Shown here one piece after another: positions 1 through 64,000 of a DNA stretch of 64,000 nucleotides (the stretch's first letter is position 1; every line of letters begins with the position of its first letter). The stretch is from a phage. The translations under genes and the position numbers were made by a program. The stretch lies in the sequence record PX969468.1, one strand, 5' to 3'. The notes beneath the pieces are model-generated. The model saw only the letters and a list, made by a program, of their open reading frames with translations. It was not told where the DNA came from and did not search any database.

Positions 1-2625
1 GTGGGCCAAGAAATGAGGGTTCTTGAATGGGAGTTCACCAAAAAGGGCGGTGTCAAGGTAAAACTCCGTCAAGATGCTAAAGAGTGGAATGATGCCACAG
101 GGCAACTTCCGGATTCTGGAGATGTGGATATTCCGATATCCCCGTCCGGTGTAGCTCAACCGCAAAACTTCAGATACTCTGTTCTTCAAGCTGGGGAAGT
201 AACTCATGGTGTTTTGGCTTGGGACAACGTTGGAACTTATGCTCAAAATATTGTGCAGGTAAGAAAGAACGGAGAGATTATTTGGACAGCGCAAACAGTC
301 GAGCAGTTTGTCCGCGTAGAAGGATTGACCAAAGGGTCATATACAGCAACCGTGGTTGCAACATCTTATAAGGGTGGTGTATCTCCAGAAGCCTACTGCG
401 AGTTCAACATTCAAGCACCTGAAGCTCCTGTTTCTGTAGAAGTTAAGCAGGGATACTTTGCTATCACCTTGATTCCGCACAGCAGGGACTTAGCAAGTGT
501 AAGCACCCAGTATGATTTTTGGACATCTGGTATGACAAGGTTGCCTGACACAAGTGATGCAACCGTTACTTCAAAAGCCACCCGTATGGGTGTTGGTTCA
601 ACTTGGACATCTGAAGGTCTGCAGAACGATAAGATTTATTATTGGTATATTCGAACCACAAACGCTTTTGGTAGTTCTCAGTTTGTAGAATGCGCTGCAC
701 GCTGCTACACCTCTATTGAAGATTTGATGCCTCAGATAGATGCTGAATTTAAAAAGACAGAAACTTATAAAGAGTTGATGAGCACTTTAGATTCCTCTAT
801 CGAGGAGGTTGAAAATCGTGTCATAGAGCTTAACAAGTACATGGACGGAAGGGTAGATGAGGCATTCCAACAACTTGGAGATAGGATAGGTGCGGTAGTT
901 ACAGAGACAACTCAGAAGTTTGAGGATGTCAATGGAAATATCACAGCTCTGGATAGGAAACTTGTTGCTGCACAGAACAAGTTCACCAACGATCTGAACA
1001 CTGAAAGTGGAAGACTGGCATCCCTGATCGAGACAACCAATAAAGCAACCACTGATCTTCTGAACAAAAAGACAGAGGCTTTAGACGAGAAATTGGTTGC
1101 AGCCAAAGGGGAGTTGGTAGAACAAATAAGTGGTGTGGAGAGCGGATACCTTGCCGGAGATAAAACTCTAGATGGCAAGATCAATACCCAGAGAACGGAA
1201 CTTGATGCAAGCATCTTAAGCACCAACCAGGCGACAGTGGATCTTCTCAACAGGACATCTGAAACTCTGGATCAAAAGATCAGTCAGACAAACGCGACGG
1301 TATCTAAGAACTATACCACCCTTGATGGTAAGATAACTACCGCAAAAACTGATCTCAATACCTTGATTGCCAATACCAACAAGGCCACCACAGATTTGTT
1401 GAATCAGAAAACCTCTGCACTGTCGGAGCAGATAACTTCTGCACGTGGGGAAATTTCTACCAACAAACAGGCGATTAAGGATTTAGATGGGAAGCTGACC
1501 TCCACAAAAACAGCACTGGACGCTACAATCTCCGATACCAACAAAGCAACCGTGGATCTTATTAACGGCACAGCGTCAGCTATTCGTCAAGAACTTGCTG
1601 TTGCTAAGCAGGAGATCATTGATGATGTCGGTGATGTGTCAGAGCTTAGAGCTGCAGTAGCTACAACATCTAAGGCTGTGACAGACTTAGAGGGCAAAGT
1701 AAATGCTCAATGGGGCACAAAAATACAGGTAGACTCCGCAGGGAATAAGTATGTGGCAGGTATCCAGTTAGGCATGGAAGGCTCTGGAGGCCAAGTTCAG
1801 TCATATTTCATGGTTAGCGCAAACAACTTTGCGGTATACAACCCAGGCAATGGAACAGCAACCCTTGCTTTCGCAATCAAGAACAACCAAGCGTTCTTGA
1901 AAGACGCTTTTATAGAGAACGGCACGATCTCTTCTGCCAAGATCGCGCAAGAAATTTCGTCAAACAACTACGATGGCAATGGGTACCACAAATACGGTTG
2001 GTATATTAACAAGAACGGGCACGCCCAGTTTATGGATGTGTGGGTGAAAGGTAACATCAACGCTAGTGCAGGTAACTTCACAGGGGCAGTTAACGCTACC
2101 AGTGGCACCTTCCGTGGAGATGTTTATGCCAACAATGGTAGCTTTAGAGGAACCATAGATGCAACAGGAGGTACATTCCGTGGACGTGTAGAAGCTTCCG
2201 TTATCCGTGCTAACCAGTTCGAAGGTGCGATTGTTGCACACAGGACTTACGGAGATTGTGCTCCAGTATACAACTCCCAGCAAAGGGTTTGCCGTTGGAG
2301 GTGGAGATATGTAGATAACGTTTCAGGTCAGGGTAAGAACGTAACATTCTTCTTTAAACTGAATGGTACTCTTGCCAGCTCCCAGCTTAACGTTTGGATA
2401 GCCGGACATCAAATCCTTGCAGGCAAGAAGTACGGAAACGACAACAACGGCATGTGTGCGGTAGGGATAACAGGTCTTGGTGAACAAACTATAGACATTA
2501 TCGTCGAGATTTACACACCATGGTCAACGTCAAGTGTGACAGGGGTTACAATATCTTGTCCAACCGTAATAGTTAGTCGTTCAAACTCTAGCCTCCAGGG
2601 ACCTTGGAACGAGTCTCATGACTAA
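1..2625 (+). CDS. Tail tip/tail fibre (host-specificity, J-like) protein, C-terminal 874 aa; 5' end outside window
   Basis: ORF open at window start; repeated coiled-coil units (NKATTDLLN.., TALDATISDTNKATVDL..), then SYFMVSANNFAVYNP and GxFRG repeats typical of tail tip/fibre C-termini; intrinsic terminator follows. Confidence 0.75.
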   Translation: MGQEMRVLEWEFTKKGGVKVKLRQDAKEWNDATGQLPDSGDVDIPISPSGVAQPQNFRYSVLQAGEVTHGVLAWDNVGTYAQNIVQVRKNGEIIWTAQTVEQFVRVEGLTKGSYTATVVATSYKGGVSPEAYCEFNIQAPEAPVSVEVKQGYFAITLIPHSRDLASVSTQYDFWTSGMTRLPDTSDATVTSKATRMGVGSTWTSEGLQNDKIYYWYIRTTNAFGSSQFVECAARCYTSIEDLMPQIDAEFKKTETYKELMSTLDSSIEEVENRVIELNKYMDGRVDEAFQQLGDRIGAVVTETTQKFEDVNGNITALDRKLVAAQNKFTNDLNTESGRLASLIETTNKATTDLLNKKTEALDEKLVAAKGELVEQISGVESGYLAGDKTLDGKINTQRTELDASILSTNQATVDLLNRTSETLDQKISQTNATVSKNYTTLDGKITTAKTDLNTLIANTNKATTDLLNQKTSALSEQITSARGEISTNKQAIKDLDGKLTSTKTALDATISDTNKATVDLINGTASAIRQELAVAKQEIIDDVGDVSELRAAVATTSKAVTDLEGKVNAQWGTKIQVDSAGNKYVAGIQLGMEGSGGQVQSYFMVSANNFAVYNPGNGTATLAFAIKNNQAFLKDAFIENGTISSAKIAQEISSNNYDGNGYHKYGWYINKNGHAQFMDVWVKGNINASAGNFTGAVNATSGTFRGDVYANNGSFRGTIDATGGTFRGRVEASVIRANQFEGAIVAHRTYGDCAPVYNSQQRVCRWRWRYVDNVSGQGKNVTFFFKLNGTLASSQLNVWIAGHQILAGKKYGNDNNGMCAVGITGLGEQTIDIIVEIYTPWSTSSVTGVTISCPTVIVSRSNSSLQGPWNESHD

Positions 2626-2632
2626 CAGTAAA

Positions 2633-2660
2633 GCCCCGCTTCGGCGGGGTTTATTTTTAT
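2633..2660 (+). terminator. Intrinsic terminator
   Basis: CCCCGC-TTCG-GCGGGG hairpin followed by TTTATTTTTAT. Confidence 0.75.
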
Positions 2661-2667
2661 GCTCGGA

Positions 2668-2696
2668 TTGACTATTGTTACAAAATTTGGTAAAAT
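2668..2696 (+). promoter_or_regulatory. sigma70-like promoter
   Basis: TTGACT, 17-nt spacer, TAAAAT; upstream of GGAGG RBS and GTG start at 2730. Confidence 0.6.
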
Positions 2697-2729
2697 ACCT
2701 TGTAGAGATTTTCATACCGGAGGAGTGAC

Positions 2730-4220
2730 GTGGCTAAGTATGGATTGACAGAGGCTGGTTTCGTTATACCAACCCTAAATGACCTAATCGTTGAAACTAA
2801 GCAAAGCCTGATCCGTGCTTTTGGCGAAAACTTCAACGTACAGAGTAACTCCGTTGCAGATAAGCTGACCACTATCTTCAACGAGCGAGAGTATCAACTT
2901 ATTCTTATGGCAGCATCTGTATACGCATCGCAGACGCTGTATGGGGCAGAAGGTATTTACCTGGATGAGCTTCTTGGAAGACAGGGTATTTACCGAAGAG
3001 GCCGTTCTAAATCATCAGGTACCTGCCAGTTGACAATCAACACAACTGTGCCGTACAATATGATTTATGATTCCAAAACTTATACGCTGGACAGTGGCAA
3101 CTTTGTTCTTAGCAACGATGTGCAGGTGGCGGGAAATCTTATTGCTCACAGAATAAACGCTCCAGACCTAAGAATTGGGAAATACAACTTTCAAATTACC
3201 AACCAGACAGACGGAAGTATCAAAACAAAAAGTTTGGTTTTAACAGATAAGGCTCTGGACTCTTCTGATTTGCCAAGCTTTTACGGCGAGATTAAGCAAT
3301 TCATTGTCGATAATACAACCCTGCTGAATGATGATTTAATTCAGATAGATATGTTGACAGGGACGTTGTGGATAGGGTACAATTCGAATCTTGATCAGGT
3401 TGGACTTAATAGCAGGGTAGATTTCAGAGTATCCCCGATTGTAGGGGAAAGAACTATCACCCTAGATGTTATCGCTAACGAGGCTGGTGAGCTGTCAAGA
3501 GAGGCAGAAACCGTGACAACAATGTCACCTACTCCCAGCGGATTTATCAAGCTTACCAACCGAGAAAGATTCAATGAGGGTAGGGATGTTGAGAAAGACT
3601 CTGAGTATCGCTTAAGAGCTTCCAGCACTAAACAGCTGACATCTAAAGCTACCCGTCCTGCAATCCTTAGCGCTGTAAGCGAGGTGAAAGGTGTTGAAAA
3701 AGTAAGAGTGTTCTCTAACAACACCGATAAAACGGATGTGAAAGGTATACCACCTTATAAGTTTCAAGTGGTGGTGTTTGGTGGTGCAACAGAGGATATC
3801 TGTCAGGCGCTGTATCAAACCATAGCTTGCACAAACAGAACTTATGGGAATATCTTCTACGATATTACCACATCAGACGGTCAGACTGAAAGGATTTATT
3901 ACTCCAAGGCAAATACCTACCGCCTAGATGTAAGAATTACCTACTCAGGTGCTGCGCTTTCCACAACCGAAAAAGATGCCATTGTAGAGGCTCTTTTGCA
4001 GGTTGTTAACGGACTGGATGTTGCAGATACGTTGTACAATATCCAATTGGTTGGTGCTGCATCGGCTGCTGTGTCAATAGGCAGATTTAACAGACTTGTA
4101 ATTCAAGTCAAACCTGTGGGGGCCTCTGATGAAGCTTACACTACAAACGATATTGTTGCAAACATGACTGAGGTGTTTGACCTAGACGAAAGTAATATAA
4201 CTTTCCAACAAACTATTTAA
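2730..4220 (+). CDS. Virion structural protein (tail/baseplate region), function unassigned
   Basis: 496-aa ORF, GGAGG RBS, GTG start; sits inside tail-fibre module. Confidence 0.6.
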   Translation: MAKYGLTEAGFVIPTLNDLIVETKQSLIRAFGENFNVQSNSVADKLTTIFNEREYQLILMAASVYASQTLYGAEGIYLDELLGRQGIYRRGRSKSSGTCQLTINTTVPYNMIYDSKTYTLDSGNFVLSNDVQVAGNLIAHRINAPDLRIGKYNFQITNQTDGSIKTKSLVLTDKALDSSDLPSFYGEIKQFIVDNTTLLNDDLIQIDMLTGTLWIGYNSNLDQVGLNSRVDFRVSPIVGERTITLDVIANEAGELSREAETVTTMSPTPSGFIKLTNRERFNEGRDVEKDSEYRLRASSTKQLTSKATRPAILSAVSEVKGVEKVRVFSNNTDKTDVKGIPPYKFQVVVFGGATEDICQALYQTIACTNRTYGNIFYDITTSDGQTERIYYSKANTYRLDVRITYSGAALSTTEKDAIVEALLQVVNGLDVADTLYNIQLVGAASAAVSIGRFNRLVIQVKPVGASDEAYTTNDIVANMTEVFDLDESNITFQQTI

Positions 4221-4231
4221 GGCGGTGAGAT

Positions 4232-4918
4232 ATGGCAGAGATTAAGTCGGATGTCAACCACATCCACACTCTGCCAGATTTTGTTCAGGGAGGTCTTGAT
4301 TACCTGCCTGGGGATTTTCTGGCTGAGAAGGTTAATTTAGTCACATTCTTAACCGTGTACCTTAAAAGGTTGGAGAATGTTGATAAAATACTGGTAGGCT
4401 TGGCTGAAGGAAGATTGCTTAACAATGCCAGCGGGAGATACCTTGACGAAGTTGGTAATCAACTTGGTATCCTTAGGAATGGTCTTTCAGACGCGGATTT
4501 TCGTGCTACGCTGATTATTCAGCAGGCAGCATCATCAAGAGGTGGTACTCGCGAAGATGTCATCTCCACCTTACGACAGTTGTTCGGAAGAGATAATTTC
4601 GATACGTGGAAAGGTGACAATTTCAGGTTTGACATAAACATTAGAAAAACTTGCTTTGACATATTGCAGTCTATCGACCAGATCTTAGATATGCTGCCAT
4701 TGCCTTGTCATTTGCGTCTTACGGAATCGCAAGGGCAAGCTTTTGGTTTTGAAGGGGACTCTGCAGCTCTCGGCTTCGGATCAGTGTGGGAAGAAAACCA
4801 GTTCGGGGTTGGTGGGTTGGCTACTTTGTTATATGTTCCTGACGTAAGACCTGATTGGGACACCACAACTATTTATTGTGAAAGTATTACAGTAAACGCA
4901 ACTAGACAGGAGGGTTAA
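4232..4918 (+). CDS. Structural-module protein, function unknown
   Basis: 228-aa ORF, RBS GGCGGTGAG; stop overlaps next start (TAATG). Confidence 0.55.
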   Translation: MAEIKSDVNHIHTLPDFVQGGLDYLPGDFLAEKVNLVTFLTVYLKRLENVDKILVGLAEGRLLNNASGRYLDEVGNQLGILRNGLSDADFRATLIIQQAASSRGGTREDVISTLRQLFGRDNFDTWKGDNFRFDINIRKTCFDILQSIDQILDMLPLPCHLRLTESQGQAFGFEGDSAALGFGSVWEENQFGVGGLATLLYVPDVRPDWDTTTIYCESITVNATRQEG

Positions 4919-6990
4919 TGGCAATAGCTGTTTTTAAACCTTACCGTGATTACTCTACAATGGCTGCACGGTTTCATTACCGCACAGTTCAAGATACTGC
5001 AGTTCCAGGTAGGGATTATGATCATGTTGAGGGTGATATAACTATTCCGGTTGGGGCAACCAGTATTGAGATTCCTGTAGAAATTGTTGACAAATTGCCA
5101 AACAGGTTGCCAAGAAGCTTCTTTATGGAGTTTTCATCAAACTCCCAAGGGGTTATGATTGGAACACAAAGAGCGAAATGTACAATAGTTTCAGATGAGA
5201 ATCTTGACAGAATATCTTGGGATACCGTTGAGGAGAGAATGTTTCACCCAAGATACTGGGTTACAACCACACAGCAGACTGAAAGCACCTGTATTGTTGC
5301 GGATAATAACTGCTGTATTAACCGTTTAGTGTCAAGAACATATGGAGGCATGGCTGGGTGCATTTGGGAAACAGTTGACAAGTATGACCATTTCGGTATT
5401 GGATTTGATGATCACTACGAGATGAGAAACACCAAGCTTTGGTTCAGAATGTCAATAACCAATGCCAGCAACTTTTCCACCCCTGAAAAGATGATTATGA
5501 CTGTAGACCTTGTTGATGGTACAATCATCTATGTTCCTTTAGCTCAATATGCTGTCAGCATCTCAGAGGATAAGAATGTTGCAGAAATTCATATTGATTT
5601 CGAGGACTGCGTCGGGATGGACCAGAACAACAACATGATGGGTGTTGATCCTCGGCAGGTGAGAAGGATTCTAATACCACTTATGCCTAAAGATTGGGTA
5701 GGTAATAGCACAGACCCGAGAACGGAAAATGTAGAGTGTGAGCTGCGTCTAGATCTGCTTCAGCCGGACACAGGCTGGAAAATGATGCAACTTAACAATA
5801 TCCAGGTGAAAGAGCACGACGTCGGGATCTGCACAGCATATGACGATATGTGGAACGTATCCCCTTTAAGGGTGTTGAGCAATATCAAGCGCCTTGGCTA
5901 TACCGGAACCATAAATCATTATGTTGGTATGAGTCATTATTATGACTACACATGGTCAGGAACCCAATGGTCTATAAACAAAACAGGGGCTCTAAACGCT
6001 GCAGCTTATAAATGGCATGATGATTTTATGTACAATGCCAAACGACATGACTTCGACGTTATGCAGTCTGTAAGCTTTGAGCTTTATAGCGATGCCTGCC
6101 CGTTGGAATGGACCCAGAGAGACTGGAACGATAACTATGCTAAAACAGGCTATACGCCTTGTAGTTACCTCCTGTCTCCAACCATTGAAGAGGGTATGAA
6201 TTTCCTTACTGCGGTATTTAAGAATTTTGCATCAGCCGCTATGAGAAACAACCTGCCAGTGATTATGCAGATTGGTGAACCGTGGTGGTGGTTCAATACC
6301 GATACTCGTAAGCCTTGTATTTATGACTACCCTACAAAGCAGGCGTTTTATGATGAGACTGGTGAATATGCACTAGACATTGGGACTATTGACGATCCTA
6401 AAACTGGCGGTGTTTATGACAAGTATGTAGCATTTTGTCGTGGTAAGCTTGGCGCTCGTATTGCAGCCATTTCAAAGGCAATAAAAGCACACGCTGCATC
6501 GGCTCAGATGACAGCTTTACTGTTTTTCCCCACTATTATGGAAACCGAGCTTACGCAAAAACTGAACCTTGCTGACCAATATAAAAAGGAAGCAGGTGCT
6601 CTTGATTTCTTCTGCACTGAGTGCTACGATTGGGTGATGCAGGGAGGTATTGAAAAGGCAAAAGAGTCTGTAAACATACCTATCGTTAAGTTAGGTTGGA
6701 AACCGTCTGAAATACAATACCTTGCAGGGTTCGTTCCTAGCAAAGAGCTTGCTCCGGTATATGGCTACGACCCAACCAGGAATTACCAAGAATTTTTATG
6801 GAGATGTATTTGCGGAAACATGGCAACCATAGAGTATAGATACCCTGAGGTAAAACAGTATGTGTGGGCATACCCGCAAGTAATGTCTGACAGCATCACT
6901 GTTACCGCTAGAGATTCTACCGTGCTTCATATGGGGCAGGTTGCTCTGAAAGGGTATGTAGAAGATGTTGTCCCGCCAGACTTCTCATAA
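4918..6990 (+). CDS. Structural-module protein with N-terminal Calx-beta-like domain
   Basis: 690-aa ORF; N-terminus TVQDTAVPGRDYDHVEGDITIPVGATSIEIPVEIVDK fits Calx-beta pattern. Confidence 0.55.
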   Translation: MAIAVFKPYRDYSTMAARFHYRTVQDTAVPGRDYDHVEGDITIPVGATSIEIPVEIVDKLPNRLPRSFFMEFSSNSQGVMIGTQRAKCTIVSDENLDRISWDTVEERMFHPRYWVTTTQQTESTCIVADNNCCINRLVSRTYGGMAGCIWETVDKYDHFGIGFDDHYEMRNTKLWFRMSITNASNFSTPEKMIMTVDLVDGTIIYVPLAQYAVSISEDKNVAEIHIDFEDCVGMDQNNNMMGVDPRQVRRILIPLMPKDWVGNSTDPRTENVECELRLDLLQPDTGWKMMQLNNIQVKEHDVGICTAYDDMWNVSPLRVLSNIKRLGYTGTINHYVGMSHYYDYTWSGTQWSINKTGALNAAAYKWHDDFMYNAKRHDFDVMQSVSFELYSDACPLEWTQRDWNDNYAKTGYTPCSYLLSPTIEEGMNFLTAVFKNFASAAMRNNLPVIMQIGEPWWWFNTDTRKPCIYDYPTKQAFYDETGEYALDIGTIDDPKTGGVYDKYVAFCRGKLGARIAAISKAIKAHAASAQMTALLFFPTIMETELTQKLNLADQYKKEAGALDFFCTECYDWVMQGGIEKAKESVNIPIVKLGWKPSEIQYLAGFVPSKELAPVYGYDPTRNYQEFLWRCICGNMATIEYRYPEVKQYVWAYPQVMSDSITVTARDSTVLHMGQVALKGYVEDVVPPDFS

Positions 6991-7002
6991 TCAGGAGATA
7001 AA

Positions 7003-8043
7003 ATGTCAAAACCTAGTTTTCCATTAGAGATTTGGGCAGAGGAGGATCAGGTTCTGCCTAACACCCACAGACAGAACAGGCTACGCCCGATTGATGATTT
7101 GTGGAGAAAAGGTTGGGATCTTGGTCAAAAGCCCTCATGTGAAGAACTTAACTATATTTTCAATATGCTCGGAACTTGGGCAAAATACATTGCTGACGAG
7201 CAGATCCCCGCTCAAGAAGGCCGTTATCTGGTACGCGATAATAACTTGAGTGATCTTTTGAACATCCCTGTTGCCCGTAGAAACCTTGGGATTATTACTA
7301 AGGAAGAGGCAGACGCCAGGTATGTAAAAGTTACAGGTGATACAATGACAGGCCCATTGGGTTTGCAACGTATCAACTTTAAAGCTGCCGAGACAGACAG
7401 GGCTTGGATAGAGACAACTATTGGCCCAGATAAGACAACTCTCGACTTTGGGTTAAGTGATAATATTGGGTCGTTTGATGATGGTGGTACATCTACAGTA
7501 GATGCGTTTCGTTGGAGATTTCAGCCAACTCAGCCGGATATCAATCCGGAGTTCACTTTGATGTACCTTAACGCGATCACGGCTAACCGTGCGCTGTTGA
7601 AAGTGGTAGGCAATGTTGAAGTTGTCGATAACATGAGGTGCAATAACCTTACTATTAGCAATACAGCAACATTCACCAACTGTAATGTGGCTAGTCAGTT
7701 GACGGCTGGGTCAGTGTATGTTAATGGTGGTACAAGTTGTGACAGTATGGTTGTAAGAAGTCAGCACTGTGTTGTCGGTAACAGAAATGTGGTGCGCTCT
7801 GTAAATGGAGTGACGGCTAACGGTAACGGTGATGTAACAATCACTATCCCGCAGACAGGTGTGCAAGACATCAGAATCGGTGCAAGACTTGTTGACGGCG
7901 TTTCCGAATCTCCAATTCGCAACGGCTACGTTGTCACAGGCTGGCATTTCGGTGACAAAAAAGAGATGCGTGGTTCAACCTACTGGGCAGGACCTTTACA
8001 AAAACTTGTAAATGGTCAATGGATCACTGTTAATTATGCATAG
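7003..8043 (+). CDS. Tail fibre protein (receptor-binding, P2 gpH-like C-terminus)
   Basis: 346 aa; C-terminus LQKLVNGQWITVNYA resembles recalled P2 gpH end (IQKYINGTWYNV); RBS AGGAGA. Confidence 0.7.
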   Translation: MSKPSFPLEIWAEEDQVLPNTHRQNRLRPIDDLWRKGWDLGQKPSCEELNYIFNMLGTWAKYIADEQIPAQEGRYLVRDNNLSDLLNIPVARRNLGIITKEEADARYVKVTGDTMTGPLGLQRINFKAAETDRAWIETTIGPDKTTLDFGLSDNIGSFDDGGTSTVDAFRWRFQPTQPDINPEFTLMYLNAITANRALLKVVGNVEVVDNMRCNNLTISNTATFTNCNVASQLTAGSVYVNGGTSCDSMVVRSQHCVVGNRNVVRSVNGVTANGNGDVTITIPQTGVQDIRIGARLVDGVSESPIRNGYVVTGWHFGDKKEMRGSTYWAGPLQKLVNGQWITVNYA

Positions 8044-8057
8044 ATCGGAGGACTAGC

Positions 8058-8642
8058 ATGAAAATACTTCAAGAGTTTAAACTTTACCAACCGGGATCTG
8101 GCGAATACCACGCCAACAAGGAAACCAAAGAGCTGACCCCTCAAGAGGTTGAGGATTACACCGCATACACTGGGTATTTTTTACGTAATGATGATGGCGA
8201 TTGGTATGTGCAGTCACGAACATTACGACAAGAAAATCCGGGTTGTATCTTCCTACTTGTTGACGAGAAGGGAATTCTTAAGACATCTACAGAAGAGCCT
8301 GATGCCTTATGGCCTGCTCCAGGTCTTCGTGTGGTTATCGCCAAAAAAGAAGAGGTACCAGAAAACATTATGCTTCACCACGACGCTTTGCGTTTAGTTG
8401 GTGATGAATTTGTCACAGATAATGAATTCTTTGTTCAACAGGCAGAGGGTGTCATAGAGACAGAACTTGCTTGGGCTACTGCTAGAATTGGTGCCTATCA
8501 AGACATGATTGACCTTGAATATGATCTTACTGATGACCAGAAACGTAACATCAGAGATTTGAAAATGTACAGGGTAAAACTTCTTGAAATAGATACATCT
8601 AAAGCCCCTGACATTTTCTTCCCGGAGCGACCTACCCTCTAA
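8058..8642 (+). CDS. Tail fibre assembly chaperone (Tfa family)
   Basis: 194 aa; C-terminal LKMYRVKLLEIDTSKAPDIFFPERP matches Tfa signature (YR..L..ID.S.AP....P..P). Confidence 0.7.
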   Translation: MKILQEFKLYQPGSGEYHANKETKELTPQEVEDYTAYTGYFLRNDDGDWYVQSRTLRQENPGCIFLLVDEKGILKTSTEEPDALWPAPGLRVVIAKKEEVPENIMLHHDALRLVGDEFVTDNEFFVQQAEGVIETELAWATARIGAYQDMIDLEYDLTDDQKRNIRDLKMYRVKLLEIDTSKAPDIFFPERPTL

Positions 8643-8653
8643 GAGGAGGTGTT

Positions 8654-8968
8654 GTGGAGTTGGATTTGGCGGCATTGTACGGTATCTGCATGGGTACCGT
8701 TGTCCCGATCTGTGTATGGGCTTTCAACCAGTGGCACACCAAATGGAAAGGCATTTCCAAGAGGTTGGATGAACTGGAGAAAGACCTCATCTTAGTGAAA
8801 AACAGTATGGTTACAAAAGATAAACTTGATTCCGTTATCGAGACCCGGTTAAGCAAGCTAGAGGCCGATATTAACGACCTTAAGCAGGATGTCAGGACAG
8901 ATGTCTCCGGCATCCGAGCTGATGTACAAAAGATTTTGCACATGCTTGTAGAGCATAGTAAAAGGTAA
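8654..8968 (+). CDS. Small protein with hydrophobic N-terminus and coiled-coil C-terminus
   Basis: 104-aa ORF, GTG start 4 nt after AAGAGGAGG; start uncertain. Confidence 0.45.
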   Translation: MELDLAALYGICMGTVVPICVWAFNQWHTKWKGISKRLDELEKDLILVKNSMVTKDKLDSVIETRLSKLEADINDLKQDVRTDVSGIRADVQKILHMLVEHSKR

Positions 8969-8998
8969 ACAAAGGTCAGGACGGAAAGGACTCCGTTC

Positions 8999-9027
8999 TT
9001 GCATTTTGTTTCCTAAAGTGTTAAAAT
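8999..9027 (+). promoter_or_regulatory. sigma70-like promoter between the two fibre cassettes
   Basis: TTGCAT, 17-nt spacer, TAAAAT; upstream of AGGAGA RBS and ATG 9058. Confidence 0.55.
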
Positions 9028-9057
9028 AGTCCTAAGGAATTTTCTCAGGAGAACGTG

Positions 9058-10101
9058 ATGACTAAACCAGTTATCCCTCTTGATATTTGGGCCAATCAGG
9101 ATGTTGTGCTTGAAAATACGGGAGAATTGAATAAGTCTCAACCAAAAAAAGAAGAGAGATTGAAAGGTTGGGATATGACACAAAGAGTGGCATGTGAAGT
9201 TGTTAACTTTGAACTTCACATGCTTTCTGCGTGGTTAAAGCATTTAACAGAAGATGTTGTCCCAGGATGGGATAATAGATTCTTAAGGGTCACTAATAAT
9301 CTAGCAGACGTTCCAGACAAAGCTGCTGCACGTCAAGTTCTCAATGTATACTCGCCTGAAGAAATGGACGATCTGTATGTTGACAAGTCTGGAGACATAA
9401 TGACTCAGACTCAAACTTTAGGCCTTCAAAGAATCGAGTTTGCATCTGCGTCAACAGACAATGCGGCAATATATACCACCATAACCTCAGACAAGACGAT
9501 GATGGATTTCTGGATTATGGACAACATCGGTGGTGCTGACGGCACAGATCTTGATGATCCTTCTCACCAAATAGACGGGTTCCGTTGGAGATTTCAGCCT
9601 TCTGGTGGGCAGCCTGTGTTTTCGGCTATGAAGCTCAATGCTATAACTGCCAACCGTGCAAGACTGGCTATTCAAGGAAATCTTGAATGCAACGATGCAA
9701 AAAGTTCCTCTGCAAATGCCAATGCAGTTACTATACCAAGAGCCACTGTTAATGGTCAACAATCCTGTGGAAGCGCTCAAATAGGTGGAAGAGTTGATTG
9801 TAACGATGAAACCGTCAGGGGCCAATATGCAACAGTTGGTGGAAGAAACGTGGTCCGTAGGGTAAATGGTAACAGCGCAGACGGTAGTGGTAACCTTACT
9901 ATTCCTATGCCTAGTAGGGGTGTTGAAGATGTAAGGATAGCAAACCGTTTCAGAACCACCTACAGAGAATCAAGAGTATACCCTGGGCATGTAATGTGCT
10001 CCGGCAATTACGCCTATAAACACCCGTATCAGGGCGACTATTGGACTGGAGCCATTCAAAAATTTGTAAATGGTCAATGGATCACTATATCTTATGCTTA
10101 A
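9058..10101 (+). CDS. Tail fibre protein, paralog of 7003-8043
   Basis: Conserved N-terminus (P.IPLDIWA..D.VL.NT...KGWD) and C-terminus (IQKFVNGQWITISYA) shared with 7003-8043; central part divergent. Confidence 0.7.
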   Translation: MTKPVIPLDIWANQDVVLENTGELNKSQPKKEERLKGWDMTQRVACEVVNFELHMLSAWLKHLTEDVVPGWDNRFLRVTNNLADVPDKAAARQVLNVYSPEEMDDLYVDKSGDIMTQTQTLGLQRIEFASASTDNAAIYTTITSDKTMMDFWIMDNIGGADGTDLDDPSHQIDGFRWRFQPSGGQPVFSAMKLNAITANRARLAIQGNLECNDAKSSSANANAVTIPRATVNGQQSCGSAQIGGRVDCNDETVRGQYATVGGRNVVRRVNGNSADGSGNLTIPMPSRGVEDVRIANRFRTTYRESRVYPGHVMCSGNYAYKHPYQGDYWTGAIQKFVNGQWITISYA

Positions 10102-10112
10102 AAAGAGGGTAA

Positions 10113-10379
10113 ATGAAATTAACTCAGTTTTTATGGGGGTTGGTTGCAGCATCTGATGACCCTACGAAAGTGTCCCAATCTAAGCTATGGTCAAACATAG
10201 GCATGGCAGTGATGACTGGGGTGTTTATTCATATGGGGTACAATGATACGCTTCCTGAATGGTATGCGTGGATATATGCACCTTCAGTAGCCTGCCCCCA
10301 GCTTATTAGCAAATTCATCTCGCTCCGGTGGGGTTGCCAGCACCCTGACCACGTTAAAAACGAAGAGCAAAAAGCTTAA
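10113..10379 (+). CDS. Hypothetical protein (88 aa) downstream of second fibre
   Basis: ORF with hydrophobic stretch; position equivalent to a fibre accessory gene but no Tfa motif. Confidence 0.45.
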   Translation: MKLTQFLWGLVAASDDPTKVSQSKLWSNIGMAVMTGVFIHMGYNDTLPEWYAWIYAPSVACPQLISKFISLRWGCQHPDHVKNEEQKA

Positions 10380-10388
10380 GGAGAAATC

Positions 10389-12134
10389 ATGGCGCAAGAC
10401 ATGACAAGCTTCGAGCAGGCGGTAGATCAAGTAATTGTTGATTCTGAACGTTTGCACTTGATTGTCAACGGTAACGCTGTGGATGAAGTTGTCGTAGAGG
10501 ATGGGACCACCATCCCTACGGTACGAAAAGCCATGCTTGACACCCTTTATTTTAAAACGCCACCAATCCCTTGGGCGTATGGTGCATCCACAACAGTTTT
10601 TAACCAGTTGTATGAGTTTAAAGGGGATACAGGCACTCAGTGGTGGTATGCCCCAGCAGCATCAAAATCTAACCCGGTTAGGATGCCAGCAGATCCTTCA
10701 CAATCTCCGAACTGGAGATTATATACCGATTCTGCAGTAATGGCAAAATACTACGCAAAACTTAACAGTCCAAGGTTCGAAGGTGACCCGAGAGCACCTA
10801 CACCTCCAATGGACGATAAGTCCGAGTCTATAGCAAACACAGAGTTTGTTGTTGACTATGTGGATAGTATATTCAAAGCCATGGAGGGGATGAAAGTAAC
10901 TGTAGGGTCTTTGGTAGTAAAAGGTCTTACAGAACTGGCTAACACCATAGTTGGTGGCACCCTTACCATACACGGGCCTGTTAATGGAGCGGATTCTACT
11001 GCACGCTTCAGGAACCTAATCCTTACTGCAAATACTTCTACACTAACTTTTGCGTGGAGCGATCCTAAGCATGCCGACTGGAGAAGCACAGAGCTGCAAC
11101 CTCATGAAGTATCCACCCACAGAGTTATAGCCGACACTATAACCTCTGGGAAACCAGTGGCTAATAACAACGATGTGCATTTTGACGGTCTAGGTAATAA
11201 CTTTTTTGACTACGTGTACATTCGTGGTAATGCCATGAAGGCAGCAACCGAACCGACATTGCAGGTCGATGGGACCACTAGGGTTAAGAACCTTGAGGTG
11301 ACAGGTACCGTTACAGGGATAACCTACTCTGTCGATGGCACCATGATCTACCCTAGCTATATTGAAAGCACGGGTGACGCATTAATAAATGGTGATTTGG
11401 AGGTTGGCGGGTCTGTAGTTATTCGAGGTACGGCCTCTATCCAAAACATAGCTCTGAATACTCTCAGAGTCAATGAGCGTGCAACTTTTGAAGGAGAAGG
11501 GCTTACAGCCAACAAAGGTGTAATTACCGAGCTGACAACCACCACTTTAACTGCAACAACTGCAAACTCTGAAAACTGCAACGTTACCAGAAACTTGCAG
11601 GTAAATGGGGATGTTAGTTTAAACGCAGCAGGTACGGGCACCACCTACCTTCACAACCTTGAAATATCCGGCACAGTGACTGGTTGGCTGCCAGACTTCT
11701 CTAATGTCAACTTTGTCTGTAATGGTATTAACTCTAGTGGTAAGATAACCACCTCTCAAGAAATTGAGGCTGGTAAAACCATCACTGCCCCTACTTTCCA
11801 CGCAGGGAAGGTAGATTTCGATTTAGAGGAGGTTGACGCGTCCAGTGGGACATGGACACCTAACGGGCAGGCCAGTATGTATGTTGTCCACGCTAAAGGG
11901 GATTTTACAATAGGCCAATGGCCTGGAACATCGGCTGAAGATAAACCTTACCCGTTTACTGCAATCATCTATGTCATTCAAGATGCCGTAGGCCACAACG
12001 TGACTTTGCACGATAAATATGCCATACTGTCGGCTACCCCTGTTATTAACAACAAAGCCAACAGCGTCACCTTGCTACAATTGACATATTGTGGTGTTGG
12101 TGATATCGTAGATGTGGTTATTGCACAACGTTAA
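10389..12134 (+). CDS. Tail fibre protein
   Basis: 581 aa, Thr/Gly/Asn-rich beta-type repeats (LEVTGTVTGITYSVDG..), RBS AAGGAGA. Confidence 0.65.
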   Translation: MAQDMTSFEQAVDQVIVDSERLHLIVNGNAVDEVVVEDGTTIPTVRKAMLDTLYFKTPPIPWAYGASTTVFNQLYEFKGDTGTQWWYAPAASKSNPVRMPADPSQSPNWRLYTDSAVMAKYYAKLNSPRFEGDPRAPTPPMDDKSESIANTEFVVDYVDSIFKAMEGMKVTVGSLVVKGLTELANTIVGGTLTIHGPVNGADSTARFRNLILTANTSTLTFAWSDPKHADWRSTELQPHEVSTHRVIADTITSGKPVANNNDVHFDGLGNNFFDYVYIRGNAMKAATEPTLQVDGTTRVKNLEVTGTVTGITYSVDGTMIYPSYIESTGDALINGDLEVGGSVVIRGTASIQNIALNTLRVNERATFEGEGLTANKGVITELTTTTLTATTANSENCNVTRNLQVNGDVSLNAAGTGTTYLHNLEISGTVTGWLPDFSNVNFVCNGINSSGKITTSQEIEAGKTITAPTFHAGKVDFDLEEVDASSGTWTPNGQASMYVVHAKGDFTIGQWPGTSAEDKPYPFTAIIYVIQDAVGHNVTLHDKYAILSATPVINNKANSVTLLQLTYCGVGDIVDVVIAQR

Positions 12135-12142
12135 TATATCTG

Positions 12143-12170
12143 ACCGCTCCTGACGGGGCGGTTTTCTTAT
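12143..12170 (+). terminator. Intrinsic terminator
   Basis: ACCGCTCC-TGAC-GGGGCGGT hairpin followed by TTTCTTAT. Confidence 0.65.
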
Positions 12171-12182
12171 CTGGAGAACACA

Positions 12183-15100
12183 ATGCTTCCAATCCCTTTG
12201 CTAAAACTTGGTCGTCATTTCCTCGATAAGAGGGGTGGAGTTAAGGAACTTGCTGTTCTGTCATACCCAATAGACAACAGTGACGGTACAAGCACTACAG
12301 TGCCATATGTAAATAGCTTAGCCATACTTTTTGACGACGGTCAACTCAATATTACAGGTTACAACAGGTTCGGGGAGTGCAGGACTGGAGATCTTGACAC
12401 GATAAACTACCCAAATGAGGCTGCCTGGAACGTTGATCATGTGTGGAGAGCAGACCGTGCGTTTGTGATCCGAACTTTTGATAATCAGTTTTTCTACATC
12501 GGCTGCACTGCAGGGCTTATTGGATCTGATGCTGCAGGTGGTAATGATGTTTGTGTAAGGGAGTGGACACCTCTTCCTGAACAGATTGTTAAAGGGTTGC
12601 ACCTTGACACCCACCCGGAGCGCCTTGTTGAGGTGATGGGTGGTATTAACAACACTGTCTGGGTTATTGCAGAGGCAGAAGGCACAGGCATACTGAATCT
12701 GTATGGGTCTGGTAACAACACCTACGGATCTTTGCATGTAGATAAAAATCAGCATGCAACCCCTGTAAAGATCGGTGAGACATCGGAAAATCCTGAAACA
12801 GGCCCTTGGAAAAACCCAAGCATTAACTGCGAGGTGCATGACAACTCTGTTATTTTCGGTGGTCCTAGAGGTTTCTGGATTGCTGGATACGACTTTCTGA
12901 GAAATAACAGTAGAAACGACCTTGTTTGGCCTCCTGTGCAGATTACTCGTAACGATTTGAGAGGCATTCCTGCAGATGAGGAGTGGAAAGGGTTTATGTG
13001 TGGTCCTAACGGGGCAATAATTGCCACACAGAGGATGCACAAACCTAATGACCAGCAGCTTGTTAACGTATTCTACGGGCAAGACGTCTGGGGAGATGAC
13101 ACATGGCGTTCCTTAAATATCACCTACACCCATGAGGTGATAATGGCTCGTGGATACGGCACAAGTGGCATTTTCTTCAATAATGGCACTAAGCAGTATC
13201 GTGGGTTCTCTCGCAACTTGTGTAATGATATTGGTGCACAATCTGCAAACAATAGCCCTAGGGCCAATTTTATCCACTATCAAGCTCTTGCTACAGCTAA
13301 ATATGTTGAGCAACGCCTGCCAGTTAGCTGGACAGAGAGTGTTTATTTCCAAGGCATCCACAGAGAAGGTTTCTTAGGGACCTTTACTGTTGTTAATGGT
13401 AAACTTTGGTGGTCAGGCATCCCGAGGGGAAGTTTTGCAGGATCTAACAACCTGTTTGGCGGCAGACTTAATAGTCAGGGGTTCACAGAGGTTCCTGAGA
13501 ATTGGTATAAAAATGTCCCAGTAGACAGTTGGGGTGTTGATGATATTTTCGATGTTAACGGTGTTAGCAGCGTTAGCAATATCTACATTGGTGACACGGT
13601 CAAGATGAAACTGAAGCCTCAGCCAGAGGGGGCTACGTTCATTATTGACAAAATTGAACTGGTAAATGCTGCAGGCACGGTTGTTACAGATGCAAATTAC
13701 CAATTCTCCACCAACTGGAACCACGGTGGGGCCAACGAAGTTGTTGTTACCCAATATAACAGAAATGTTAACAGACGTGGACTGTACTCTGTAAAAATAA
13801 CCTATCATGACAAACATGGCACAGGCAGAACCCACACAACAAGGACTTTGAACTGGAACACTATCGTCCCAGCGTACCCGTCTGATGGTAAATGGCATAC
13901 TGTCGGTAGAAACAAACAGTTCCATGTCAACGATACTGTATACTTTGGGTTGAATGCCGCCCAGCCTGCAGTAGAAGGGGATACATCGTATATGGTCAGA
14001 CTCCATAGAATGGATGCTGGATCAGTAACTTATGATGTTACTCAAGAGATTTATAATCAGCGACGAAATACCTATGATAACTTGGTGCAGACACAGGCCT
14101 TATGGGAGTTCAACCCAAACGGCAGAGGTGGTAAAATGTTGCAGGTCAATGAACAAAACTGGACATCGTTGACTGTTCACGAACACCAAAACCCTTGGCC
14201 TGATCCTGGAAAACCTAACTCTGGTGCTCGTACACTGAAAATTGTCAGCCATGATGTAGGGTATTTCGGAATACGCTGGGAAGCTACAGTAAGATATGCT
14301 GATGGGACAACAAACAACATAGGGATCACTCTTGGTGGCACTAGTGAGGATAACTCACTGAAAATTGCCTACACCCCTAGAGGCATCTCTATTGACAATA
14401 TGGATGTTGTTCGCAACGGTTACGGCGATGTGAATGTCAAAGTTACTCTTGGCGAACATCTTGGTGGGGAAAGGATCATCATGTATGCCTTTGATCATGA
14501 CCCTCGCACCAATGGAACCTATGCAGACCAAGCATGGAGTTACCTGATAAGCGCACCTGAGCCAAATACTAAAGAATTCTACTATGGTATGAAGCGAGAT
14601 GTGTGCAAGAAAACAGGAACACATGACTGGATTGCTATCTGCGTTAAAGATGAGCGCACAGCTTGGGATGAGCCTGTTAACAGATGGTTCATAGGTATTC
14701 CTACCAGAAGTGATAAGTATGTCGCAGAGTATATTGTATGCATGGGCGGTACCAACCTGAACATGTGTTGGAACGAAGATGTAAACAAATACTCTGATTA
14801 TGACTATATGAGGGATTACTCTTGCAATCTGTGGTTTAACCAAACTACAGGTTACCCTCCGCGTCAGGCAAGGGTAAATCCTGCAATCTTTACAGATACT
14901 CAGGTTTTCTTGACAAAACAGGCCAACGAGGTTCAGACCTTCAAGAATAAATACGATCCTAACAAGTGGTTCTACAACTGTTACGGCGCATTTTTCTGGG
15001 GCCCTGGTGAGTTACCTGGTGGAGGATCTTGCTTGAATGAGGCAACTTACGCCAGTGACTACATCATGGGGCAGGTCAAGAAGTATAAGATAATTCCCGG

Positions 15101-17810
15101 TCCTGAAACTCTGGGTAATGCCGTTGACCCTTATATCATCATGACTGCACTGAGATCCAACATGGACGGGACATCCATGTCTATGCAAATTCCGGTAACA
15201 AACGGGTACAAACGTGTTGTGATGATCATTAAGTGCGACTTAATAGGTAAACAAGTTCTTGCAGAAAACGGGACATCCACACATCCTTTTGAGGTTGCTC
15301 TGCACTATCAGTTTGCTGACTCACCTTTTGCAGGCGATAAGAGAATATCTGATACAGATGCACAGCGTTGTAAGAAAGTATTGTTGGGTGCAGGTTGGTG
15401 GTGGTATGAGTTTGATTTAACAGACAAATTCACCGACACGTCTAAAGTTGTAACAGGACTTCGTCTAGACCTTGGTGAGAACATGCACAAAGCTGTTTGT
15501 GATGGCACCTATGGTGACCCTACAATATACCTAAAATATATTTCTTTTGAGCATCCGGAAGATGTTGTCTACGGTCCAAAACTGAGATTGTTTGGCAGTT
15601 GGATTGCAAAAGATAGGGTAGGGATGGGTAAGAAGGTGAGAGGGTTCTTGGTTGATGCAGGAACAGAAGACATGCTGGTTAATGCAGTATGGCCTGAATT
15701 ACCCGGGACTCAGTGGAACAACTCAGCCAAATCTATAAACTGGTTTAACATTCATAGAGCCATGTGGACCACCAACTGCTACTTGTGGAGAGAGCTTAAC
15801 GATCAGGCCTTTGGCTTCAGCGATGGTAGAAGGATGGCGATCATTTGCTGGACAACACTGCAAAGATGTTATGACCATGACTACGAGATTGGGGGCAGGG
15901 CATGGAAAAATATCAGGGACAGAATCATAACCAATTTTGCAGACGACAACGGTGGTGGAGCACATAACTTTGGCACAAGCCGACTCATCCATTTGAACGG
16001 ATCCTCAGCCTACAAGAAAGAAGGTTACTCTGGGTCTATGATCGAGTGGGGTCTGGTGAAAGATGCTCGCGTATTGATGGGCCAGCAACTTGCTGCCGCA
16101 ATAGGTCCCAGCGCAGTGCAGTCGGTTAAACCAGCGTGGTTCGATATTCCAATATGGTCATCTGGAACACCAGGAACTGCTGCAATCAATCCTACTACCG
16201 GGGATCTGGAAATCTCTTGGGAGGACTTGAAGCAGGTTGGGGGCTGGGATAAGACAGGGTACCAGGTGCAATGGTGGAGGTCTGACGGATCGTTAGCTGC
16301 TGATGAGTTTGTTAAGGACAACTTCTACACCATGCCCTCTGCAAAAGCACAACAACTGTTCGGTCAGTCTACCCCGTCAACGATCACCATGTCCATGTGC
16401 TGTAAAGACAACAGGACTGGAGCTTTGGGCCCAAGGGTTGCTAAAGTTTTCTCAGGTATCAAATGGAATCTTCCTGTTCAAAGTGTTGCATGGAAGCAAA
16501 TAGGCGATAACAAGCTGCTAGTTACCCCAGCTTGTCAGTTCAACGCAACTCTTAACGTTGATCCTGCTGTTGCGGCAAACTCAGCTAAAGCTTCTGACTT
16601 CTCTGTGTCTAACACTGCCATGGCAGATGTGAGGAAGATTGACACGCTGAACGCCAGAATTACCTGTAAAAACACTTATGGCACATTTCAGATCATCAAC
16701 AACTTCACAGACGCGGATTCTAAGGTAGTGAGGACAGCAAGCCAGACTCTGAGTTTAGGAACTCTGGCCTATGCGGCCCTGATCACTGAACAGTCAGCAA
16801 CACTCCAAGGGGGTGGTGTAGGCAAGTCCATTACAACACCTGTGTGGAAGCCAAATGAGTGGGTTGTGTTTGATTTGACCGTGGACTTCTCCAGCGATAA
16901 TAACTGGACATGGGTAAGGAATTGCTTGTCACAACTGATGGGTGGTCCAAGCTCCGTTAGTGATAGCCACTACTCCACTGACCCGAGTGTGTTTCAGGTG
17001 GGTAAAACTCACCCGGAGACTGGAGCAACGTTGCCTGACAGGAAGTATGCTTTGGTTTGCATCTCTTACGGGAAGGCAGATGTCACCTTCTCAGGGACAC
17101 ACACTTATAACGGAACCTACAACTTCTCAAGGAAGTATAGTCTCAAAGCAGGGAACATTATAGACGAGGTTGGTGTGCTGTATAATCCTGGCAACGGCAT
17201 AGGGATTGTGGGCGGTAAACTGCAGATGCAGGAACCTTCTATTACCCCTTCCAACGTATCCGGGATTAGAAAGACTTGGGAAAGTAGTAATACCAACATT
17301 GCAACAGTGGATGCCACCACAGGGCTGGTAACATTTAAAGCTACTGGGAATGTCACCATAAAGTTTGTAGTTACAGATGATGCAGGCCGCAAAACGTCTT
17401 CAACATCGTTTACTGTCAGACAGATGGCACCTCAGTGGTTTATTTGGGAAGGAAATCCTCTTGACGGGGCTTACCCTAGACCTGCAGGAACGTCCAATAT
17501 GAGGGTCTTTACCGGTCCGGTCATGAACAATCCGACCACAACCACCAACCCTACATTTTTTGGTGCTTACATACCTGAAATTATTGGCCTACCAAGGAAC
17601 CAGATACAACTGCTTTTCGGAGCAGGTGTTGATGGTCTAGCCACTTTTGGGTACAGTGACAACATTGATGCAGCCAGAAGCTCGGGTTGGATTGGATTTA
17701 AGTTTCAGTGGAACCCTGGTGGTAGAACATTAGGTGTTGCAAGCATAGGTGTTATGCTACCTGGTGACCAGCAATACCATCTCGAAGCTTATACAAACTT
17801 CCCTAGTTAA
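12183..17810 (+). CDS. Large tail-associated protein (1875 aa) with C-terminal Ig-like (Big_2-type) domain
   Basis: Single long ORF; Big_2-like segment (ITPSNVSGIRKTWESSNTNIATVDATTGLVTFKATGNVTIKFVVTDDAGRKTSSTSFTV); Gly/Asn-rich repeats at N-terminus. Confidence 0.7.
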   Translation: MLPIPLLKLGRHFLDKRGGVKELAVLSYPIDNSDGTSTTVPYVNSLAILFDDGQLNITGYNRFGECRTGDLDTINYPNEAAWNVDHVWRADRAFVIRTFDNQFFYIGCTAGLIGSDAAGGNDVCVREWTPLPEQIVKGLHLDTHPERLVEVMGGINNTVWVIAEAEGTGILNLYGSGNNTYGSLHVDKNQHATPVKIGETSENPETGPWKNPSINCEVHDNSVIFGGPRGFWIAGYDFLRNNSRNDLVWPPVQITRNDLRGIPADEEWKGFMCGPNGAIIATQRMHKPNDQQLVNVFYGQDVWGDDTWRSLNITYTHEVIMARGYGTSGIFFNNGTKQYRGFSRNLCNDIGAQSANNSPRANFIHYQALATAKYVEQRLPVSWTESVYFQGIHREGFLGTFTVVNGKLWWSGIPRGSFAGSNNLFGGRLNSQGFTEVPENWYKNVPVDSWGVDDIFDVNGVSSVSNIYIGDTVKMKLKPQPEGATFIIDKIELVNAAGTVVTDANYQFSTNWNHGGANEVVVTQYNRNVNRRGLYSVKITYHDKHGTGRTHTTRTLNWNTIVPAYPSDGKWHTVGRNKQFHVNDTVYFGLNAAQPAVEGDTSYMVRLHRMDAGSVTYDVTQEIYNQRRNTYDNLVQTQALWEFNPNGRGGKMLQVNEQNWTSLTVHEHQNPWPDPGKPNSGARTLKIVSHDVGYFGIRWEATVRYADGTTNNIGITLGGTSEDNSLKIAYTPRGISIDNMDVVRNGYGDVNVKVTLGEHLGGERIIMYAFDHDPRTNGTYADQAWSYLISAPEPNTKEFYYGMKRDVCKKTGTHDWIAICVKDERTAWDEPVNRWFIGIPTRSDKYVAEYIVCMGGTNLNMCWNEDVNKYSDYDYMRDYSCNLWFNQTTGYPPRQARVNPAIFTDTQVFLTKQANEVQTFKNKYDPNKWFYNCYGAFFWGPGELPGGGSCLNEATYASDYIMGQVKKYKIIPGPETLGNAVDPYIIMTALRSNMDGTSMSMQIPVTNGYKRVVMIIKCDLIGKQVLAENGTSTHPFEVALHYQFADSPFAGDKRISDTDAQRCKKVLLGAGWWWYEFDLTDKFTDTSKVVTGLRLDLGENMHKAVCDGTYGDPTIYLKYISFEHPEDVVYGPKLRLFGSWIAKDRVGMGKKVRGFLVDAGTEDMLVNAVWPELPGTQWNNSAKSINWFNIHRAMWTTNCYLWRELNDQAFGFSDGRRMAIICWTTLQRCYDHDYEIGGRAWKNIRDRIITNFADDNGGGAHNFGTSRLIHLNGSSAYKKEGYSGSMIEWGLVKDARVLMGQQLAAAIGPSAVQSVKPAWFDIPIWSSGTPGTAAINPTTGDLEISWEDLKQVGGWDKTGYQVQWWRSDGSLAADEFVKDNFYTMPSAKAQQLFGQSTPSTITMSMCCKDNRTGALGPRVAKVFSGIKWNLPVQSVAWKQIGDNKLLVTPACQFNATLNVDPAVAANSAKASDFSVSNTAMADVRKIDTLNARITCKNTYGTFQIINNFTDADSKVVRTASQTLSLGTLAYAALITEQSATLQGGGVGKSITTPVWKPNEWVVFDLTVDFSSDNNWTWVRNCLSQLMGGPSSVSDSHYSTDPSVFQVGKTHPETGATLPDRKYALVCISYGKADVTFSGTHTYNGTYNFSRKYSLKAGNIIDEVGVLYNPGNGIGIVGGKLQMQEPSITPSNVSGIRKTWESSNTNIATVDATTGLVTFKATGNVTIKFVVTDDAGRKTSSTSFTVRQMAPQWFIWEGNPLDGAYPRPAGTSNMRVFTGPVMNNPTTTTNPTFFGAYIPEIIGLPRNQIQLLFGAGVDGLATFGYSDNIDAARSSGWIGFKFQWNPGGRTLGVASIGVMLPGDQQYHLEAYTNFPS

Positions 17811-17820
17811 CAGGAGGCAA

Positions 17821-17853
17821 ATAAAAAGGGGGCCAGACGGCCCCTTTCTTTTT
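17821..17853. terminator. Bidirectional intrinsic terminator between convergent modules
   Basis: GGGGCC-AGAC-GGCCCC hairpin flanked by A-tract on one side and T-tract on the other. Confidence 0.75.
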
Positions 17854-17857
17854 ATAA

Positions 17858-18058
17858 TTAGTAATATTCCCAACACGACCCATCTTCAGACGGCTGGACA
17901 CGCTTACCTTCATGATCGACATAGGTGTAACCACAGCCTTCACAGATAACAGGGGCCGCATAACCTTCCTTCCACTGGTCCTCTGTGATCAGTCCTTTCA
18001 GATCTCCGCAGTCACGACCAAACAACTCTTCAGAACAATCTTTGCAAAAATCAGCCAT
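17858..18058 (-). CDS. Zinc-ribbon protein (66 aa)
   Basis: CxxC..C..C and CEGCG Cys pairs. Confidence 0.5.
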   Translation of the reverse strand: MADFCKDCSEELFGRDCGDLKGLITEDQWKEGYAAPVICEGCGYTYVDHEGKRVQPSEDGSCWEYY

Positions 18059-18061
18059 TTC

Positions 18062-18508
18062 TCAGTCCTCGCATTTAACAAATTTTTCTACAGATCCACC
18101 AAGCACAGCTTGTTGTTTAATGGCACTTTCTTCATCATAGTGGGTAGATTTATGTTCCGTACCTCCAAACTTACCTGTGTGGAAGGTGTGCACCCAAATC
18201 TCTTTAGGAAGGGATTTATTCTCTTCCTCCACCAACTCCCACATACCCCACAAGTGATCTGTGATATCTCTGATGAAATATCCCTCACCGAGGTTTGTAT
18301 TCACACTATAAGCTGATTCGTGATCTCCGCAAATATAACGGAAGGCAGTGTACTCTTTACCTGGTGTGAAGTGAGTGTCCATTAGTATAGCTGTTAAAGA
18401 ATAAGGGTCTCGAAAGCCTAAGAACTTTAGTTTAACAATTTCGACATTTACATCCGCAAGATTATCCATGACGATCTCCTCTGTTCGGTTGGTGAGATAA
18501 TCATACAT
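18062..18508 (-). CDS. Hypothetical protein (148 aa); weak phosphoesterase-like motifs
   Basis: MDTHF and ICGDHES motifs only; weak. Confidence 0.45.
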   Translation of the reverse strand: MYDYLTNRTEEIVMDNLADVNVEIVKLKFLGFRDPYSLTAILMDTHFTPGKEYTAFRYICGDHESAYSVNTNLGEGYFIRDITDHLWGMWELVEEENKSLPKEIWVHTFHTGKFGGTEHKSTHYDEESAIKQQAVLGGSVEKFVKCED

Positions 18509-18633
18509 AGATCTGGTGTTGGTGTCAAGTTTAATTTTAAGCGATTCTGGGGAGGTATTTTGTTCAGGAGGGTAATCACACAGGGTAGGGCAATTTATGA
18601 AGGCACAGGCCTCGTTTGAGGCCTTAAAATAGG

Positions 18634-19014
18634 TTATGACGCTTTGACGTAGCGCTCTGACAAAGCTGGGAAGCCAAAAGCAGTACCTATACTACCGTAT
18701 GCTACCCACCAGTGAAGTTCATCGTGACACCATTTTCCGATCAGGAAGGTGCTGGGGTAGCGGGTCAGTATTTTGGCATAAGCTTTAGGGTCTGCATCCT
18801 CTGGGATAATGATACTTGGAACATCTTTGTTATGACCACAGCAGCAGTTTAGAGTTTTCAATCCTGCCGCCCATAGACTCATGATAGGCTTAGCCATGCA
18901 CTTATCAAGGCACACACGTTTTTTGCCGTCACGGAGCTTTTTAGGCACATCAACGATAACATTTTGATGCTTGGCACCTTTCACTTTCCAATTATAGGAT
19001 TTACACTTGCACAT
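18634..19014 (-). CDS. Cys-rich hypothetical protein (126 aa)
   Basis: CKCK..., CLDKC, NCCCGHNKD clusters suggest metal binding; GGAG RBS. Confidence 0.5.
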   Translation of the reverse strand: MCKCKSYNWKVKGAKHQNVIVDVPKKLRDGKKRVCLDKCMAKPIMSLWAAGLKTLNCCCGHNKDVPSIIIPEDADPKAYAKILTRYPSTFLIGKWCHDELHWWVAYGSIGTAFGFPALSERYVKAS

Positions 19015-19039
19015 TTAATCAGTCTCCATCTAGAAAGCA

Positions 19040-19215
19040 ATACTTTACTTAAAATCTTTGTCACCTATTACGATTGCACGAATCCACTCATTGTGATGTT
19101 CAATGGCGGTAAGATGTAACATAATGCAGTGATTGTCATTACCAAACACGGTGCGGTAAGCTTTAGCAGCACCATGATATAACTTCCACATCAGGTAATG
19201 ATATCTTCGCCTCAT
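19040..19215 (-). CDS. Possible small protein (58 aa), below ORF-track cutoff
   Basis: ATG overlaps stop of upstream gene (ATGA); His/Tyr-rich; low confidence. Confidence 0.3.
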
Positions 19216-19691
19216 GGCTCTTTCTCCGGTTCAGGATCTGGGTAATCTTCAATAATAAAGGGCCATCCGTTCCGCTTAGCCTCAGACTTGTACTCAATCT
19301 CCTTCATTGCAAACTCTAACTGATTTTTAGCCGGAATACATGCCGGAGAATCATCCACCCAGATGTCAGGGTAGATATCGAACTGCGCCAGGTAGGCTGC
19401 CTTCTGCACACCGCCTGTATAGAACACACCTACGTCCAACTCTTTGCGCCAATACTCAATGTCCACGTTGTCTTGAGTGATGAATCGGAAAGTCACAAGG
19501 TATACTGTCCACCCTTCCTTTTTCAAGTCCCTAATCAGACGGGAGAAGATGAAAGGACTCGCATTAAATGTTCCATCAAAGTCAATGGCAATGATGTGTG
19601 TGCCGTGGCGAGTCTCGTATGGATTGCTTGTGGTAAGATTACTGTAGTTAAAAGGAACTTCTTCCCCGCAGTAGCTGTAGTCCATATTCAC
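19212..19691 (-). CDS. HAD-superfamily phosphatase (nucleotidase-like)
   Basis: Motif I IIAIDFDGT and motif IV DIWVDD. Confidence 0.6.
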   Translation of the reverse strand: MNMDYSYCGEEVPFNYSNLTTSNPYETRHGTHIIAIDFDGTFNASPFIFSRLIRDLKKEGWTVYLVTFRFITQDNVDIEYWRKELDVGVFYTGGVQKAAYLAQFDIYPDIWVDDSPACIPAKNQLEFAMKEIEYKSEAKRNGWPFIIEDYPDPEPEKEP

Positions 19692-19963
19692 ACCTTCTCG
19701 TTGATAAATTTACGGGCGGTTTGGTGAGTTGTTTCTGCTGTCTTCAGAATGATATTAATTTTATTGTCAAGATCATTCATCTCTGCAGTTAATTCAGGAA
19801 TCTCTCCAGCATGCATAGTGAAATCATACATAGACATGCCCAGAATCTCATTGATGCGACGGTTGCATTCTGCAGCACGCTGGTTCATTTTCCAAGCTAA
19901 TACCAAAGCCTCCTGCGTAGCCTCTAGTGCAAAGTCTAATACGTCGGCCTCTTCTTTCGTCAT
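19688..19963 (-). CDS. Hypothetical protein (91 aa)
   Basis: ORF in operon-like array on - strand, overlapping stop/start with neighbours. Confidence 0.45.
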   Translation of the reverse strand: MTKEEADVLDFALEATQEALVLAWKMNQRAAECNRRINEILGMSMYDFTMHAGEIPELTAEMNDLDNKINIILKTAETTHQTARKFINEKV

Positions 19964-20018
19964 CTCAGTCTCTCCTGTTGTATTGTTGGTAGGTGCATGA
20001 ACACCTTATATCTCACTT

Positions 20019-20585
20019 TTATTCAAACTGCAATAGCAAGTCCACCACCGCACTAGGCCTGTCAACAAATTCCCCAGGTCCACATGCCCATAGAGGGTAT
20101 CCATCAACATACCGCCATATCCAACCTGCAGTGTGAAGCTCAAGCAGGGCAGTGCCGTCCTTACTGTCAACCACCCTTTCCCACAGTGTTGGGCAGCGAA
20201 GCTTGAGAATCGGATCACCCCCCTTATACCCGTCCATGTAGATGCCCATTGCAAAGTTCAGCATCATCTTTTTGTGCACTGATCTCTTACTGAGAGTGCT
20301 CATCACTTCCTCTTTGTGAATGTTTGTAAGCTTCTCTTTGGCTACCCGCAGATCGTTGCAACCATTGTTCAGCAGATCTTCCAGACACTTGATCCGAAGG
20401 TCGTGAATGTCTTTGTCGTGTACCGTTGGCACAGGGTCGTAGCGGTATAGCACTGTTGATACAAGGTTGCTCGGGTGTGGGTCTGACAGCAACCCATAAC
20501 CCCAATACTCTTCTGTATCTGAAAGGACAATACACCCAATGTCTCTGTCAAGCTTTCCTGTGTTGTAAGCCACATTGACCGCCAT
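20019..20585 (-). CDS. Hypothetical protein (188 aa)
   Basis: ORF, no recognised motif. Confidence 0.5.
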   Translation of the reverse strand: MAVNVAYNTGKLDRDIGCIVLSDTEEYWGYGLLSDPHPSNLVSTVLYRYDPVPTVHDKDIHDLRIKCLEDLLNNGCNDLRVAKEKLTNIHKEEVMSTLSKRSVHKKMMLNFAMGIYMDGYKGGDPILKLRCPTLWERVVDSKDGTALLELHTAGWIWRYVDGYPLWACGPGEFVDRPSAVVDLLLQFE

Positions 20586-20587
20586 GA

Positions 20588-20833
20588 CTATAGCTCCACT
20601 AACAAAGTGCTTTCAAAGTGCCGTTCATGCAGACCGTTGTAAGGGACCACTTCTACAACGCCATCACGGACATATGGGGCCATCATAGTAGTATAATCTC
20701 CAAACGGGTTGGTATTGTCACTAACCACAACCACCTTCTGCCCTTCCTTGGCAGAGTGCCAGATAGACCTGCACTTCATCAGGTGTTCGAGAGTTCCTGG
20801 TAAAATTTTGTTACGTTCTTTACGGGTCTTCAT
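20588..20833 (-). CDS. Hypothetical protein (81 aa)
   Basis: ORF, tightly packed with neighbours. Confidence 0.45.
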   Translation of the reverse strand: MKTRKERNKILPGTLEHLMKCRSIWHSAKEGQKVVVVSDNTNPFGDYTTMMAPYVRDGVVEVVPYNGLHERHFESTLLVEL

Positions 20834-21279
20834 AACAGGTATAGCTCCTTATGAAAGTAGTCTTTTAATTTCTCACTGAGAAACTTCTTGATACCTTCCT
20901 CTAAAGTGTTTTCGATGTAGTCCAGCTTAACTGCTTCGATGGACATATCATAGATCGCCAGCTCTAAGCTGTCAAGTCCCATCATAGCATGAACCATAAG
21001 ATTTTCATCTTCAGATACATTCAGGGGACTTCCTATAACATCTGTAGGGAGGATAGTTTCCCAATTATTCTGGGGGGTAGTTCTCCCGCCATCCACTTTA
21101 CGGCGCAGTTCGAAGGTGTTCTTAGTGTAGAACACTTCATAAGAAACGATACGACTATCGCTCTCATAATAAACGAAGTTCAGGTAGGAGCCTAGCCGCA
21201 GTCGGCAAACTTCTACCCCAAACCATTGTTTCTTATAAGAATTCAGGCTAATGCTGTCGCATTCACGTTTGCTCAACAC
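20830..21279 (-). CDS. Hypothetical protein (149 aa)
   Basis: ORF overlapping neighbour by 4 nt. Confidence 0.5.
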   Translation of the reverse strand: MLSKRECDSISLNSYKKQWFGVEVCRLRLGSYLNFVYYESDSRIVSYEVFYTKNTFELRRKVDGGRTTPQNNWETILPTDVIGSPLNVSEDENLMVHAMMGLDSLELAIYDMSIEAVKLDYIENTLEEGIKKFLSEKLKDYFHKELYLL

Positions 21280-21294
21280 GGCTCTCTCCTTTTG

Positions 21295-21528
21295 TTAATC
21301 TTCGTAAATCAGGATTTCTGCTTTAGGTTTTCGTGCTTTCAGGTCCAGCTCTATCCAGTGCACCATAGCTGTTTCAAGAAAAACAGCTTGGATGCATCCG
21401 TCCTCAGCGTGCCCCACCAACATAACAAGATCTTCACCTTCGTCATCTGCATCACGAACATACAGAATCTCTCCAGATTCAAAGTCTTTCACAACCTGAT
21501 TGCTGGATAATTTACGAATTTTTGCCAT
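21295..21528 (-). CDS. Hypothetical protein (77 aa)
   Basis: ORF. Confidence 0.45.
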   Translation of the reverse strand: MAKIRKLSSNQVVKDFESGEILYVRDADDEGEDLVMLVGHAEDGCIQAVFLETAMVHWIELDLKARKPKAEILIYED

Positions 21529-21529
21529 A

Positions 21530-21793
21530 TCAGAAACCCTCTAAAAAGCTCTTGTAGAAAATAATTTCAGTGTCCACACCTGTCACGATCTTATCGTTTC
21601 GGATCTCATCTGTGAGGTAGGTGTCAAAACGCAGAACCTGTGTGGTGTTGTCACACATCCACTCAGCTGTGACCATTGCGAAAATCTTAGCATCTTCATT
21701 ATCTGGTGTGAATGTTACCACCTCACCGCACTTAAACTTTTCGATAGGTTGAGTGTTGGCTTTCGGTTCTGCGATAGTGATTTTTGTGGTCAT
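21530..21793 (-). CDS. Hypothetical protein (87 aa)
   Basis: ORF. Confidence 0.45.
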   Translation of the reverse strand: MTTKITIAEPKANTQPIEKFKCGEVVTFTPDNEDAKIFAMVTAEWMCDNTTQVLRFDTYLTDEIRNDKIVTGVDTEIIFYKSFLEGF

Positions 21794-22059
21794 TACTCTT
21801 CCTCCATAGTTTCACCAAATACTTCGATACGAGCATCGAGCTCGGTTGCTTTCAGCTCCCCAACAAAATCTTTTAGTTCTTTCTCGTCCAGATCGTAAGC
21901 CCACACACAAGAAGAACATGCAGATTTCACAATCAGCAGCGTAGATATACGGCCTGACTCCGTGATCATGCTCACAATGGTTCCTACAGGGAACGTGTTG
22001 ATAGCTTTTTTAACTGGGCGTTCAGCTTTGATTACTACCTCTGTTGCCATAAATAACAT
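21793..22059 (-). CDS. Hypothetical protein (88 aa)
   Basis: ORF. Confidence 0.45.
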   Translation of the reverse strand: MLFMATEVVIKAERPVKKAINTFPVGTIVSMITESGRISTLLIVKSACSSCVWAYDLDEKELKDFVGELKATELDARIEVFGETMEEE

Positions 22060-22065
22060 CCTCTC

Positions 22066-23559
22066 TTACTTAGCGTACTCGATTAATTCCACAGTTTTCC
22101 CAAAGCTCGGAATATAATTTTTATTATACCCTTCGGTGAGAACCCATAGAGTATCGTACTTTTTCCACTTGTTGTCAACAGCCTTTTGTTCAAAGTTATG
22201 CTCAAAGTATAGGTCGGTCAGGACGATGACATCTTTTGCATTCGGTATGTTAGCATCCAGATACTCGAACACGCAAGCAGCTGTTGTGCCCCATGTTGAG
22301 TGGACCTCATAGTTGATCATCTCGTCTATGTTGCCGCGAGTGTATACTTTAACCTCTCCAACCTCAGTTGACCAACAGAACATTGTAACCTTAAACTCTT
22401 TATACAGATTGCACAATCCTGTGATTTCATTGAACATTTTCTTTAAAGTTCTTTGAGAGATCGAGCCAGAAACGTCCAAAGCCACCACAATATCTATAGT
22501 GTTTTCCGGATTACGACCAGGAACAATAACGTGTTGGTTCTTGTTTATAGCTCCGACTTTTCGCATTGTGCTGGTCAAAGACCCAGATCGGCGACCAGGT
22601 TTTCTGTAGGTCAGTTCGGCCTTTCTTTTAGACAACATACGCTGCTTGATGATGTCTATATAATTGATTACAGGCTTACCTCTATTCTTGACAAACTCAC
22701 GAACCGCCTCAGGGCAACGACCTCCGGAAGCTTGCATTGCTGCCTCAAGCATGTCACCAGAGTCCTGCATGGCCTGATCTTTATCAGATTGGCTGATTAC
22801 AGGTTGTGGCTGATCATACCCCATCGCCTTTCCAAGATCATCACTAGTGCCACCGTTACCACTCATGTGATCGTCGGTTTGTCGTTTATCTCCTTGAGAG
22901 TTCTCGCCTTTACCGTTCTTACTTTTACCGCTATTCTGATCTCTTTGCTTATCAAGAACCGCATAGACGTTCTCAGCAATCCATCCATGGAACCTCATGT
23001 CACAGTAGCAACTAGCTAAGAAGCCAAAAGACTTACCTTTTACAAACGTAGTGCTTTTCCCCTTCGGGAAGAAAACACAAGGGGGCTTGCTAAAGTCAAC
23101 CACAAGACCTGTGTTGATAACATGATCACAGGCAATATTGAACAGCTCCGGCTCAAAACTTTTGCCACGGACCAGATGATCACAGATAATATGCCCCACC
23201 TCATGCGATAGAAGAAATGCCACCTCTTTCACAGATTTTGGGGAATAGAAAACCTCAGCCATCTCAAACTGCTTGTCAGTCAAAGATGCTTTAAGAATGG
23301 TTTTGCGCTCATCCGCCAATCCCATAATGAACTCAGGGCTGTAATAAATGCGTTTATGGTCTGTTGCCATGGTGGAGCACCATGTGTGGTTTTCTACGAA
23401 CTGCAACCCTGACAACAGTGTGCCATAAAACGGCAGTTTTTCAAGAAGATACATACGTGCTGCCTGCAGCATTCGCAAGGCGTCATCTTTTTGTGCGGCA
23501 ATGATTTCTGAACTTCTGCTATCCATTAAAACTCCAGAAGGGGCCTTGGCCCCTGTCAT
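22066..23559 (-). CDS. vWA-domain protein with N-terminal HExxH metallopeptidase-like domain
   Basis: HEVGH motif (LLSHEVGHIICDH) and MIDAS DxSxS (VVALDVSGSIS). Confidence 0.7.
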   Translation of the reverse strand: MTGAKAPSGVLMDSRSSEIIAAQKDDALRMLQAARMYLLEKLPFYGTLLSGLQFVENHTWCSTMATDHKRIYYSPEFIMGLADERKTILKASLTDKQFEMAEVFYSPKSVKEVAFLLSHEVGHIICDHLVRGKSFEPELFNIACDHVINTGLVVDFSKPPCVFFPKGKSTTFVKGKSFGFLASCYCDMRFHGWIAENVYAVLDKQRDQNSGKSKNGKGENSQGDKRQTDDHMSGNGGTSDDLGKAMGYDQPQPVISQSDKDQAMQDSGDMLEAAMQASGGRCPEAVREFVKNRGKPVINYIDIIKQRMLSKRKAELTYRKPGRRSGSLTSTMRKVGAINKNQHVIVPGRNPENTIDIVVALDVSGSISQRTLKKMFNEITGLCNLYKEFKVTMFCWSTEVGEVKVYTRGNIDEMINYEVHSTWGTTAACVFEYLDANIPNAKDVIVLTDLYFEHNFEQKAVDNKWKKYDTLWVLTEGYNKNYIPSFGKTVELIEYAK

Positions 23560-24611
23560 TATTTAACGTGCTTGAAAATACCAGCCAACTCGGTCATTGT
23601 CATGCGGGTGGTCTTCATAAGGTCTGTCATAGCCTTCTCCATAATTGGAGATACTACCATAAAGTTACCTTTGGTGAAACCTTTATTCCAATCGGTCACT
23701 AATAGTGGTTTAAGTCCGGTCCCGAGACGCTCACCAGTTAAAGCACAACATTTTCGAATATACGTGCTCTTAAACTGACTGAATGACAGATCAACTTTCA
23801 TACCTGCATCGTAGAACGTCTGGCAATAGAAAGTGTAAGCTTTGGCAATCTCAACATCGTCAGGCAGTGCAGGAACCTCTTCTGTAAGCTCTTCTTCGGC
23901 CTCTTGAGGCTCTTTTTCCTCTTCGTGATCCTGTTGCATCATTTCTTCAATCTCTTCTGTTACAGGCTCATTTACGATGTCAGAAATGTGCTTGTTGGCT
24001 CCACGATTAGCCATGAAGTTTTTAAAATCCTGCATTGGTGACATATCTTCCTCCCATTCTTCGTCAAAGAGTGCTAGTTTATCCTCTTCCGTTCCATATT
24101 GCAAGATGAAATCTTCAAAAGTGTAATCACCTTTCAATTTCTCCATACGCTCTTCGCTCAGGTGGAGCATCATCTGCTGGACAATTTTTCGATCAGTTTT
24201 GTCTTTAATCAAGACTGCGGTCTTTTTATCTACCAGACAGTCCTTTAGAGAGTTGCATCTCAATCCCACCACACAACAATTATCAACAGCATAAGGACCT
24301 TCATCATCTATCCGCTCTAGGGAGGGGTAGAAAGGATTTCCCAGTCCGTTTTCATCTGTGTGCATGTCGAAAGGTATAAGGGTATAGTCGCACACCCCCT
24401 CTCCTAAAAGTTTTTTACCAAATAGGAGGTATTCTTCCCATGACAGGTTGAACTCTATATCTCGTTTCCGTGCATTATTTTGTTTGCGTCTGTATTTTTT
24501 GAGCAAGCGCTCTAACTCTTCTGGTGTATAATATTTTTCAAGATTCATGAGTTGTCTCTCGTGCTCTGTAAGTGAAGAAATCTTATCAATTGTCTCAACA
24601 GATGTCAACAT
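23559..24611 (-). CDS. HNH endonuclease-like protein (possibly degenerate), acidic central linker
   Basis: ARKRDIEFNLSWEEY and KVDLSFSQF repeats, IRKCCALTG..DWNKGFTKGNF resembles HNH_3 core but lacks terminal Cys pair. Confidence 0.4.
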   Translation of the reverse strand: MLTSVETIDKISSLTEHERQLMNLEKYYTPEELERLLKKYRRKQNNARKRDIEFNLSWEEYLLFGKKLLGEGVCDYTLIPFDMHTDENGLGNPFYPSLERIDDEGPYAVDNCCVVGLRCNSLKDCLVDKKTAVLIKDKTDRKIVQQMMLHLSEERMEKLKGDYTFEDFILQYGTEEDKLALFDEEWEEDMSPMQDFKNFMANRGANKHISDIVNEPVTEEIEEMMQQDHEEEKEPQEAEEELTEEVPALPDDVEIAKAYTFYCQTFYDAGMKVDLSFSQFKSTYIRKCCALTGERLGTGLKPLLVTDWNKGFTKGNFMVVSPIMEKAMTDLMKTTRMTMTELAGIFKHVK

Positions 24612-24621
24612 CAAAAACGTG

Positions 24622-24650
24622 TTGACTTTACTCTAAATCTCCGATATAGT
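24622..24650 (+). promoter_or_regulatory. sigma70-like promoter for + strand module, in divergent intergenic region
   Basis: TTGACT, 17-nt spacer, TATAGT. Confidence 0.65.
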
Positions 24651-24690
24651 GCACCCATTCGAAAGAAAACTAACATAGGAGCACTCACTC

Positions 24691-25590
24691 ATGGCAAATC
24701 TTAACAGTTTTAGTACGCGGTGGAAACAGGACATAACAACCAATCTTTCAGCTGGGGACATCCTTTCTGCAATTTACGAGGCTTTAGATGATAAAGCTAC
24801 TTCAAAAGCGGTTTGTACCAACCCACTAATTCCTATAGTGATGAAGGTGATTGAGCGTAGATTGGTATCGGGGTCTGATAAGTGGACATATTTAGATAAT
24901 GAAGGACACACCTATTCCAACGGGTATGTCGATATAAAAGTAGAATACGCGGTATCATACCGCCGGAGCGGTTCTGTGACTTTCAACTTTTCTGGAGGTT
25001 TTCGATCTCTGGCAACTTCACCTTTTGTTTCCTCAGAAGAGAAGTTTGAACTTCCGTTCCTTTGGATGATGGCTAACGCGACAGGAAAAACCCCCGTGAG
25101 CATTCGCGTAAAATACAACTACAACGGGTCCAGTAAGATCTATGCCGAGAGTATCTCAGCAAGTTTTTATTTTGTGATGGGGGATGGAATCCTCAAGCAC
25201 ATAAAGATGTGCGATATGCATGATGTTATAAATGAAGTGACTGATAAGAATGTTTTAGTGAAGGACCTCAACAATTTCTATACACCTGGGGACTATTACG
25301 TCAACCGCCCACTGTGCATCTTTAATGCCGCACACCCTTTAGGTGAATACCTGATCGTTAATAGTGACATTGCTAACAACATTTTTGAACTGGCAAGAGT
25401 ACAAAATGAGGTATTGACATCCTGCAAAAGTGGTGATAAATTTACTGATGAAGAGATGGGTGTTTTAGAAATGATGGGGTATAAATGCAGTCTTTGGGTA
25501 GATGAGGTGTTTAATGACTACATCTACGGACAGGATATTTACCCGTTAAAGAAGTATACTGATACAAGTTTAATTTATGCGGGGATTTGA
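24691..25590 (+). CDS. Hypothetical protein (299 aa), first gene of + strand module
   Basis: ORF with RBS AGGAG. Confidence 0.55.
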   Translation: MANLNSFSTRWKQDITTNLSAGDILSAIYEALDDKATSKAVCTNPLIPIVMKVIERRLVSGSDKWTYLDNEGHTYSNGYVDIKVEYAVSYRRSGSVTFNFSGGFRSLATSPFVSSEEKFELPFLWMMANATGKTPVSIRVKYNYNGSSKIYAESISASFYFVMGDGILKHIKMCDMHDVINEVTDKNVLVKDLNNFYTPGDYYVNRPLCIFNAAHPLGEYLIVNSDIANNIFELARVQNEVLTSCKSGDKFTDEEMGVLEMMGYKCSLWVDEVFNDYIYGQDIYPLKKYTDTSLIYAGI

Positions 25591-25865
25591 CTATGATGAA
25601 GGCATGTGGTAATGTATATTACGTCGGTGAGCATGTTCAGGCAGACAGTGTGTGGAAATCTATTAAGTCCACCACTGACGATGCCTTTCTGAGTGGACTA
25701 TGTTTCCCCAATCCGGGAGACATCCTCCCTCACCCTGGAGATTTTGTTATCAACAAGATGGACGGTTATACCGTGTGCCTGATGGTTGAGAAAATCTTTT
25801 TAGACACTAGGCACAATCACCGTCTTGTGTTAAAATTTCAAGAATGTAAAATGACAATTGCCTAA
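25587..25865 (+). CDS. Hypothetical protein (92 aa)
   Basis: ORF overlapping upstream stop. Confidence 0.4.
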   Translation: MTMMKACGNVYYVGEHVQADSVWKSIKSTTDDAFLSGLCFPNPGDILPHPGDFVINKMDGYTVCLMVEKIFLDTRHNHRLVLKFQECKMTIA

Positions 25866-25878
25866 GGAGGCCTTACCT

Positions 25879-26235
25879 ATGTCTAAAGTTACTTATCGTG
25901 CAGCTATTTACTGCAATGAACACCCAATCAATAATGATGGTCACTGCCTTTTTAAAGAAAATCAGTTGGGCTGTATTGTCCTACCTGATGAAGGGGAAGG
26001 TTATCTGATTGCATTGACAGGGTTTGAGCCTGAAGCTCTGGAAGCCAATCTGGACTACCTGGTAGAAGAGGGTGCTGCAGACCTGGTTGCTAATGGCCTC
26101 TCCGTAAGCCTTGACGAAGTGGAGCGCTTCATGGGCAATTACCGTGTAGTGCGGGAGTTTACTATCGATGTGGAAACTCCAGAGTGGGGTAGCACTGAAA
26201 CTAATGCCGAAGAAAAAGAAGAGGAGGTAGAATAA
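25879..26235 (+). CDS. Hypothetical protein (118 aa), acidic C-terminus
   Basis: ATG 8 nt after AAGGAGG; track start 25858 is an in-frame TTG. Confidence 0.45.
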   Translation: MSKVTYRAAIYCNEHPINNDGHCLFKENQLGCIVLPDEGEGYLIALTGFEPEALEANLDYLVEEGAADLVANGLSVSLDEVERFMGNYRVVREFTIDVETPEWGSTETNAEEKEEEVE

Positions 26236-26492
26236 TGAAAGTACAGATCTTGACTAATGCCGAGAAGATGTTTATTGAAGATACACCTTTTGAAGCTGGT
26301 GAGCTACAGTTTGTTTATTTTGTTGACTTAGATAAGGTGTTTCCTGCACTGAATCTGGGTCTGGATGAAGTTCCTCATAAGGTTTTGTGCCAAGTTGTTC
26401 GTGCCTTAGCGGCAGAGGGGGAGTTCCGCACCCTTCAAGATGTCCAGACCTACGGGTATCTTGAACTACAACGAGAAGAAGAGGTGGACTGA
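26235..26492 (+). CDS. Hypothetical protein (85 aa)
   Basis: ORF, ATGA overlap with upstream gene. Confidence 0.45.
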   Translation: MKVQILTNAEKMFIEDTPFEAGELQFVYFVDLDKVFPALNLGLDEVPHKVLCQVVRALAAEGEFRTLQDVQTYGYLELQREEEVD

Positions 26493-26494
26493 TA

Positions 26495-26875
26495 ATGGCA
26501 CGGTGGAAGACAACAGTTGACCTTCATGATCAGTGGTTAGGACGCATCACTGAAGACGGGAAACTAGTGGAGTGGGACAATAAGCATGTTAGCGAGTTGG
26601 CAAGCATTGTGGCTGGCAAGTTACGCTCCAAGTTCCCTGAACAACTGGATCCTGATAATTCAAAGTTCGATCCTGAGTTGGAGGATGTTGTATACTACTT
26701 CGATACCGTGGATGACTACGATGCGTGGTTTGCAGCACGAGAGCTTTACCCACAAGGCTCTGCTATGCGCCAGATGGAAGAAGATTATCCTCCGTGCGAG
26801 CAATTTAATAGCGCAATGACTTGCCTCTACGATTGGGCAGATAAGAACCTTGTCTGGATTCGGACTGCATTCTAG
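26495..26875 (+). CDS. Hypothetical protein (126 aa)
   Basis: ORF. Confidence 0.45.
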   Translation: MARWKTTVDLHDQWLGRITEDGKLVEWDNKHVSELASIVAGKLRSKFPEQLDPDNSKFDPELEDVVYYFDTVDDYDAWFAARELYPQGSAMRQMEEDYPPCEQFNSAMTCLYDWADKNLVWIRTAF

Positions 26876-26881
26876 CAGGTA

Positions 26882-27184
26882 GTGGCAAGGATGCCACTTA
26901 AAAGAGTAATAAACATGTTATACCAGAAACACGAACTTTGTGCAGAAAAAGAGTTAAATTTTGACAAAGTTATCCACAGATATTGTTATGGAAAAACCGG
27001 AAGACAACTAAGAAGATGCACTCCAGCATTCTTTCACCCCAGCAGGCGGCTAAGTCCTGAAGAGGCGACAGCAGAAAGGGTTGCATACAACTGGGAAGTT
27101 GTGTACGATATTGACAGATCCGATGTGACATCTGTTTTGGAAAACTTTGAAAACACTTACACACAAGTAGAGGATTTTTACTAA
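26882..27184 (+). CDS. Hypothetical protein (about 100 aa), start uncertain
   Basis: ORF; weak RBS. Confidence 0.4.
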   Translation: MARMPLKRVINMLYQKHELCAEKELNFDKVIHRYCYGKTGRQLRRCTPAFFHPSRRLSPEEATAERVAYNWEVVYDIDRSDVTSVLENFENTYTQVEDFY

Positions 27185-28368
27185 TGTCAAGAAACGTATT
27201 TGAAAGTGGTCAAATCACTGTCCGTGAGTTGCCAGCTATCATTCAGTTTGCCCAGCGTCATAACCGATCTGTCCTGATTTTAGGACCAATGGGTGTGGGA
27301 AAGAGTCAGGTGATGAAGCAGATCGCTGATAATATGTTCGGTGAGCGAGATGACAACCTGGTTGACGTGCGGCTGTCAGATAAAGATCCTGCCGACTTAT
27401 CTGGGCTACCTATCCCTGTAGAAGCTGATGGAACTACACGTACAGTGTTTGCAATTCCAGAATTTTGGCCTGCAGATCCGAACTGGAGCGGAATTATCTT
27501 TCTGGATGAGCTTACTCATGCAGATAACTATCTGCAAAAGGTTGCAATGCAGATTATGCTCGACCACAAGTGCGGCACCTATGCATTCCCTAAAGGCTCT
27601 GTTTTTGTGGCTGCGGGTAACCGTTCTACAGATGGTGCTGTTCTTTCGGCGCTCGAAGCTCCTCTGGCTAACCGCTTTATCATTGTAGAGGTTACAAGCA
27701 ATGCAGAGGTGTTTATTGAGGACTACGCATTCCTCAACGGGGTTCACTCCTCTGTAATTGGGTATCTGAAAAGAGTTCCATCAGCTATTGATAATTATGA
27801 GGCTATGGCTGAGATTAATTGTCCATCTTTTGCCACACCACGATCTTGGGTTGCTGCATCTGACATCTTGCACGATTTTGACAGCGGTATTATTTCTGAC
27901 GCTATGGCCCGTGTTCTTCTGCAAGGTGCTATTGGTCACACTGCAGCGGTAGAGATCTGGACCTACCACACCAAGAAACGCAACTTACCGGAAATCGGTC
28001 GGATTATGGCAGGGGGTTGCAAAGAATACGTAGGTCCTAAACAGCCAGACATCTTGTGGATTCTTGGATCTGAAGGTTGTATCGCTATTCGTAATATGAT
28101 GGAAAATGCAAGTATCTCCGACGAAGATCTTGTTAGCTGTGTGGCAAACTTCCTCGATTTCCTTTGGGAAAACTTCAAGGACGAGAACCGAGATTTTGTA
28201 TTCTCAGTCTTTATGGCGATGATGAAACCTAATGCCTTAGGAAATGCCTTGCTTATCGGTAAAGGTCGTGACAAGATTGTTGCTCAGCTGATCAAAGCAT
28301 ACCCAAACCTGATGAAGATTGTAAAAGAGTTTGGTGAAGAGTTTAGCGCCATTTTGGCTAAAGCTTAA
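27184..28368 (+). CDS. MoxR-like AAA+ ATPase
   Basis: Walker A LILGPMGVGKS, Walker B IIFLDELTHA. Confidence 0.75.
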   Translation: MSRNVFESGQITVRELPAIIQFAQRHNRSVLILGPMGVGKSQVMKQIADNMFGERDDNLVDVRLSDKDPADLSGLPIPVEADGTTRTVFAIPEFWPADPNWSGIIFLDELTHADNYLQKVAMQIMLDHKCGTYAFPKGSVFVAAGNRSTDGAVLSALEAPLANRFIIVEVTSNAEVFIEDYAFLNGVHSSVIGYLKRVPSAIDNYEAMAEINCPSFATPRSWVAASDILHDFDSGIISDAMARVLLQGAIGHTAAVEIWTYHTKKRNLPEIGRIMAGGCKEYVGPKQPDILWILGSEGCIAIRNMMENASISDEDLVSCVANFLDFLWENFKDENRDFVFSVFMAMMKPNALGNALLIGKGRDKIVAQLIKAYPNLMKIVKEFGEEFSAILAKA

Positions 28369-28377
28369 GGAGGTTGT

Positions 28378-28758
28378 ATGGCTAAAGTAGGTAAGCGGGG
28401 AAACTACCTGGTGGTATTGACCGAGGAGCCGGAGAAGGAGTACGAATGCAGCTCCACTTGCGTGATCGATATCCGAGAAAAAGATGTAGATGAAATCTGG
28501 TTTAAAATATTGGACGCTTGCGATAGCAGTGATTATTTCTTCATCTATGTCAACGATAAGGCTGGGTTCTTCCATGACGACGGAGAGTTGCCGTATGAAA
28601 TCTATGAACTTGTAGAGGCTTGCCATCGTGGAGATGCGGAGTTGTTTGGCCTACGGCTGAAAAGCGGTAAATTCTTCTATCAAGATGAGTGCATGAATCT
28701 TCATAACTTTGTAGAGGGAACTTGCAACGATGGAGAGATTTTGGCACACTACGATTAA
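28378..28758 (+). CDS. Hypothetical protein (126 aa)
   Basis: ORF with RBS AAGGAGG. Confidence 0.45.
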   Translation: MAKVGKRGNYLVVLTEEPEKEYECSSTCVIDIREKDVDEIWFKILDACDSSDYFFIYVNDKAGFFHDDGELPYEIYELVEACHRGDAELFGLRLKSGKFFYQDECMNLHNFVEGTCNDGEILAHYD

Positions 28759-28769
28759 TTTCTAATACC

Positions 28770-28797
28770 ACCCCGCTTCGGCGGGGATTTTCTATTT
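28770..28797 (+). terminator. Intrinsic terminator (same stem as 2633-2660)
   Basis: CCCCGC-TTCG-GCGGGG followed by ATTTTCTATTT. Confidence 0.7.
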
Positions 28798-28806
28798 GGA
28801 GTTATT

Positions 28807-29307
28807 GTGAAAATTAAGATCTTTGCTATTATTTTGAGCGCATTTTTATCGCTGCCTGTTGTTGCAGCACCAAAACAAAAAGTATATCATACTTGCAAGC
28901 CCTCAGATACTAAGGAAAACATTTTGGCATGTAATATCTACAGGGAAGCTAGAGGGGATGGCACGATGGGTATGCTGGCATCTGGGTTTGCCACATTAAA
29001 CAGGAAATCTCACCCTAAATACCCAGACACTATAAGAAAGATTGTCTACCAACCTAACCAGTTTTCGTGGACAAACCACGGCAAAACTTTTAAGGTGACA
29101 GAAAAAGATTCATGGGATCACGCTAAAAGTCTTGCAAAGATGCTTCTAAAGGTCTATAATAACAACCATGTTGCATACATGGCTATGGACATAACAGGTG
29201 GAGCAACACACTACCATACAACCAAAGTACTACCGAAATGGGCAAAAAAGATGCAGAGGACAGCTCAATTCGGGAGCCATATCTACTACAAGGAGCGCAA
29301 TAAATGA
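28807..29307 (+). CDS. Secreted cell-wall hydrolase, SleB/CwlJ-like
   Basis: N-terminal signal peptide (MKIKIFAIILSAFLSLPVVAAP); NIYREARGDG..ATLNR resembles EARGE motif of the family. Confidence 0.6.
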   Translation: MKIKIFAIILSAFLSLPVVAAPKQKVYHTCKPSDTKENILACNIYREARGDGTMGMLASGFATLNRKSHPKYPDTIRKIVYQPNQFSWTNHGKTFKVTEKDSWDHAKSLAKMLLKVYNNNHVAYMAMDITGGATHYHTTKVLPKWAKKMQRTAQFGSHIYYKERNK

Positions 29308-31286
29308 TTGTAAACAGTAATGAAACTAAAGCAGTGCTAACCGGAAATATGGAGGTCACCAGGGGCTCAATTTCTCTTAACAAAGAGACTTTTGGGCTAA
29401 TCATTAAAGGGATTTACGAAGATAAGGTGCTGGCAAGCTGCCGTGAACCAATCTTCAATGCTGTGGACTCTCATGTTGAGTCTGGACGGGGTGATGTGCC
29501 GATCATTATTCACTCTCCTACAGACCTTGAACCATACTTCTTTGTGCAGGACGTTGGATTGGGCATGTCAGAAGAGATGGTCCGCAACACTTTCATGAAC
29601 CTCGGTGAGTCAACCAAGCGCAACAGCAACGCTCTGGTTGGCAATAAAGGTGTTGGTTCAAAGGCTCCGTTCAGCATGGTGGACACTTTCGATGTTATCA
29701 GTGTGCACAATGGTATTGAAAGCACATATCTATTGTTCTTGGATCAGGGTATCCCAAACGTTACCAAGATCCGCGAGCGGAAGACTGAAGAGCACAACGG
29801 GGTAAAAGTTCAGTTCCATGTTAAGAAAGAGCATGTTCTGAAATATCGCACTGCTATTGCGTCATGCCTACGCTATGCAAAGTTTCCGTTTACCGTTACC
29901 GACCCTATGACCAGTAAGATGCTGGAAGGTGACAAGGTTGAGGCGCAGTATCGCTACGAGAAAGATGGTTGGAAAATGACTATCCTGAAAGGTTATACCA
30001 GCTCTGATGAGAGCCGTGTGGTGATGGGACACCAACCTTACCGCTCTAAGTTTCTGGAAACATTGACAGACTACCCTGCAATCTGTGTAGAGATCCCTAT
30101 CGGGGATTGCAATATTAACCCTGGGCGCGAATGGACCATAGAGGGGCACGACGATGGTGGATTCCAGGATCGCCTGGAGGCCTTTGTCAAAGAAGGTATA
30201 CGTCTTCGTGGGGCAGAAGTTGTTGCAGAACTGGAGACGGCAAAAACCTCCGCAGAAGCACGTGAAATGATGAAGAATAGTGGGGTGTTCGGACACATCT
30301 TCGGCAAAAACTTTATGTGGAACCGTTGGGAAGAAACAGGACTTGGAGACTTAGGCGATTGTGAAATTTTCGCTGGCGGCTTAAATAAAGGCCGCATAGG
30401 CTATGCTCGTTATGGAAAGTCAGAGTTCTTACGGGGAGTCTATTTAGTATTTAACGACGGAGACGGCAAATATAACCGAAATAAGTGTAACTACTTAAGC
30501 GAGATCACCGGACGCAACGTTTTCTATTGCCGTAACACGGATCTGGTGGAAGAGTTTAAAGAAGCGGCACACCACCCGTTCTTTGCAGATACAGTCAAAT
30601 TGTTATCAGAGCTCCCTCGCCGACCTGTCAAGAAAGGTGAAACAAAAACTCGTTATGAGCCAGGCTATTGGGTTAAAAAACTTGAGAAGGATGGTTACTT
30701 CCGCCGTGAGCGTATTACTAAGGCAGAGTTCCGGAAGATTAAACACTGCATCCCTTATGAGGGTGATATCCAACGTGGAAGTTGTTGGCTGGGGCAGATG
30801 AGTAACATCTACCAGCAAGATTATGACCGTGTACGTGCGGCACTTCAGATTCCTGAAGGTGAAGATCTGTATCTGGTATCTGAATCTCGTCTGCTTTGGA
30901 CTGATCCTGATTGCCAGTATGTTACAGAGAAGAATGTGGAGCACCTGTTGAAAGAGGATGCTTGGAAATTCTTACTGACCCGTGCAGCAAATGAGACTTC
31001 TTATGACAGCCTGTATAGACAATTAGGGAAAATTATTCCCATGCAAGATTTTGGAAATTATCGGCCACATTTCCACAAGTGGGAAGGTAACACCACGTGG
31101 AAGCACAGTGAGCTAAATCATCGTGCCAAAATCTTAATCGCCAACCGAGTTAAATGCGGGAAGGCCTATATTGCAAGATTGGAAAAGAAATACCCACTTT
31201 TGAAGCATGTAGGCTTGAAATATTGGGACACTCCTGCTATGATTGAATACCGTGAACTGATCGATACAAAGAATAACATCAAATAA
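29304..31286 (+). CDS. rIIA: rIIA-like protein
   Basis: N-terminal GHKL-type motifs (FFVQDVGLGMSEEM, GNKGVGSKAPFSM) matching recalled T4 rIIA N-terminus. Confidence 0.7.
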   Translation: MIVNSNETKAVLTGNMEVTRGSISLNKETFGLIIKGIYEDKVLASCREPIFNAVDSHVESGRGDVPIIIHSPTDLEPYFFVQDVGLGMSEEMVRNTFMNLGESTKRNSNALVGNKGVGSKAPFSMVDTFDVISVHNGIESTYLLFLDQGIPNVTKIRERKTEEHNGVKVQFHVKKEHVLKYRTAIASCLRYAKFPFTVTDPMTSKMLEGDKVEAQYRYEKDGWKMTILKGYTSSDESRVVMGHQPYRSKFLETLTDYPAICVEIPIGDCNINPGREWTIEGHDDGGFQDRLEAFVKEGIRLRGAEVVAELETAKTSAEAREMMKNSGVFGHIFGKNFMWNRWEETGLGDLGDCEIFAGGLNKGRIGYARYGKSEFLRGVYLVFNDGDGKYNRNKCNYLSEITGRNVFYCRNTDLVEEFKEAAHHPFFADTVKLLSELPRRPVKKGETKTRYEPGYWVKKLEKDGYFRRERITKAEFRKIKHCIPYEGDIQRGSCWLGQMSNIYQQDYDRVRAALQIPEGEDLYLVSESRLLWTDPDCQYVTEKNVEHLLKEDAWKFLLTRAANETSYDSLYRQLGKIIPMQDFGNYRPHFHKWEGNTTWKHSELNHRAKILIANRVKCGKAYIARLEKKYPLLKHVGLKYWDTPAMIEYRELIDTKNNIK

Positions 31287-31296
31287 GGAGACCAAG

Positions 31297-32502
31297 ATGA
31301 TTTTCATCTACGAACATTTCAAAACTCGTAAAGAAGCACGCGACCGCCGTGCAGAACTTGAGAAGAAAGGTTTCACATGTGCCATTGAGAAAGGTGACAC
31401 AACCTGGACACTGGCAGTGGGTGCCCCAGAATTGTTCGATCCTGACCGTGACAGCGTCTGCTACACCCGTGAGGATTTTGAAACCCGTGAAGAGGCCCGT
31501 CTATTTCGATATGGGCTGGAAGATAACGGTAAGTACGCCATGATCTTAGACTTAGGCGAAGGTTCCGTTAAACGTTGGGGCGTGATATACCCACTGTGTG
31601 TTGTTCACGGTGTGGGGTTTACTGGGGTAGCAATCAAGTCAGAAGAACCTTTAGTAGAAGTCAAAGATCCGGTGCTGGAAGTGGTGAGCAGTGTGTCTCA
31701 GCAACAGACTCGAAGCATCGAGCCTTTGGTAGTTATTTGCGGGGAACTCCTCCAGATCACCTGCAACGAAGGAATTTTTGAAATTCGCCGCAGCGAAAGT
31801 GAGGAAGTTTACCAGAAAGTCTTCGACCATATCTCTGTTCAGGAATATGATGAGGCAATTGGTGAAATCCTTGTCTGGCTGGAACGCAAGAATGAGTTCA
31901 CCACACTTGCAGACAACCTGATCATGAAAGATGGTAAGCTCTACTACTACGGTGTAGAGATGCGATCCACCATTGCAAAGAAAATTGAGAAAGATTATGC
32001 AGACGGAACGCTGGATGACCGCTATGTGAAATTCCTCGTTCGCCTGCTACGCAATCCTTCTGCAAAATCTGTAAACATGCTCTACGATTTTATGCAGGCC
32101 AATGATATTCAGATTGCAGAAGATGGTCGAATCATTTGCTACAAAGGGGTTCAGTTTAACGGCAGCAAGTGGGTGGATTGTCACAGTGGTAAAGTTCCAC
32201 AATACCAGGGTGCTTTTGTATCCATGCCTCGTAACTTTGTAGAGGATGATCCGGAAGCTGCGTGCTCCTATGGCTTACACTGCGCCAGCAAAGAGTATGC
32301 AAAGAGCTACGGCACTGTAATGACTGTTATGGTTGATCCTGCAGATGTGGTTAGTGTGCCATACCAACACAATAGCGCTAAGTGCCGTGCATGCCGCTAT
32401 GAGATTGTGGTAGCTCCGGAAGCACGCAAAGATGGAGACCCTATTGAATATGTAGTTGATCGTGACGGTAACACTATCGACATTCTTTACGAGGAGGCGT
32501 AA
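31297..32502 (+). CDS. rIIB: rIIB-like protein
   Basis: C-terminal signature (MLYDFMQANDIQIAEDG..DCHSGKV..MPR..SYGLHCASKEY..DVVSVPY..AKCRACRYEIV) matching recalled T4 rIIB. Confidence 0.65.
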   Translation: MIFIYEHFKTRKEARDRRAELEKKGFTCAIEKGDTTWTLAVGAPELFDPDRDSVCYTREDFETREEARLFRYGLEDNGKYAMILDLGEGSVKRWGVIYPLCVVHGVGFTGVAIKSEEPLVEVKDPVLEVVSSVSQQQTRSIEPLVVICGELLQITCNEGIFEIRRSESEEVYQKVFDHISVQEYDEAIGEILVWLERKNEFTTLADNLIMKDGKLYYYGVEMRSTIAKKIEKDYADGTLDDRYVKFLVRLLRNPSAKSVNMLYDFMQANDIQIAEDGRIICYKGVQFNGSKWVDCHSGKVPQYQGAFVSMPRNFVEDDPEAACSYGLHCASKEYAKSYGTVMTVMVDPADVVSVPYQHNSAKCRACRYEIVVAPEARKDGDPIEYVVDRDGNTIDILYEEA

Positions 32503-33872
32503 TGGAAAAAGGGCAGTATGATGTAGGCACAGATGCTGCCCTCGTTGCAATCATGAGCGGTGAGAATGTCTTCGTTTCAGGACCCGCAGGTTGTGGGAAG
32601 ACGTACCTCATCAACATGATCCAGTCAATGTATGGAGACTCTTGCATAACGGTTGCCCCGACAGGGGTAGCCGCTTTAAACGTTAATGGAGCAACAGCAC
32701 ACCGAACCTTCGATCTTGCAGCAGGTGTGAGCATGGAGTCAGACTGGACCGCAATAAGGGAAAAAACAGCAAAGCCTTTGAAAAGCAAGGCATTTACCAT
32801 CCTAATTATCGATGAAATCTCTATGATCCGTGCTGATAAGTTTATAGAGATGGATAGGAAACTCCGCTTCCTTCGAAAAAATGACAAACCTTTCGGGGGC
32901 ATACAGGTCATATTGTTTGGCGATTTTTACCAGGCACCTCCTGTTGTCTCTTCTATGGAGAAGGAAGCCTACTTCAACTTCTACCATACGGACCTATGTT
33001 GCTATACCGAATCTTGGAAAGAGCTTGACCTCCACAACATAGCCCTAATAGATCAGTTCCGACAGGAGTCTATTCGATTCGCCACAATGCTCAACTGTGT
33101 TCGTGAGGGTCGTCGCATAAAAGAGGTTGTAGCAGAGCTTAATGCTCGCTGTTACAAAGGTGGTGTACCAACAGACGCTCTCACAATTTGCGCCACCAAC
33201 AAACAAGCAGAGGAAGTGAACAGAAGGTTCTATGATGCCATCAACGCCCCAGAGAAGGTATACACTGGTGAAATGAAGGGTAAGTTTCCCTCCACCTTGC
33301 CAGTTGAGCAGGAGATGAAGTTGAAAATTGGCATGAAAGTTATGATAACCGCCAACGATGTTGACCCGACGCACAAAGTACCTTATTATGTTAACGGAAC
33401 ACGTGCCACGATTGTTAAATTTAAGAACAAGGCAGTGGTGGTAGAGCTTGAAGATGGAACACAGGTTGACATAGAGCAGAGGTTGTGGGAGAATAACGAG
33501 TATAAGCCATCTCAAAGATACAACATTGCAGAAAGGAAGATGGAGAAGTTTATAGAGAGGGTAGTGATTGGATCATACAAGCAACTTCCTCTGAAATCTG
33601 GGTATGCCGTAACATCTCATAAAAGTCAAGGACTTACGCTAGATTGTTACAACCTGGACCTTGGAAAGAACGGAGCTTTCTCTCCTGGGATGACGTATGT
33701 TGCTTTGAGTCGAGTTAAGACAATACAAGGAATAAACTTGTTGCGTCCACTAAGAGAAGTTGACATTATTGTTGACCCGCGAGTCGTAGAGTTTTACAAT
33801 ACAACATTCCCTGACTTAGACAAAATTGTCAGGAAAGATTTTGAAACCAGAGCAGAAGAGGGGGACGTATGA
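32502..33872 (+). CDS. SF1 helicase, Dda/Pif1-like
   Basis: Walker A VSGPAGCGKTY, Walker B ILIIDEISMI, YAVTSHKSQGLTLD motif. Confidence 0.75.
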   Translation: MEKGQYDVGTDAALVAIMSGENVFVSGPAGCGKTYLINMIQSMYGDSCITVAPTGVAALNVNGATAHRTFDLAAGVSMESDWTAIREKTAKPLKSKAFTILIIDEISMIRADKFIEMDRKLRFLRKNDKPFGGIQVILFGDFYQAPPVVSSMEKEAYFNFYHTDLCCYTESWKELDLHNIALIDQFRQESIRFATMLNCVREGRRIKEVVAELNARCYKGGVPTDALTICATNKQAEEVNRRFYDAINAPEKVYTGEMKGKFPSTLPVEQEMKLKIGMKVMITANDVDPTHKVPYYVNGTRATIVKFKNKAVVVELEDGTQVDIEQRLWENNEYKPSQRYNIAERKMEKFIERVVIGSYKQLPLKSGYAVTSHKSQGLTLDCYNLDLGKNGAFSPGMTYVALSRVKTIQGINLLRPLREVDIIVDPRVVEFYNTTFPDLDKIVRKDFETRAEEGDV

Positions 33873-34210
33873 GTTTGTGGAGAAATATAGTTAACTACGT
33901 GTGTGGCAATCCAACTCCTGAAGAGAAGGATGTTGTGATTCACGATTTTACTAAAAGATCTCGTGAAAAAGACCTACTGCTAACAAAGGTGACTGATAAA
34001 GATCCTGCAGTAGGGGACTGGGCAGGTTTTGCGTTTACATCGGACAAATACACCTTTAACAAAGGTGACTATCTTGTTGTAGATTTTAACGAAGACATTG
34101 ATGGTGCTGAACCCTACTATCAGACCCTTATTATTGCAGGGTGCGTTGATCTCTCTGCAGGCATGCACAGTTTGATTCTTTTTGAGCTTGACTCTGAAGA
34201 CCTTCAGTAG
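33869..34210 (+). CDS. Hypothetical protein (113 aa)
   Basis: ORF. Confidence 0.45.
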   Translation: MSLWRNIVNYVCGNPTPEEKDVVIHDFTKRSREKDLLLTKVTDKDPAVGDWAGFAFTSDKYTFNKGDYLVVDFNEDIDGAEPYYQTLIIAGCVDLSAGMHSLILFELDSEDLQ

Positions 34211-34270
34211 TAAGATGTTAGTCTAAAGGGGAGGCACTCCTCCCCACAAAAACTAAGGAAGCACTAAACG

Positions 34271-34573
34271 ATGAAACGTTATAAACCATACACTTTTGAA
34301 ATCGATTTCGAACTTGACGATATGTTTACTGTGGAAGCTCAAGCAGTTGTCCAGTTGCCAGACTCGGAGTGCCGTGACTCTGATGTTGACTATTACGGAT
34401 TTAGACAAATTACCGATGTGCGTGTTTACCACAACGGTGAAGAGGTGGACTTCCACCAACTGCCAAACGATATGCGCTACTCAATTTACAAACGTGCAGC
34501 CCGTGAACTAGAGTCCTATCTGGATGCAGCGACGACAGCAGCTGCATTTGCTGAAGAAGTTGGAGGTTTCTGA
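34271..34573 (+). CDS. Hypothetical protein (100 aa)
   Basis: ORF with RBS AAGGAAG. Confidence 0.45.
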   Translation: MKRYKPYTFEIDFELDDMFTVEAQAVVQLPDSECRDSDVDYYGFRQITDVRVYHNGEEVDFHQLPNDMRYSIYKRAARELESYLDAATTAAAFAEEVGGF

Positions 34574-34968
34574 TGATTACAGGTGTGAAGATTATCCAAT
34601 ACCACTTAACCAAATTGGAAGATGCTGAAAAAGAGCTTGCAGAAGTTCTGAATAGTGGATATACTTTGCTATCATGCGCCTGCTCAGATACCTACGCTGT
34701 GTGGACACTTACCCGGAAGGAAGAGCCTGCATGGGTCTTGGTGCCAAACCCTAAGATTATTAGTGAGGTGGATGACTACCCTCAGGACGGCCTGCCAGAA
34801 GACTGGGAAGTATGGGAAGGTGGTGAAAACCCTGCACCAGGTAAGTGGGTAAAATATAAACTACGTAGTGGTGCACAGTACGCTGACTACTCTGATAACC
34901 TAGACTGGAGTCATTCTTCACTAGGATCGTCTGCAAGTTCATATGATATCGTTGCTTTTCAGGAATAA
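34573..34968 (+). CDS. Hypothetical protein (131 aa)
   Basis: ORF. Confidence 0.45.
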   Translation: MITGVKIIQYHLTKLEDAEKELAEVLNSGYTLLSCACSDTYAVWTLTRKEEPAWVLVPNPKIISEVDDYPQDGLPEDWEVWEGGENPAPGKWVKYKLRSGAQYADYSDNLDWSHSSLGSSASSYDIVAFQE

Positions 34969-34980
34969 GGAGAAGGTAGT

Positions 34981-35463
34981 ATGTCAGATTTTATGTGGAA
35001 AGTAGGTTATGCCTCTCCTGAAATGTGCGAGGCTTGCTTTGTAAAAATAGGCCGCGAGGATATTGACAAAGTGATCTTTAAGTTTCGTGATGTATCTGTG
35101 ATCGGCAACCGAGTGCTTAAGCACTTAAAGAATCTGAAGCTCACCAAAAAGAAGTTCTTCGGACTTTTCGAAGAGAAAGTTGATGCTTGGACCCATTGCA
35201 TTCAGGAAGCTAAATCTCACTACAGTGCTATCGTTACCCCAGAACGGGTAGCCAAGATGGAAGGATTCATCAACAGCACAGAGTTTGAGTGCCTAAAGGC
35301 TGCCCTTAATAGTTATCCAAAGTGCCTCAAACACCTTGACAAGTATGTAGAAAAGGATGGGGAAATGTATCTCACCCTGGATGCATACTATGAGATGCAA
35401 GAAATTTTAAATTTAGATTTGACATTGGTATCCACCGAGTATACAATAGGTATCCGGGTTTAA
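34981..35463 (+). CDS. Hypothetical protein (160 aa)
   Basis: ORF with RBS AGGAGAAGG. Confidence 0.45.
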   Translation: MSDFMWKVGYASPEMCEACFVKIGREDIDKVIFKFRDVSVIGNRVLKHLKNLKLTKKKFFGLFEEKVDAWTHCIQEAKSHYSAIVTPERVAKMEGFINSTEFECLKAALNSYPKCLKHLDKYVEKDGEMYLTLDAYYEMQEILNLDLTLVSTEYTIGIRV

Positions 35464-35468
35464 CACTA

Positions 35469-35497
35469 GGCCCTGCCCGAAAGGGTGGGGCTTTTTG
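35469..35497 (+). terminator. Intrinsic terminator (identical stem-loop to 46467-46495)
   Basis: GCCCTGCCC-GAAA-GGGTGGGGC followed by TTTTTG. Confidence 0.7.
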
Positions 35498-35514
35498 CAT
35501 TAGGAGACAGCAAA

Positions 35515-36279
35515 TTGAAATTTATCTATAAAGAACACTACCACAAAGGTGTTGTGTGGAGTCTATTTGACGGATCTGGCGGTGCAGTCATTGACTGGGC
35601 AAAAGCTGGATATCTGTGCCTGTGCTTTAACGCAGAAGGTGCTGACCACGGCAGTTATGCAGAGGTGATCACCGATCATCCAAATATTCACTATGTAGAT
35701 TATTGGATTGATCCATGGTTCCCTCAGGAAACTTTCTGCATGTACCCAGCTCCGGACTTTGTTCTTGCATTTCCTCCGTGCACGCATTTAGCGGTATCAG
35801 GTGCTGCACATTTTAAGAAAAAGCTGGCTAAGGATCCTTTGATCCAAATTAATGCTGTAAAGGATGCTCGGGTTGCGGAAGAGCTGGGAGAGATTTACGA
35901 TTGCCCGTGGCATGTAGAGAATCCTGTTGGTGTTATGTCCACACTGTGGCGCAAACCTGATTACCGTTTTCATCCTTCTGACTATGGCGGGTATTTACCG
36001 GAGGATGATGTAAACCCCTGGTTTCCTGAATTTATAGCTCCACGTGATGCCTATCCAAAAATAACTTGCGGCTGGATAGGTAATGGATTTATAATCCCGG
36101 CCACAAAACCTGTCCCGCAAATAGTTGACGCGGTTAGCGGGTATTCCATGCAACACGCCAAGCTGGGTGGAAAGAGTGCAAGAACGAAGATGATCCGAAG
36201 CCTCACACCACGTGGCTGGGCAAAAGCCGTATTCTTAGCAAACGAGCCTGTAGTAAGGAGCAGAATTAATGGGAAGTAA
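35515..36279 (+). CDS. DNA (cytosine-5)-methyltransferase-like protein
   Basis: Motif I LFDGSGGAV (FxGxGG), motif IV FPPCTHLAVSG (PC), motif VI HVENPVG (ENV); TTG start after GGAGA. Confidence 0.55.
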   Translation: MKFIYKEHYHKGVVWSLFDGSGGAVIDWAKAGYLCLCFNAEGADHGSYAEVITDHPNIHYVDYWIDPWFPQETFCMYPAPDFVLAFPPCTHLAVSGAAHFKKKLAKDPLIQINAVKDARVAEELGEIYDCPWHVENPVGVMSTLWRKPDYRFHPSDYGGYLPEDDVNPWFPEFIAPRDAYPKITCGWIGNGFIIPATKPVPQIVDAVSGYSMQHAKLGGKSARTKMIRSLTPRGWAKAVFLANEPVVRSRINGK

Positions 36280-38347
36280 ATTTATGGCATCTGCATACAA
36301 CCGTTTCGGTGAGCCAAACCCGAAAGCAACTAAGTATAAAAGTGGGGGAAGTGTGAAACGAGACTATCGTGATGAAAAAGAAGTTGAAACTGTAGAGACT
36401 GTTTTAGAAAATACTAAAATTGTCCCTGTCCCACAACAAAATATCGGTCTGATGGCTGCACAATATTTTGGTGTGCGATCAGCATTGTCCCAAGAAGACG
36501 GTGTGACAGTCACTGCAACATATTTCCCATATTACGACCGCTACGGAAATCTGTCCGGTTTCAAAAAGCGTGACTGGACGATTCCTAAAGAGCAAAGGGG
36601 CCATTTCTCCGTTGTTGGCATCGTAAAGGCCAACTCCCAGATGTTTGGTCAAAAGCTGTGTGCATCTTCCAACAACCGTAAGCAGATTAACGTTTGTGAG
36701 GGAGAAGGTGATGTTATTGCAGCATGGCAGGCTGCATATCAGATACAAGTAAAAGGGATTCTCACCAACGCTAAAGCCCCGGCAAAGGTGAAGCAGTGGG
36801 CTAAAGAGGTCCAGGACGGGATCGACGCAGTTATCAACGGTGGTGATCTGGCAGGAAAACCCTGCCTGCCTTTTGTTGGAATTAACTGTGGATGTGCAAA
36901 CGCAGTAGATACTTTTGCAAACAATGAGAAGTTTATCCGTAGCTATGGAACAGTTGTGCTGGCAATGGATAACGATGCAGCTAACGAGGTAGAGAAGCAA
37001 AAACACGTCATTAAAGGTGTTGAGGCCACGCACAATATCGCAGCATTTTTGATGGCTGATAACGTTTACCACGTAGAATACCCTGGTGAAGTAAATGACC
37101 CTGACGGTGTAAAAGATATCCGAGACATGCTGAAGGCTAAAAAGCTGGAAGATATTGTCAACATGTTCCGGCACCCTGTTAAATATGTGCCTGATGCTGT
37201 GTCGGATTTAGAAGACTTCTCTATCGAATCTTTGCGGAAAAAGACTTCCAACGGGGTAGATATCAGCGCAGAGTTCCCAAAACTGCAAAAAATGCTAAAA
37301 GGCTTGCACAAAGGGACACTTGTAATGCTTACAGGTCCATCAGGAGGCGGTAAAACAACTGTAGCTAAAAAACTGGAACACTGTATTGCAAGATACCTAA
37401 TGGACCCGACATGCCAGAAGGCTGATGACTACGAAGAGGATGATCGTCTATGTATGATCCATCTTGAGGAGGACCCAGAGGAAGCAATTAACTCCTTGTA
37501 TGCAAACCAGTTAGGGTTCGATGTTAAAGAGTTTGTTGAAGATCCTAGCCAGTTTTTAACTGATCAAGAACACGCAGAGATTCACCAATCATGGGCAAAA
37601 GCTGGAAAAATCAAAGTGTTCAAACATTTCGGGTCTATTCCGGTGGACGAGTTGATTACCAAGCTTAAGCAAATGGTTTGCCTGTACCATTGTCGTTATA
37701 TTGTACTGGATCACCTGTCCATGGTAATTTCAGGGCTTAATGTTAAGGATGAGCGAAAAGAACTGGACATAGCTATGACCCAACTGGCTGCGTTTTGTAA
37801 GCAGTTTAATGTGTTTATCTTGGTGATCGCTCACCTCAAACGTACAGAGATTGTGCCTCCTAAAGACAAGGATGGTAACCCGTTACCTTTCTGGTATCCT
37901 GTGCGAAAAGAGAATTTGCGAGGATCGGCTGGGCTTGAACAGTTGAGTTGGGTAGTTATAGGTGTCGAGGCCGAAGAAATGGTGGATCGTTCTCGTGGAC
38001 GTGTCCGTCTGGTAGGTCTTAAAAACCGTCCAGCAAAAACTTTAGGTATTGCTGACACTTTGGTTATGGACCCGCATACAGGTAAGTTCCATGATGCCAG
38101 TAATTGGTACTGGGACAAAGAAATGCAAATGTTTACAGATGGAGAAGGTGGGGAGGTTGTTTGGAGACCTCAGGCTATGTTTGAGGATCAGGAGCATGCA
38201 GTTGTAGAAACACCTATGGGCAAGGTTGTGGCTGATAAGGTTGTAACTCCTACTGTTAAGCCTGTTGACACGCAGGAAGACCTCCAGTACGATGATCCGT
38301 CCTCTGACCCTGTTCCTGGTTTTGAAGACGATGAAACACCTTTTTAA
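36269..38347 (+). CDS. Replicative primase-helicase (DnaB/gp4-like helicase domain)
   Basis: Walker A LTGPSGGGKTT, Walker B IVLDHLSMV, RecA-like fold motifs; N-terminal domain putative primase. Confidence 0.7.
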   Translation: MGSKFMASAYNRFGEPNPKATKYKSGGSVKRDYRDEKEVETVETVLENTKIVPVPQQNIGLMAAQYFGVRSALSQEDGVTVTATYFPYYDRYGNLSGFKKRDWTIPKEQRGHFSVVGIVKANSQMFGQKLCASSNNRKQINVCEGEGDVIAAWQAAYQIQVKGILTNAKAPAKVKQWAKEVQDGIDAVINGGDLAGKPCLPFVGINCGCANAVDTFANNEKFIRSYGTVVLAMDNDAANEVEKQKHVIKGVEATHNIAAFLMADNVYHVEYPGEVNDPDGVKDIRDMLKAKKLEDIVNMFRHPVKYVPDAVSDLEDFSIESLRKKTSNGVDISAEFPKLQKMLKGLHKGTLVMLTGPSGGGKTTVAKKLEHCIARYLMDPTCQKADDYEEDDRLCMIHLEEDPEEAINSLYANQLGFDVKEFVEDPSQFLTDQEHAEIHQSWAKAGKIKVFKHFGSIPVDELITKLKQMVCLYHCRYIVLDHLSMVISGLNVKDERKELDIAMTQLAAFCKQFNVFILVIAHLKRTEIVPPKDKDGNPLPFWYPVRKENLRGSAGLEQLSWVVIGVEAEEMVDRSRGRVRLVGLKNRPAKTLGIADTLVMDPHTGKFHDASNWYWDKEMQMFTDGEGGEVVWRPQAMFEDQEHAVVETPMGKVVADKVVTPTVKPVDTQEDLQYDDPSSDPVPGFEDDETPF

Positions 38348-38405
38348 TGTTTAACCAAGAGTGGGAGGGGTAGTACAACCGCCTCCCCTTTAAGGAGAAC
38401 ACTTT

Positions 38406-40835
38406 ATGAGTATGTATAGCTTCGATTTTGAGGCCTCTGGGCTTTTGGAAGATCCAGACCTTTATTATCACTGCGGCCTGTTTAAAGCGTTGAATAAGAA
38501 CCGTTTTATGCTGTTCCTTCCTCTAAATGACCGCACACACTACTCCGAGGAGGATATAGAAAAGGCTAAGAACTTCATTCTGGCAAAGAAAACTCTTTAT
38601 AAAGATTTTGAAGTTCGCATAGCAGATTTTTCAGAGTTGGAAGGTTGGCTTACAGGAAATTCTGACTGGTCACCAACAGCTTTGAACTGCCATAACTGCT
38701 ACAGTTATGACTTTATGCTGATGGAAAGATTATCTGGTATTCATTTTGATATGTTCCGTGATCCTAAATGTATGGGGACTATCAACGATCACCAGGTTAA
38801 CCTGTTTGATACGTTGGCGATGAGCCGAATCTTGTGGCCTGATCGCCCTTTACCAAAAGGTTGTCCGGACTCTGTATTCAACCCGGTTACTAAGAAAATG
38901 CAGCCTGTTGGTCCTCACGGCCTTATGGCATGGGGCTACGCCCTTGGTAACCAGAAAGTTCAAATTGATGACTGGCGCGATCTTCCGTTATGGAAGTATG
39001 TGGATCGTGTATTTGAGGACGTTATCATCCAGGAGCTGCTCTGGAAAGAGCTGGTAGCGGAATCAAAAGGTGTATTCTACGGCAAATCTGACATGCAGAA
39101 CTTTATGTACGATCCTGCCAAAGAGAAGCCGAAAGGGTTCAAGAAGATCACCTGGAAGAACGCATTACGTCGAGGCATGTTGCAGCACTTCCTGATGGAG
39201 CTGCAGGCCCGTCAGGGTGTATACTTCGACATAGATGGAGCTATTGCTTTACGTGACCGTTGCGATGCGTGGATGAAAGAAATCGCTGATCGTGTTGAAC
39301 CACAACTGCCTTTAAAAGAGCTGTCAATGTCTCAGCGGCCCAAGTTCCCTGAAAAGCCGTTTAACCAAGATGGGACAATCTCTAATAATGGTTGGAAATG
39401 GTTAAAAGATAAGCTTGGCTATCCTGTGGACATGAGTGCTTTAGAGTTCAAAGCCCCACCTAAGCGAGCATTTACCTCTACAGGAGATGTCAGTAAGATG
39501 GGGATAAAATGGTGTGAAGAGATGGGCTGCAAAGACCACGATAAGATGGCTGATTTCTTGAGAGGCTATATTAAGGGCACCTCCACACCACAACCTTTAC
39601 CTAAAGAGCTAATGGATCAGGCAATAAGTGATCTACAGCAGAAGCGAATGCCGGACTGCAAGATACCTATGAAAATCAGCAATCAGGACGACATTAAGCG
39701 ATACCTGATCAGTGCTGGTTGGCTTCCGACAATGTGGAGAACTAAGGATGTAACTAAAGACAGCAAGAAGAAAGCTTTACCTGATGCAGATGTTGATGCA
39801 CGAGTATATGCATATATGGACGAGCTTTTGGAGTCAGAGTATTGTGACCTAATTATCAACTTCTGGAACAAAACTGATGCTAAGTTCCAGACAACCGTGC
39901 ACAAGTTCCGAAGCTTTCCTAACTCCGAAAGGATTAAAAAGGAAGTATTCGGGAAAATACGTAGAAAAGCTAGGGCACTTATTACTTCTCCGCAACTGAA
40001 AGATACGTTTGGACACCTGTGTCCGAATCTTGAAAAATTGAACGGAGAGATGGCTAAAGATATCGTCTTATGGTTATCATTGCGAAACCGCAGATCGGTA
40101 CTTGATCCAATCAAGGAGGATAAGGTTGACACTGGTCTTCTTAATCACCCACGTTTGAAGATTGACCATAAGCTTCCTGCTAAAAGCTCTGGATTAACAA
40201 ACACTTCCAGACAGAAACACAGTATTTGTGCAAACATGCCTAAACCCTCTCCTAAAGTGGTTATGGGTAAAGAGATGCGTAGCTTGTGGGGTGTTCCTCC
40301 AGGATACTTTGAGATCGGTATCGACGGGTCCAACTTAGAGCAGCTTATCGGGGCTTGGGGTGCCTTTGAGTTCGACAACGGCCTGTATTACGATGTTGTA
40401 AGTAACGGAGACGCACACCAAAACAATGCTGAGGCATATACAAAAGTAGCAGGCAGAGAGGTGTCCCGTAACGACGGTAAACCTATCACGTATGGGGTTA
40501 TGTACGGGGCACAAAAAGATAAAGTTGCAGATATGCTGGACATCTCTCCAGAGTTGGGACAAAGGGTAATCGATGCGCTTTGGGATGCCAACCCTGGTCT
40601 TAAGGGCCGTAAAGAGGATCTGGAGAAATTCTGGGAAGCAACGGGTAAGAAGTTTATCTACTCTTTTGATGGTCATGCCATCTGGACCCGATCTAAACAC
40701 TCTTTACTTAATGCATACCAACAGAATGGTGGTGCATCGCTGTGTGACTTAGTTGGGATACTCATGCACCACCAAATGGTGAAGCGTGGGTGGTACGATG
40801 AAGGTGTTCGTCGTATTATTTATTACCATAAATAA
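38406..40835 (+). CDS. DNA polymerase, family A
   Basis: Exo I FDFEASG, motif A IGIDGSNLEQL, motif B RNDGKPITYGVMYG. Confidence 0.85.
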   Translation: MSMYSFDFEASGLLEDPDLYYHCGLFKALNKNRFMLFLPLNDRTHYSEEDIEKAKNFILAKKTLYKDFEVRIADFSELEGWLTGNSDWSPTALNCHNCYSYDFMLMERLSGIHFDMFRDPKCMGTINDHQVNLFDTLAMSRILWPDRPLPKGCPDSVFNPVTKKMQPVGPHGLMAWGYALGNQKVQIDDWRDLPLWKYVDRVFEDVIIQELLWKELVAESKGVFYGKSDMQNFMYDPAKEKPKGFKKITWKNALRRGMLQHFLMELQARQGVYFDIDGAIALRDRCDAWMKEIADRVEPQLPLKELSMSQRPKFPEKPFNQDGTISNNGWKWLKDKLGYPVDMSALEFKAPPKRAFTSTGDVSKMGIKWCEEMGCKDHDKMADFLRGYIKGTSTPQPLPKELMDQAISDLQQKRMPDCKIPMKISNQDDIKRYLISAGWLPTMWRTKDVTKDSKKKALPDADVDARVYAYMDELLESEYCDLIINFWNKTDAKFQTTVHKFRSFPNSERIKKEVFGKIRRKARALITSPQLKDTFGHLCPNLEKLNGEMAKDIVLWLSLRNRRSVLDPIKEDKVDTGLLNHPRLKIDHKLPAKSSGLTNTSRQKHSICANMPKPSPKVVMGKEMRSLWGVPPGYFEIGIDGSNLEQLIGAWGAFEFDNGLYYDVVSNGDAHQNNAEAYTKVAGREVSRNDGKPITYGVMYGAQKDKVADMLDISPELGQRVIDALWDANPGLKGRKEDLEKFWEATGKKFIYSFDGHAIWTRSKHSLLNAYQQNGGASLCDLVGILMHHQMVKRGWYDEGVRRIIYYHK

Positions 40836-41102
40836 CATTGTGGCTTCATAGAGTAATCTATGTCGAATAACCTCTTTAACTGCGGGAAGCCTAAACCTTA
40901 TGGCAAGGTAATCCGCAACGAAGCGCTCAAAAGAGCGAACGCTCAGAGGCCATTCCGAAAGGAAGTAGACCAGCAAGTGCGGTCGAAATGGGAGGATTCC
41001 TGTGGTTGCTTATCATAGGAATATGAGATGGTCCGATCCTACGTGAAAACGTATGGCTATGCACGTAATGGTGCGGGGTAGCTTAACGACCTACCTGAAC
41101 TA

Positions 41103-41459
41103 TTGGATGAGTACCAACTTCAAGTGCCTGACACACCGAAGTATAAGACTGTGTACACCTTCGACACAATTGAAGAACTGGAAGCATTTAAGGCAGAACA
41201 GGAGGCCAAACTTCATGTGTTCGACGGTCATAAGTACAAAAAGGCACGCAAAGATGAGGACGGAAACGAAGTAGTTGACAGGGACGGAAACACGGTGTAC
41301 GATCCTATCCTGAACGATGACGGAAAGCTTGAACTTATCTGGAGCCCTGTGGGCGAAATGGTGGTGCATTGCTTCTGGCAAGCTTCTAAAATGATGGGCG
41401 TTCCGTTCCAGATCACAGGTGAATACTTGTGTGGTCGTAACTGGGGCGATTGTCACTAA
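41103..41459 (+). CDS. Hypothetical protein (118 aa), start uncertain
   Basis: ORF; weak RBS. Confidence 0.4.
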   Translation: MDEYQLQVPDTPKYKTVYTFDTIEELEAFKAEQEAKLHVFDGHKYKKARKDEDGNEVVDRDGNTVYDPILNDDGKLELIWSPVGEMVVHCFWQASKMMGVPFQITGEYLCGRNWGDCH

Positions 41460-41508
41460 TGTAAACTATCAACACACGGAAGTGTTGTTAGATAGAGAGG
41501 AGACTTTT

Positions 41509-41793
41509 ATGGTAGTAGAACCGACAAAAACATTTACCTCCATGACTATTCCTGTTATTATGCAGGTAGAGTGCGTTCAGGTGTCTCAAGTGTGGCCAGG
41601 TACTAAAATTCCAACAGGGCCTGATTTCTTTCAGGTCGGCAAAGTGTATAATGTCTGGAAGGCACCGGATTGTTACCCTTTCATTAAAGATGACCGTGGA
41701 ATGTTATGGTATCTGGGAAATGATTTGACACTGCATCTTGGAAATGCTATTATTGCAGTGTTCCGGCTCAACAAGAAGGAGGCAGATCAATGA
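41509..41793 (+). CDS. Small protein, paralog family A (member 1)
   Basis: RBS AGAGGAG; C-terminal DDRGMLWYLGNDLTLHLGNAIIAVF shared with next two genes. Confidence 0.45.
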   Translation: MVVEPTKTFTSMTIPVIMQVECVQVSQVWPGTKIPTGPDFFQVGKVYNVWKAPDCYPFIKDDRGMLWYLGNDLTLHLGNAIIAVFRLNKKEADQ

Positions 41794-42017
41794 CAACTTT
41801 GGTTAAAGCGACGTTTGTAGAAGAAAAGATGACAGACCTGTCATTCTTTGAAGAAGGTAAGGTCTACAAGGTTTACTACGATAAGGATCGCAGGAACAAT
41901 ATGATCGAAGACGAGGAAGGTGTTGCCTGGTTTATCTCCCATCTGGCAAATGGTGAGTATCATATCTATGGAACCACCCTACTTGCCAAGTTTGTAGCTG
42001 TTGAAGAGGATCTATGA
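41790..42017 (+). CDS. Small protein, paralog family A (member 2)
   Basis: DEEGVAWFISHLANGEYHIYGTTLLAKFV. Confidence 0.45.
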   Translation: MTTLVKATFVEEKMTDLSFFEEGKVYKVYYDKDRRNNMIEDEEGVAWFISHLANGEYHIYGTTLLAKFVAVEEDL

Positions 42018-42208
42018 AAGTAAAGTATCTGGCTGAAGGTATGAGTAGGTATTTTACCCTCGGAGAGGAGTATTGGCCCTTTACGGAAAATGGAGATGTA
42101 TACGTGAAGGATGACCAAGGTGTGCCGTGGTTTCTGCACCATAATGGGTTGGGGTATTCCATCTACTGCGGTGCAGTGAACAACACAACCCTTGCAGAGT
42201 TTGTCTAG
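42014..42208 (+). CDS. Small protein, paralog family A (member 3)
   Basis: DDQGVPWFLHHNGLGYSIYCGAV. Confidence 0.45.
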   Translation: MKVKYLAEGMSRYFTLGEEYWPFTENGDVYVKDDQGVPWFLHHNGLGYSIYCGAVNNTTLAEFV

Positions 42209-42218
42209 AGGAGGCAGA

Positions 42219-42590
42219 ATGTTAGTAAAAGGTACCCACACAGTCAAGCAACGTATTGAAGTTGAGATCGATGATTGTGAGCTGAAGCATATTTTGCGGT
42301 CATGCTCCAACGTTTTGCTCCTTAGTATTCTCCAGGAGCGAGCGGAGAACGAGTTCTTAAATGCACTGGCAGGTCGCCCCGGTGACTTCTGTGTGCGTAA
42401 GCGTGGTGACAACAAGTCATGGTTGTGGGAAATCGATGCCGACTGGGATTACCACAAAAATGAGGGTATAGATGAGCCTATTCGTGAATTGACAGACAAA
42501 GAGATTCAGATGTACAATGAAGTTTGTCATTGGGCAACACGCCAACAAATTTACCTCGACCCTGTGTGGCTGATTGAAAATAGCCATTGA
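42219..42590 (+). CDS. Hypothetical protein (123 aa)
   Basis: ATG after GAGGAGG. Confidence 0.45.
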   Translation: MLVKGTHTVKQRIEVEIDDCELKHILRSCSNVLLLSILQERAENEFLNALAGRPGDFCVRKRGDNKSWLWEIDADWDYHKNEGIDEPIRELTDKEIQMYNEVCHWATRQQIYLDPVWLIENSH

Positions 42591-42666
42591 CAAGAAGTAA
42601 GATTAGATATAAGATGCTTCACACAAACAGAGCGTTGATTTTTAAATAACCAAGGAGACTGCCAAG

Positions 42667-42921
42667 ATGAAAATCACTTTGAAGCCAGAAGAAGTTGCAA
42701 ATGACCGAGCTTTTAAGGATTGCACAGTCGGTGCAATTTATGAAGCAGAGTTTTGTGAGAACCCTCTGGTAAAAGCCCTTCTGGAAGAAGGGGCCCCTTT
42801 ATCACAAGAAGAGATTGATGAGCTGGAAAACTCAGCACAGTGCCTTACCTTTAAAGACGATGAAGGAGACTCTGTCTTGTGCACTGTTAACGAAGTAGTT
42901 TTTGTAAAACCTGAACATTAA
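42667..42921 (+). CDS. Small acidic protein, paralog family B (member 1)
   Basis: AFKDCT...DDEGDSVLCT motif shared with 42985-43245 and 43944-44189. Confidence 0.45.
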   Translation: MKITLKPEEVANDRAFKDCTVGAIYEAEFCENPLVKALLEEGAPLSQEEIDELENSAQCLTFKDDEGDSVLCTVNEVVFVKPEH

Positions 42922-42924
42922 TAC

Positions 42925-42961
42925 TTGACAACAGTGATAGGGCCTAATATAATGGCCCTAT
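42925..42961 (+). promoter_or_regulatory. Consensus sigma70 promoter with -10 embedded in an 8-bp-arm palindrome
   Basis: TTGACA, 17-nt spacer, TATAAT; ATAGGGCC-TAATATAAT-GGCCCTAT. Confidence 0.6.
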
Positions 42962-42984
42962 CAAAACGAAAGGGGACCACAGCA

Positions 42985-43245
42985 ATGACTAAACAATATC
43001 AACGAATTAAAGCCAAGGTTAAGCCAGACTATCTGGAGAAGGACTCTGCTTTTCGGGACTGCACAGCGGACAAAGTTTACACAGGGGCCGTCCTGTTGAA
43101 CGATGAACTTGAAGTAGATGTTCTGGGTAAAGAGGCCGTTATCGAGGATGACAACGGTGACTGTGTTTTCTGCACCACACGGGAGCTAGAAGTTTTAGAA
43201 TACTTCGGTGAAATCTTCAACTCCTTAGACGAAGAGGAAGCGTGA
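42985..43245 (+). CDS. Small acidic protein, paralog family B (member 2)
   Basis: AFRDCT...DDNGDCVFCT; ATG after AAAGGGGA. Confidence 0.45.
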   Translation: MTKQYQRIKAKVKPDYLEKDSAFRDCTADKVYTGAVLLNDELEVDVLGKEAVIEDDNGDCVFCTTRELEVLEYFGEIFNSLDEEEA

Positions 43246-43634
43246 TGAAAAATATTTGGGATATTGATATCTTTGAAGCCTCTAAGCTTGACGGTGCTGA
43301 TGGAGTGATTATGGTGTCTGATGGCAAGGCAACACTAACTTCCGGAGATACCATCTATGCCTTGGACGAGCTGGCGCTTCTGAAATCTACCGGTAACACT
43401 TTAGAGGAGCGTCTTCAAGGCTTCGCCTTCAAAGAAGGCACAAATACCGCCATGATGGGTACCACACGGACAGTCCAGGTTGGTAACGGTGTCTATATGA
43501 TCATTGCTGTGTGTCCTAAATTCAGCAACGTCAACAAAGATGATGCTGACGCTGTCAACGATGTGGTTGTTCTCTTCGTGGGTGACGCTATGGCAGACCT
43601 GATGAATGCAGGAGAAGCGGCAAATGAAGACTGA
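43242..43634 (+). CDS. Hypothetical protein (130 aa)
   Basis: ORF. Confidence 0.45.
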   Translation: MMKNIWDIDIFEASKLDGADGVIMVSDGKATLTSGDTIYALDELALLKSTGNTLEERLQGFAFKEGTNTAMMGTTRTVQVGNGVYMIIAVCPKFSNVNKDDADAVNDVVVLFVGDAMADLMNAGEAANED

Positions 43635-43926
43635 AAACATTACCCCAGCAGGGTTCTTAAAAGTATACCGTGAACTGCTATATACTACAGAGGACAGTGT
43701 TCTAGAGTATCCAGAATATCTTTTGCTGTATAAGTATCTACAGGAAGCTGGTGAAAATCTGCCAGTTAGTGCAGAAGGTGGTCCGAACTGGATATACAGC
43801 GCATGGAGAAAGGTTGACATTCTCCCAGATCCAGGTAAAGATATGGTAGTTTGGCAGCTTATCAACAACATCGGGATTCCAATCTTCGATGAAGCTGTTA
43901 AAATCTATTTTGAACTTGACGATTAA
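43624..43926 (+). CDS. Hypothetical protein (100 aa)
   Basis: ATG after GGAGAAG, overlaps upstream stop. Confidence 0.4.
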   Translation: MKTENITPAGFLKVYRELLYTTEDSVLEYPEYLLLYKYLQEAGENLPVSAEGGPNWIYSAWRKVDILPDPGKDMVVWQLINNIGIPIFDEAVKIYFELDD

Positions 43927-43943
43927 TATCAGGAGACCTTAAG

Positions 43944-44189
43944 ATGGCTGAAGCAGTTGCTCGCGCGGGACAGAAAGTACGTTGTGTTGAAGTAGGTTTT
44001 GGTGGTAAAGGGTGTCAAAACTTGACTCAAGGTAAGGAATACGCTGTTATTTCTGGTGGTGGCGACGAAAGTATTGTGTTCGAGGGCCACATCCTGGATG
44101 CTGAAAACTTTGAAATCTTTGACGACGATGGGGATCCGATCACCTGCCTGCTGGACGGGAATTGGGGAACTTTCGAAGTGATTGGCTAA
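43944..44189 (+). CDS. Small acidic protein, paralog family B (member 3)
   Basis: DDDGDPITCL motif. Confidence 0.45.
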   Translation: MAEAVARAGQKVRCVEVGFGGKGCQNLTQGKEYAVISGGGDESIVFEGHILDAENFEIFDDDGDPITCLLDGNWGTFEVIG

Positions 44190-44272
44190 CAAATACCTAT
44201 TGTAATTTACAGAAGGGGATGCTAAAATAGTGTCTCCTTCTATGTTGTTCAAATAAAATCGGAGATTCCATA

Positions 44273-44638
44273 ATGGAACAAATGAACGATCAAGCGTCGG
44301 TTGCGATGAACGAGCAAGAACAACCTCAAGAATTTTTCTTAGGGTTAAGTAAAGATCAAGTGTCTCTTCTGCTAGTGCTTTCTTCTTTCATGGGAAGACT
44401 TCAGGAGCTCACACAACAACCGGAGGCTGAACAATTATTTCAGGCTCTGCGTGAAGAAGAAAAATATCGTCGTTTGGACTATGCCTTAGGTTGGGTAGCT
44501 CAACAACGAGATATGCTGATGGCCCTCTCTGGGACCACAAGTTTTGCAATGGGCCTGTTGGCTCAAGTTCAGGACAAATTAATTCAAGCAGGGTTTGCAC
44601 ACACGGCAAACACTAACGAAGAACAAGGAGACAAATAA
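44273..44638 (+). CDS. Hypothetical protein (121 aa)
   Basis: promoter-like TTGTAA-17-TAAAAT upstream; RBS GGAGA. Confidence 0.45.
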   Translation: MEQMNDQASVAMNEQEQPQEFFLGLSKDQVSLLLVLSSFMGRLQELTQQPEAEQLFQALREEEKYRRLDYALGWVAQQRDMLMALSGTTSFAMGLLAQVQDKLIQAGFAHTANTNEEQGDK

Positions 44639-45864
44639 TGAGCGTTATTCAACAATTCGCTAACCCGATGAATCCGCGTGAAACTGTTTTACTGGCTCAC
44701 GGCATGATCAAGCGTGTTAGCATCAAGCCTATCAAAGGTGCTGATCCTACAACAGGTATTAAAACCACTGTGTGGCAAGGTAAGAAAATTGAGTCCAGCC
44801 ACACCATCTCTTTACTGATTTCTGAACTGGATTCCTCTGATAACCTACTTCAAGGTGGTGAAGAAGTTTGGATCAGTATGGGCGATAAGCTGCTTAAACC
44901 GGGTCATCAAGACTCTGTCTCTGTTAAAATTGATGACAAGTGGGAAACCGTAACGCCAGGATGGATCGTAAATATCCCTTTGAAGGCAAACGAGCATAAC
45001 GGTAAGACCTACTACAAAGGCTCACTGGCTAAGATGGTTAAGCTGGGTGCAGGAGAGGCTCCAGCAGCGACTCAGCAGCAAAAACCGCAACAAGGTGCAC
45101 AATCACAAGGCCAGAAGCAGAAACATCAGCAGAATGCCAATCAGGACGTTTTACGCATCTATGGTGATGTGACTCAGATTGTTGGCAACGTGGTTACTGT
45201 TAATGACCACAAGATTGGCGAAGGTGCTATGGTTGTAACTGATGAGCAGCTTAAAGACCTGGTGGTAGGTGGTCGTGTTGCAGCCATTGTTGACAAAGAC
45301 ACCGGAAACATTATCAGTGGTTTCAAGGCCTATCCTCCTAAGGCAGAGAACGGCACTCAAGGCTCTGGTGGCAAGCGTAAATCCTCTTACGACCCTATCG
45401 GTGTGGAAACGGGGCATAGCATCAATGCGTTGCAAATCATCCTGGATCGCGGGTTTAAGGTAGACGACCCACTAGGAGTGGCTAAAACACTACACGTAGT
45501 CACTATTGAGCTTAAGAAAGAGTATGCTCAAGCCACCAACCGAACTGAAGATGAAGTAGGTGCCAGTGTCGGTAATGCGGTGTTGAACGCTTGTCGCCGT
45601 ATTGACAAGAAAACGAAAGTTGATGATTTTGCAGCGGCAATTACTGCAGAAGCAAAAGATGTCTTGACTAATCTGGCTGAGCCGTTGTACGATTGGATCA
45701 AGAACGGTGCTGGGTCAACTGACCATCAAGAACCTCAGGCTGCCAAACAGGAAGCAGCTCCACAGCAAAACACTGTAGACGCTCCTCCTGTAAATGATGA
45801 GGAAGATGACCCAATGGATCAGAATCCAGCACAGTATGAGTTCGATGACTCGATCCCCTTCTGA
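44638..45864 (+). CDS. ssb: Single-stranded DNA-binding protein-like, with acidic C-terminal tip
   Basis: C-terminus ...EFDDSIPF resembles SSB acidic tip (DDDIPF); Gln-rich low-complexity linker. Confidence 0.55.
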   Translation: MSVIQQFANPMNPRETVLLAHGMIKRVSIKPIKGADPTTGIKTTVWQGKKIESSHTISLLISELDSSDNLLQGGEEVWISMGDKLLKPGHQDSVSVKIDDKWETVTPGWIVNIPLKANEHNGKTYYKGSLAKMVKLGAGEAPAATQQQKPQQGAQSQGQKQKHQQNANQDVLRIYGDVTQIVGNVVTVNDHKIGEGAMVVTDEQLKDLVVGGRVAAIVDKDTGNIISGFKAYPPKAENGTQGSGGKRKSSYDPIGVETGHSINALQIILDRGFKVDDPLGVAKTLHVVTIELKKEYAQATNRTEDEVGASVGNAVLNACRRIDKKTKVDDFAAAITAEAKDVLTNLAEPLYDWIKNGAGSTDHQEPQAAKQEAAPQQNTVDAPPVNDEEDDPMDQNPAQYEFDDSIPF

Positions 45865-45872
45865 GTCCAGTT

Positions 45873-46451
45873 ATGAAATGCAAACGTTGTGGGGAGGACA
45901 AGGAGGCCTCCGACTTCTATACCAGCAACAAATCAACGTGCAAAGAGTGTTGCAAGAAGGCCAGTAGAGAGTCTGACCAATTTGCTAGAGACTCTTCAGA
46001 AAAAGGTGTAATACGCGTGTTGTACAAGGCTCAAAAGTGCAACAGCAAGCAAAGAGGTCACCCTCCTCCGACTTACACCAAGAAAGAGTTTAAGGATTGG
46101 CTATACCTAAACGGTTACAAAGAGTTGTATGACCAATGGGTAGCCAGCGGATACGACAAAAGGAAAAAGCCTTCTTGTGACAGGATAGATGATTTCAAAG
46201 GATACTCTTTTGATAATATCCGTTTAACGACTTGGGGAGAAAATAAAGACAAGCAGACAGAGGATATTCTATTGCATAGAAGCACCAGCGGTAGACGGTG
46301 TAAAAACGTAAGAAGGCTGGACAGGAATGGCAACATTCTCAAAGAGTGGGTATCTCACAACTCTTGTAGGAGAGAAACCGGAATATGTGTTGATTACTAC
46401 ATTCATGAAAAAATTCCAGCCCCCGATGGGTACTTCTATGAATACTTTTAA
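45873..46451 (+). CDS. HNH homing endonuclease
   Basis: N-terminal CxxC..CxxC zinc motif; PSCDRIDDFKGYSFDNIRLTTWGEN resembles HNH_3 core. Confidence 0.6.
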   Translation: MKCKRCGEDKEASDFYTSNKSTCKECCKKASRESDQFARDSSEKGVIRVLYKAQKCNSKQRGHPPPTYTKKEFKDWLYLNGYKELYDQWVASGYDKRKKPSCDRIDDFKGYSFDNIRLTTWGENKDKQTEDILLHRSTSGRRCKNVRRLDRNGNILKEWVSHNSCRRETGICVDYYIHEKIPAPDGYFYEYF

Positions 46452-46466
46452 CACCTAGTTAACATA

Positions 46467-46495
46467 GCCCTGCCCGAAAGGGTGGGGCATTTTTG
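46467..46495 (+). terminator. Intrinsic terminator (identical stem-loop to 35469-35497)
   Basis: GCCCTGCCC-GAAA-GGGTGGGGC followed by ATTTTTG. Confidence 0.7.
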
Positions 46496-46513
46496 TATAA
46501 GGAGATCTGAAAA

Positions 46514-46930
46514 ATGACATTAGAAGATATCATTGTTAAACCTGAGAACTATAACCAATACAATCTATCAACCCAATCTGTGGACCTTGGATGCGCCACT
46601 GTCAGTGCGTGGCTGGTTAACGGAAAAGAGTTGGATAAATGCTTAGAAGCTCACATGACTGTGAACAAGTTCCTTGATGAAAATACTCACTGGCTGGAAG
46701 GTGCAGGTGTATACGCTTCGTGGCTAGAGAGTATGGGATTTGACTACCAATCTGAAGAGGGGTGGTGGAGCTATCTGGCTATCTGTCCAGAGACATTGCA
46801 ATGCTTCATGAAATATTCTGAAGATTTGGAGTACCGGGCGGTGGTTGACAGTGCTATTGCTCGTTATAGCCGTAAACCTTTTTCCCACGACATTAAAACT
46901 GTGGAAGAATTTGTTGAAGTTTTCTGTTGA
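46514..46930 (+). CDS. Hypothetical protein (138 aa)
   Basis: ORF with RBS AAGGAGA. Confidence 0.45.
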   Translation: MTLEDIIVKPENYNQYNLSTQSVDLGCATVSAWLVNGKELDKCLEAHMTVNKFLDENTHWLEGAGVYASWLESMGFDYQSEEGWWSYLAICPETLQCFMKYSEDLEYRAVVDSAIARYSRKPFSHDIKTVEEFVEVFC

Positions 46931-47026
46931 CACAGGTTGTAAGGTGTGCAATTATAACCTTGTAGAGCTGGAGGATGTGATGAACGAAGAAAACTGGGAT
47001 GTGTAACTAACAGGAGGCCACTGCCC

Positions 47027-47224
47027 ATGATTTATCGAATCCGTGTGAGAGAAGATGCACCAGGTTGTTACTTTGACTGGCGTGGGTGGTGGTTTCTCCA
47101 CCCAATGGATGGACTCACAGATAGAATGCTGGATGCTGCCCTTTACACAGATACCGACATAGAGTATAATCTTTACTTGAAAGATGGTATCGATAACGGC
47201 CTGTTTGAAGCAATTCCTGCGTAA
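47027..47224 (+). CDS. Hypothetical protein (65 aa)
   Basis: RBS AGGAGG. Confidence 0.4.
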   Translation: MIYRIRVREDAPGCYFDWRGWWFLHPMDGLTDRMLDAALYTDTDIEYNLYLKDGIDNGLFEAIPA

Positions 47225-47289
47225 GAGAATGTGATCGCCATGTTTTATGATCTTCCTGTAGCACCACCTATTGATCCTGGAGAACTACG

Positions 47290-47709
47290 ATGATTTATGA
47301 AATGCCAAAATTGATCCGTGACGATGCCCAAAACCACACCATTATTATGGGTAAACGCATGAATATCCTTTGCCGTAACGATTTCTGTGGTGTAGAATAC
47401 GTTGCAGACTACTTCGGTGAGAATGGTAAACACCCTGTTCAGTTCTTCCTTGACCATGAGGATAACATTATCTGGGAGTTTGAAACTGAAGATATCCGCA
47501 ACCTCTTCATCTTCCTCGGTGTCAAGGTTAAGGCCAATTTCGCGGAAGGTGAGTGCGACGATTGTGGATTTTATGAGGTGACAGACTTCTATCTCCCGAG
47601 TGGCAAGAACCTTTACTATGAGAGTCACTTCGGAAACACCAACATGCCTCAAAGCTGGGAAGAATTTTTCAGTATCGTAGAAGAGGAGCTGGCATACCGT
47701 GATTATTGA
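47290..47709 (+). CDS. Hypothetical protein (139 aa), overlaps macro-domain gene
   Basis: ORF with two Cys pairs (C..C, CDDC); 11-nt overlap with downstream gene. Confidence 0.45.
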   Translation: MIYEMPKLIRDDAQNHTIIMGKRMNILCRNDFCGVEYVADYFGENGKHPVQFFLDHEDNIIWEFETEDIRNLFIFLGVKVKANFAEGECDDCGFYEVTDFYLPSGKNLYYESHFGNTNMPQSWEEFFSIVEEELAYRDY

Positions 47710-48157
47710 TACTGTAAAGGGAGATTTAATCTCCCTTTTTAAGAGCGGTGCTGGTCACCTAATCCACGGTTGTAACTGCTTCCACACAATGGGTAAGGGC
47801 ATAGCAAAACAGATTGCCCGTGAGTTTCCTCAAGCATTGTCAGCCGACAAAGAGACCAGACACGGTTGCCTAAGTAAACTGGGTGCGTTCTCCCGATGGG
47901 AGCACTTATCTCCGAGAGGTATTGTCTACGGAATCAATCTGTATACTCAGTTCTACCCAGGGCCTAATGCTGAATATTTCTCAATCCTGAAAGGCTTTGA
48001 GCTAGTCAATGAGGTATTCGAGGGATCGACTTTACCATTCTACATCCCTAAGATCGGATGCGGTATAGGCGGTTTGAAGTGGGAGCACGTAGAGGACGTT
48101 ATTAACCTCGCCACTTTTGATATAGATATTATCGTGGTGGAGTACAAAGAGTGTTGA
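47699..48157 (+). CDS. Macro-domain protein (ADP-ribose binding/hydrolase-like)
   Basis: GDL..HGCNCFHTMGKGIAKQI resembles macro NAAN..GGGV..AI; IPKIGCGIGG resembles second Gly-rich motif; GTG start. Confidence 0.6.
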   Translation: MIIDTVKGDLISLFKSGAGHLIHGCNCFHTMGKGIAKQIAREFPQALSADKETRHGCLSKLGAFSRWEHLSPRGIVYGINLYTQFYPGPNAEYFSILKGFELVNEVFEGSTLPFYIPKIGCGIGGLKWEHVEDVINLATFDIDIIVVEYKEC

Positions 48158-48213
48158 CAGCTGACTTTTGAGATGGTATAGTCACCACAACGATTGAGAG
48201 AGGGAGCACCACT

Positions 48214-48414
48214 ATGGAGACTAAAATCTTAATTCTGGCTGTGATAGATACGACCGAAGGGGCCGTGTTCGAATCTGCAGGAGGGTATTTCTACCTGCCC
48301 TACGGAAAAATAACTTCCGAACCGAGTAAAGATTCAATCCTTAAAGTGTTCCCTTGTGCTTTCTGGCTGGAGATTCTGGTAGAAGATTGCAGAGGATTGG
48401 GGAGAGAATTATGA
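48214..48414 (+). CDS. Hypothetical protein (66 aa)
   Basis: RBS GAGGGAG; ATGA overlap with next gene. Confidence 0.4.
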   Translation: METKILILAVIDTTEGAVFESAGGYFYLPYGKITSEPSKDSILKVFPCAFWLEILVEDCRGLGREL

Positions 48415-48605
48415 GAAACAAGAAAGAGCTTTACTCTGGCGAGTGGATCAACGATCAACAGGTCGGAGAGGTAACCTGCTTCCGGTGTTTTACTCGGTAC
48501 AATCTTAAAACTGCACCAAAAAGTGTTCCAAAGACTGACGGTTATTACATAAAAGAACCTCATTGCCCAAAATGTAAATGCCGATTGTACTGGAGCAATC
48601 TATAA
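48411..48605 (+). CDS. Zinc-ribbon protein (64 aa)
   Basis: CFRCF ... CPKCKC. Confidence 0.45.
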   Translation: MRNKKELYSGEWINDQQVGEVTCFRCFTRYNLKTAPKSVPKTDGYYIKEPHCPKCKCRLYWSNL

Positions 48606-48668
48606 GAGGTTGACATCTGAAAACTGCAGTGTATAGTATACACATAAACTAACAGAGAGCGATGTATT

Positions 48669-48860
48669 ATGGTAATTTTTAACCGGGATGGTATCATAGT
48701 TAGACAGCACCCGTTCCTTGAATACTATCAAATTGAGCAATGGTGCTACGGGGATTGCAGTCACTCTTATGGGCAAAGTTGGGGATATCGCACAGTTTTT
48801 GAATCAACAGACCTTGACAAAGTAAGACAGAAAGTTTTAGAACTTATTAACAACAAGTGA
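48669..48860 (+). CDS. Hypothetical protein (63 aa)
   Basis: ORF. Confidence 0.4.
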   Translation: MVIFNRDGIIVRQHPFLEYYQIEQWCYGDCSHSYGQSWGYRTVFESTDLDKVRQKVLELINNK

Positions 48861-48870
48861 GTATCGTGCC

Positions 48871-49203
48871 ATGGTAACATTGGAAAGACGTAAAGCTATC
48901 GCCGCCACACTGGCAGACATCTTTTGGGATTGCAACTTAAAAGATACTCGAAATTGTGGCGCATCTGTAGATGTATTATTCCCACGGCCCACCATTGTTG
49001 CAATGGGAAACCTGCTCGATGTGGTATATGGAGCATGGGACAAGGAAGGTGGATTCTATATCTGGCAACCTGACTACGGGACTTGGAAAGAGGTTAGTGG
49101 TTCTTCGGACTTCACTCCTGCAGTGGCTAAAATGGATAGCTGGAAAATCTATGTCGGTAACGACATGGAACTGAAAGGCGAAATTGTTTACTGGTTACCT
49201 TAA
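48871..49203 (+). CDS. Hypothetical protein (110 aa)
   Basis: ORF. Confidence 0.45.
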   Translation: MVTLERRKAIAATLADIFWDCNLKDTRNCGASVDVLFPRPTIVAMGNLLDVVYGAWDKEGGFYIWQPDYGTWKEVSGSSDFTPAVAKMDSWKIYVGNDMELKGEIVYWLP

Positions 49204-49224
49204 GAAAGTCCAGGAGATAAAGTT

Positions 49225-49470
49225 ATGAACAAAGGGTGGACATTTGTAGACGGCGTTAAAAACATGCCTCTAGGAAAGTATATTGTAGCCATGGCAGATG
49301 AGAATGGCAATGTGGATTTCGGAGCTTGCGAGGTTGTTCTTGCAGGATCTGGTAACTATGTGGACAAAACCGGGATAATTAACGGTCAGTTCTACTTTGA
49401 TCACAACCCTGTTGTAGCGTATATGGCTATGCCAGAGTTCAAGTTCCCAAAGGAGGGTGCAGATGTTTAA
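49225..49470 (+). CDS. Hypothetical protein (81 aa)
   Basis: RBS CAGGAGA. Confidence 0.45.
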   Translation: MNKGWTFVDGVKNMPLGKYIVAMADENGNVDFGACEVVLAGSGNYVDKTGIINGQFYFDHNPVVAYMAMPEFKFPKEGADV

Positions 49471-49660
49471 GCTTAAATCTGCATGGAACATCGCTGTGGG
49501 GGACGAGATCCGTATCCCAGGTGGAAAGACCATTATGAAGATATCTCGTATCGAGTACGAAGGTGATCGTGTATTTCATATCTTTGCAGAGGATGGTCGA
49601 GAAATTTATATACAGGCAGGCTCTCACATCTATATTCGTAAGAAAGGGGACGACAAATGA
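49463..49660 (+). CDS. Hypothetical protein (65 aa)
   Basis: ATG after AAGGAGGG. Confidence 0.4.
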   Translation: MFKLKSAWNIAVGDEIRIPGGKTIMKISRIEYEGDRVFHIFAEDGREIYIQAGSHIYIRKKGDDK

Positions 49661-49983
49661 CAGAGATCATCGTTTCAACTGCAGGGTATGTATTCCTGAC
49701 AATCATTGCGCTGGCTATTCTGGTGGCGGTGTATGGATTTGTTATCCTGCCCATTCTTGAGACATTTAGTTTGTGTCGGTGTTGGAGAAAAGCTTACGGT
49801 CCACAACCATGGAAGGACTGGCCCCACCTGGTGCGCTTAGCGTTCTCTTATGCTTACGATCACTCCAGCAGTGCATGCATAACCGGATACCACGCCCACA
49901 ACTGGAGCTGGGAAGGGTTGAGGAAATGGAATGTTACAAAGACCATACCTCTGCGCATGTACAAAGGAAAAAGGAGGGATTGA
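49657..49983 (+). CDS. Small membrane protein (108 aa)
   Basis: N-terminal TM helix (YVFLTIIALAILVAVYGFVILPIL). Confidence 0.45.
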   Translation: MTEIIVSTAGYVFLTIIALAILVAVYGFVILPILETFSLCRCWRKAYGPQPWKDWPHLVRLAFSYAYDHSSSACITGYHAHNWSWEGLRKWNVTKTIPLRMYKGKRRD

Positions 49984-50627
49984 TGGGGATACCTGTTAAA
50001 GACAGAAAAATATGTGGTCGTGGAGTAAACGATTTAAAAGACAAAGTCCCAATGTACCAATCTGTTAATGGTAAGAGAGTACCAGAACCTCACTATGCTA
50101 CATGGAAAGCATTATTCCAGAGGTGCTACGGCGATAACTCAAAGTACCATACAGGTTGTGAAGTTGTAGAAGATTGGTGGTTGTTCTCAGAATTCTGGAA
50201 ATGGATGGATACACAAGAGTGGAAAAGAGACGCTAAGAAGTTCACTCTTGACAAAGACCTGAAAATCCCCGGAAACAGAATATACTCCCCAGAAACATGT
50301 ATGTTTGTTCCACCACAAATAAACACCTTATTTGGCATAAGACAGGCAGCACGAGGGGATTTACCTTTGGGTGTGACACTTAGAAAAGATGTAAACAAGT
50401 ATCTCGTGCATTGTCATCAAGATGGAAAAATTGTTCATGGTGGTCATTTCGATGATCCGCAGATAGCACACAAGGTGTGGCAAGAAATGAAACTTGAGGA
50501 GATGAAGCTTCAAGCTATTAAAAACAAAGATGAGATTTGGCTGTTCGCCATTAAACGTGCAATAACTATCCTTGAGAATGATTTGAAAAATAATAAGGAG
50601 ACTATAACATTGGTGAAATTTATTTAA
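49983..50627 (+). CDS. Homing-endonuclease-associated DNA-binding/HNH-like protein
   Basis: ATG after AAGGAGGG; YATWKALFQRCYG..YHTGCEVVEDWWLFSEFWKWM motif common in phage HNH/AP2-type proteins. Confidence 0.45.
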   Translation: MGIPVKDRKICGRGVNDLKDKVPMYQSVNGKRVPEPHYATWKALFQRCYGDNSKYHTGCEVVEDWWLFSEFWKWMDTQEWKRDAKKFTLDKDLKIPGNRIYSPETCMFVPPQINTLFGIRQAARGDLPLGVTLRKDVNKYLVHCHQDGKIVHGGHFDDPQIAHKVWQEMKLEEMKLQAIKNKDEIWLFAIKRAITILENDLKNNKETITLVKFI

Positions 50628-50639
50628 GATATTTATGGT

Positions 50640-51250
50640 GGTATTTATTTTAAAATTATAAAAATTTTAGGTGATGAGGGAAAATATGTAATGGATTTTC
50701 CCTTATTTATCAGATATTTGCAGATATTTGGAAATCCTTAGAAAATCAGAAAATGGATCGAAAACTAAAATGGATTTTTCAGAGTAGGCGCGACAAGCTG
50801 AATAACTCATCCTATCGTTTGCACCATATTCCAGGCCACCATTATAGATTTCCCACACATGCTAACCTCCCTCTACTAGAACTTCCTCCACTTACCCTTG
50901 ACCTTCTATGGTAACAATCTAACCACTATCTTGAAGTTGCGGTGCAGCTTTCCAGGTACTCGATCTACTTTTCATTTCAGGGCTTGGATTTTCTGAAAAT
51001 TTTTCTCGATAAATTTCTCAGTACTCGATCTGTTTTTCGTTTTCTGAATCGGATTTTCTGGAAATCGTTCCGGATCTAGGCCTGAAATTTTTAGGGACGA
51101 AATCGATTTTTCGTTTTCAGAAATGGATTTTTAAAATTTCTATATGGGAATATTTTAGTGGATACTATTTTATAGGAAATTGTTACGGAGGGTAATTAGC
51201 GTGCTAATTAAATTTATTAAATGCGAGGAGTTCTCATTTAGAATTTTGAA
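50640..51250. repeat. AT-rich non-coding region with short direct repeats (origin-like)
   Basis: AAATGGATTTTTC / GGATTTTCTG copies, tandem CAGATATTTG x2, GTACTCGATCT x2, GATTTTTCGTTTTC x2. Confidence 0.6.
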
Positions 51251-51278
51251 TGATAATCATTCTCGTTTGCAGAATAAC

Positions 51279-51308
51279 GGGCAGGCCCGGTGATTGTCTC
51301 CCGGCCCC
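51279..51308. repeat. Left copy of 25-bp inverted repeat GGCAGGCC(C/T)GGTGATTGTCTCCC
   Basis: Matches reverse complement of 61065-61089 at 23/25 positions; partial third copy at 51419-51437. Confidence 0.7.
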
Positions 51309-51675
51309 TACTGCCCCGGCTTGTTATTATAGTAACACACAGGACAAAGAAAGCAAGAAGTTTTTGCATAAATTTTTAGACGATAATGATAATCGTTCTC
51401 ATTTCATGCAGCGCCCATCCCCGGTGGTTGTCTCCCCCGTCACCGGTGCCTGCCGTCCTTTCGATATGTATATTGTGCCACCTGGCGGGGCCGCTGTCAA
51501 CACTTTTCAAAAAATTTTTTCTAACCTGATGCGCTAACCGCTGCAACCTGGCGGGGCCAGCCTGGCAGGACCTAACTGACCAGGTAGGGGAGAATGAAGG
51601 CTTGCAAACCTGGTGGGCCTATGCTATAGGATAGGTAACAATTGAAGAGGAGGTACAAAAAATGAAAGGTAATAT

Positions 51676-51840
51676 ATGATCCCCCTGGAAAATGTAGCTA
51701 TTAATGACACTGAGGCTATCGCCCTGGTTGAAAAGGCTATGGCGGGAGCGTTGGAACATAAAGAAGAGTACGAAAAAATGATGGTTAACCTGGCAGGGGC
51801 GGCGGCTGGAGAATTCTACCCAAAAAATAATTTTAACTAA
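51676..51840 (+). CDS. Possible small protein (54 aa), below ORF-track cutoff
   Basis: ATG after GGAGG and a 5-codon leader mini-ORF. Confidence 0.3.
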   Translation: MIPLENVAINDTEAIALVEKAMAGALEHKEEYEKMMVNLAGAAAGEFYPKNNFN

Positions 51841-51843
51841 TGG

Positions 51844-51872
51844 TTGACAGCTCGGACAGTTCTTGTTATTCT
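51844..51872 (+). promoter_or_regulatory. sigma70-like early promoter
   Basis: TTGACA, 17-nt spacer, TATTCT. Confidence 0.55.
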
Positions 51873-51925
51873 TATCCTCGCAAGGTGAACAACACCACAC
51901 CAATTAACAGAGAGGATAAAAAATC

Positions 51926-52123
51926 ATGAACGCCTACGGAATTAAAGTACGTCGCAACACTCGCCAGGTGGTCACCAATCAAGTGATTTGCCGGGTGGAT
52001 GTAACCATCAACAACGGGCAAGGCCTTTATAAATTTCGTCGCGGTCATAGCTATACCCTGCAGCAGCTTAACCGTTGCGCCCTGACAAAAGGTCAGATCA
52101 ACCACTGGTTTAATAAAAAATAA
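51926..52123 (+). CDS. Early-region small basic protein (65 aa)
   Basis: RBS AGAGAGG; own promoter. Confidence 0.5.
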   Translation: MNAYGIKVRRNTRQVVTNQVICRVDVTINNGQGLYKFRRGHSYTLQQLNRCALTKGQINHWFNKK

Positions 52124-52136
52124 ATATTGACACGTA

Positions 52137-52165
52137 GTCTGACACAAAATATACTTAAATCACAA
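52137..52165 (+). promoter_or_regulatory. sigma70-like early promoter
   Basis: TTGACA, 17-nt spacer, TATACT. Confidence 0.65.
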
Positions 52166-52187
52166 AAGACACTAAGAGGATAAAATC

Positions 52188-52586
52188 ATGAAAACTACAA
52201 CCTTTAATTTTGACAATGCCGACTTCTCTTTTTCTGATGTTAAGAATTGCCGCCGTGATCGTGGATTTTACAAGGCTTATAATCTGGTTGGCCTAGACGA
52301 TGATAATAATTTGCACGAAGTAGCGGAGATCCGGTACTATGCCGCCGCCAGCGGTAACACTAACTACTGCGTTTTTTGGATACACGACAACAAGAATAAT
52401 AAGTACGGTTATACTGGTGGCAAGGCGAGCGGTCACGGTTATGATAAGGCCAATGCAGCACTTGAGAGCGCGTTAAATGCTATGGGGATCACTGCCAACG
52501 GCTGGATCTATGAAGATGAGTTTTTGTCAGCACTTGCTGCCCACCTGGGGTATAAAAAGCACATTGTGACATGCGCCCACGAATAA
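52188..52586 (+). CDS. Early-region protein (132 aa)
   Basis: RBS AAGAGGA; own promoter. Confidence 0.55.
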   Translation: MKTTTFNFDNADFSFSDVKNCRRDRGFYKAYNLVGLDDDNNLHEVAEIRYYAAASGNTNYCVFWIHDNKNNKYGYTGGKASGHGYDKANAALESALNAMGITANGWIYEDEFLSALAAHLGYKKHIVTCAHE

Positions 52587-52597
52587 AAAAAAAATTA

Positions 52598-52654
52598 TTG
52601 ACACGCTGCAAAATTAAAGTAAACTAGACACAAAAGGCGGGAATGTTTCCCGCC
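52598..52654 (+). promoter_or_regulatory. Early promoter plus 5'-leader GC hairpin
   Basis: TTGACA-N16/17-TAAACT, then GGCGGGAA-TGT-TTCCCGCC hairpin, CA-rich spacer, SD, ATG 52675. Confidence 0.55.
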
Positions 52655-52674
52655 AACACAAAGGAAAAAAGATC

Positions 52675-53070
52675 ATGAATAAGAACGTACGCCGCATCAT
52701 GAACGAACTGGCAAACGATGAAAAAATTATTGATATGCATTTGGTAAACATTTGCCGCCGTTGTGTAACATATAACAACCGCGCCGCAAAAGCGCGTGAG
52801 ATGAACGCAAAAGGCACCTTAAAGCCCTTTCAGGTGGTTGTAAAATCTATAACCAGTGCAGCAGGCCAGGCGCATGACCACAACAACGGGAGCACTAATA
52901 TTGATCCGTCTTACGTAATGAAACGGATCCGGACTTGCAAGAATAAAGAGCAGGTGTATAACGTCATAGATTGGCTGGACTCCCTGGGCGATGTGGTTTA
53001 TAATAGGTTTTCTGCAGCTATCGAGATCCAGCTTGACAGACTGGACGGGAAAGTACTGAAAACTTACTAA
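52675..53070 (+). CDS. Early-region protein (131 aa)
   Basis: RBS AAAGGAAAAAAG; own promoter and leader hairpin. Confidence 0.55.
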   Translation: MNKNVRRIMNELANDEKIIDMHLVNICRRCVTYNNRAAKAREMNAKGTLKPFQVVVKSITSAAGQAHDHNNGSTNIDPSYVMKRIRTCKNKEQVYNVIDWLDSLGDVVYNRFSAAIEIQLDRLDGKVLKTY

Positions 53071-53082
53071 GTTTATTTTTAG

Positions 53083-53119
53083 ATGGCCTTGACGCCAGGG
53101 CCATCAATAAAGTAAACTA
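53083..53119 (+). promoter_or_regulatory. Palindrome-embedded promoter element, copy 1
   Basis: GATGGCC-TTGACGCCAG-GGCCATC with -35 TTGACG in the centre and TAAACT at -10. Confidence 0.6.
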
Positions 53120-53149
53120 ATCCCAGTTAAGCTAAAAGGAGGCTTGAAG

Positions 53150-53269
53150 ATGAGCACTACACGCCAGCACACAAAGGTAACTATTATCGTTTGCATCATT
53201 GGTTATATCCTGGCGCAAATGTTGATGGGTAGCGCCAACGGTGTCGCAAAATTTTTCTTAAACTTTTAA
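53150..53269 (+). CDS. Possible small hydrophobic peptide (39 aa)
   Basis: ATG after AAAAGGAGG immediately downstream of palindromic promoter; TM-like core. Confidence 0.4.
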   Translation: MSTTRQHTKVTIIVCIIGYILAQMLMGSANGVAKFFLNF

Positions 53270-53324
53270 TTGACAAGCTAACTTAGATCGGTATACTAAA
53301 CACATCAACGGGAAAACTTCCCAG
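53270..53324 (+). promoter_or_regulatory. Early promoter plus 5'-leader hairpin
   Basis: TTGACA-N16-TATACT, then GGGAA-AAC-TTCCC hairpin. Confidence 0.6.
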
Positions 53325-53347
53325 AACACACAAAAGGAGAAAACACC

Positions 53348-53689
53348 ATGACCACTATGACCGCCGCAGAAAAAGCTATTCAGATCGCTGCCCTGAAAAA
53401 ACAGATCGCAGACCTTGAGAATAAGATCGATAACTTTGAAATCGACGAGGACAAGTACGACGAAAACTATGATGAATGGTTAGACGAGATCTACGGCGAA
53501 ATTATGATCGGAAACATTTCTTTTCTTCCGTCGCGTATCCTCAAGGAGCTAGATCCTATCGCTTACCGCTGCGGATTTAGCGACTACATCGACAGCCTGG
53601 ATATTGAGGACGATGAAGAATACCAGGAATTACAGACAGAGTTGGAAGAAGCAAAAGAAGAGCTTGCGGAGCTGGAAGAAAACGAGTAA
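53348..53689 (+). CDS. Early-region highly acidic protein (113 aa)
   Basis: RBS AAAGGAGA; Asp/Glu-rich throughout. Confidence 0.55.
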   Translation: MTTMTAAEKAIQIAALKKQIADLENKIDNFEIDEDKYDENYDEWLDEIYGEIMIGNISFLPSRILKELDPIAYRCGFSDYIDSLDIEDDEEYQELQTELEEAKEELAELEENE

Positions 53690-53702
53690 GATTATTTTTA
53701 GA

Positions 53703-53738
53703 TGGCCTTGACTCCAGGGCCATCAATAAAGTAAACTT
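53703..53738 (+). promoter_or_regulatory. Palindrome-embedded promoter element, copy 2
   Basis: GATGGCC-TTGACTCCAG-GGCCATC then ATAAAGTAAACT. Confidence 0.6.
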
Positions 53739-53778
53739 TATACTGTTAACACTGAACTAATGCATAGGAGTTAAAACC

Positions 53779-54024
53779 ATGGCAGCACTAATCACTAAAT
53801 ATTACGCCCCTACCAACACCAAAAGCGCCCGTATCATGGTAAAAGGCTTCGGACGTAAAAAGGTTTACACCTGGGATTATGCCTTAGACATGGAAGACAA
53901 CTACACCAACGCGATGACAGATTTTATTAATGAGCTGAACACGCGGATCTTGACAAATTATAAAATTACCGATATTGCCTATATAGGGGAAGGCGGGATC
54001 TGTTTTGTCGGTATCGTCAAATAA
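53779..54024 (+). CDS. Early-region protein (81 aa)
   Basis: RBS TAGGAG. Confidence 0.5.
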   Translation: MAALITKYYAPTNTKSARIMVKGFGRKKVYTWDYALDMEDNYTNAMTDFINELNTRILTNYKITDIAYIGEGGICFVGIVK

Positions 54025-54100
54025 ACTGTTTTTTCGGTGGTCCTGGTAGCAGGGCCATCTATAAAGATAGTTTATCAATACAATGAAAGGAGAAAGTAAC

Positions 54101-54454
54101 ATGATCAGTGGGGCAAGTTTTATTATTGGCGCTATTGCTACGGCTTTAATTGTAAACAAGATCCAATCTAAAAACGAAAAAGAGAGCAACGCGCTCACAG
54201 AATACCCATTTTGGATATTCAACGACAATGAAGACTACATTATCAAGTACAAGAATGAGAAGGGCGACCAGGTAACACCGCGACCGATCCCGGCCTACAA
54301 GATGCAAGAAACACTATACCGCCTAAAGGCTGGAGGCGCAAAAATCGTAGACTTTTGGGGATATGATTGCAAGGATCAGGAGGTTATAAAACGGCGTATC
54401 CGGGCTATTCAGGCCAATATTGAAGTTAGCAAGGGGGGAATATATGAAGATTAA
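54101..54454 (+). CDS. Early-region membrane protein (117 aa)
   Basis: ATG after AAAGGAGAAAG; N-terminal TM helix. Confidence 0.5.
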   Translation: MISGASFIIGAIATALIVNKIQSKNEKESNALTEYPFWIFNDNEDYIIKYKNEKGDQVTPRPIPAYKMQETLYRLKAGGAKIVDFWGYDCKDQEVIKRRIRAIQANIEVSKGGIYED

Positions 54455-54641
54455 TTTTGAGAAGATTGTAAAGCGATCTCATGATTCCGAAGAGCTGCCG
54501 GAACGCCGCCAGCGTAACAATAAACTGAATAAGCCAAAAAGATTTGGGAAGATCTGGCGGAATCATTATGATCGTAAATTGCCGGGCCTCCTTTTGGAAC
54601 GTGAACGGCAGGCGGAACGATACCGCCATAAAGACAAATAA
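54444..54641 (+). CDS. Early-region small basic protein (65 aa)
   Basis: ATG after AAGGGGGGAA; Arg/Lys-rich. Confidence 0.45.
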   Translation: MKINFEKIVKRSHDSEELPERRQRNNKLNKPKRFGKIWRNHYDRKLPGLLLERERQAERYRHKDK

Positions 54642-54659
54642 CAACCAACGCCCCGCCAT

Positions 54660-54689
54660 CGTGCGGGGCTTTTTATTTCTACCCTACGA
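54660..54689 (+). terminator. Intrinsic terminator
   Basis: CCCCGC-CATCGT-GCGGGG followed by CTTTTTATTT. Confidence 0.7.
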
Positions 54690-54884
54690 ATAGCGCCCCT
54701 GGTTGGCCCCACAACGCCAAAAAGGCCCCACCTATGCAATCGCCCCCCTTTAACCTGAAAACATCGCTTAGGGCCGTTTTATGGCGTTAAAAATATCATT
54801 GACAGTGATTTTATTTAAAGCTTGACATCTAAAATATTCTAGATATACTAATCACATCAAAGCGAGAAGTAAGGAGTAAACGCC

Positions 54885-55145
54885 ATGCGTAAATTAAAAA
54901 ATTTTGATAAAGTTGATATTGTCCTGAATAATTTTTACTACTGCAATAACAAGGCCGTTTGGTGGCGTGATAGTTCCACCGATAAAGTCAAGGCGCGCTT
55001 TCTCCAGGGGCACTGGCAAGGCCGCCCAGTGATTAAAATCATGGGGCAATTGGTAGCGTTTAAAAATTGCCGCCGTGTTGATGACGTTGAAGAGATTTTA
55101 AACATTTTGCGCCACAATAATTTAAAAAATAGTGTTGACAAGTAA
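54885..55145 (+). CDS. Early-region protein (86 aa)
   Basis: RBS AAGGAG; promoter-like TTGACA-N16-TATACT at 54827-54856. Confidence 0.5.
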   Translation: MRKLKNFDKVDIVLNNFYYCNNKAVWWRDSSTDKVKARFLQGHWQGRPVIKIMGQLVAFKNCRRVDDVEEILNILRHNNLKNSVDK

Positions 55146-55191
55146 ATCTCAATAAGTATAATTAAAAACACAGGCGGGAAAACTTCCCGCC
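55135..55191 (+). promoter_or_regulatory. Early promoter (overlapping upstream stop) plus leader hairpin
   Basis: TTGACA-N16-TATAAT, then GGCGGGAA-AAC-TTCCCGCC hairpin. Confidence 0.65.
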
Positions 55192-55219
55192 ACTAACAAA
55201 GAAAACAGGAGAAAATATC

Positions 55220-55843
55220 ATGACCACCGTTAACATTACCACAGGTTACAATTTAGCTTTCGACGTGCTGACCGACGAACAAAAAGAAAAAGCCGTGGAA
55301 ATGGTCCGCGAAAGAGAAGAACACAGCGGGGATAACTTTTTTGCAGAAAGTGTAATTGAGTACTATAAAGAATATATCTTTCCAGAGTACGGCCTTGAAG
55401 ATACCGATGTACATTGGTCAGGCTTTTGGTGCCAGGGTGACGGCGCGTCAATCAGTGCGGAAAACGTGGATTTAGAAAAATTCTTGCGTAAAGTCAAGTC
55501 TCTGACTAAATTCCGCTCAATTCGTCACTTGTTCGGCACAATGCACGATGGCGAGTTATCCGCAAGTGTTGAGCGTGATCCATATAGCCGCTATAGTCAC
55601 GAAAACACTGTAAACGGATACATCGATACTACATGGCTAGACCTGACCACCAAACAAGAAAACAAAGTGGAAGATCTGGAAGAGCTGATCACCGAGACGG
55701 TACGGGAGTTATCCCGCAAGGTTTACGTAGACCTGGAGGAAGCCTATCTTGAACAATTCACCGCCGAAAACTTGATCGGCCTTATCGAGGCCAATGATTG
55801 GCGGTTTGATGTCGATGAACACGGTGAGATGACTTTTTCATAA
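55220..55843 (+). CDS. Early-region acidic protein (207 aa)
   Basis: RBS CAGGAGAAAA; own promoter and leader hairpin. Confidence 0.55.
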   Translation: MTTVNITTGYNLAFDVLTDEQKEKAVEMVREREEHSGDNFFAESVIEYYKEYIFPEYGLEDTDVHWSGFWCQGDGASISAENVDLEKFLRKVKSLTKFRSIRHLFGTMHDGELSASVERDPYSRYSHENTVNGYIDTTWLDLTTKQENKVEDLEELITETVRELSRKVYVDLEEAYLEQFTAENLIGLIEANDWRFDVDEHGEMTFS

Positions 55844-55931
55844 ATAAAGTGTTGCAATAACCTAAAAACCTGCTATATTAAAACTCAAGGGGCAAGACGT
55901 TTGCCCCACACAAAACAAAGAGGTAAACATT

Positions 55932-56312
55932 ATGAAAAACACTACTAAAGCTATTGACACCGTTATGTTTAACCTGGTTACATTCCGTGAAGATATGAAA
56001 GATCTTCCACGTGAAACAGTGTGCGATCACATTGAAAACTATCGCAAACTAATCAAAGAGTTGCCTTTAAAACGTGACCAGTATGCGGCTAACGCTATGC
56101 TTAACGCCATGATCAAAAAGATGATTCAGTGTGATTTAACTCTGGCCTATGATTATGCAGGTGGTCGTTTTGCAGTATACAATCAGCCCGTGCCTGGTAT
56201 GAGCACCACCGAAGAATTGCACGCGTTAAATCTGAAACAAGATGTATGGGATAACATGCCCCGCGTGGTGGTGTGGGCAGAAAGCGGAAAGATTTACGGC
56301 GATAATTTTTAA
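55932..56312 (+). CDS. Early-region protein (126 aa)
   Basis: promoter TTGCAA-N16-TATATT upstream, hairpin GGGGCAA..TTGCCCC, RBS AGAGG. Confidence 0.55.
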   Translation: MKNTTKAIDTVMFNLVTFREDMKDLPRETVCDHIENYRKLIKELPLKRDQYAANAMLNAMIKKMIQCDLTLAYDYAGGRFAVYNQPVPGMSTTEELHALNLKQDVWDNMPRVVVWAESGKIYGDNF

Positions 56313-56376
56313 TCAGGTAACAGGCGGCATATTTGCCGCCTTATTGTTAAACAGAACTGCAAAAGAGGTACATAGA

Positions 56377-56748
56377 ATGGAATTTATTATTTTGGCTGTA
56401 GTAGTTGCCTTGTTCAACGCCTGGATCGCTGGCAAGATAGGTAGATCCGCTTTTCTATGGTTTGTTATATCTATTTTCCTGGGAGTGGTTGCAACTATTG
56501 TATTGGTTATCCTTGCAATTGTTGACAAGGGCGATAATAGAAAGGGTAAAGTGTTTTCCGACCTGTATGACGCACAAACGTTTGTCAACGCCTATTATAG
56601 TGATCTTCCAGTCTCCCTACGCTGCAGCCTGGCACAACAGGTTTTTGATGAGGCTAAAACCAGAGACCAAGCCCATGAGATATGTTTAACTGAAGCGGAT
56701 CGCCTATTTGAGAGGAATAGAAAATATGTGGACCAGCCGTTTAAATAA
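56377..56748 (+). CDS. Early-region membrane protein (123 aa)
   Basis: ATG after AGAGG; two predicted TM helices; leader hairpin GGCGGCA-TATT-TGCCGCC. Confidence 0.5.
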   Translation: MEFIILAVVVALFNAWIAGKIGRSAFLWFVISIFLGVVATIVLVILAIVDKGDNRKGKVFSDLYDAQTFVNAYYSDLPVSLRCSLAQQVFDEAKTRDQAHEICLTEADRLFERNRKYVDQPFK

Positions 56749-56947
56749 CGCCACGTTAATTAATCCCTTTAGTGAAGATTTGAAGCCAGCCGCCTGGCGT
56801 GACGGATTCAATAACGAACGCTTTATTTTCAGGCCTGATCTTGAGGAATTTTATAACAATGGATCGAACAACAGCGGAGATAATTTTTCTTGTGGTGTGC
56901 GTGGTGATAGGACTCCTGGGGGCCATTGTAAACCACGTCACCACTAA
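56726..56947 (+). CDS. Possible small protein (73 aa); alternative overlapping frame also possible
   Basis: ATG after GAGAGG; overlaps 56859-56984 frame that would encode a TM peptide. Confidence 0.3.
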   Translation: MWTSRLNNATLINPFSEDLKPAAWRDGFNNERFIFRPDLEEFYNNGSNNSGDNFSCGVRGDRTPGGHCKPRHH

Positions 56948-56967
56948 CAGGAGGGAAGGGGGAGACG

Positions 56968-57087
56968 ATGACAACCAAGGATAAGCCATGCGCTGATAAG
57001 GTGCGCCGTGTTATGGTATGGCTTGAGATTATCGCCCTTGAAATATTGTTAGGCGTAGGGATGTACTTTATCGCTGTAAGTAACTAA
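56968..57087 (+). CDS. Possible small membrane peptide (39 aa)
   Basis: ATG after AGGAGGGAAGGGGGA; hydrophobic core; terminator follows. Confidence 0.35.
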   Translation: MTTKDKPCADKVRRVMVWLEIIALEILLGVGMYFIAVSN

Positions 57088-57091
57088 GAGC

Positions 57092-57125
57092 GGCCCCCGA
57101 TCATGGGGGCCTATCTTTTAAAAAA
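57092..57125 (+). terminator. Intrinsic terminator
   Basis: GGCCCCC-GATCAT-GGGGGCC followed by TATCTTTTAAAAAATTTTTC. Confidence 0.7.
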
Positions 57126-57225
57126 TTTTTCTTCCGGGGTGTTGCAATCCGGTCCGGAATGTGGATAATAACAATCAACGGGGAGCTAATCCCCACCACC
57201 ACAAAAACCAGAAAGGAGAAACAAA

Positions 57226-57426
57226 ATGAGCAACAATATCCGCGTTATTAACTTCAAAAAAGAAGAAAAAATTGCCGTGCTGATTGACGGTCAAGAAATC
57301 TTCAAGGGCGACTATGAAGATCATCAAACGGCGATTAGTATCACTCGCGTGATTGGTTATCATAATTTCTACCCCCAAGGCGCTGAGGCAGCAGTTAAAC
57401 GAATCAAAGAGATTGTAGGCCTGTAA
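57226..57426 (+). CDS. Early-region protein (66 aa)
   Basis: promoter TTGCAA-N17-GATAAT upstream, hairpin GGGGA..TCCCC, RBS AAGGAGA. Confidence 0.5.
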   Translation: MSNNIRVINFKKEEKIAVLIDGQEIFKGDYEDHQTAISITRVIGYHNFYPQGAEAAVKRIKEIVGL

Positions 57427-57438
57427 AATTTATTTTTA

Positions 57439-57475
57439 GATGGCCTTGACTTCAGGGCCATCGATAAAGTAAATT
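57439..57475 (+). promoter_or_regulatory. Palindrome-embedded promoter element, copy 3
   Basis: GATGGCC-TTGACTTCAG-GGCCATC then GATAAAGTAAATT. Confidence 0.6.
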
Positions 57476-57510
57476 TAAACCCTGTTAAAATACCACGCAG
57501 TTAACAAGGA

Positions 57511-57819
57511 GTGATAGACATGTTTATCCAGGCTAATAATCTTTATTTCTTTGATGGTCAGATCGTAGATGGTGTGGAAGTGGAGATCACCGGGTGCCCT
57601 GGCGGTCAGGCTATGACTTTTCGGAATAATGCCTTTGATGATTCTCATATCGTTATGAGAATGGAAGTTACGAAGCTGGACGACAAGAAAACACTTATTG
57701 ACTATTCTGTGAAAGATCATCCAGACTACCGCATGATCCATGGTGATTTGTGCATTGTTGACCGTGACAAGGTGGGCGGCATTGTGATCGCTATTGTGAA
57801 CGATGTTTTCTCAAACTAA
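57511..57819 (+). CDS. Early-region protein (102 aa)
   Basis: RBS AAGGAG. Confidence 0.5.
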   Translation: MIDMFIQANNLYFFDGQIVDGVEVEITGCPGGQAMTFRNNAFDDSHIVMRMEVTKLDDKKTLIDYSVKDHPDYRMIHGDLCIVDRDKVGGIVIAIVNDVFSN

Positions 57820-57836
57820 TTTCAGCAGGCGATTTT

Positions 57837-58187
57837 ATGAAAGTCAAACTATATTACCTTAATGAGCTTAACCCCCTTGCCCAGGTCCGCGCCCTAGCTA
57901 ATACCTTGATTTGTGAGAAATCTGTATATTGTGTTGAGCTTAACGCCATGCGTGAACGTCTCAAAGGTGGTTACTTTGACATCCATGCTGCAATCAACGG
58001 CCTGAATATGGAATTTATACGCTTACGTAACAGCCGCCGGAATCTGGCAAGAATGGAACAAGATCCGGCCCACCTTCGTAAGCTGGTTATTGAAAATCAT
58101 CTGATGTTTAATGCCGAGGGTGATTATTACCATTTTCACCGCAAACGCTGGTACCGTGGCGGCAATACAGGCAAGAATGCAAAATAA
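57837..58187 (+). CDS. Early-region protein (116 aa)
   Basis: ORF; weak RBS. Confidence 0.45.
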   Translation: MKVKLYYLNELNPLAQVRALANTLICEKSVYCVELNAMRERLKGGYFDIHAAINGLNMEFIRLRNSRRNLARMEQDPAHLRKLVIENHLMFNAEGDYYHFHRKRWYRGGNTGKNAK

Positions 58188-58222
58188 GGCCCCTAGCAGG
58201 GCCTGCAGCAATATAATCACAT

Positions 58223-58255
58223 AAAGGCCATGCGGTTGCATGGCCTTTATTATTT
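58223..58255 (+). terminator. Intrinsic terminator
   Basis: AAAGGCCATGC-GGTT-GCATGGCCTTT followed by ATTATTTTGG. Confidence 0.7.
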
Positions 58256-58389
58256 TGGCGTTACAACGGCATACGGGGCGCTTAAAAAATTTTTAAAGAA
58301 GTACTTGCATCATTCCCGACAATATGGATAATAAGAGTTGTCGAGGGGGAGGCCCCCAATCGTTGACCAGATAGATAGGAGTTAAAATC

Positions 58390-58674
58390 ATGGCTATTGT
58401 TACCGCTGGCGATGTAGTAGAAATGGAAGCAAAATACTTAAAAGCGGGTATGCACATCCTACGGAATGATCAAGAGTTATTATTAACGATGGTTGACTAT
58501 AATCACGGCCAGGATTATCCAAGCATCGACTACTTTTTTGAGTATGTTGATGAAGAGTTGAAAGAGGATGAGGCCTATTGCGGTGAGTTCTGCAACTTCT
58601 TTTGTCCTGATGAGGTTGTAAAGGTTATTTATCAACCTGGCGTAGCTTTCCCGCTGCACGCTATCAATAAATAA
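58390..58674 (+). CDS. Early-region acidic protein (94 aa)
   Basis: promoter TTGCAT-N17-GATAAT upstream, hairpin GGGGG-AGG-CCCCC, RBS TAGGAG. Confidence 0.5.
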   Translation: MAIVTAGDVVEMEAKYLKAGMHILRNDQELLLTMVDYNHGQDYPSIDYFFEYVDEELKEDEAYCGEFCNFFCPDEVVKVIYQPGVAFPLHAINK

Positions 58675-58729
58675 ACCTGGCGGGGCCGAAAAGGCCCCCA
58701 ATTATGAAAATAAAGAGAGGCAAATCATC

Positions 58730-58963
58730 ATGATGGAACAAATTAAACGCGCCGAGGCTATTAATGGCAACGTGATCTATTTTGTCAGCAAAAACGAAAA
58801 AGGCGTACCATATGCGGCAGTAATAGTACAACCTGACGGCGATTATTGGTTTACTGTGTACGGCACTTATTCTTTTGGGCGTCCAGTGCATGATAAAATT
58901 TTGAAAGTAGCGAACCCTACCGGGAAGAATATCACAGCAGAAAAATTTTTTGAAAATAGTTGA
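58730..58963 (+). CDS. Early-region protein (77 aa)
   Basis: RBS AGAGAGG. Confidence 0.5.
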   Translation: MMEQIKRAEAINGNVIYFVSKNEKGVPYAAVIVQPDGDYWFTVYGTYSFGRPVHDKILKVANPTGKNITAEKFFENS

Positions 58964-59038
58964 CATGACCATATAAGACTGTAATATATAAATCAAAGGG
59001 GGCAACGAACCCCACCAACTACAAAGAGGATAAAAATC

Positions 59039-59218
59039 ATGGCTATTATTGCAAAGACTGAGATCGTAGGCTTAGATTCTATTCTCCTCGCATATGAGGA
59101 AGCTATAGAAATGTATGTGGTTTCCTATGGTGAGTATATCCGTGAATATAAATCTATTGATCTGGCTTTTGAATGTTATATCCGCCAGGTTAATAAAGCG
59201 TACGATGATTATCGTTAA
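59039..59218 (+). CDS. Possible early-region protein (59 aa), below ORF-track cutoff
   Basis: promoter TTGACA-N16-TAATAT at 58968, leader hairpin, RBS AGAGGA. Confidence 0.4.
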   Translation: MAIIAKTEIVGLDSILLAYEEAIEMYVVSYGEYIREYKSIDLAFECYIRQVNKAYDDYR

Positions 59219-59224
59219 AATAGT

Positions 59225-59253
59225 TTGACAACAGCCATCTTACAAAGCATAAT
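59225..59253 (+). promoter_or_regulatory. sigma70-like early promoter
   Basis: TTGACA, 17-nt spacer, CATAAT; followed by GGCGG..CCGCC leader hairpin. Confidence 0.6.
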
Positions 59254-59305
59254 ACATAAGGCGGTGGAATGGTCCGCCACCTGGAACAAAGAAGAGGTAA
59301 ACACC

Positions 59306-59551
59306 ATGAAAAGCAATAAAGGTTATAACGGTTACAAAAACAAAACTCATTGGAATGTAAGCCTTTGGATTAATAACGATGAGTCATTGTACCGGTTGGC
59401 CCAAGGCTTTATTAACGCCAATGCTAATCGTAATGATGCGGCGCGGGATATGATGCTTTTTCTGGAGCTAACCGGACAAGATAAGACCCCGGACGGCTTC
59501 AAGTACAGCACTACGGCGATCCGTGCCGCGATGGTTGGAATGAAACACTAA
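59306..59551 (+). CDS. Early-region protein (81 aa)
   Basis: ATG after AGAAGAGG; track ORF start 59225 lies in promoter. Confidence 0.5.
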   Translation: MKSNKGYNGYKNKTHWNVSLWINNDESLYRLAQGFINANANRNDAARDMMLFLELTGQDKTPDGFKYSTTAIRAAMVGMKH

Positions 59552-59628
59552 AAGCACATAGCTGCCTTACCCTGGGGCTGTGGTAGCGGCCCCATGAATA
59601 AGGTTACTAACAGAAGAGAATAAACACC

Positions 59629-59733
59629 ATGAAACAGAAATTAATCGATGCAGTGATCTTGGTTATTGCCCTGGGTATTGGCCTGATTGCAACCATGTCT
59701 AATATGATCTTGTCTTCCAACGGTATCGGGTGA
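59629..59733 (+). CDS. Possible small membrane peptide (34 aa)
   Basis: ATG after AGAAGAG; hydrophobic core. Confidence 0.3.
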   Translation: MKQKLIDAVILVIALGIGLIATMSNMILSSNGIG

Positions 59734-59742
59734 GGTTGGCAA

Positions 59743-59958
59743 ATGATCACTAACAAAACAGGCAAAACGGAATTTTTACGCAACTTACAGATCGGCAAGC
59801 CTGAGATCTGGTACTGCACTAAAACACCGCGTGACGAAATGAAAGACTTCACCGCCACGCTGCAACGGGTAAAGATATCTATCACGCAGAAAAAGGCCTT
59901 ACTAGTGGTGGAAGGGGAGATCCCCCAAACCGTTGTTATAGTTGAGCGTACAGCATAG
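59743..59958 (+). CDS. Early-region protein (71 aa)
   Basis: RBS GAGGTTGG. Confidence 0.45.
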   Translation: MITNKTGKTEFLRNLQIGKPEIWYCTKTPRDEMKDFTATLQRVKISITQKKALLVVEGEIPQTVVIVERTA

Positions 59959-60049
59959 TTTAATTTATACAGATACCTGAAAATTAACCAACAAAGCATA
60001 AACAGGCGGTTACCGCCGCCTTAAACGTAGCAGAAAGAGGATAGACACA

Positions 60050-60334
60050 ATGAAAAAGATGATCGCAGTGGTTACCCTGGTTGTTGGACTTAATGCGCCT
60101 GTAATGGCTAAAGAGCTGGCAAAAGAGGTTAATCTAACGGATATTCATGCCGTCAATCAAATCGGGGTTACTTATCGCTTATGCCTTGCCGCTAAAACTT
60201 TTAAGGACGGCACAACAGAGTACTACGGATTCGAGGGTATCCGGTGCGGTGAGCTTGCTCGCGACCTTAAGGAAGATCCAGACCTGGAGGATCTGCCCAT
60301 AACCGTGAACGGGAAAACTTACGTGAACCGTTAA
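60050..60334 (+). CDS. Early-region secreted protein (94 aa)
   Basis: signal-peptide-like N-terminus (MKKMIAVVTLVVGLNAPVMA); RBS AGAGGA; leader hairpin GGCGG-TTA-CCGCC. Confidence 0.5.
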   Translation: MKKMIAVVTLVVGLNAPVMAKELAKEVNLTDIHAVNQIGVTYRLCLAAKTFKDGTTEYYGFEGIRCGELARDLKEDPDLEDLPITVNGKTYVNR

Positions 60335-60336
60335 CC

Positions 60337-60471
60337 ATGAGAAAGATAATTATTACCATGGGGATCGTGGCGGCAATGTTGGCGATCTTTCCCTTTATGG
60401 TTAGGTATGTGCTGATTAATGTTGTCCTGGTAGTCAGCGATCTGGTGTTATATATTAACTCATTGTTTTAG
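60337..60471 (+). CDS. Possible small membrane peptide (44 aa)
   Basis: ATG 2 nt after upstream stop; hydrophobic. Confidence 0.3.
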   Translation: MRKIIITMGIVAAMLAIFPFMVRYVLINVVLVVSDLVLYINSLF

Positions 60472-60479
60472 GCGCGATA

Positions 60480-60671
60480 ATGACAGCGGAAGAAGTTAAA
60501 AAAGTACTGGCGGTACTGCGTTATCATAATCATTGCAAGGTGAAGAATGATCCTGATTATCTTGATTCATCCCTTGAAGAGGATACACTACAAGCCATAA
60601 GCAACATGCAAGAATTGCTTAAGCGTATGACAGAGAAAAACCGACCGGACTACATAGGGGGTAAAATATGA
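60480..60671 (+). CDS. Early-region protein (63 aa)
   Basis: ORF. Confidence 0.4.
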   Translation: MTAEEVKKVLAVLRYHNHCKVKNDPDYLDSSLEEDTLQAISNMQELLKRMTEKNRPDYIGGKI

Positions 60672-60979
60672 TCGCTATTACGCCAACCGTTTTAGATTGG
60701 TATCGGCAACGCATAGCGCCTCCGCTGGCTATCTTCAAAGATGCGGAAGCAAAACAACGCCGGATCTCAATACATGAGATCATCAACCTTAACGCTGGAG
60801 GCACACCATACCGCCCAGGACCTGGCCGTGAGATGGACAATACATTGGCGATCCTGAAGATACGCCGTAAACGGTCCTCCCTTACGCTGGATTCATTACA
60901 CACAATGCAGTCTCCGTTCCAGGTGACTGGGAAACGGATCGCCAGGTCCTGGACAAAGGCCAATGACCGGACCGTATAA
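60668..60979 (+). CDS. Early-region protein (103 aa)
   Basis: RBS AGGGGG; ATGA overlap with upstream gene. Confidence 0.45.
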   Translation: MIAITPTVLDWYRQRIAPPLAIFKDAEAKQRRISIHEIINLNAGGTPYRPGPGREMDNTLAILKIRRKRSSLTLDSLHTMQSPFQVTGKRIARSWTKANDRTV

Positions 60980-61064
60980 ATAAAAAGTGTTTTGGTACTG
61001 ATTTTGGGGTTGACTTGTTCGGCCCCTTTTGCTATTCTTATTAAACGGGCGGCACTTGGGAACA

Positions 61065-61089
61065 GGGGGAGACAATCACCAGGCCTGCC
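61065..61089. repeat. Right copy (inverted) of 25-bp repeat GGCAGGCC(C/T)GGTGATTGTCTCCC
   Basis: GGGGGAGACAATCACCAGGCCTGCC is the reverse complement of the 51279-51308 core. Confidence 0.7.
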
Positions 61090-61197
61090 TGTCATATAAG
61101 AACTATAAAAACCGTTGACATCTGCCAGGGGGTGGGGTAACATTTATCTTGAAGGGGCAAAGGTGCCCACACAACAACCAGAAGAGAGGAAAACACT

Positions 61198-61470
61198 ATG
61201 TCAAGCTGGATTAATCAAGAAGTCGAATCACGTTTTAATGCTATTTGGGATCTCATCGAAAAAGAAGACGGCACATCAAGCCCCTACCTCAACAATTTGG
61301 AATTCCATTTTGTGGAAGCGATGAACGCAGAACATGATCACGAAGGTGGTGCGGACGAGTTCGCTAAAGGGTATGGCTTCAATAATGCCAACGAAATGAT
61401 CGAGGCGGTTGTACTCCAGGCTGAGGAAGATTATCAATTAAAAACGCTTGAATTCTGCCGCCGTAAGTAA
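61198..61470 (+). CDS. Early-region acidic protein (90 aa)
   Basis: promoter TTGACA upstream, leader hairpin GGGCA-AAGG-TGCCC, RBS AGAGAGGAAAA. Confidence 0.5.
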   Translation: MSSWINQEVESRFNAIWDLIEKEDGTSSPYLNNLEFHFVEAMNAEHDHEGGADEFAKGYGFNNANEMIEAVVLQAEEDYQLKTLEFCRRK

Positions 61471-61530
61471 TAAGATAATGACACGGGCCGGGAGGCCCAC
61501 TAATCAGAACCACACAAAGAGGTAAACATC

Positions 61531-61794
61531 ATGAAACGTCTTGATCAGCTTAAACTAGTTCAGTACATGGCCTACAAAGTTCTTGAAGTCCAAAAAGGTA
61601 GCAAAAAAGAGGTTTGCGAGAAAGCATATAAGATCTTTACCCGTAAAAAAGATGATTGGATGTTACGCCAGACCAAAAAAGCCGATATCCTGGGATACCT
61701 GGAAGAAGAGATCCGACTTGAAGAACAAGAAGAGATCCGCCGTAGTGAGGCAGATTATCAGGCAGCTTGGGAAAACTGGATGAGCAACAAATAA
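61531..61794 (+). CDS. Early-region protein (87 aa), Lys/Glu-rich
   Basis: leader hairpin GGGCC-GGGA-GGCCC, RBS AGAGG. Confidence 0.5.
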   Translation: MKRLDQLKLVQYMAYKVLEVQKGSKKEVCEKAYKIFTRKKDDWMLRQTKKADILGYLEEEIRLEEQEEIRRSEADYQAAWENWMSNK

Positions 61795-61937
61795 TACAAC
61801 AAGTTACATGGTCAGGGGCAATAAAGCCCCTTGATCACATAAAAATTATGCTATCCTTGGTTGACAAGGATCGGCAGTTTTGCTATATTCTTTTTGAAGG
61901 GAAGTTGTAAGAAAATTAACTAAGAGGTAAAAACACC

Positions 61938-62357
61938 ATGAACATTAAATCTAATAATCCGGCATATAGCTTTGATAACGCTTTTTGTCACGGTCCGGCG
62001 GCGAAAGGATTCGAAATCGATGGTAAACTAATTATTGTCAATGTTGACGGGGAAGAGGTTGCAGTATATCCGGTGGCAGACGTAAAAAGCCGTTTACAAT
62101 GCCGCATTGATGTTACCGCCTATCAGCTTGATCCGGTCCGCATAGTTGCCCTGGTCCTGGAAGAAGAAATTAAAGCCATGCACCATAGCAACAGATTTAT
62201 TGGTGACGCGCAGGATAATATGAAAGTATGCCGCCATAAAGTTAATGAAGTGCTTAAAGAGTACGGCTATAAAGATCTTATGATCAAACGTGAGGAAAAA
62301 TTCCGCTACCGTAACGACCTGGCAAATCGAATCTATGAAATATACGAATCATTATAA
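61938..62357 (+). CDS. Early-region protein (139 aa)
   Basis: promoter TTGACA-N17-TATATT at 61861-61889, RBS AGAGG. Confidence 0.55.
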   Translation: MNIKSNNPAYSFDNAFCHGPAAKGFEIDGKLIIVNVDGEEVAVYPVADVKSRLQCRIDVTAYQLDPVRIVALVLEEEIKAMHHSNRFIGDAQDNMKVCRHKVNEVLKEYGYKDLMIKREEKFRYRNDLANRIYEIYESL

Positions 62358-62376
62358 TTTCTTAACTAAACTATCA

Positions 62377-62403
62377 GGGGCTTTAAAAGGCCCCTTTCTT
62401 TTT
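62377..62403 (+). terminator. Intrinsic terminator closing the small-gene block
   Basis: GGGGCT-TTAAAA-GGCCCC followed by TTTCTTTTTG. Confidence 0.7.
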
Positions 62404-63020
62404 GTCTGTATTTCTCCTACCACAAACGGCCCAGCCTGGCAAGTGGAATAATTGACTAGCCATCAATCCCACACACTGTACAAATATACATGGAAAATAA
62501 CTATTGCATAATCTTTCATTGTGTGGTAGCAGGGACATTTTTACCCGTTTTCTCTCCCAAAAGTGCACGTAATGCCGCTATTGCACAAATTTTAACCTGA
62601 TGCACATCTCCAATATCTTGTCAACAACTAAAAATCTTTATAAGTCATACACTTACACAACATCGAAAGCGTGTCCTACGCGAAAAATCGAGTATAACTA
62701 TAGCCGCCAAATCTCAGAATTCACGTACGCACGCCATTCTATAGCCTGCAAAGTATTTATTCCAACCACAGAATAACGGAATAGTCAATACCTGCATAAA
62801 ATAATTATTCGTGTAAACTGCATAACATAAATCCGCTCAGGTGTCAACATTTTTCGTAAACAGTCCGAAATTATCACGATGAGTTATCATAAACAAAGAA
62901 ATCTTTAGTCGTCTAATGTTTACTGTACATTACTATACTGACTGGAATCATTAGATGACTAAGAGAAAGATAAGGAATAATTAACAATGTAAGTATTTTA
63001 CCTGCAACAATAAGGCAACT

Positions 63021-63040
63021 ATGCAAACGAATGGCATGGC
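63021..63040. repeat. 20-bp direct repeat, copy 1
   Basis: ATGCAAACGAATGGCATGGC; second copy at 63325-63344 with one mismatch. Confidence 0.7.
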
Positions 63041-63053
63041 GCGACGGAGTCGC

Positions 63054-63205
63054 GACATAATATAAAAGCAGTAACAATCACCCCCGTGATAGTTTTTCTG
63101 CAATCTATTATTCAGATCATAGTTGCCTTGTATCCAGTTAATCATGACATAATAAGCAAGGCAACTATAGATCTGATAATAGTTGCCCTGCTTTTATATT
63201 ATGTC
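63054..63205. repeat. Perfect 18-bp inverted repeat pair enclosing AAGGCAACTAT sites
   Basis: GACATAATATAAAAGCAG (63054-63071) and CTGCTTTTATATTATGTC (63188-63205); four AAGGCAACTAT-like copies between 63011 and 63190 in both orientations. Confidence 0.75.
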
Positions 63206-63256
63206 ATAGAAACGCCCGAAGGGGTGACCTAGTCACCTGGCATAGCCAGCGAAAGA

Positions 63257-63320
63257 TTATTAACTTGTTAATCGTCAGCTTGTTGGCTGTTAGCTTGTCA
63301 ATTGTTAACTTGTTAATTGT
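63257..63320. repeat. Iteron array 1 (4 x about 15 bp, TTAACTTGTTAAT-like)
   Basis: TTAACTTGTTAATCG, TCAGCTTGTTGGCTG, TTAGCTTGTCAATTG, TTAACTTGTTAATTG in tandem. Confidence 0.7.
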
Positions 63321-63324
63321 TTTC

Positions 63325-63344
63325 ATGCAAACGAATGTCATGGC
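63325..63344. repeat. 20-bp direct repeat, copy 2
   Basis: ATGCAAACGAATGTCATGGC. Confidence 0.7.
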
Positions 63345-63356
63345 TTATCATATCTG

Positions 63357-63432
63357 TGTAAACTGTCAAGGTGTAAACTATCCAGGCGTAAACAGTCTAT
63401 GCGGGAACAATCTATACGTGAACAGTGAAACA
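63357..63432. repeat. Iteron array 2 (5 x about 15 bp, GTAAAC-N3-TC-like)
   Basis: GTGTAAACTGTCAAG, GTGTAAACTATCCAG, GCGTAAACAGTCTAT, GGGAACAATCTATAC, GTGAACAGTGAAACA. Confidence 0.7.
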
Positions 63433-63453
63433 TGAAATAATAACAGTCGTTAT

Positions 63454-63545
63454 TGTGTCGAAAGTGTATAAAGTGTCAGATTATGGCATATTGTGTGACA
63501 TTGTGTCAAAGGTAAAAGTGTCAAAAGTGGCAAAAGTGTCAGACA
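63454..63545. repeat. Iteron array 3 (about 8 x 10 bp, AAGTGTCA-like)
   Basis: TTGTGTCGAA, AAGTGTATAA, AAGTGTCAGA, TTGTGTGACA, TTGTGTCAAA, AAGTGTCAAA, AAGTGGCAAA, AAGTGTCAGA at about 10-bp period. Confidence 0.7.
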
Positions 63546-64000
63546 AGTTTTTCTCCTCTTTGTCAAGTGCTGCATGAAAAATTTACAAACTGGTATGGTA
63601 GCATTTTTGCGGCCCTGTTTACATTCAGGAGTGTATGTATAACCCTTGTTGTGTGGGCGTTTAGACGTCTGGACGGTCAGAAGTCCGCAGGTTAATATCT
63701 AATCTATTGGTCGCTAACTATATCCCCCACAAATAATAAGAAATGCAATTGTTATGTGCGTAAACAGTGACTCATGTTATCAATCCCTGTATGTATCGCC
63801 AGTGGTGCGCATAATGGGTATTATGTTAAATTGCCCGTAATGATAACTATTCTCACAATGATAGGTATTCTCATTCAACCCCGCAAAACAGGTTGCAAAT
63901 GTTGTGCCACTGTGTGAACGGCCTCACCTATTAATCTGCCTCACTGCCCCGATATTTGAGAATTGTTATAAGAATGAGAAGTATTCCCATTTCGTCCGCC

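Follow-up and report, generated by a model that had tools for sequence, protein, structure and literature searches.

Phage Mu alternates between S/U and S'/U' through inversion of its G segment, and gp12 of T4 is a short tail fibre on the baseplate that attaches irreversibly to the LPS core. The LPS core is named as the receptor of Mu in that part of the Mu literature which is cited by Maffei et al. (PMC8594841). In the model of the phiTE short tail fibre (STF), residues 3–92 bind wedge 1 (PMC11972413), and fibre III of phi92 (gp147) is a Mu/Milano-like trimer attached beneath the wedge protein. For phage rV5, the paralogy of gp33 and gp30 (42–43%) was published in 2013 together with the idea of two LPS chemotypes, and an HHpred match of both proteins to 1PDI was reported (Kropinski et al., PMC3606486). 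Two paralogous short tail fibres and a chaperone homologous to GpS and GpU of Mu were described in 2021 (Maffei et al., PMC8594841).

The DNA analysed here is a stretch of 64,000 nucleotides (PX969468.1, in the following the window). The phage is a Vequintavirus, i.e., an rV5-like Escherichia coli phage with 97–98% DNA identity to rV5 and its relatives, and the genes in the region map one-to-one onto rV5 gp36–gp27. Compared to rV5, the orthologues of gp33 and gp30 differ in three and five amino acids, respectively. The window represents a further isolate of the genus, whose locus shows no substantive difference from that of rV5. Taken as a whole, the locus very probably is the module for short tail fibres in an rV5-like Vequintavirus, comprising two fibres of the Mu gpS type and a single tail fibre assembly protein (Tfa) of the Mu gpU/lambda type. 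Because the paralogues and the idea of two specificities have been published already, the finding adds little by itself and is largely ordinary. All features mentioned below are located on the plus strand, and the gene names of rV5 are used for the orthologues.

Two fibre genes are present, as stated in the preliminary description; they are intact open reading frames on one strand. Paralogue 1 (7003..8043, 346 amino acids) is the gp33 orthologue and the "canonical" copy with a Mu gpS-like shaft and tip. Paralogue 2 (9058..10101, 347 amino acids), the gp30 orthologue, has the same architecture with a divergent docking domain and tip; its ATG at 9058 is located 6 nt 3' of AGGAG (9047–9051). Both proteins matched the tail fibre family phrog_4465 (E 2e-171 for gp33 and 2e-165 for gp30). 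Aligned from end to end with BLASTP, the two proteins showed 43% identity (59% positives; E 3e-94), which confirms the earlier claim of two paralogous fibre genes of the receptor-binding type.

The N-terminal baseplate-attachment domain of paralogue 1 (amino acids 1–108, 7003..7326) is homologous to that N-terminal part of the phiTE STF which was modelled as binding the wedge (PDB 9cuy; phmmer against the PDB, E 1.5e-19). The N-terminus of gp30 matched the same structure with E 1.9e-8, and the family profile with E 5e-39. The homology to the phiTE fibre (9cuy/9mjn) covers the N-terminal 80–110 amino acids or so, the region modelled as bound to wedge protein 1, whereas the distal part of the phiTE fibre is different and contains a coiled coil and Ig domains. 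Shaft and C-terminal tip of both fibres are homologous to Mu gpS (structures with gpU: PDB 5yvq, 9ki1), and positions 75–353 of the family profile matched residues 150–503 of Mu S (E 2.5e-12). Unlike in Mu, the docking domain belongs to the phiTE/Vequintavirinae type. The paralogue 1 tip (amino acids 286–346, 7858..8040) runs colinear to the C-terminus of Mu gpS (residues 441–504; 36% identity, E 1e-6), as does the paralogue 2 tip (amino acids 286–347, 9913..10098) with 28% identity (E 0.003). AlphaFold2 models were calculated for monomers and had a low confidence (pLDDT 61 and 58); their use was limited to the order of the secondary-structure elements, which is the same in both, and to the sole significant Foldseek match, the Mu fibre with its chaperone (5yvq, E 8e-7 and 6e-6). 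Because of this low confidence, it is mainly the colinearity of the sequences that supports a common architecture, according to which each fibre appears to be composed of an N-terminus for wedge docking as in the phiTE STF, followed by a shaft and a Mu S-type C-terminal tip of about 60 amino acids. T4 gp12 is a functional analogue, which is folded with the aid of gp57A instead of a Tfa. No gp12 chain was among the PDB matches of phmmer (E≤1) or the family profile (E≤0.01), and the relation to this protein seems remote at best.

Directly 3' of paralogue 1, a Tfa-type chaperone is encoded (8058..8642, gp32 orthologue, Mu gpU/lambda Tfa type), in agreement with the preliminary description and with the position of the Tfa gene in Mu. 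The protein matched PF02413 (E 8e-12) and phrog_136 (E 2e-36) and aligned with Mu gpU end to end. It is followed by the gene of a small membrane protein (8654..8968, gp31 orthologue, 104 amino acids) with an N-terminal transmembrane helix and a coiled coil, which corresponds to the protein m1 kept 3' of Tfa in single-fibre relatives. The gene directly 3' of paralogue 2 encodes the small membrane protein m3 (10113..10379, gp29 orthologue, 88 amino acids, phrog_1322) and is orthologous to m3 of the single-fibre relatives (52% identity). The small gene downstream of the second fibre is different from Tfa, as had been noted before, but it is not a partner specific to paralogue 2, since the single-fibre relatives carry it as well. 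Neither a second Tfa nor a Tfa remnant was detected near gp30 using tblastn and a Tfa profile on all six-frame open reading frames of the 64-kb window. The genes downstream of the two fibres, gp32 and gp29, are unrelated to each other; the fibre gene alone was duplicated, and the duplicated cassette proposed earlier has to be abandoned.

The copy number of the fibre is two in Vequintavirus (about 117 records with two matching places) and one in all other genera; phiTE and phi92 also contain a single copy. In rV5, Av-05, GAP31, BIS47, and PHB05, the STF gene is located upstream of Tfa and m1, directly 3' of the baseplate wedge genes. The gene order in Av-05, GAP31, and BIS47 is STF-Tfa-m1-m2-m3-fibre. 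Paralogue 2 is an extra copy between m1 and m3, where the relatives harbour m2, a membrane protein of 157 amino acids. A search for m2 elsewhere in the window returned only a spurious match (E 0.057). The codon-aligned nucleotide identity of the paralogues is 52% and the third-position identity at identical residues 43%; the duplication is therefore old. Repeats detectable at the DNA level between the fibre genes were restricted to a central segment of 28 nt (89%) and a direct repeat of 63 nt (79%; 7980..8042 with 10038–10100), which covers the last 21 codons of both genes and is the sole sizeable DNA-level trace of the duplication. The second copy probably originated within Vequintavirus by an ancient duplication and acquired its own late-type promoter. 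A duplication before the split of Vequintavirus and Avunavirus with subsequent loss in other lineages would still be compatible with the simple neighbour-joining trees. Overall, gp33 is nearer to the Av-05 fibre (47.6% identity) than to gp30 (42.7%), which would be explained either by a higher evolutionary rate of gp30 or by an earlier duplication. A Mu G-segment-type invertible or cassette-switching system was ruled out by the absence of significant inverted repeats (longest arm 18 nt) and the location of both genes on the plus strand. No invertase was found in the locus. Unlike the alternating Mu genes, the two fibre genes are co-expressed from one strand with one Tfa and lack flanking inverted repeats.

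Both fibre copies are under strong purifying selection. The dN/dS values in comparison to rV5 were 0.06 for gp33 and 0.04 for gp30, and in comparison to the divergent relative L007, pN was 0.09 and 0.15, respectively, at a pS of about 0.8. Together with open reading frames that are intact in three diverged lineages, these dN/dS values rule out a pseudogene. Both fibres and Tfa were found in rV5 virions by proteomics (PMC3606486). Among 45 N-terminal docking positions conserved in 24 relatives, 42 are retained in the gp33 type and 23 in the gp30 type, which has lost nine positions fully and 13 partly. The gp30 type carries its own conserved substitutions in the docking domain (Q28, R43, and F51) in three lineages. 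The copies differ most systematically in the N-terminal baseplate-docking domain. In a literature search, no study was found that dissects the functions of the two paralogues.

The preliminary description, which speaks of a duplicated fibre cassette with swapped central domains and two receptor specificities, can be read as a duplication of fibre and chaperone together with a modular exchange of a central, receptor-determining domain. The presence of a small gene after each of the two fibre genes is in line with this, and the family is modular elsewhere: a phi92-like orthologue has both ends in common with gp33 and a different centre, the shared parts being only amino acids 1–76 (38%) and amino acids 287–343 of the tip (61%), and the similarity of many proteins in the databases is limited to the N-terminal 70 amino acids or to the repeat region at amino acids 71–122. 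Between the paralogues of the window, identity drops locally to 23% at about amino acids 205–240. However, the identity profile along the fibres (40% at amino acids 1–70, 43% at 71–130, 56% at 131–200, 38% at 201–265, 54% at 266–300, and 42% at 301–346) has its maximum in the centre and lacks a mosaic boundary. The similarity of the termini was described correctly, whereas the centre, which was thought to differ, is the best conserved part. In domain-wise neighbour-joining trees, the mid-region unites gp33 and gp30 with 94% bootstrap, the strongest pairing among the regions. The sliding identity profile, these trees, and the identical order of predicted secondary-structure elements rule out a central-domain swap; the copies have diverged along their entire length. 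Moreover, the downstream genes are not homologous, gp29 is kept in single-fibre phages, and the receptor-binding part of Mu-type fibres is the C-terminal tip instead of the centre (5yvq). Duplication of a whole cassette with central exchange is hence a highly improbable explanation of the locus.

A second receptor specificity, put forward as a putative idea by Kropinski et al. (2013), is plausible for the phage of the window, because the tips of its paralogues are only 44% identical. It is not a general property of the duplication, because L010, a divergent contig with two fibres, has tips (amino acids 301–346) that are 89% identical. The N-terminal domains of L010 have only 39–46% identity. 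This difference between tips and N-termini and the clustering of type-specific changes in the docking domain would also be expected if the duplication served redundancy or dosage, i.e., if it filled more or different baseplate positions (e.g., 12 fibres instead of six) without adding a specificity. In the BASEL study, no notable allelic variation was seen in either paralogue, and all tested Vequintavirinae required the same LPS core region (PMC8594841). We regard this explanation as rather doubtful, since the tips diverge in the window and the gp30 tip is kept in its own form (about 92% identity between the window and L007, estimated by eye in the alignment), which suggests a distinct, maintained binding surface. 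The eroded docking positions of the gp30 type might alternatively indicate that gp30 is no longer receptor-binding and acts as a structural connector of the fibre network, attached away from the wedge and bridging, for instance, to the gp28 or gp27 fibres. The gp30 gene adjoins gp28, a fibre of the phiTE_241 type, and the long fibre of phiTE touches the short fibre (PMC11972413). Such a role is unlikely, though, as the Mu S-type tip of gp30 is complete and still has the invariant motif at its C-terminus (Q334, N338, G339, and W341), and this tip is the best conserved part of gp30 between lineages, as expected for a ligand- or Tfa-binding end. A further reading, which we consider possible but less likely than not, is that what chiefly maintains the duplication is a division of labour between the baseplate-facing ends of the fibres, as opposed to a second specificity for receptors. 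The type-conserved docking domains would prevent mixed trimers, place the fibres at different baseplate sites, and double the short-fibre complement, while the Tfa-dependent tips would be interchangeable. In the lineage of L010, these tips seem to have been homogenised, for which gene conversion is a possible cause, whereas they diverged in the rV5 lineage.

For the assembly and function of the module, we propose that each paralogue forms homotrimers and that the single Tfa folds the tips of both fibres, because a second Tfa is absent. The N-terminal domains would dock on the baseplate wedges, and the tips would attach to the LPS core, acting as the terminal receptor, and contribute to the triggering of contraction. 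A dependence of the genus on the LPS core is known from BASEL and from LL12 genetics (PMC8594841). The location of the consistent difference between the two types in the N-terminal docking domain suggests that the types form no mixed trimers and/or that they dock in different ways. In the phage of the window, the differing tips may allow more types of LPS core to be recognised. Phages of the rV5 type are common, broad-host-range candidates for therapy and biocontrol, whose terminal-receptor step is poorly defined. For the engineering of host range, it is useful that both short fibres are functional, that one chaperone is probably common to them, and that their most consistent difference is the docking domain and not a swappable centre.

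The promoter assigned to the second fibre in the preliminary description is represented by a promoter-like site at about 8999..9027 (TTGCAT-17-TAAAAT with a TGt extended −10 element), which coincides with P030, a putative late promoter published for rV5. Both promoter blocks are invariant in rV5 and in the divergent relatives L007 and L010. A scan for the sigma-70 consensus did not list the site, whose −35 element matches at only three of six positions, so that the promoter is supported instead by its agreement with the published motif and by its conservation. A stem-loop between gp31 and gp30 (8967..9011, −17.7 kcal/mol, z −4.35) overlaps the −35 element. Its loop AAGGAC is conserved, the stem is altered in L007, and a U-rich tail follows. 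This structure may be a weak terminator or attenuator.

A total of 117 phage records match the region 6500-11000 with a nucleotide identity of 95-99%, among them Escherichia phage rV5 (V5, NC_011041), JES2013 and the O157 typing phages. Since the locus also corresponds gene for gene to the rV5 annotation, the window was assigned to a Vequintavirus. The orthologues are gp34 (4918-6990; a hypothetical protein in RefSeq, identified as structural by MS in the rV5 paper), the tail fibre protein gp33 (7003-8043), the tail fibre assembly protein (Tfa) gp32 (8058-8642), the membrane protein gp31 (8654-8968), the second tail fibre protein gp30 (9058-10101), the membrane protein gp29 (10113-10379) and a further tail fibre, gp28 (10389-12134). 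The gp34 homologue contains N4 gp65-type "non-contractile tail sheath protein" domains (PF23845 TIM barrel, E 7e-80; PF23844, E 9e-13; weak Calx-beta match). In the Vequintavirus and Avunavirus loci it separates the baseplate genes from the first short fibre, and no copy occurs in those of Seunavirus, Mydovirus and phi92-like phages. The gp28 homologue is a member of the phiTE_241-type fibre family; its orthologue in the two-fibre relative L007 is annotated with PF26208/PF26209, but neither was detected in gp28 of the window (Pfam scan, E ≤ 0.1). At least 16 GenBank records of the MG0656xx series, named "Campylobacter phage" (host C. jejuni), are ~97% identical to the rV5-like locus, which suggests mislabelled or contaminating Vequintavirus genomes.

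The two fibre proteins gp33 (346 aa) and gp30 (347 aa) align over their full length (BLASTP, 152/356 identities, 43%, E 3e-94), and each matches phrog_4465 (tail fibre) end to end; their paralogy is far above chance. The start of gp30 is likely ATG 9058, 6 nt downstream of AGGAG (9047-9051), whereas GTG 9055, the start chosen by the ORF lister, was rejected as too close to this motif. The similarity of the termini described earlier was recovered in the alignment, but the accompanying difference in the centre was not. In gp33 residue numbering, identity is 40% at residues 1-70, 43% at 71-130, peaks centrally with 56% at 131-200, falls to 38% at 201-265 (local minimum 23% at ~205-240) and is 54% at 266-300 and 42% at 301-346. 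In a neighbour-joining tree of the central region (aa 121-262), gp33, gp30 and the second copy of L010, a divergent two-fibre contig (Logan, SRR32732957), form a clade with 94% bootstrap, so that a duplication within the lineage is the simplest history. Neither the identity profile nor this clade supports a swapped central domain; the centre is not swapped and is not an obvious specificity determinant. The codon-aligned nucleotide identity is 52%, third positions at identical residues agree in only 43%, and DNA repeats are detectable only in a 63-nt 3' segment (79%) and a 28-nt central segment (89%). We interpret the pair as an old duplication that diverged throughout, not as a recent mosaic.

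As proposed in the preliminary description, the first fibre gene is followed by a Tfa-type chaperone gene (8058-8642; PF02413, E 8e-12; phrog_136, E 2e-36), whose product aligns with Mu gpU end to end. A second Tfa was not found in any six-frame ORF of the window using the Tfa profile and tblastn. The genes before and after gp30, gp31 and gp29, encode small membrane proteins. The gene order in single-fibre relatives, taken from Av-05 (Avunavirus), GAP31 (Seunavirus) and BIS47 (Mydovirus), is short tail fibre (STF), Tfa, m1 (104 aa), m2 (157 aa, polytopic), m3 (~88 aa) and a gp28-like fibre, where m1 to m3 are small membrane-protein genes; the phi92-like order is STF, Tfa, m1-like and colanidase. 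Because gp31 is orthologous to m1 (33% identity, E 1e-20) and gp29 to m3 (52% identity, E 2e-31) and the window has a single Tfa, only the fibre gene was duplicated and not a cassette. A counterpart of m2 was not found in the window and, judged by gene order, the second fibre gene takes its place. The small gene noted after the second fibre is indeed present, but it is not peculiar to that copy, as m3 also occurs in single-fibre relatives.

The m1/m2/m3 trio is conserved within the Vequintavirinae tail-fibre module (window 8654-8968 and 10113-10379; L003 5138-6201; L005 5150-6219), and m2 is missing in every case in which a second fibre is present. The m1 protein combines a TM helix with a coiled coil, and its phi92-like form weakly matches Rz-like spanin and "lipoprotein" PHROGs. 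With two hydrophobic segments and a charged C-terminus, m3 looks holin-like; its L010 homologue carries a repetitive acidic C-terminal extension of 40 aa.

The fibres resemble known tail fibres at both ends. Their N-terminal ~83-108 residues match the phiTE short tail fibre (9cuy/9mjn; gp33 E 1.5e-19, gp30 E 1.9e-8), in which residues 3-92 form the joint binding wedge protein 1 (PMC11972413). The tip of gp33 (aa 286-343) is similar to the C-terminal end of Mu gpS (BLASTP, 36% identity, E 1e-6), and the gp30 tip is colinear with the same segment at lower similarity (28% identity, E 0.003). A 25-sequence family profile detected 9cuy (E 5e-39) and Mu S residues 150-503 (E 2.5e-12). The AF2 monomer models of gp33 and gp30 were poor (pLDDT 61 and 58); at this low pLDDT, their secondary-structure elements follow the same order, and the single significant Foldseek match of each was the Mu fibre-chaperone complex (5yvq). 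The orthologous gp147 of phi92 was assigned by cryo-EM to "fibre III", a Mu/Milano-like fibre that attaches beneath the wedge protein (PMC13450770).

By tblastn, only the ~117 Vequintavirus records have two matching places per genome; in all others there is one. Within its first 120 residues, gp33 shares 50-60% identity with the single-copy fibres of other genera, but only 40% with gp30. Of 45 N-terminal columns conserved to ≥85% in 24 relatives, the gp33 type keeps 42 and the gp30 type 23; the latter fully departs at P19, R28, I30, W34, G41, K43, Y51, K100 and G117, and its own conserved residues Q28, R43 and F51 occur in all three lineages. In the neighbour-joining tree of the C-terminal region (aa 263-346), Av-05, the phi92-like fibre and the L010 copy cluster with gp33, and gp30 is the outlier. 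The N-terminal domains of the two L010 copies are 39-46% identical, whereas their tips are 89% identical (aa 301-346), with 80% nucleotide identity in the last 177 nt. The type-specific N-terminal columns and these near-identical tips indicate that the stable paralogue difference lies in the docking end, with the tip as the putatively exchangeable part. L010 2872-6013 represents a divergent two-fibre Vequintavirus-like lineage absent from the phage collection (best match 46%).

Both copies are functional. Their ORFs are intact and, compared with rV5, gp33 shows three amino-acid changes (dN/dS 0.06) and gp30 five (dN/dS 0.04), so neither is a pseudogene. Compared with the more distant L007, pN is 0.09 (gp33) and 0.15 (gp30) at a pS of ~0.8. 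The two-fibre arrangement is kept in L007, where the proteins of the locus are 77-90% identical, and in the much more divergent metagenomic L010 (43-75%), and gp30, gp32 and gp33 were detected in whole-virion proteomics of rV5 (PMC3606486).

Each paralogue would form homotrimers, with gp32 folding the tips of both, and the two fibre types might differ in docking or at least not form mixed trimers. Vequintavirinae require the part of the LPS core surrounding the first outer-core glucose (PMC8594841), and the two tips of this phage, at 44% identity, may differ in the LPS-core variants that they recognise. Phi92-like and Phapecoctavirus phages represent the single-copy state (PMC8594841). The fibre pair is real, was located correctly and is already known: Kropinski et al. 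(2013) reported 42.3% identity between gp30 and gp33 and a resemblance to T4 gp12 by HHpred, and Maffei et al. (2021) described two paralogous short tail fibres with a chaperone, homologous to Mu GpS/GpU. Two receptor specificities are likewise a published hypothesis; our literature search found no functional dissection of the two paralogues. The replacement of m2 by the second fibre copy, the divergence of the docking domain by type and the almost identical tips of a divergent lineage appear to be minor additions to earlier descriptions.

The 89-nt spacer 5' of gp30 contains TTGCAT (8999-9004) and, after 17 nt, TAAAAT (9022-9027) preceded by TGt. This site escaped the consensus scan because its −35 element matches at just 3/6 positions. 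The separate promoter ascribed to the second fibre gene coincides with the putative late promoter P030 (motif TggTAaAAtA; Kropinski et al., Table S4). Among rV5, L007 and L010, the spacer has diverged except for the blocks TTGCATTTT and TGyTAAAATA, which do not vary; promoter function is predicted and phylogenetically supported. A stable stem-loop between gp31 and gp30 (8967-9011; −17.7 kcal/mol, z −4.35) begins ahead of the −35 element and overlaps it. The loop sequence AAGGAC is conserved, and the L007 stem is altered with pairing kept; it may be a promoter-coupled attenuator or terminator. Further copies of the late-promoter-like motif TGKTAWAATA lie at 2688, after a strong terminator (2631-2652) and 5' of the gp36 homologue (baseplate wedge gene; region 2631-2697), and at 57483, after a hairpin and 5' of an ORF starting at 57521 (region 57440-57492).

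Follow-up and report, generated by a model that had tools for sequence, protein, structure and literature searches.

The window analysed here, a stretch of 64,000 nucleotides from sequence record PX969468.1, belongs by megablast to a Vequintavirus, i.e. an rV5-like myophage of E. coli. Its block of baseplate, tail and fibre genes ends on the + strand with one very large open reading frame, beyond which the genes lie on the - strand. A GGAG ribosome-binding site stands 6 nt 5' of the ATG. An earlier reading of this DNA, made from the letters alone (hereafter the sequence-only reading), had given the limits, strand and length of the ORF exactly, and had also placed it correctly at the end of the structural module: no further + strand gene of the tail and fibre block follows it, and a terminator lies behind it (Table 1).

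A second terminator-like hairpin precedes the gene. It is unchanged in nine Vequintavirus genomes except for a single base at the bottom of the stem, with the flanking genes at a dS of 0.2-0.6, and terminators are annotated at the equivalent position in the phAPEC8 and phiTE records. Lying where it does, the hairpin may reduce expression of the 1875-aa gene, which would be compatible with a low copy number. The ORF on the opposite strand, which had been called probably spurious, is indeed a shadow of the sense frame, since it carries stop codons in four of seven relatives and shows a dN/dS of 1.4-3.3 in its own frame.

The gene is present in 122 phage records, nearly all of them Vequintavirus, at 88-95% nucleotide identity by megablast; the best full-length match is Bas59 EduardKellenberger (95.4%). 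Its product matches the phrog_15684 profile from end to end (residues 1-1874 on positions 1-1877 of 1878; E=0, 4422 bits). The ortholog of phage rV5, gp27 (1878 aa, 208 kDa), appeared in a 2013 listing as a 'conserved hypothetical protein' carrying Big_2, and those of the BASEL phages (bas54_0041, bas59_0040) are annotated as 'lateral tail fiber protein with intimin domain'. These orthologs agree with the window protein in length (1875-1879 aa), in position and at 90-99% of amino acids (88-95% of nucleotides), and the gene order is kept among them: last of the tail-fibre operon, behind a gp28-type fibre. Nothing material distinguishes the window copy, which carries the commoner of two alleles of the C-terminal tip. 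PADLOC returned no match.

Table 1. Features of the 1875-aa gene and its surroundings, in positions of the 64,000-nt window
Feature	Position	Strand	Remarks
Lateral fibre, 581 aa; proposed carrier	10389..12134	+	rV5 gp28 ortholog; phrog_4549, E=3e-250
C-terminal head of the fibre, residues 477-581; proposed docking site	11817..12131	+	Shared with phAPEC8_00179
Terminator-like hairpin	12142..12163	+	In the 48-nt gap between the upstream fibre gene and the ORF
Whole ORF	12183..17810	+	ATG start, 1875 aa; ortholog of rV5 gp27 / bas54_0041 / phrog_15684
RCC1-like (beta-propeller-type) module, residues ~1-445	12183..13517	+	Homology to RCC1 proteins
Antisense ORF, 254 aa	12318..13082	-	Spurious; stops in relatives, dN/dS >1 in own frame
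Beta-sandwich (Ig-like) domain, residues ~452-564	13536..13874	+	AF2 strands, pLDDT 59-73, moderate confidence
Second beta-sandwich, residues ~737-838	14391..14696	+	AF2 strands, pLDDT 57-77, moderate confidence
CBM-like / lectin-like beta-jelly-roll, residues ~937-1125, 13 strands	14991..15557	+	
Helical region, residues 1126-1328	15558..16166	+	AF2 helices, low confidence, pLDDT ~25
FN3/Ig-like beta-sandwich array, residues ~1330-1760	16170..17462	+	AF2 pLDDT up to 92
Big_2 Ig-like domain (PF02368), residues 1682-1733	17226..17381	+	'Intimin domain' of BASEL
C-terminal tip, last ~125 residues (~1752-1875)	17436..17807	+	Beta-rich, AF2 pLDDT 50-75
Bidirectional intrinsic-terminator-like hairpin	17826..17847	.	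Closes the late fibre operon

Modular architecture and orphan core

We propose that the chain consists, from its N-terminus, of a propeller, beta-sandwiches, a CBM-like jelly roll, a helical region, an Ig array and a tip with two alleles. The first ~445 residues are the best conserved part of the protein across the wider family. Residues 42-116 match, at E=6e-8, the profile phrog_4219 ('regulator of chromosome condensation'); the whole module is 35-40% identical to that of phAPEC8_00180 and aligns with the 503-aa P0019 at E=7e-27 in BLASTP, the identity to these two proteins being 35-37%. Both of these proteins score 24-26 bits with Pfam RCC1 (cutoff 21.7) and E~1e-11 with the RCC1-like WD40_RLD. 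The window protein itself remains below the curated RCC1 cutoff, with 14 bits and E=0.048 for RCC1_2 against a cutoff of 22 (PF00415 / PF25390, IPR009091), and it is through its homologs (phrog_4219, P0019, phAPEC8_00180) that the module qualifies as RCC1-like. We infer the propeller fold from this homology because the AF2 model is poor there: with a 16-sequence family alignment, residues 1-1000 were modelled at a mean pLDDT of 41.7, and residues 140-435 at ~25. Nothing specific on RCC1-type propellers in phage fibres came up in a search of the literature.

The sequence-only reading had described this N-terminus as carrying Gly/Asn-rich repeats. Repeated motifs do exist and correspond to RCC1-like blades (GGINNTVW, YGSGNNTYGSL); a regional enrichment does not, as glycine (8-14 per 100 residues) and asparagine (7-11) are found at these levels along most of the protein.

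Downstream of the propeller module, a Pfam search in nine tiles of 400 aa left residues ~450 to 1680 without any match. At the place equivalent to the first beta-sandwich, P0003 gives a weak Bact_surface_Ig-like match. The jelly roll is structurally similar to solved CBMs, which is a resemblance of fold only, and no Pfam match in residues 450-1680 assigned it to a CBM family by sequence. The helical region that follows contains many invariant W/E/D/C columns in the family alignment and matched no family or PDB entry.

When residues 451-1650 were compared by phmmer with 1.84 billion representative proteins, two matches were obtained, both of them family members; no deeper alignment could therefore be built, and the poor structure predictions follow from the shallowness of the family alignment. 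A word-indexed search of 5.8 billion clusters returned 15 clusters; in most of these the similarity is confined to the first ~76% of the protein, and the C-terminus is a different one. P0015, with 40% identity from end to end, lies in the same gene order. Compared with PDB sequences, the family profile reached a best E of 0.24. As far as sequence comparison reaches, this ~1200-residue core is thus an orphan, without relatives outside the family in 1.84 billion proteins.

The C-terminal array was modelled with a pLDDT of up to 92. Its Foldseek matches are protocadherins, the S-layer proteins Sap, SbsB and SbsC, the Ig domains of PrgB and an SU10 tail protein; it also resembles Lig proteins, the C-terminal domain of lambda gpV and intimin. 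Among viral models, Foldseek returned Hoc as well as major tail and head proteins with Ig domains. By profile, phrog_215 matches residues 1593-1760. The Big_2-like Ig domain expected near residue 1700 was recovered by Pfam at E=4e-8 (33.5-37.8 bits against a cutoff of 22.8), as the sole Pfam domain above threshold. The 'intimin' label of BASEL reflects this fold alone, given 48 aligned residues in the PDB search and, for NCBIfam NF033627, a score of 22 bits across 39 residues where the cutoff is 1400; an identity with intimin was accordingly rejected. In contrast to intimin, the protein is devoid of a beta-barrel, of LysM and of a C-type-lectin Tir-binding domain.

The tip is the sole allelic part of the protein within the genus. 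It exists as two alleles, is cut by a frameshift in Bas50, and the megablast identity with YN3 stops at query nt 5256. This allelic pattern suggests a host-linked specificity. No Pfam or fold match to a trimerisation motif (coiled coil, triple beta-helix, collagen repeats, intramolecular chaperone) was obtained for the 1875-aa protein; the neighbouring fibres do show beta-helix-like, collagen or Tail_spike_N features.

Constraint, loss on K-12 and traces in virions

Compared with seven orthologs of equal length, the + frame has a dN/dS of 0.048-0.072 at a dS of 0.2-0.6. The ratio stays at or below 0.09 throughout the ORF; the one exception is the final 115 residues, which have too low a dS to be judged. 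The 1875-aa ORF is under strong purifying selection.

Yet bas54_0041, which we confirmed as the 5628-nt ortholog of the window ORF, tolerates insertion of transposons when E. coli K-12 is the host; the gene upstream of it, bas54_0040, is absent from the list of dispensable genes. Nonsense or frameshift alleles were also found in 3 of the 12 relatives examined. The reading frame is interrupted by a stop at codon 82 in nomine and at codon 617 in magaca, and in Bas50 it loses 1 nt near codon 1818. Each of these phages was isolated on K-12, and the disruptions are consistent with dispensability on that host. The RBP that these phages use on K-12 (NGR glycan) is a different fibre, a deacetylase-domain protein.

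Association of the product with the virion is plausible and so far thinly documented. In mass spectrometry of rV5, locus 27 yielded three non- or semi-tryptic peptides (9 spectra, 3.1% coverage), each of which maps to the window protein with at most one residue different. Such values put gp27 on a level with rIIA, a non-structural protein, and the authors left it unflagged. A gp27-type protein was not identified in the cryo-EM studies of Bas49 and Bas54. In phage W70, three RCC1-like proteins of phrog_4219 were detected in virions by mass spectrometry, with 141-233 spectra each.

The upstream fibre as a candidate carrier

Directly upstream lies a lateral fibre whose homology to phiTE protein 241 (PDB 9cuy/9mjn, E=6e-77) spans the whole protein. 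The latter, described as a 'putative tail fiber protein' and LTF, binds the wedge and the sheath initiator through its N-terminal helical bundle. The C-terminal head of the window fibre is 51% identical (E=4e-27) to the last 105 aa of phAPEC8_00179, whose body, made of Tail_spike_N and collagen repeats, is unrelated to the 581-aa fibre. This head occurs in 386 phage records, far more widely than the RCC1 module; where both are present, it ends about 45-55 nt before the gene of the RCC1 module.

According to the main text of the RBPseg report, cryo-EM of Bas54 and Bas49 defined a Vequintavirinae fibre class, TC8, which has a helical bundle at its N-terminus, two beta-helices, and a head at its C-terminus, with unassigned density on that head in Bas54. 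Judged from this verbal description alone, TC8 would be the 581-aa fibre; the same main text makes no statement about the gene identity of TC8/RBP65 or about modelling of the 1875-aa protein. Taken together, the synteny, the co-conserved modules and the Bas54 density suggest that the 1875-aa product probably sits on the head that forms the C-terminal part of the upstream fibre.

A close parallel is the Phapecoctavirus 'tail protein' phAPEC8_00180 (phrog_11922, 891 aa). It too closes a fibre locus behind a terminator, follows a fibre with the same C-terminal head, and combines an RCC1-like module with Big_2 domains. Unlike the window protein, it is devoid of the ~1200-residue orphan middle, so that its propeller passes almost directly into the Ig domains. 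Septuagintavirus proteins W70_237-239, the phrog_4219 members found in W70 virions, come from a phage of the same subfamily and fall in the same RCC1-like superfamily by PHROG profile (our query at E=6e-8, the phAPEC8 homolog at E=4e-34), but they are single-module proteins of 40-43 kDa, encoded elsewhere in the genome and without an Ig or CBM extension. The 'chromosome condensation' label of phrog_4219 is a name transfer.

Pairing of head and propeller is not universal. We considered phiTE_242, the protein next after 241, as a diverged RCC1 module, and rejected it (BLASTP E=0.05, hhalign probability 0.4%); it belongs to phrog_15692, a family represented by a virion protein in W70 (mass spectrometry). 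Likewise, no RCC1 module was found in the downstream protein of the phi92-like phages, an Ig protein that begins with Big_2 domains.

A possible accessory adhesin and its alternatives

The reading that we favour, at about an even chance, is that of a non-essential, virion-associated accessory adhesin of rV5-like myophages, carried on the lateral fibre head and binding glycans or other ligands. Most likely, the N-terminal RCC1-like propeller would anchor to the C-terminal head of the upstream fibre. The remaining chain, with its beta-sandwiches, CBM-like jelly roll, helical region, Ig/FN3 array and allelic tip, would project outward, and this projecting part would bind glycans exposed at surfaces, or other ligands, either on certain hosts or in the phage's natural habitat. 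Here we infer virion presence, fibre-head attachment, glycan binding and stoichiometry; the recognisable folds are of the binding type.

The sequence-only reading had proposed a central fibre or tail-spike with enzymatic or adhesive domains, and listed a depolymerase among the candidates. Its adhesive half fits an adhesin-type protein of the fibre locus; the enzyme, the tail-spike and the central fibre found no support. Neither the search of domain tiles nor structure prediction revealed a beta-helix, a lyase or another catalytic fold, and no method pointed to a catalytic family (sialidase, esterase, GH/PL/CE), with ~500 residues having no assigned fold. We consider it unlikely that the protein is a virion-borne depolymerase or glycan-modifying enzyme. 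Such an enzyme would have to hold a new catalytic domain in residues 565-736, 839-936 or 1126-1328; the last of these, the helical region, does contain invariant E1162/D1163, E1235, E1280 and E1288, and CBM and Ig flanks accompany many bacterial glycoside hydrolases.

Dispensability, conservation, strings of Ig domains and the Foldseek likeness of the C-terminal array are all shared with T4 Hoc and other Ig-domain decoration proteins. The class of Ig-domain phage proteins was reportedly surveyed by Fraser et al. in 2006. A Hoc-like protein decorating the tail or the head would provide weak, non-specific adherence to mucus or environmental glycans, not host recognition; it would thus overlap with the accessory adhesin in mechanism (glycan binding) and differ from it in location and target. 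Strong conservation of a gene that is dispensable in the laboratory, as for Hoc, and the matches to Hoc and to Ig-bearing major tail and head proteins speak for such a role. We nevertheless judge it improbable. Hoc is a capsid protein of ~40 kDa, whereas the 1875-aa protein, at 208 kDa far above known decoration proteins, combines a propeller with a CBM-like module. Its gene closes the fibre operon beside a baseplate fibre and away from the head genes, its N-terminal module is co-conserved with the neighbouring fibre head across genera, and its allelic tip suggests a host-linked target.

The marginal peptides in rV5 virions, the two cryo-EM studies that assigned it no density and the terminator-like hairpin ahead of the gene would all suit a late protein that stays outside the virion, e.g. 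a scaffold for fibre assembly or a factor set free when the cell lyses. This is quite improbable in our view: the domains are extracellular folds of the binding type, and homologous RCC1-like modules and positional equivalents have been verified by mass spectrometry in W70 virions. Moreover, infective virions form without the 1875-aa protein, so that it is not a required assembly factor. The same fact, together with the domain content, refutes a tape measure or a central spike, readings that have only the great length of the protein in their favour and, in our estimate, next to no chance of being right. The phage's tape measure is the ortholog of rV5 gp49, whose gene lies upstream of the fibre genes, and the 1875-aa protein is not an extended helix. 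The sequence-only reading had named a conventional tape-measure-type protein as its own counter-case; what was found is a protein that is beta-rich, modular, wrongly positioned for that role and dispensable.

The accessory adhesin may also be pictured more boldly, in a form that is possible but doubtful. A single 208-kDa chain would cap the trimeric baseplate fibre via its RCC1-like propeller, as a symmetry-mismatched 'tip adhesin', which would explain the unassigned density in Bas54/Bas49; the ~1200-residue core would then be a new glycan-binding or -cleaving fold that sets the host range on capsulated or O-antigen-bearing E. coli.

More than 100 annotated genomes already list the gene, and its dispensability on K-12 has been published before. 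To this we add the recognition of an RCC1-like N-terminal module and of a CBM-like jelly roll, the orphan status of the ~1200-residue core, the coexistence of strong purifying selection with repeated loss among phages isolated on K-12, and a placement on a fibre head of the phiTE-241 type that can be tested; the domain map and the docking hypothesis are modest advances. The map and the placement open the way to a concrete and cheap test with the existing Bas54 transposon mutants and EMD-51869, and the C-terminal tip offers engineers a module to swap. Beyond these points, this is an ordinary, already annotated phage gene. It is nonetheless the largest gene of the fibre locus, strongly constrained yet dispensable on K-12, and this combination suggests a role in natural hosts or habitats beyond the reach of laboratory screens.

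Hairpin between the fibre gene and the 1875-aa gene

The 48-nt gap separating the upstream fibre gene from the 1875-aa ORF holds a terminator-like hairpin, composed of ACCGCTCC-TGAC-GGGGCGGT followed by a T-rich tail. Across 9 phages it is identical save for a single position at the stem's foot, whereas nearby synonymous sites have diverged by 20-60%. Terminators are annotated at the equivalent junction in phAPEC8 and phiTE. The hairpin may attenuate expression of the downstream 1875-aa gene.

Features of the window discussed in this part
Feature	Window position	Remark
Terminator-like hairpin	12142-12163	equivalents in loci L001-L011 of relatives
Glycosidase and deacetylase fibre ORF	4918-6990	basis: synteny with Bas59 (bas59_0033) and rV5 gp34
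581-aa ORF	10389-12134	full-length homologue of the phiTE long tail fibre
C-terminal tip (last ~125 residues of the 1875-aa protein)	17436-17807	two alleles

Fibres of the neighbourhood

The 581-aa ORF matches phiTE protein 241 (PDB 9cuy/9mjn), the long tail fibre of that phage, with E=6e-77. The last ~105 residues of this ORF form a head domain that recurs in 386 phage records on otherwise unrelated fibres, its carriers including phi92-like, PVP-SE1-like, Klebsiella and Proteus phages as well as ~350-kb jumbo phages. Recent work assigns binding of the N4 glycan receptor to a fibre with glycosidase and deacetylase domains; by synteny, the corresponding ORF of the window is this N4-glycan-binding fibre. 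Its counterpart adjoining P0015, the 40% identical full-length relative of the 1875-aa protein, carries Pfam domains NCTSP_N and TIM-barrel_NCTSP.

Alleles and database records of the 1875-aa gene

Tip alleles divide query, Bas59 and Bas54 from YN3 (L018) and Bas53 (L008). The recombination boundary is sharp and lies near gene position nt 5256; outside the tip, the query and YN3 genes are 98% identical. Three relatives, each isolated with E. coli K-12 as the host, carry disrupted alleles: Bas50 (L004) has a 1-nt deletion near codon 1818, and stops interrupt the gene at codon 82 in nomine (L016) and at codon 617 in magaca (L017). In the database entries of APECc02, V18 and ime, the protein is present as fragments only.

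GenBank also holds 15-20 'Campylobacter phage' records (MG0656xx; genomes of 135-150 kb, stated host Campylobacter jejuni), here database matches H36-H41, H82-H84, H93 and H111. These genomes carry a gene of either the 1875-aa or the phAPEC8 type, at 90-97% identity to coliphages, and are probably coliphage contaminants or records with wrongly labelled hosts.

RCC1-like virion proteins of Vequintavirinae

W70_237-239, RCC1-like virion proteins belonging to phrog_4219, have been annotated as 'regulator of chromosome condensation', and a role in helping DNA packaging was suggested for them (PMC11370258). PHROGs places phrog_4219, the profile matched by the N-terminal module of the 1875-aa ORF, under DNA metabolism. 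The label looks like a name transfer from eukaryotic RCC1. These virion proteins are more likely surface-exposed propellers.

Follow-up and report, generated by a model that had tools for sequence, protein, structure and literature searches.

The window analyzed here, a 64,000-nucleotide stretch of a phage genome (sequence record PX969468.1), belongs to a Vequintavirus with approximately 96% identity to known phages. Its minus-strand block of 14 genes corresponds to ORFs 11–26 of phage rV5, known in rV5-like E. coli phages (Vequintavirus) as the transcription unit "genes 11-26". We consider it reasonably probable that this unit is an accessory gene set, dispensable in the laboratory and probably expressed early, which combines host-takeover and counter-defense functions rather than serving a single pathway. 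The identity and boundaries of the unit, the reality of its 14 genes (numbered O1–O14 by increasing position), the dispensability of their orthologs in phage Bas54 and the domains of O5, O13 and O14 are established by this analysis or by published work. The module itself is ordinary and mostly known already: 11–26 was reported in 2013 as one of four rV5 transcription units (Kropinski et al. 2013, PMC3606486), and gp11 of rV5 was termed an Srd homolog (PMC3606486). An initial sequence-only reading of this DNA, which declared the function unknown, overlooked that description.

Identity and Gene Content of the Unit

Phages PMBT16, nomine and AlexBoehm share 96% DNA identity and gene order with the window. 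The block is located between tail-fiber genes on one side and a plus-strand unit (ATPase, rIIA/B, helicase and replication genes) on the other, in agreement with the sequence-only reading, which placed it between structural and replication modules and opposite to both in orientation; GC skew goes negative across 18–24 kb. The units of rV5 (11–26), Bas54 (bas54_0042–0056) and Bas56 (bas56_0041–0054) agree with the block in gene content and order at about 91–100% nucleotide identity, with the same flanking tail-fiber and "fucosyltransferase" genes, and differ from the block only allelically. The rV5 unit and its orthologs also possess, as the block does, a sigma70 promoter (P11), terminators on both strands and an Srd-like first gene. 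O13 is annotated as two ORFs (12 and 13) in rV5, and two small genes take the place of O2 in Bas54 and in contig L027. The latter, a relative with ~60% protein identity, retains the gene order of the block, and the order of core genes is also retained in PVP-SE1 and Hena1.

The 14 consecutive ORFs, all on the minus strand, cover 95.4% of positions 17858–24548, and the tight packing described by the sequence-only reading was confirmed. Each of the 14 reading frames is also intact in four relatives. Substitutions between the module ORFs and these relatives are distributed 185:61:931 over the codon positions, with 939 synonymous and 179 non-synonymous codon changes; given this positional bias and synonymous excess, the ORFs are real genes rather than chance reading frames. 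Purifying selection is strong on nearly every gene. Four starts were revised to likely ATG codons at 24548 (O14), 23526 (O13), 18469 (O2) and 19685 (O5); for O14, the alternative TTG at 24614 sits upstream of the gene's own promoter. Seven ORFs are shorter than 100 aa (66, 56, 91, 81, 77, 87 and 88 aa), one more than originally counted. The module proteins show no mutual similarity by BLASTP.

O2 (18062–18469; 135 aa from the ATG, preceded by a GGAG Shine–Dalgarno sequence; rV5 ORF25) is a variable locus combining two PHROGs. O4 (19045–19215; 56 aa, basic; phrog_12006) is the least well supported gene: its ORF is intact in relatives, with the weakest selection signal of the module (synonymous/non-synonymous counts of 0/4 and 11/9). 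The acidic O6 protein (19688–19963; 91 aa; rV5 ORF20; counts of 12/0, 5/0, 11/1 and 13/0) produced weak helical or coiled-coil matches. O7 (20019–20585; 188 aa; phrog_12232; rV5 ORF19) has homologs in 116 phage records, each at least 95% identical, and none beyond this group; by these searches it is an orphan gene confined to the genus Vequintavirus. O8 (20588–20833; 81 aa; phrog_4868) is under purifying selection, and contig L027 has no called gene of similar size at this position. O9 (20830–21279; 149 aa; phrog_6790; rV5 ORF17) has relatives also in Seunavirus and Cronobacter phages; its Bas54 ortholog gave a log2FC of −2.28 on strain CFE311 (adjusted p 0.195; see below). The PHROG label "tail protein" for O9 was rejected as unsupported, the protein being absent from the rV5 virion proteins and dispensable in Bas54. 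O10 (21295–21528; 77 aa; phrog_12046), O11 (21530–21793; 87 aa; phrog_12861) and O12 (21793–22059; 88 aa; phrog_10698) encode small acidic proteins under purifying selection.

Transcription Signals

Both boundary signals proposed by the sequence-only reading were recovered. A bidirectional intrinsic terminator (17826–17847, both strands) separates the plus-strand tail-fiber gene from the minus-strand O1. Its GC stem lies between an A-run and a T-run, providing U-runs on either side, and it matches the consensus scan on both strands (−17.4 and −17.9 kcal/mol; z −2.95 and −2.65); terminators are annotated on both strands at the equivalent site of rV5 (rV5 record; PMC3606486). At the opposite end, positions 24580–24650 contain back-to-back predicted sigma70-type promoters: the putative module promoter (24580–24608, minus strand; TTGACA-17-TAAGAT with extended −10), equivalent to rV5 P11, and a divergent candidate for the plus-strand unit (24622–24650, plus strand; TTGACT-17-TATAGT).

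Inside the block, a minus-strand hairpin without a U-tract (18607–18626; −13.1 kcal/mol, z −3.2) is located just past the O3 stop codon and may be a weak terminator or an RNA-stability element. It is followed by a putative internal sigma70-type promoter before O2 (18528–18500, minus strand; TTGACA-17-TATGAT, 11 of 12 consensus positions), suggesting that the block comprises at least two transcription units. Between O14 and O13, the 32-nt gap contains a GC hairpin (23539–23554, minus strand) directly before the O13 Shine–Dalgarno sequence; it is of doubtful significance, as its z-score is only −0.78 (−12.8 kcal/mol). Promoter-consensus matches in the region total 21, which is not above the shuffled expectation of 15.3 ± 4.2. 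Copies of a late-promoter-like motif are concentrated in the structural genes; upstream of the module genes, no usable minus-strand copy was found. The unit is probably transcribed by unmodified host RNA polymerase from the predicted sigma70-type promoters, which in turn suggests activity early in infection; this timing rests on the promoter consensus matches.

Dispensability of the Unit

All genes of bas54_0042–0056 tolerate transposon insertions on E. coli K-12 (10.1101/2025.11.20.689424), so the module, judged by its Bas54 orthologs, is dispensable on the laboratory host. None of gp11–26 appears in the rV5 virion protein list. We conclude that the module is probably a non-structural accessory operon.

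Srd-like First Gene

The sequence-only reading passed over O14 (Srd-like) and O13 (peptidase–VWA), which are the largest genes of the module and the most informative ones. O14 (23559–24548; 329 aa; rV5 ORF11) contains two HNH/PacI-like domains (residues 1–164 and 228–329) joined by an acidic disordered linker. Its residues 8–143 match residues 4–133 of T4 Srd (NP_049634; E 1e-7, 24% identity), and the protein is also matched by Srd PHROGs and Srd-type BFVD entries. T4 Srd promotes host RNA decay through binding to RNase E (Qi et al. 2015, as described in PMC13232886), its target being the N-terminal half of that enzyme; the protein had first been proposed as a sigma70 and sigmaS decoy. The core C-x-Y-[ST]...S-L-E-R-x-D...G-N is common to both proteins, and each is encoded by the first or an early gene of a host-takeover region. 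O14 is longer than the 248-aa T4 protein, adding a second copy of the module (residues 253–299) and the linker of ~60 residues. By analogy, O14 may accelerate host mRNA decay by binding the N-terminal half of RNase E; the two degenerate HNH-like domains would serve as binding modules and the acidic linker as a flexible or mimicry segment. The Bas54 ortholog showed no phenotype on K-12 or CFE311 (log2FC −0.08).

Several records label O14 homologs as "HNH endonuclease" or "type II restriction endonuclease", and an active HNH-type nuclease, such as a homing endonuclease or a host-DNA degrader, is an unlikely alternative. Neither module has an invariant histidine, the conserved core being S-x-E-R-I-D...N...N...K, and the four-cysteine zinc sites of the PacI type are missing, which sets O14 apart from PacI and the other compact nucleases of the HNH (beta-beta-alpha-metal) class; sequence searches matched it to none of the solved HNH proteins. 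In addition, the closest characterized relative, T4 Srd, acts by RNase E binding, and the gene position is constant in every relative, unlike that of a mobile homing endonuclease.

HAD Phosphatase and Cysteine-Rich Proteins

O5 (19212–19685; 157 aa; rV5 ORF21) is a capless HAD-superfamily phosphatase, as the sequence-only reading had recognized: all four HAD motifs are kept and invariant, and the predicted structure shows a HAD fold without a cap, although the protein is missed by the Pfam and NCBIfam models alike. Other capless (C0-type) HADs include the 3′-phosphatase domain of T4 polynucleotide kinase (PDB 1ltq, 5uj0) and BT_0820 (2obb); in contrast to the T4 enzyme, O5 lacks a kinase domain. 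In PVP-SE1 and Hena1 the O5 homologs adjoin a MazG-like pyrophosphatase, a Rhizobium phage has one beside its ribonucleotide reductase, and those of phiEco32 and phiPsa267 are close to genes for DNA polymerase and primase/helicase, making a nucleotide-directed role plausible for O5 alone. The enzyme would hydrolyze phosphomonoesters, with either nucleotides or the 3′ ends of nucleic acids as substrates; the MazG-like neighbor in sister genera hints at nucleotides more than at nucleic-acid ends. A second, weak phosphoesterase-like protein was not substantiated, as no ORF other than O5 gave a phosphoesterase signal.

Two further calls of the sequence-only reading were supported, the Cys-cluster protein (O3) and, at the sequence level only, the zinc ribbon (O1). 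O3 (18634–19014; 126 aa, basic; rV5 ORF24) contains the motif LNCCCGHNKD within a conserved Cys/His cluster. By sequence it is a member of a widespread uncharacterized CxC/DxC/SCCGH family (698 clusters at E < 1e-3; invariant C2, C4, D37, C39, W48, T54, C58, C59, G60 and H61), which has no relative in Pfam or PDB. Diverse bacteria and one archaeon encode standalone homologs of 93–140 aa, and one member, a single case, is fused to a SAM methyltransferase domain. O1 (17858–18058; 66 aa, acidic; rV5 ORF26; phrog_2210, E 1e-37) has a CxxC...CxxC zinc-ribbon-like pattern, its zinc-ribbon matches in Pfam and NCBIfam all falling below threshold. For the rV5 counterpart a homolog in Felix O1 is recorded, and the Bas54 ortholog is dispensable. 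Both O3 and O1 may bind metal.

The sequence-only reading extended these hints to the entire module, proposing nucleotide-pool manipulation or phage DNA modification; on this view the HAD protein would be the core enzyme, assisted by the Cys-rich and zinc-ribbon proteins. Besides O5 itself and the neighbors of its homologs, the methyltransferase fusion in the O3 family speaks for this proposal, yet only one of the 14 genes has a nucleotide-relevant fold, and profile searches of the module ORFs revealed no base-modifying enzyme, glycosyl- or methyltransferase, kinase or deaminase. The nucleotide-metabolism genes of rV5 are sited elsewhere (gp94, 106, 109–117), and every module gene is dispensable. 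Vequintavirinae were also described as "exceptionally susceptible" to restriction–modification systems in the BASEL study (PMC8594841), which argues against modified DNA. We regard the proposal as very improbable for the module as a whole.

Peptidase–VWA Protein and the Divergent AAA+ ATPase

O13 (22066–23526; 486 aa; rV5 ORF12/13) resembles N4 gp25 and encodes a zincin-like metallopeptidase domain (DUF2201_N) followed by a VWA domain (DUF2201), both Pfam matches being over threshold (E 4.7e-28 and 3.7e-11). The HExxH motif (H108, E109, H112) and the MIDAS motif DxSxS (D351, S353, S355) are kept in an N4-like homolog with 29% identity. Such proteins are known as vWA cofactors with a fused N-terminal metallopeptidase that accompany MoxR-type AAA+ ATPases; phage examples include N4 gp24/gp25 and pairs in group 2.2 jumbo phages (PMC7824862). 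A N4 gp24-like AAA+ ATPase gene is located in the divergent unit outside the module (27184–28368, plus strand). It matches phrog_1297 "ATPase" (9e-111) and the AlexBoehm, rV5 and Bas54 annotations call it a MoxR ATPase; sequence tools failed to place it in the MoxR family, Pfam AAA and bpMoxR matches being sub-threshold only.

The ATPase is a likely partner of O13. The two genes have matching distributions, genus by genus, across phages and adjoin in an N4-like phage. In contrast to known pairs, they are non-adjacent here, 3.6 kb apart in divergent units, and Hena1 has the same layout. Against the DS-28 defense system, Bas54 requires its ortholog of the ATPase (published Bas54 data). On the DS-28 strain CFE311, transposon insertions in this ortholog gave a log2FC of −7.23; the O13 ortholog was the only module gene depleted, modestly by comparison (log2FC −2.20, ~4.6-fold, adjusted p 0.009; distributed over 85 TA sites), in data that describe a whole clinical strain rather than cloned DS-28 and come from a source sheet labeled CFE303 with 311 in its command line. 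We hypothesize that O13 serves the "MoxR" ATPase, encoded on the other side of the shared promoter region, as VWA adaptor and protease arm, and that together they would remodel or cleave a protein target.

For jumbo-phage MoxR–vWA–peptidase pairs, Iyer and colleagues proposed a role in assembly (PMC7824862). Applied here, O13 and the ATPase would be a virion-assembly chaperone and processing protease and the module would serve morphogenesis, in line with its position next to the tail-fiber cluster and the "tail protein" label of O9. We find this distinctly unlikely: O13, the ATPase and O9 are all dispensable for Bas54 plaque formation, rV5 virions were reported to contain none of gp11–26, and the late structural genes run in the other direction and carry a late-promoter motif that the module lacks. 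The only experimental link of the pair here, the ATPase phenotype, is specific to counter-defense, not assembly.

A Probable Mixed Accessory Set

Describing the unit as a host-takeover and counter-defense set generalizes from two or three genes, since nine of the 14 have no functional evidence. The same nine genes, the lack of mutual similarity, the O2 and O8 loci differing among relatives, the restriction of O7 to one genus and the dispensability of all genes would fit a group of unrelated, near-neutral genes that share a promoter and no common function, with the CFE311 signal of O13 being noise or a polar effect. We give this little credence in view of the strong purifying selection on nearly all genes, the gene order kept at ~60% protein identity and the significant depletion of O13 over many insertion sites. 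The layout of Srd-like gene, DUF2201 gene and divergent ATPase unit is also stable across genera. For rV5-like phages, we favor a mixed accessory set in which an Srd-like protein may accelerate host mRNA decay and a peptidase–ATPase pair would act against host defense.

Identity and Boundaries of the Minus-Strand Module

The module comprises 14 minus-strand genes, designated O1–O14 from its terminator end to its promoter end. As the sequence-only reading had claimed, all 14 ORFs are present, covering 95.4% of positions 17858–24548; those shorter than 100 aa, counted there as six, number seven. GC skew is negative across 18–24 kb and positive elsewhere. In a comparison with four relatives, substitutions at codon positions 1:2:3 amount to 185:61:931, the ratio of synonymous to non-synonymous codon changes is 939:179 and every ORF remains open, so we regard these as genes under purifying selection. 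The weakest signal belongs to O4 (56 aa).

Along its whole extent, the region 17800–24700 shares 95–96% identity with over 100 Vequintavirus genomes, PMBT16, nomine and AlexBoehm/Bas56 among them, and gene order and orientation are unchanged in AlexBoehm, nomine and ECP2309. Its counterpart in the type phage rV5 is ORFs 11–26. Since the rV5 genome paper (PMC3606486) already listed “genes 11-26” among four proposed transcription units, the module is a real but not a new feature, in print since 2013. Sixteen GenBank records (MG0656xx), labeled “Campylobacter phage” with C. jejuni as host, are also ~95% identical to rV5-like coliphages over the module region; this host label looks doubtful, with contamination or mislabelling as possible causes.

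Both boundary elements proposed from sequence were recovered. A bidirectional terminator lies at 17826–17847, where a GC stem between an A-run and a T-run scores on both strands, with folding energies of −17.4 and −17.9 kcal/mol and z values of about −2.7 to −3. At the O14 end, consensus matching places two sigma70-type promoters back to back: TTGACA-17-TAAGAT with an extended −10 at 24608–24580 on the minus strand, and TTGACT-17-TATAGT at 24622–24650 on the plus strand. Their divergent −35 hexamers form a 7–8 bp inverted repeat (GTCAACA...TGTTGAC; 24604–24626), which may be a mere by-product of two facing TTGAC boxes or a candidate site for a dimeric regulator. Because the minus-strand promoter falls within the longest O14 reading, we place the O14 start at the ATG at 24548. 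The starts of O13 (23526) and O2 (18469) each have a Shine-Dalgarno sequence and agree with public annotations; O5 probably starts at 19685.

An internal unit boundary is indicated by a significant hairpin just past O3 (z −3.2) and the 11/12 promoter that comes next, ahead of O2; the rV5 record also annotates a promoter, P20, ahead of ORF20. Another hairpin, between O14 and O13, was dropped as a terminator, its folding being no better than that of shuffled sequence. A scan of 17000–25500 with Rfam returned no RNA family. The O2 locus (18062–18633, with the upstream gap) is variable, and two small genes occupy it in the relative Bas54 and in contig JZQG01000001. O2 combines two PHROG families, and several other PHROGs share the 45-residue module at its C terminus.

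We found no Vequintavirinae transcriptome and therefore infer timing from promoter content: the sigma70-type promoters and the absence of a late motif suggest that the module is probably expressed early. The rV5 late-promoter-like motif has no copy upstream of module genes and eight in the structural region. With one mismatch allowed, the window holds 17 copies of this motif (TGGTAAAATA), where 7.3 are expected; 8 of them are plus-strand copies inside structural genes (1–16000).

O5, a Minimal HAD Phosphatase

The reading of O5 (19212–19691) as a HAD phosphatase holds, as the protein keeps motifs I–IV and its predicted structure has the Rossmann-like HAD core fold. Motif I, DxDx[TV], is represented by D37-F-D39-G-T41, including the nucleophile aspartate; an alignment of 8 sequences shows it as invariant, and one comprising 70 sequences as conserved to at least 90%. 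Motifs II (T67), III (K97) and IV (D113-D114) are invariant across the same 70 sequences, which share 22–66% identity. O5 has no family match in Pfam or NCBIfam, and its relatives give sub-threshold matches only (Hydrolase, 0.0083; 5-nucleotidase, 0.078; Acid_phosphat_B, 0.08). Searches of the PDB yielded a borderline hit to 2obb with a profile (E 0.07) and noise only with the single sequence, and a word-indexed homolog search recovered close relatives only. Altogether, 348 relatives of this Pfam-invisible minimal HAD phosphatase family were found.

Homologs of O5 directly follow a MazG-like pyrophosphatase gene in PVP-SE1 (gp209/gp208; locus L004, 3645–4366) and in Erwinia phage Hena1 (gp126/gp125; locus L011, 9260–10028). 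A further homolog adjoins ribonucleotide reductase in a Rhizobium phage, and those of phiEco32 and phiPsa267 lie near DNA polymerase or primase/helicase genes. These neighbors favor a nucleotide as the substrate of O5, a predicted phosphomonoesterase. Structural similarity to the phosphatase of T4 Pnkp offers nucleic-acid 3′ ends as an alternative. However, Pnkp is a P-loop 5′-kinase fused to a phosphatase, whereas O5 (157 aa) consists of the HAD core only and has no kinase domain, so that the “polynucleotide kinase”/Pnkp label in the record of rV5_ev158 is wrong as written. The pairing of MazG with an O5-type HAD protein in two sister genera suggests a two-step route from NTP through NMP to nucleoside. 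The window’s module contains no MazG gene. O6 was considered as a MazG relative, MazG preceding the O5 homolog in the sister genera, but is probably not one: it has no Pfam MazG match and by eye is unlike MazG. This minimal HAD family, which is common near replication and nucleotide genes of phages, is a testable lead.

O14, an Srd-like Protein

O14 matches T4 Srd in BLASTP (E 1e-7), as well as phrog_1400 “Srd anti-sigma factor” (9.2e-11) and phrog_4592 (2.9e-14), and it has structural matches in BFVD to Srd-annotated proteins. Experimental knowledge of the Srd family is confined to T4 Srd, which binds to the N-terminal half of RNase E and promotes decay of host RNA (Qi et al. 2015, as summarized in PMC13232886). 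The “anti-sigma” label in records of O14 goes back to a postulated decoy role (PMC3606486), and no anti-sigma family model of Pfam or NCBIfam matches the protein. O14 does have a beta-beta-alpha-metal fold. A conserved catalytic histidine and four-cysteine zinc sites are absent; no histidine is found among the invariant residues, and the conserved cysteines are only C53 and C268, plus the nearly invariant C92 and C242. PDB searches gave noise with the single sequence and no match with a profile. For “anti-termination protein” and “type II restriction endonuclease”, as some records call O14, we found no support.

O3, O1 and Other Small Proteins

The cysteine cluster noticed at 18634–19014 is genuine: O3 carries conserved CxC, DxC and SCCGH residues. 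An exhaustive search assigned 698 clusters to its family at E < 1e-3, with C2, C4, D37, C39, W48, T54 and C58-C59-G60-H61 as invariant residues. O3 probably binds metal. For this family there is neither a Pfam model nor an annotation, and searches, a PDB profile search included, gave no solved relative. Its members are small standalone proteins of 93–140 aa (loci L012–L026) from Actinobacteria, Bacteroidales, Firmicutes, Verrucomicrobia and one archaeon; among isolated phages, few outside Vequintavirus carry one. In a single case the protein is fused to a SAM methyltransferase domain.

O1, a candidate zinc-ribbon protein, contains C5-x2-C8 and C39-x2-C42, and its matches to zinc-ribbon models of Pfam and NCBIfam are insignificant (E 0.25–0.85). 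O7 is confined to Vequintavirus, and the range of O9 reaches Seunavirus and Cronobacter phages. All-against-all BLASTP detected no paralogy among module proteins, including O8 and O10–O12. None of the module proteins matches a defense-system model and none is membrane-protein-like.

Function of the Module

The sequence-only reading combined the HAD call with a function in nucleotide-pool manipulation or DNA modification. The former stands; the latter fails for the module as a whole. Only 1 of the 14 genes, that of the HAD protein, encodes a relevant enzyme, searches of the module revealed no base-modifying or nucleotide-converting enzymes beyond it, and the module genes are dispensable. Moreover, the exceptional sensitivity of Vequintavirinae to restriction-modification systems (PMC8594841) speaks against DNA modification. 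The dispensability comes from HIDEN-SEQ (10.1101/2025.11.20.689424), in which transposon insertions were mapped in Bas54: bas54_0042–0056, the module orthologs, were all classed as non-essential on K-12, a small gene at the O2 locus being scored as “reduced fitness”. A “weak phosphoesterase-like protein”, also listed earlier, could not be matched to any module ORF.

Matches to structural or lysis proteins, which would have pointed elsewhere, were looked for; the only such label is the PHROG “tail protein” of O9. It was rejected on the grounds of rV5 virion proteomics and dispensability in Bas54. The module is best read as an accessory operon of mixed content, directed at host takeover and counter-defense.

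O13 and the AAA+ ATPase

When all module proteins were scanned with Pfam, NCBIfam and PADLOC, only two domains exceeded their thresholds, both in O13. These are DUF2201_N (PF13203, a putative zincin-like metallopeptidase; E 4.7e-28, 99 bits against a cut-off of 23.2 bits) and DUF2201 (PF09967, VWA-like; E 3.7e-11, 43.7 bits against 26.4 bits). The HExxH motif (H108-E109-x-x-H112) is intact, as is the MIDAS DxSxS motif (D351-V-S353-G-S355, plus T414 and D438), and both are conserved with a 29%-identical N4-like homolog. With peptidase and VWA domains above threshold and their motifs intact, the PHROG 1314 label “HNH endonuclease” of O13 is wrong.

VWA proteins of this kind serve in other systems as cofactors of MoxR-type AAA+ ATPases. 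The window encodes an AAA+ ATPase annotated “MoxR” (27184–28368, plus strand) in a divergent unit outside the module. The two proteins have matches in 674 (O13) and 813 (ATPase) phage records, and their counts per genus agree: Escherichia 214/214, Pectobacterium 26/26, Cronobacter 17/17 and Achromobacter 17/17. In PhAPEC7, an N4-like phage, their genes lie side by side as N4 gp25-like and gp24-like; they occupy divergent neighboring units in the window and in Hena1. N4-like, Rak2-like jumbo and rV5-like phages all conserve the pair. Thus, the genomic association of a VWA protein with an AAA+ ATPase that characterizes MoxR-vWA pairs is found here. The “MoxR” label itself was not reproducible with Pfam or PDB sequence searches. 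Both Pfam matches of the ATPase are below threshold (bpMoxR, E 0.011; AAA_5, E 0.0072), the PDB sequence search retrieved the Walker A region of Clp ATPases only, and the PHROG label is just “ATPase”. The product's identity as an N4 gp24-type AAA+ P-loop ATPase is clear.

The main text of the HIDEN-SEQ preprint (10.1101/2025.11.20.689424) reports that the MoxR ATPase bas54_0063, together with bas54_0140, is required to overcome DS-28, a predicted two-gene defense system of the clinical E. coli strain CFE311. We found no literature on DS-28 beyond two preprints. In the resampling table of the same preprint (10.1101/2025.11.20.689424), the ATPase has a log2FC of −7.23, and the O13 ortholog bas54_0055 is depleted as well (log2FC −2.20, adjusted p 0.009, 85 TA sites). 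This second depletion is significant and goes unmentioned by the authors, who report only the ATPase of the pair. Depletion of the O9 ortholog (log2FC −2.28) falls short of significance, and the Srd-like gene shows no effect. The table (Extended Data Table 8, Data S6) carries the title “resampling_K-12_vs_CFE303”, whereas 311 is the sample named in its command line and wig files; we took it as the CFE311 screen because its depletions are those that the main text assigns to CFE311. The Bas54 ortholog of the gene at 12183–17810 (plus strand), dispensable on K-12, is likewise depleted on the clinical strain (log2FC −2.23).

For peptidase-vWA and MoxR pairs in jumbo phages, Iyer and colleagues (PMC7824862) proposed a role in assembly. 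The virion-assembly chaperone reading is weakened here by the dispensability of both O13 and the ATPase and by the defense-specific phenotype of the latter. We tentatively consider it possible, though on balance unlikely, that O13 and the ATPase instead form an ATP-driven machine in which O13 is the arm that recognizes and cleaves the substrate, and that this machine disables DS-28 in CFE311.

Annotation and Significance

As a genome feature, the module adds little, since the unit, its promoters and terminators, the Srd-like gene and dispensability are already published for near-identical phages. The practical value lies in annotation correction. Records label O13 and O14 as “HNH endonuclease”, “anti-termination protein”, “anti-sigma factor” or “type II restriction endonuclease”; for O5 and O3 the label is “hypothetical”. 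Outside the module, the “putative alpha 1-3 fucosyltransferase” of many records (24691–25590, plus strand) has no Pfam match at E ≤ 1 and only one PHROG, of unknown function; its label derives from a weak similarity to the bovine FUT9 C-terminus noted in the rV5 record, and the gene is dispensable in Bas54.

Phages related to rV5 are in use for biocontrol and phage therapy, and identifying the accessory genes that matter on clinical hosts is therefore of some applied value. The remaining interest lies in two uncharacterized protein families, the O5-type HAD proteins and O3, and in the possible O13–ATPase counter-defense machine against DS-28. If the latter is borne out, the pair would represent a widespread, so far unrecognized class of energy-dependent anti-defense proteases, and the module around O13 would be a counter-defense island.
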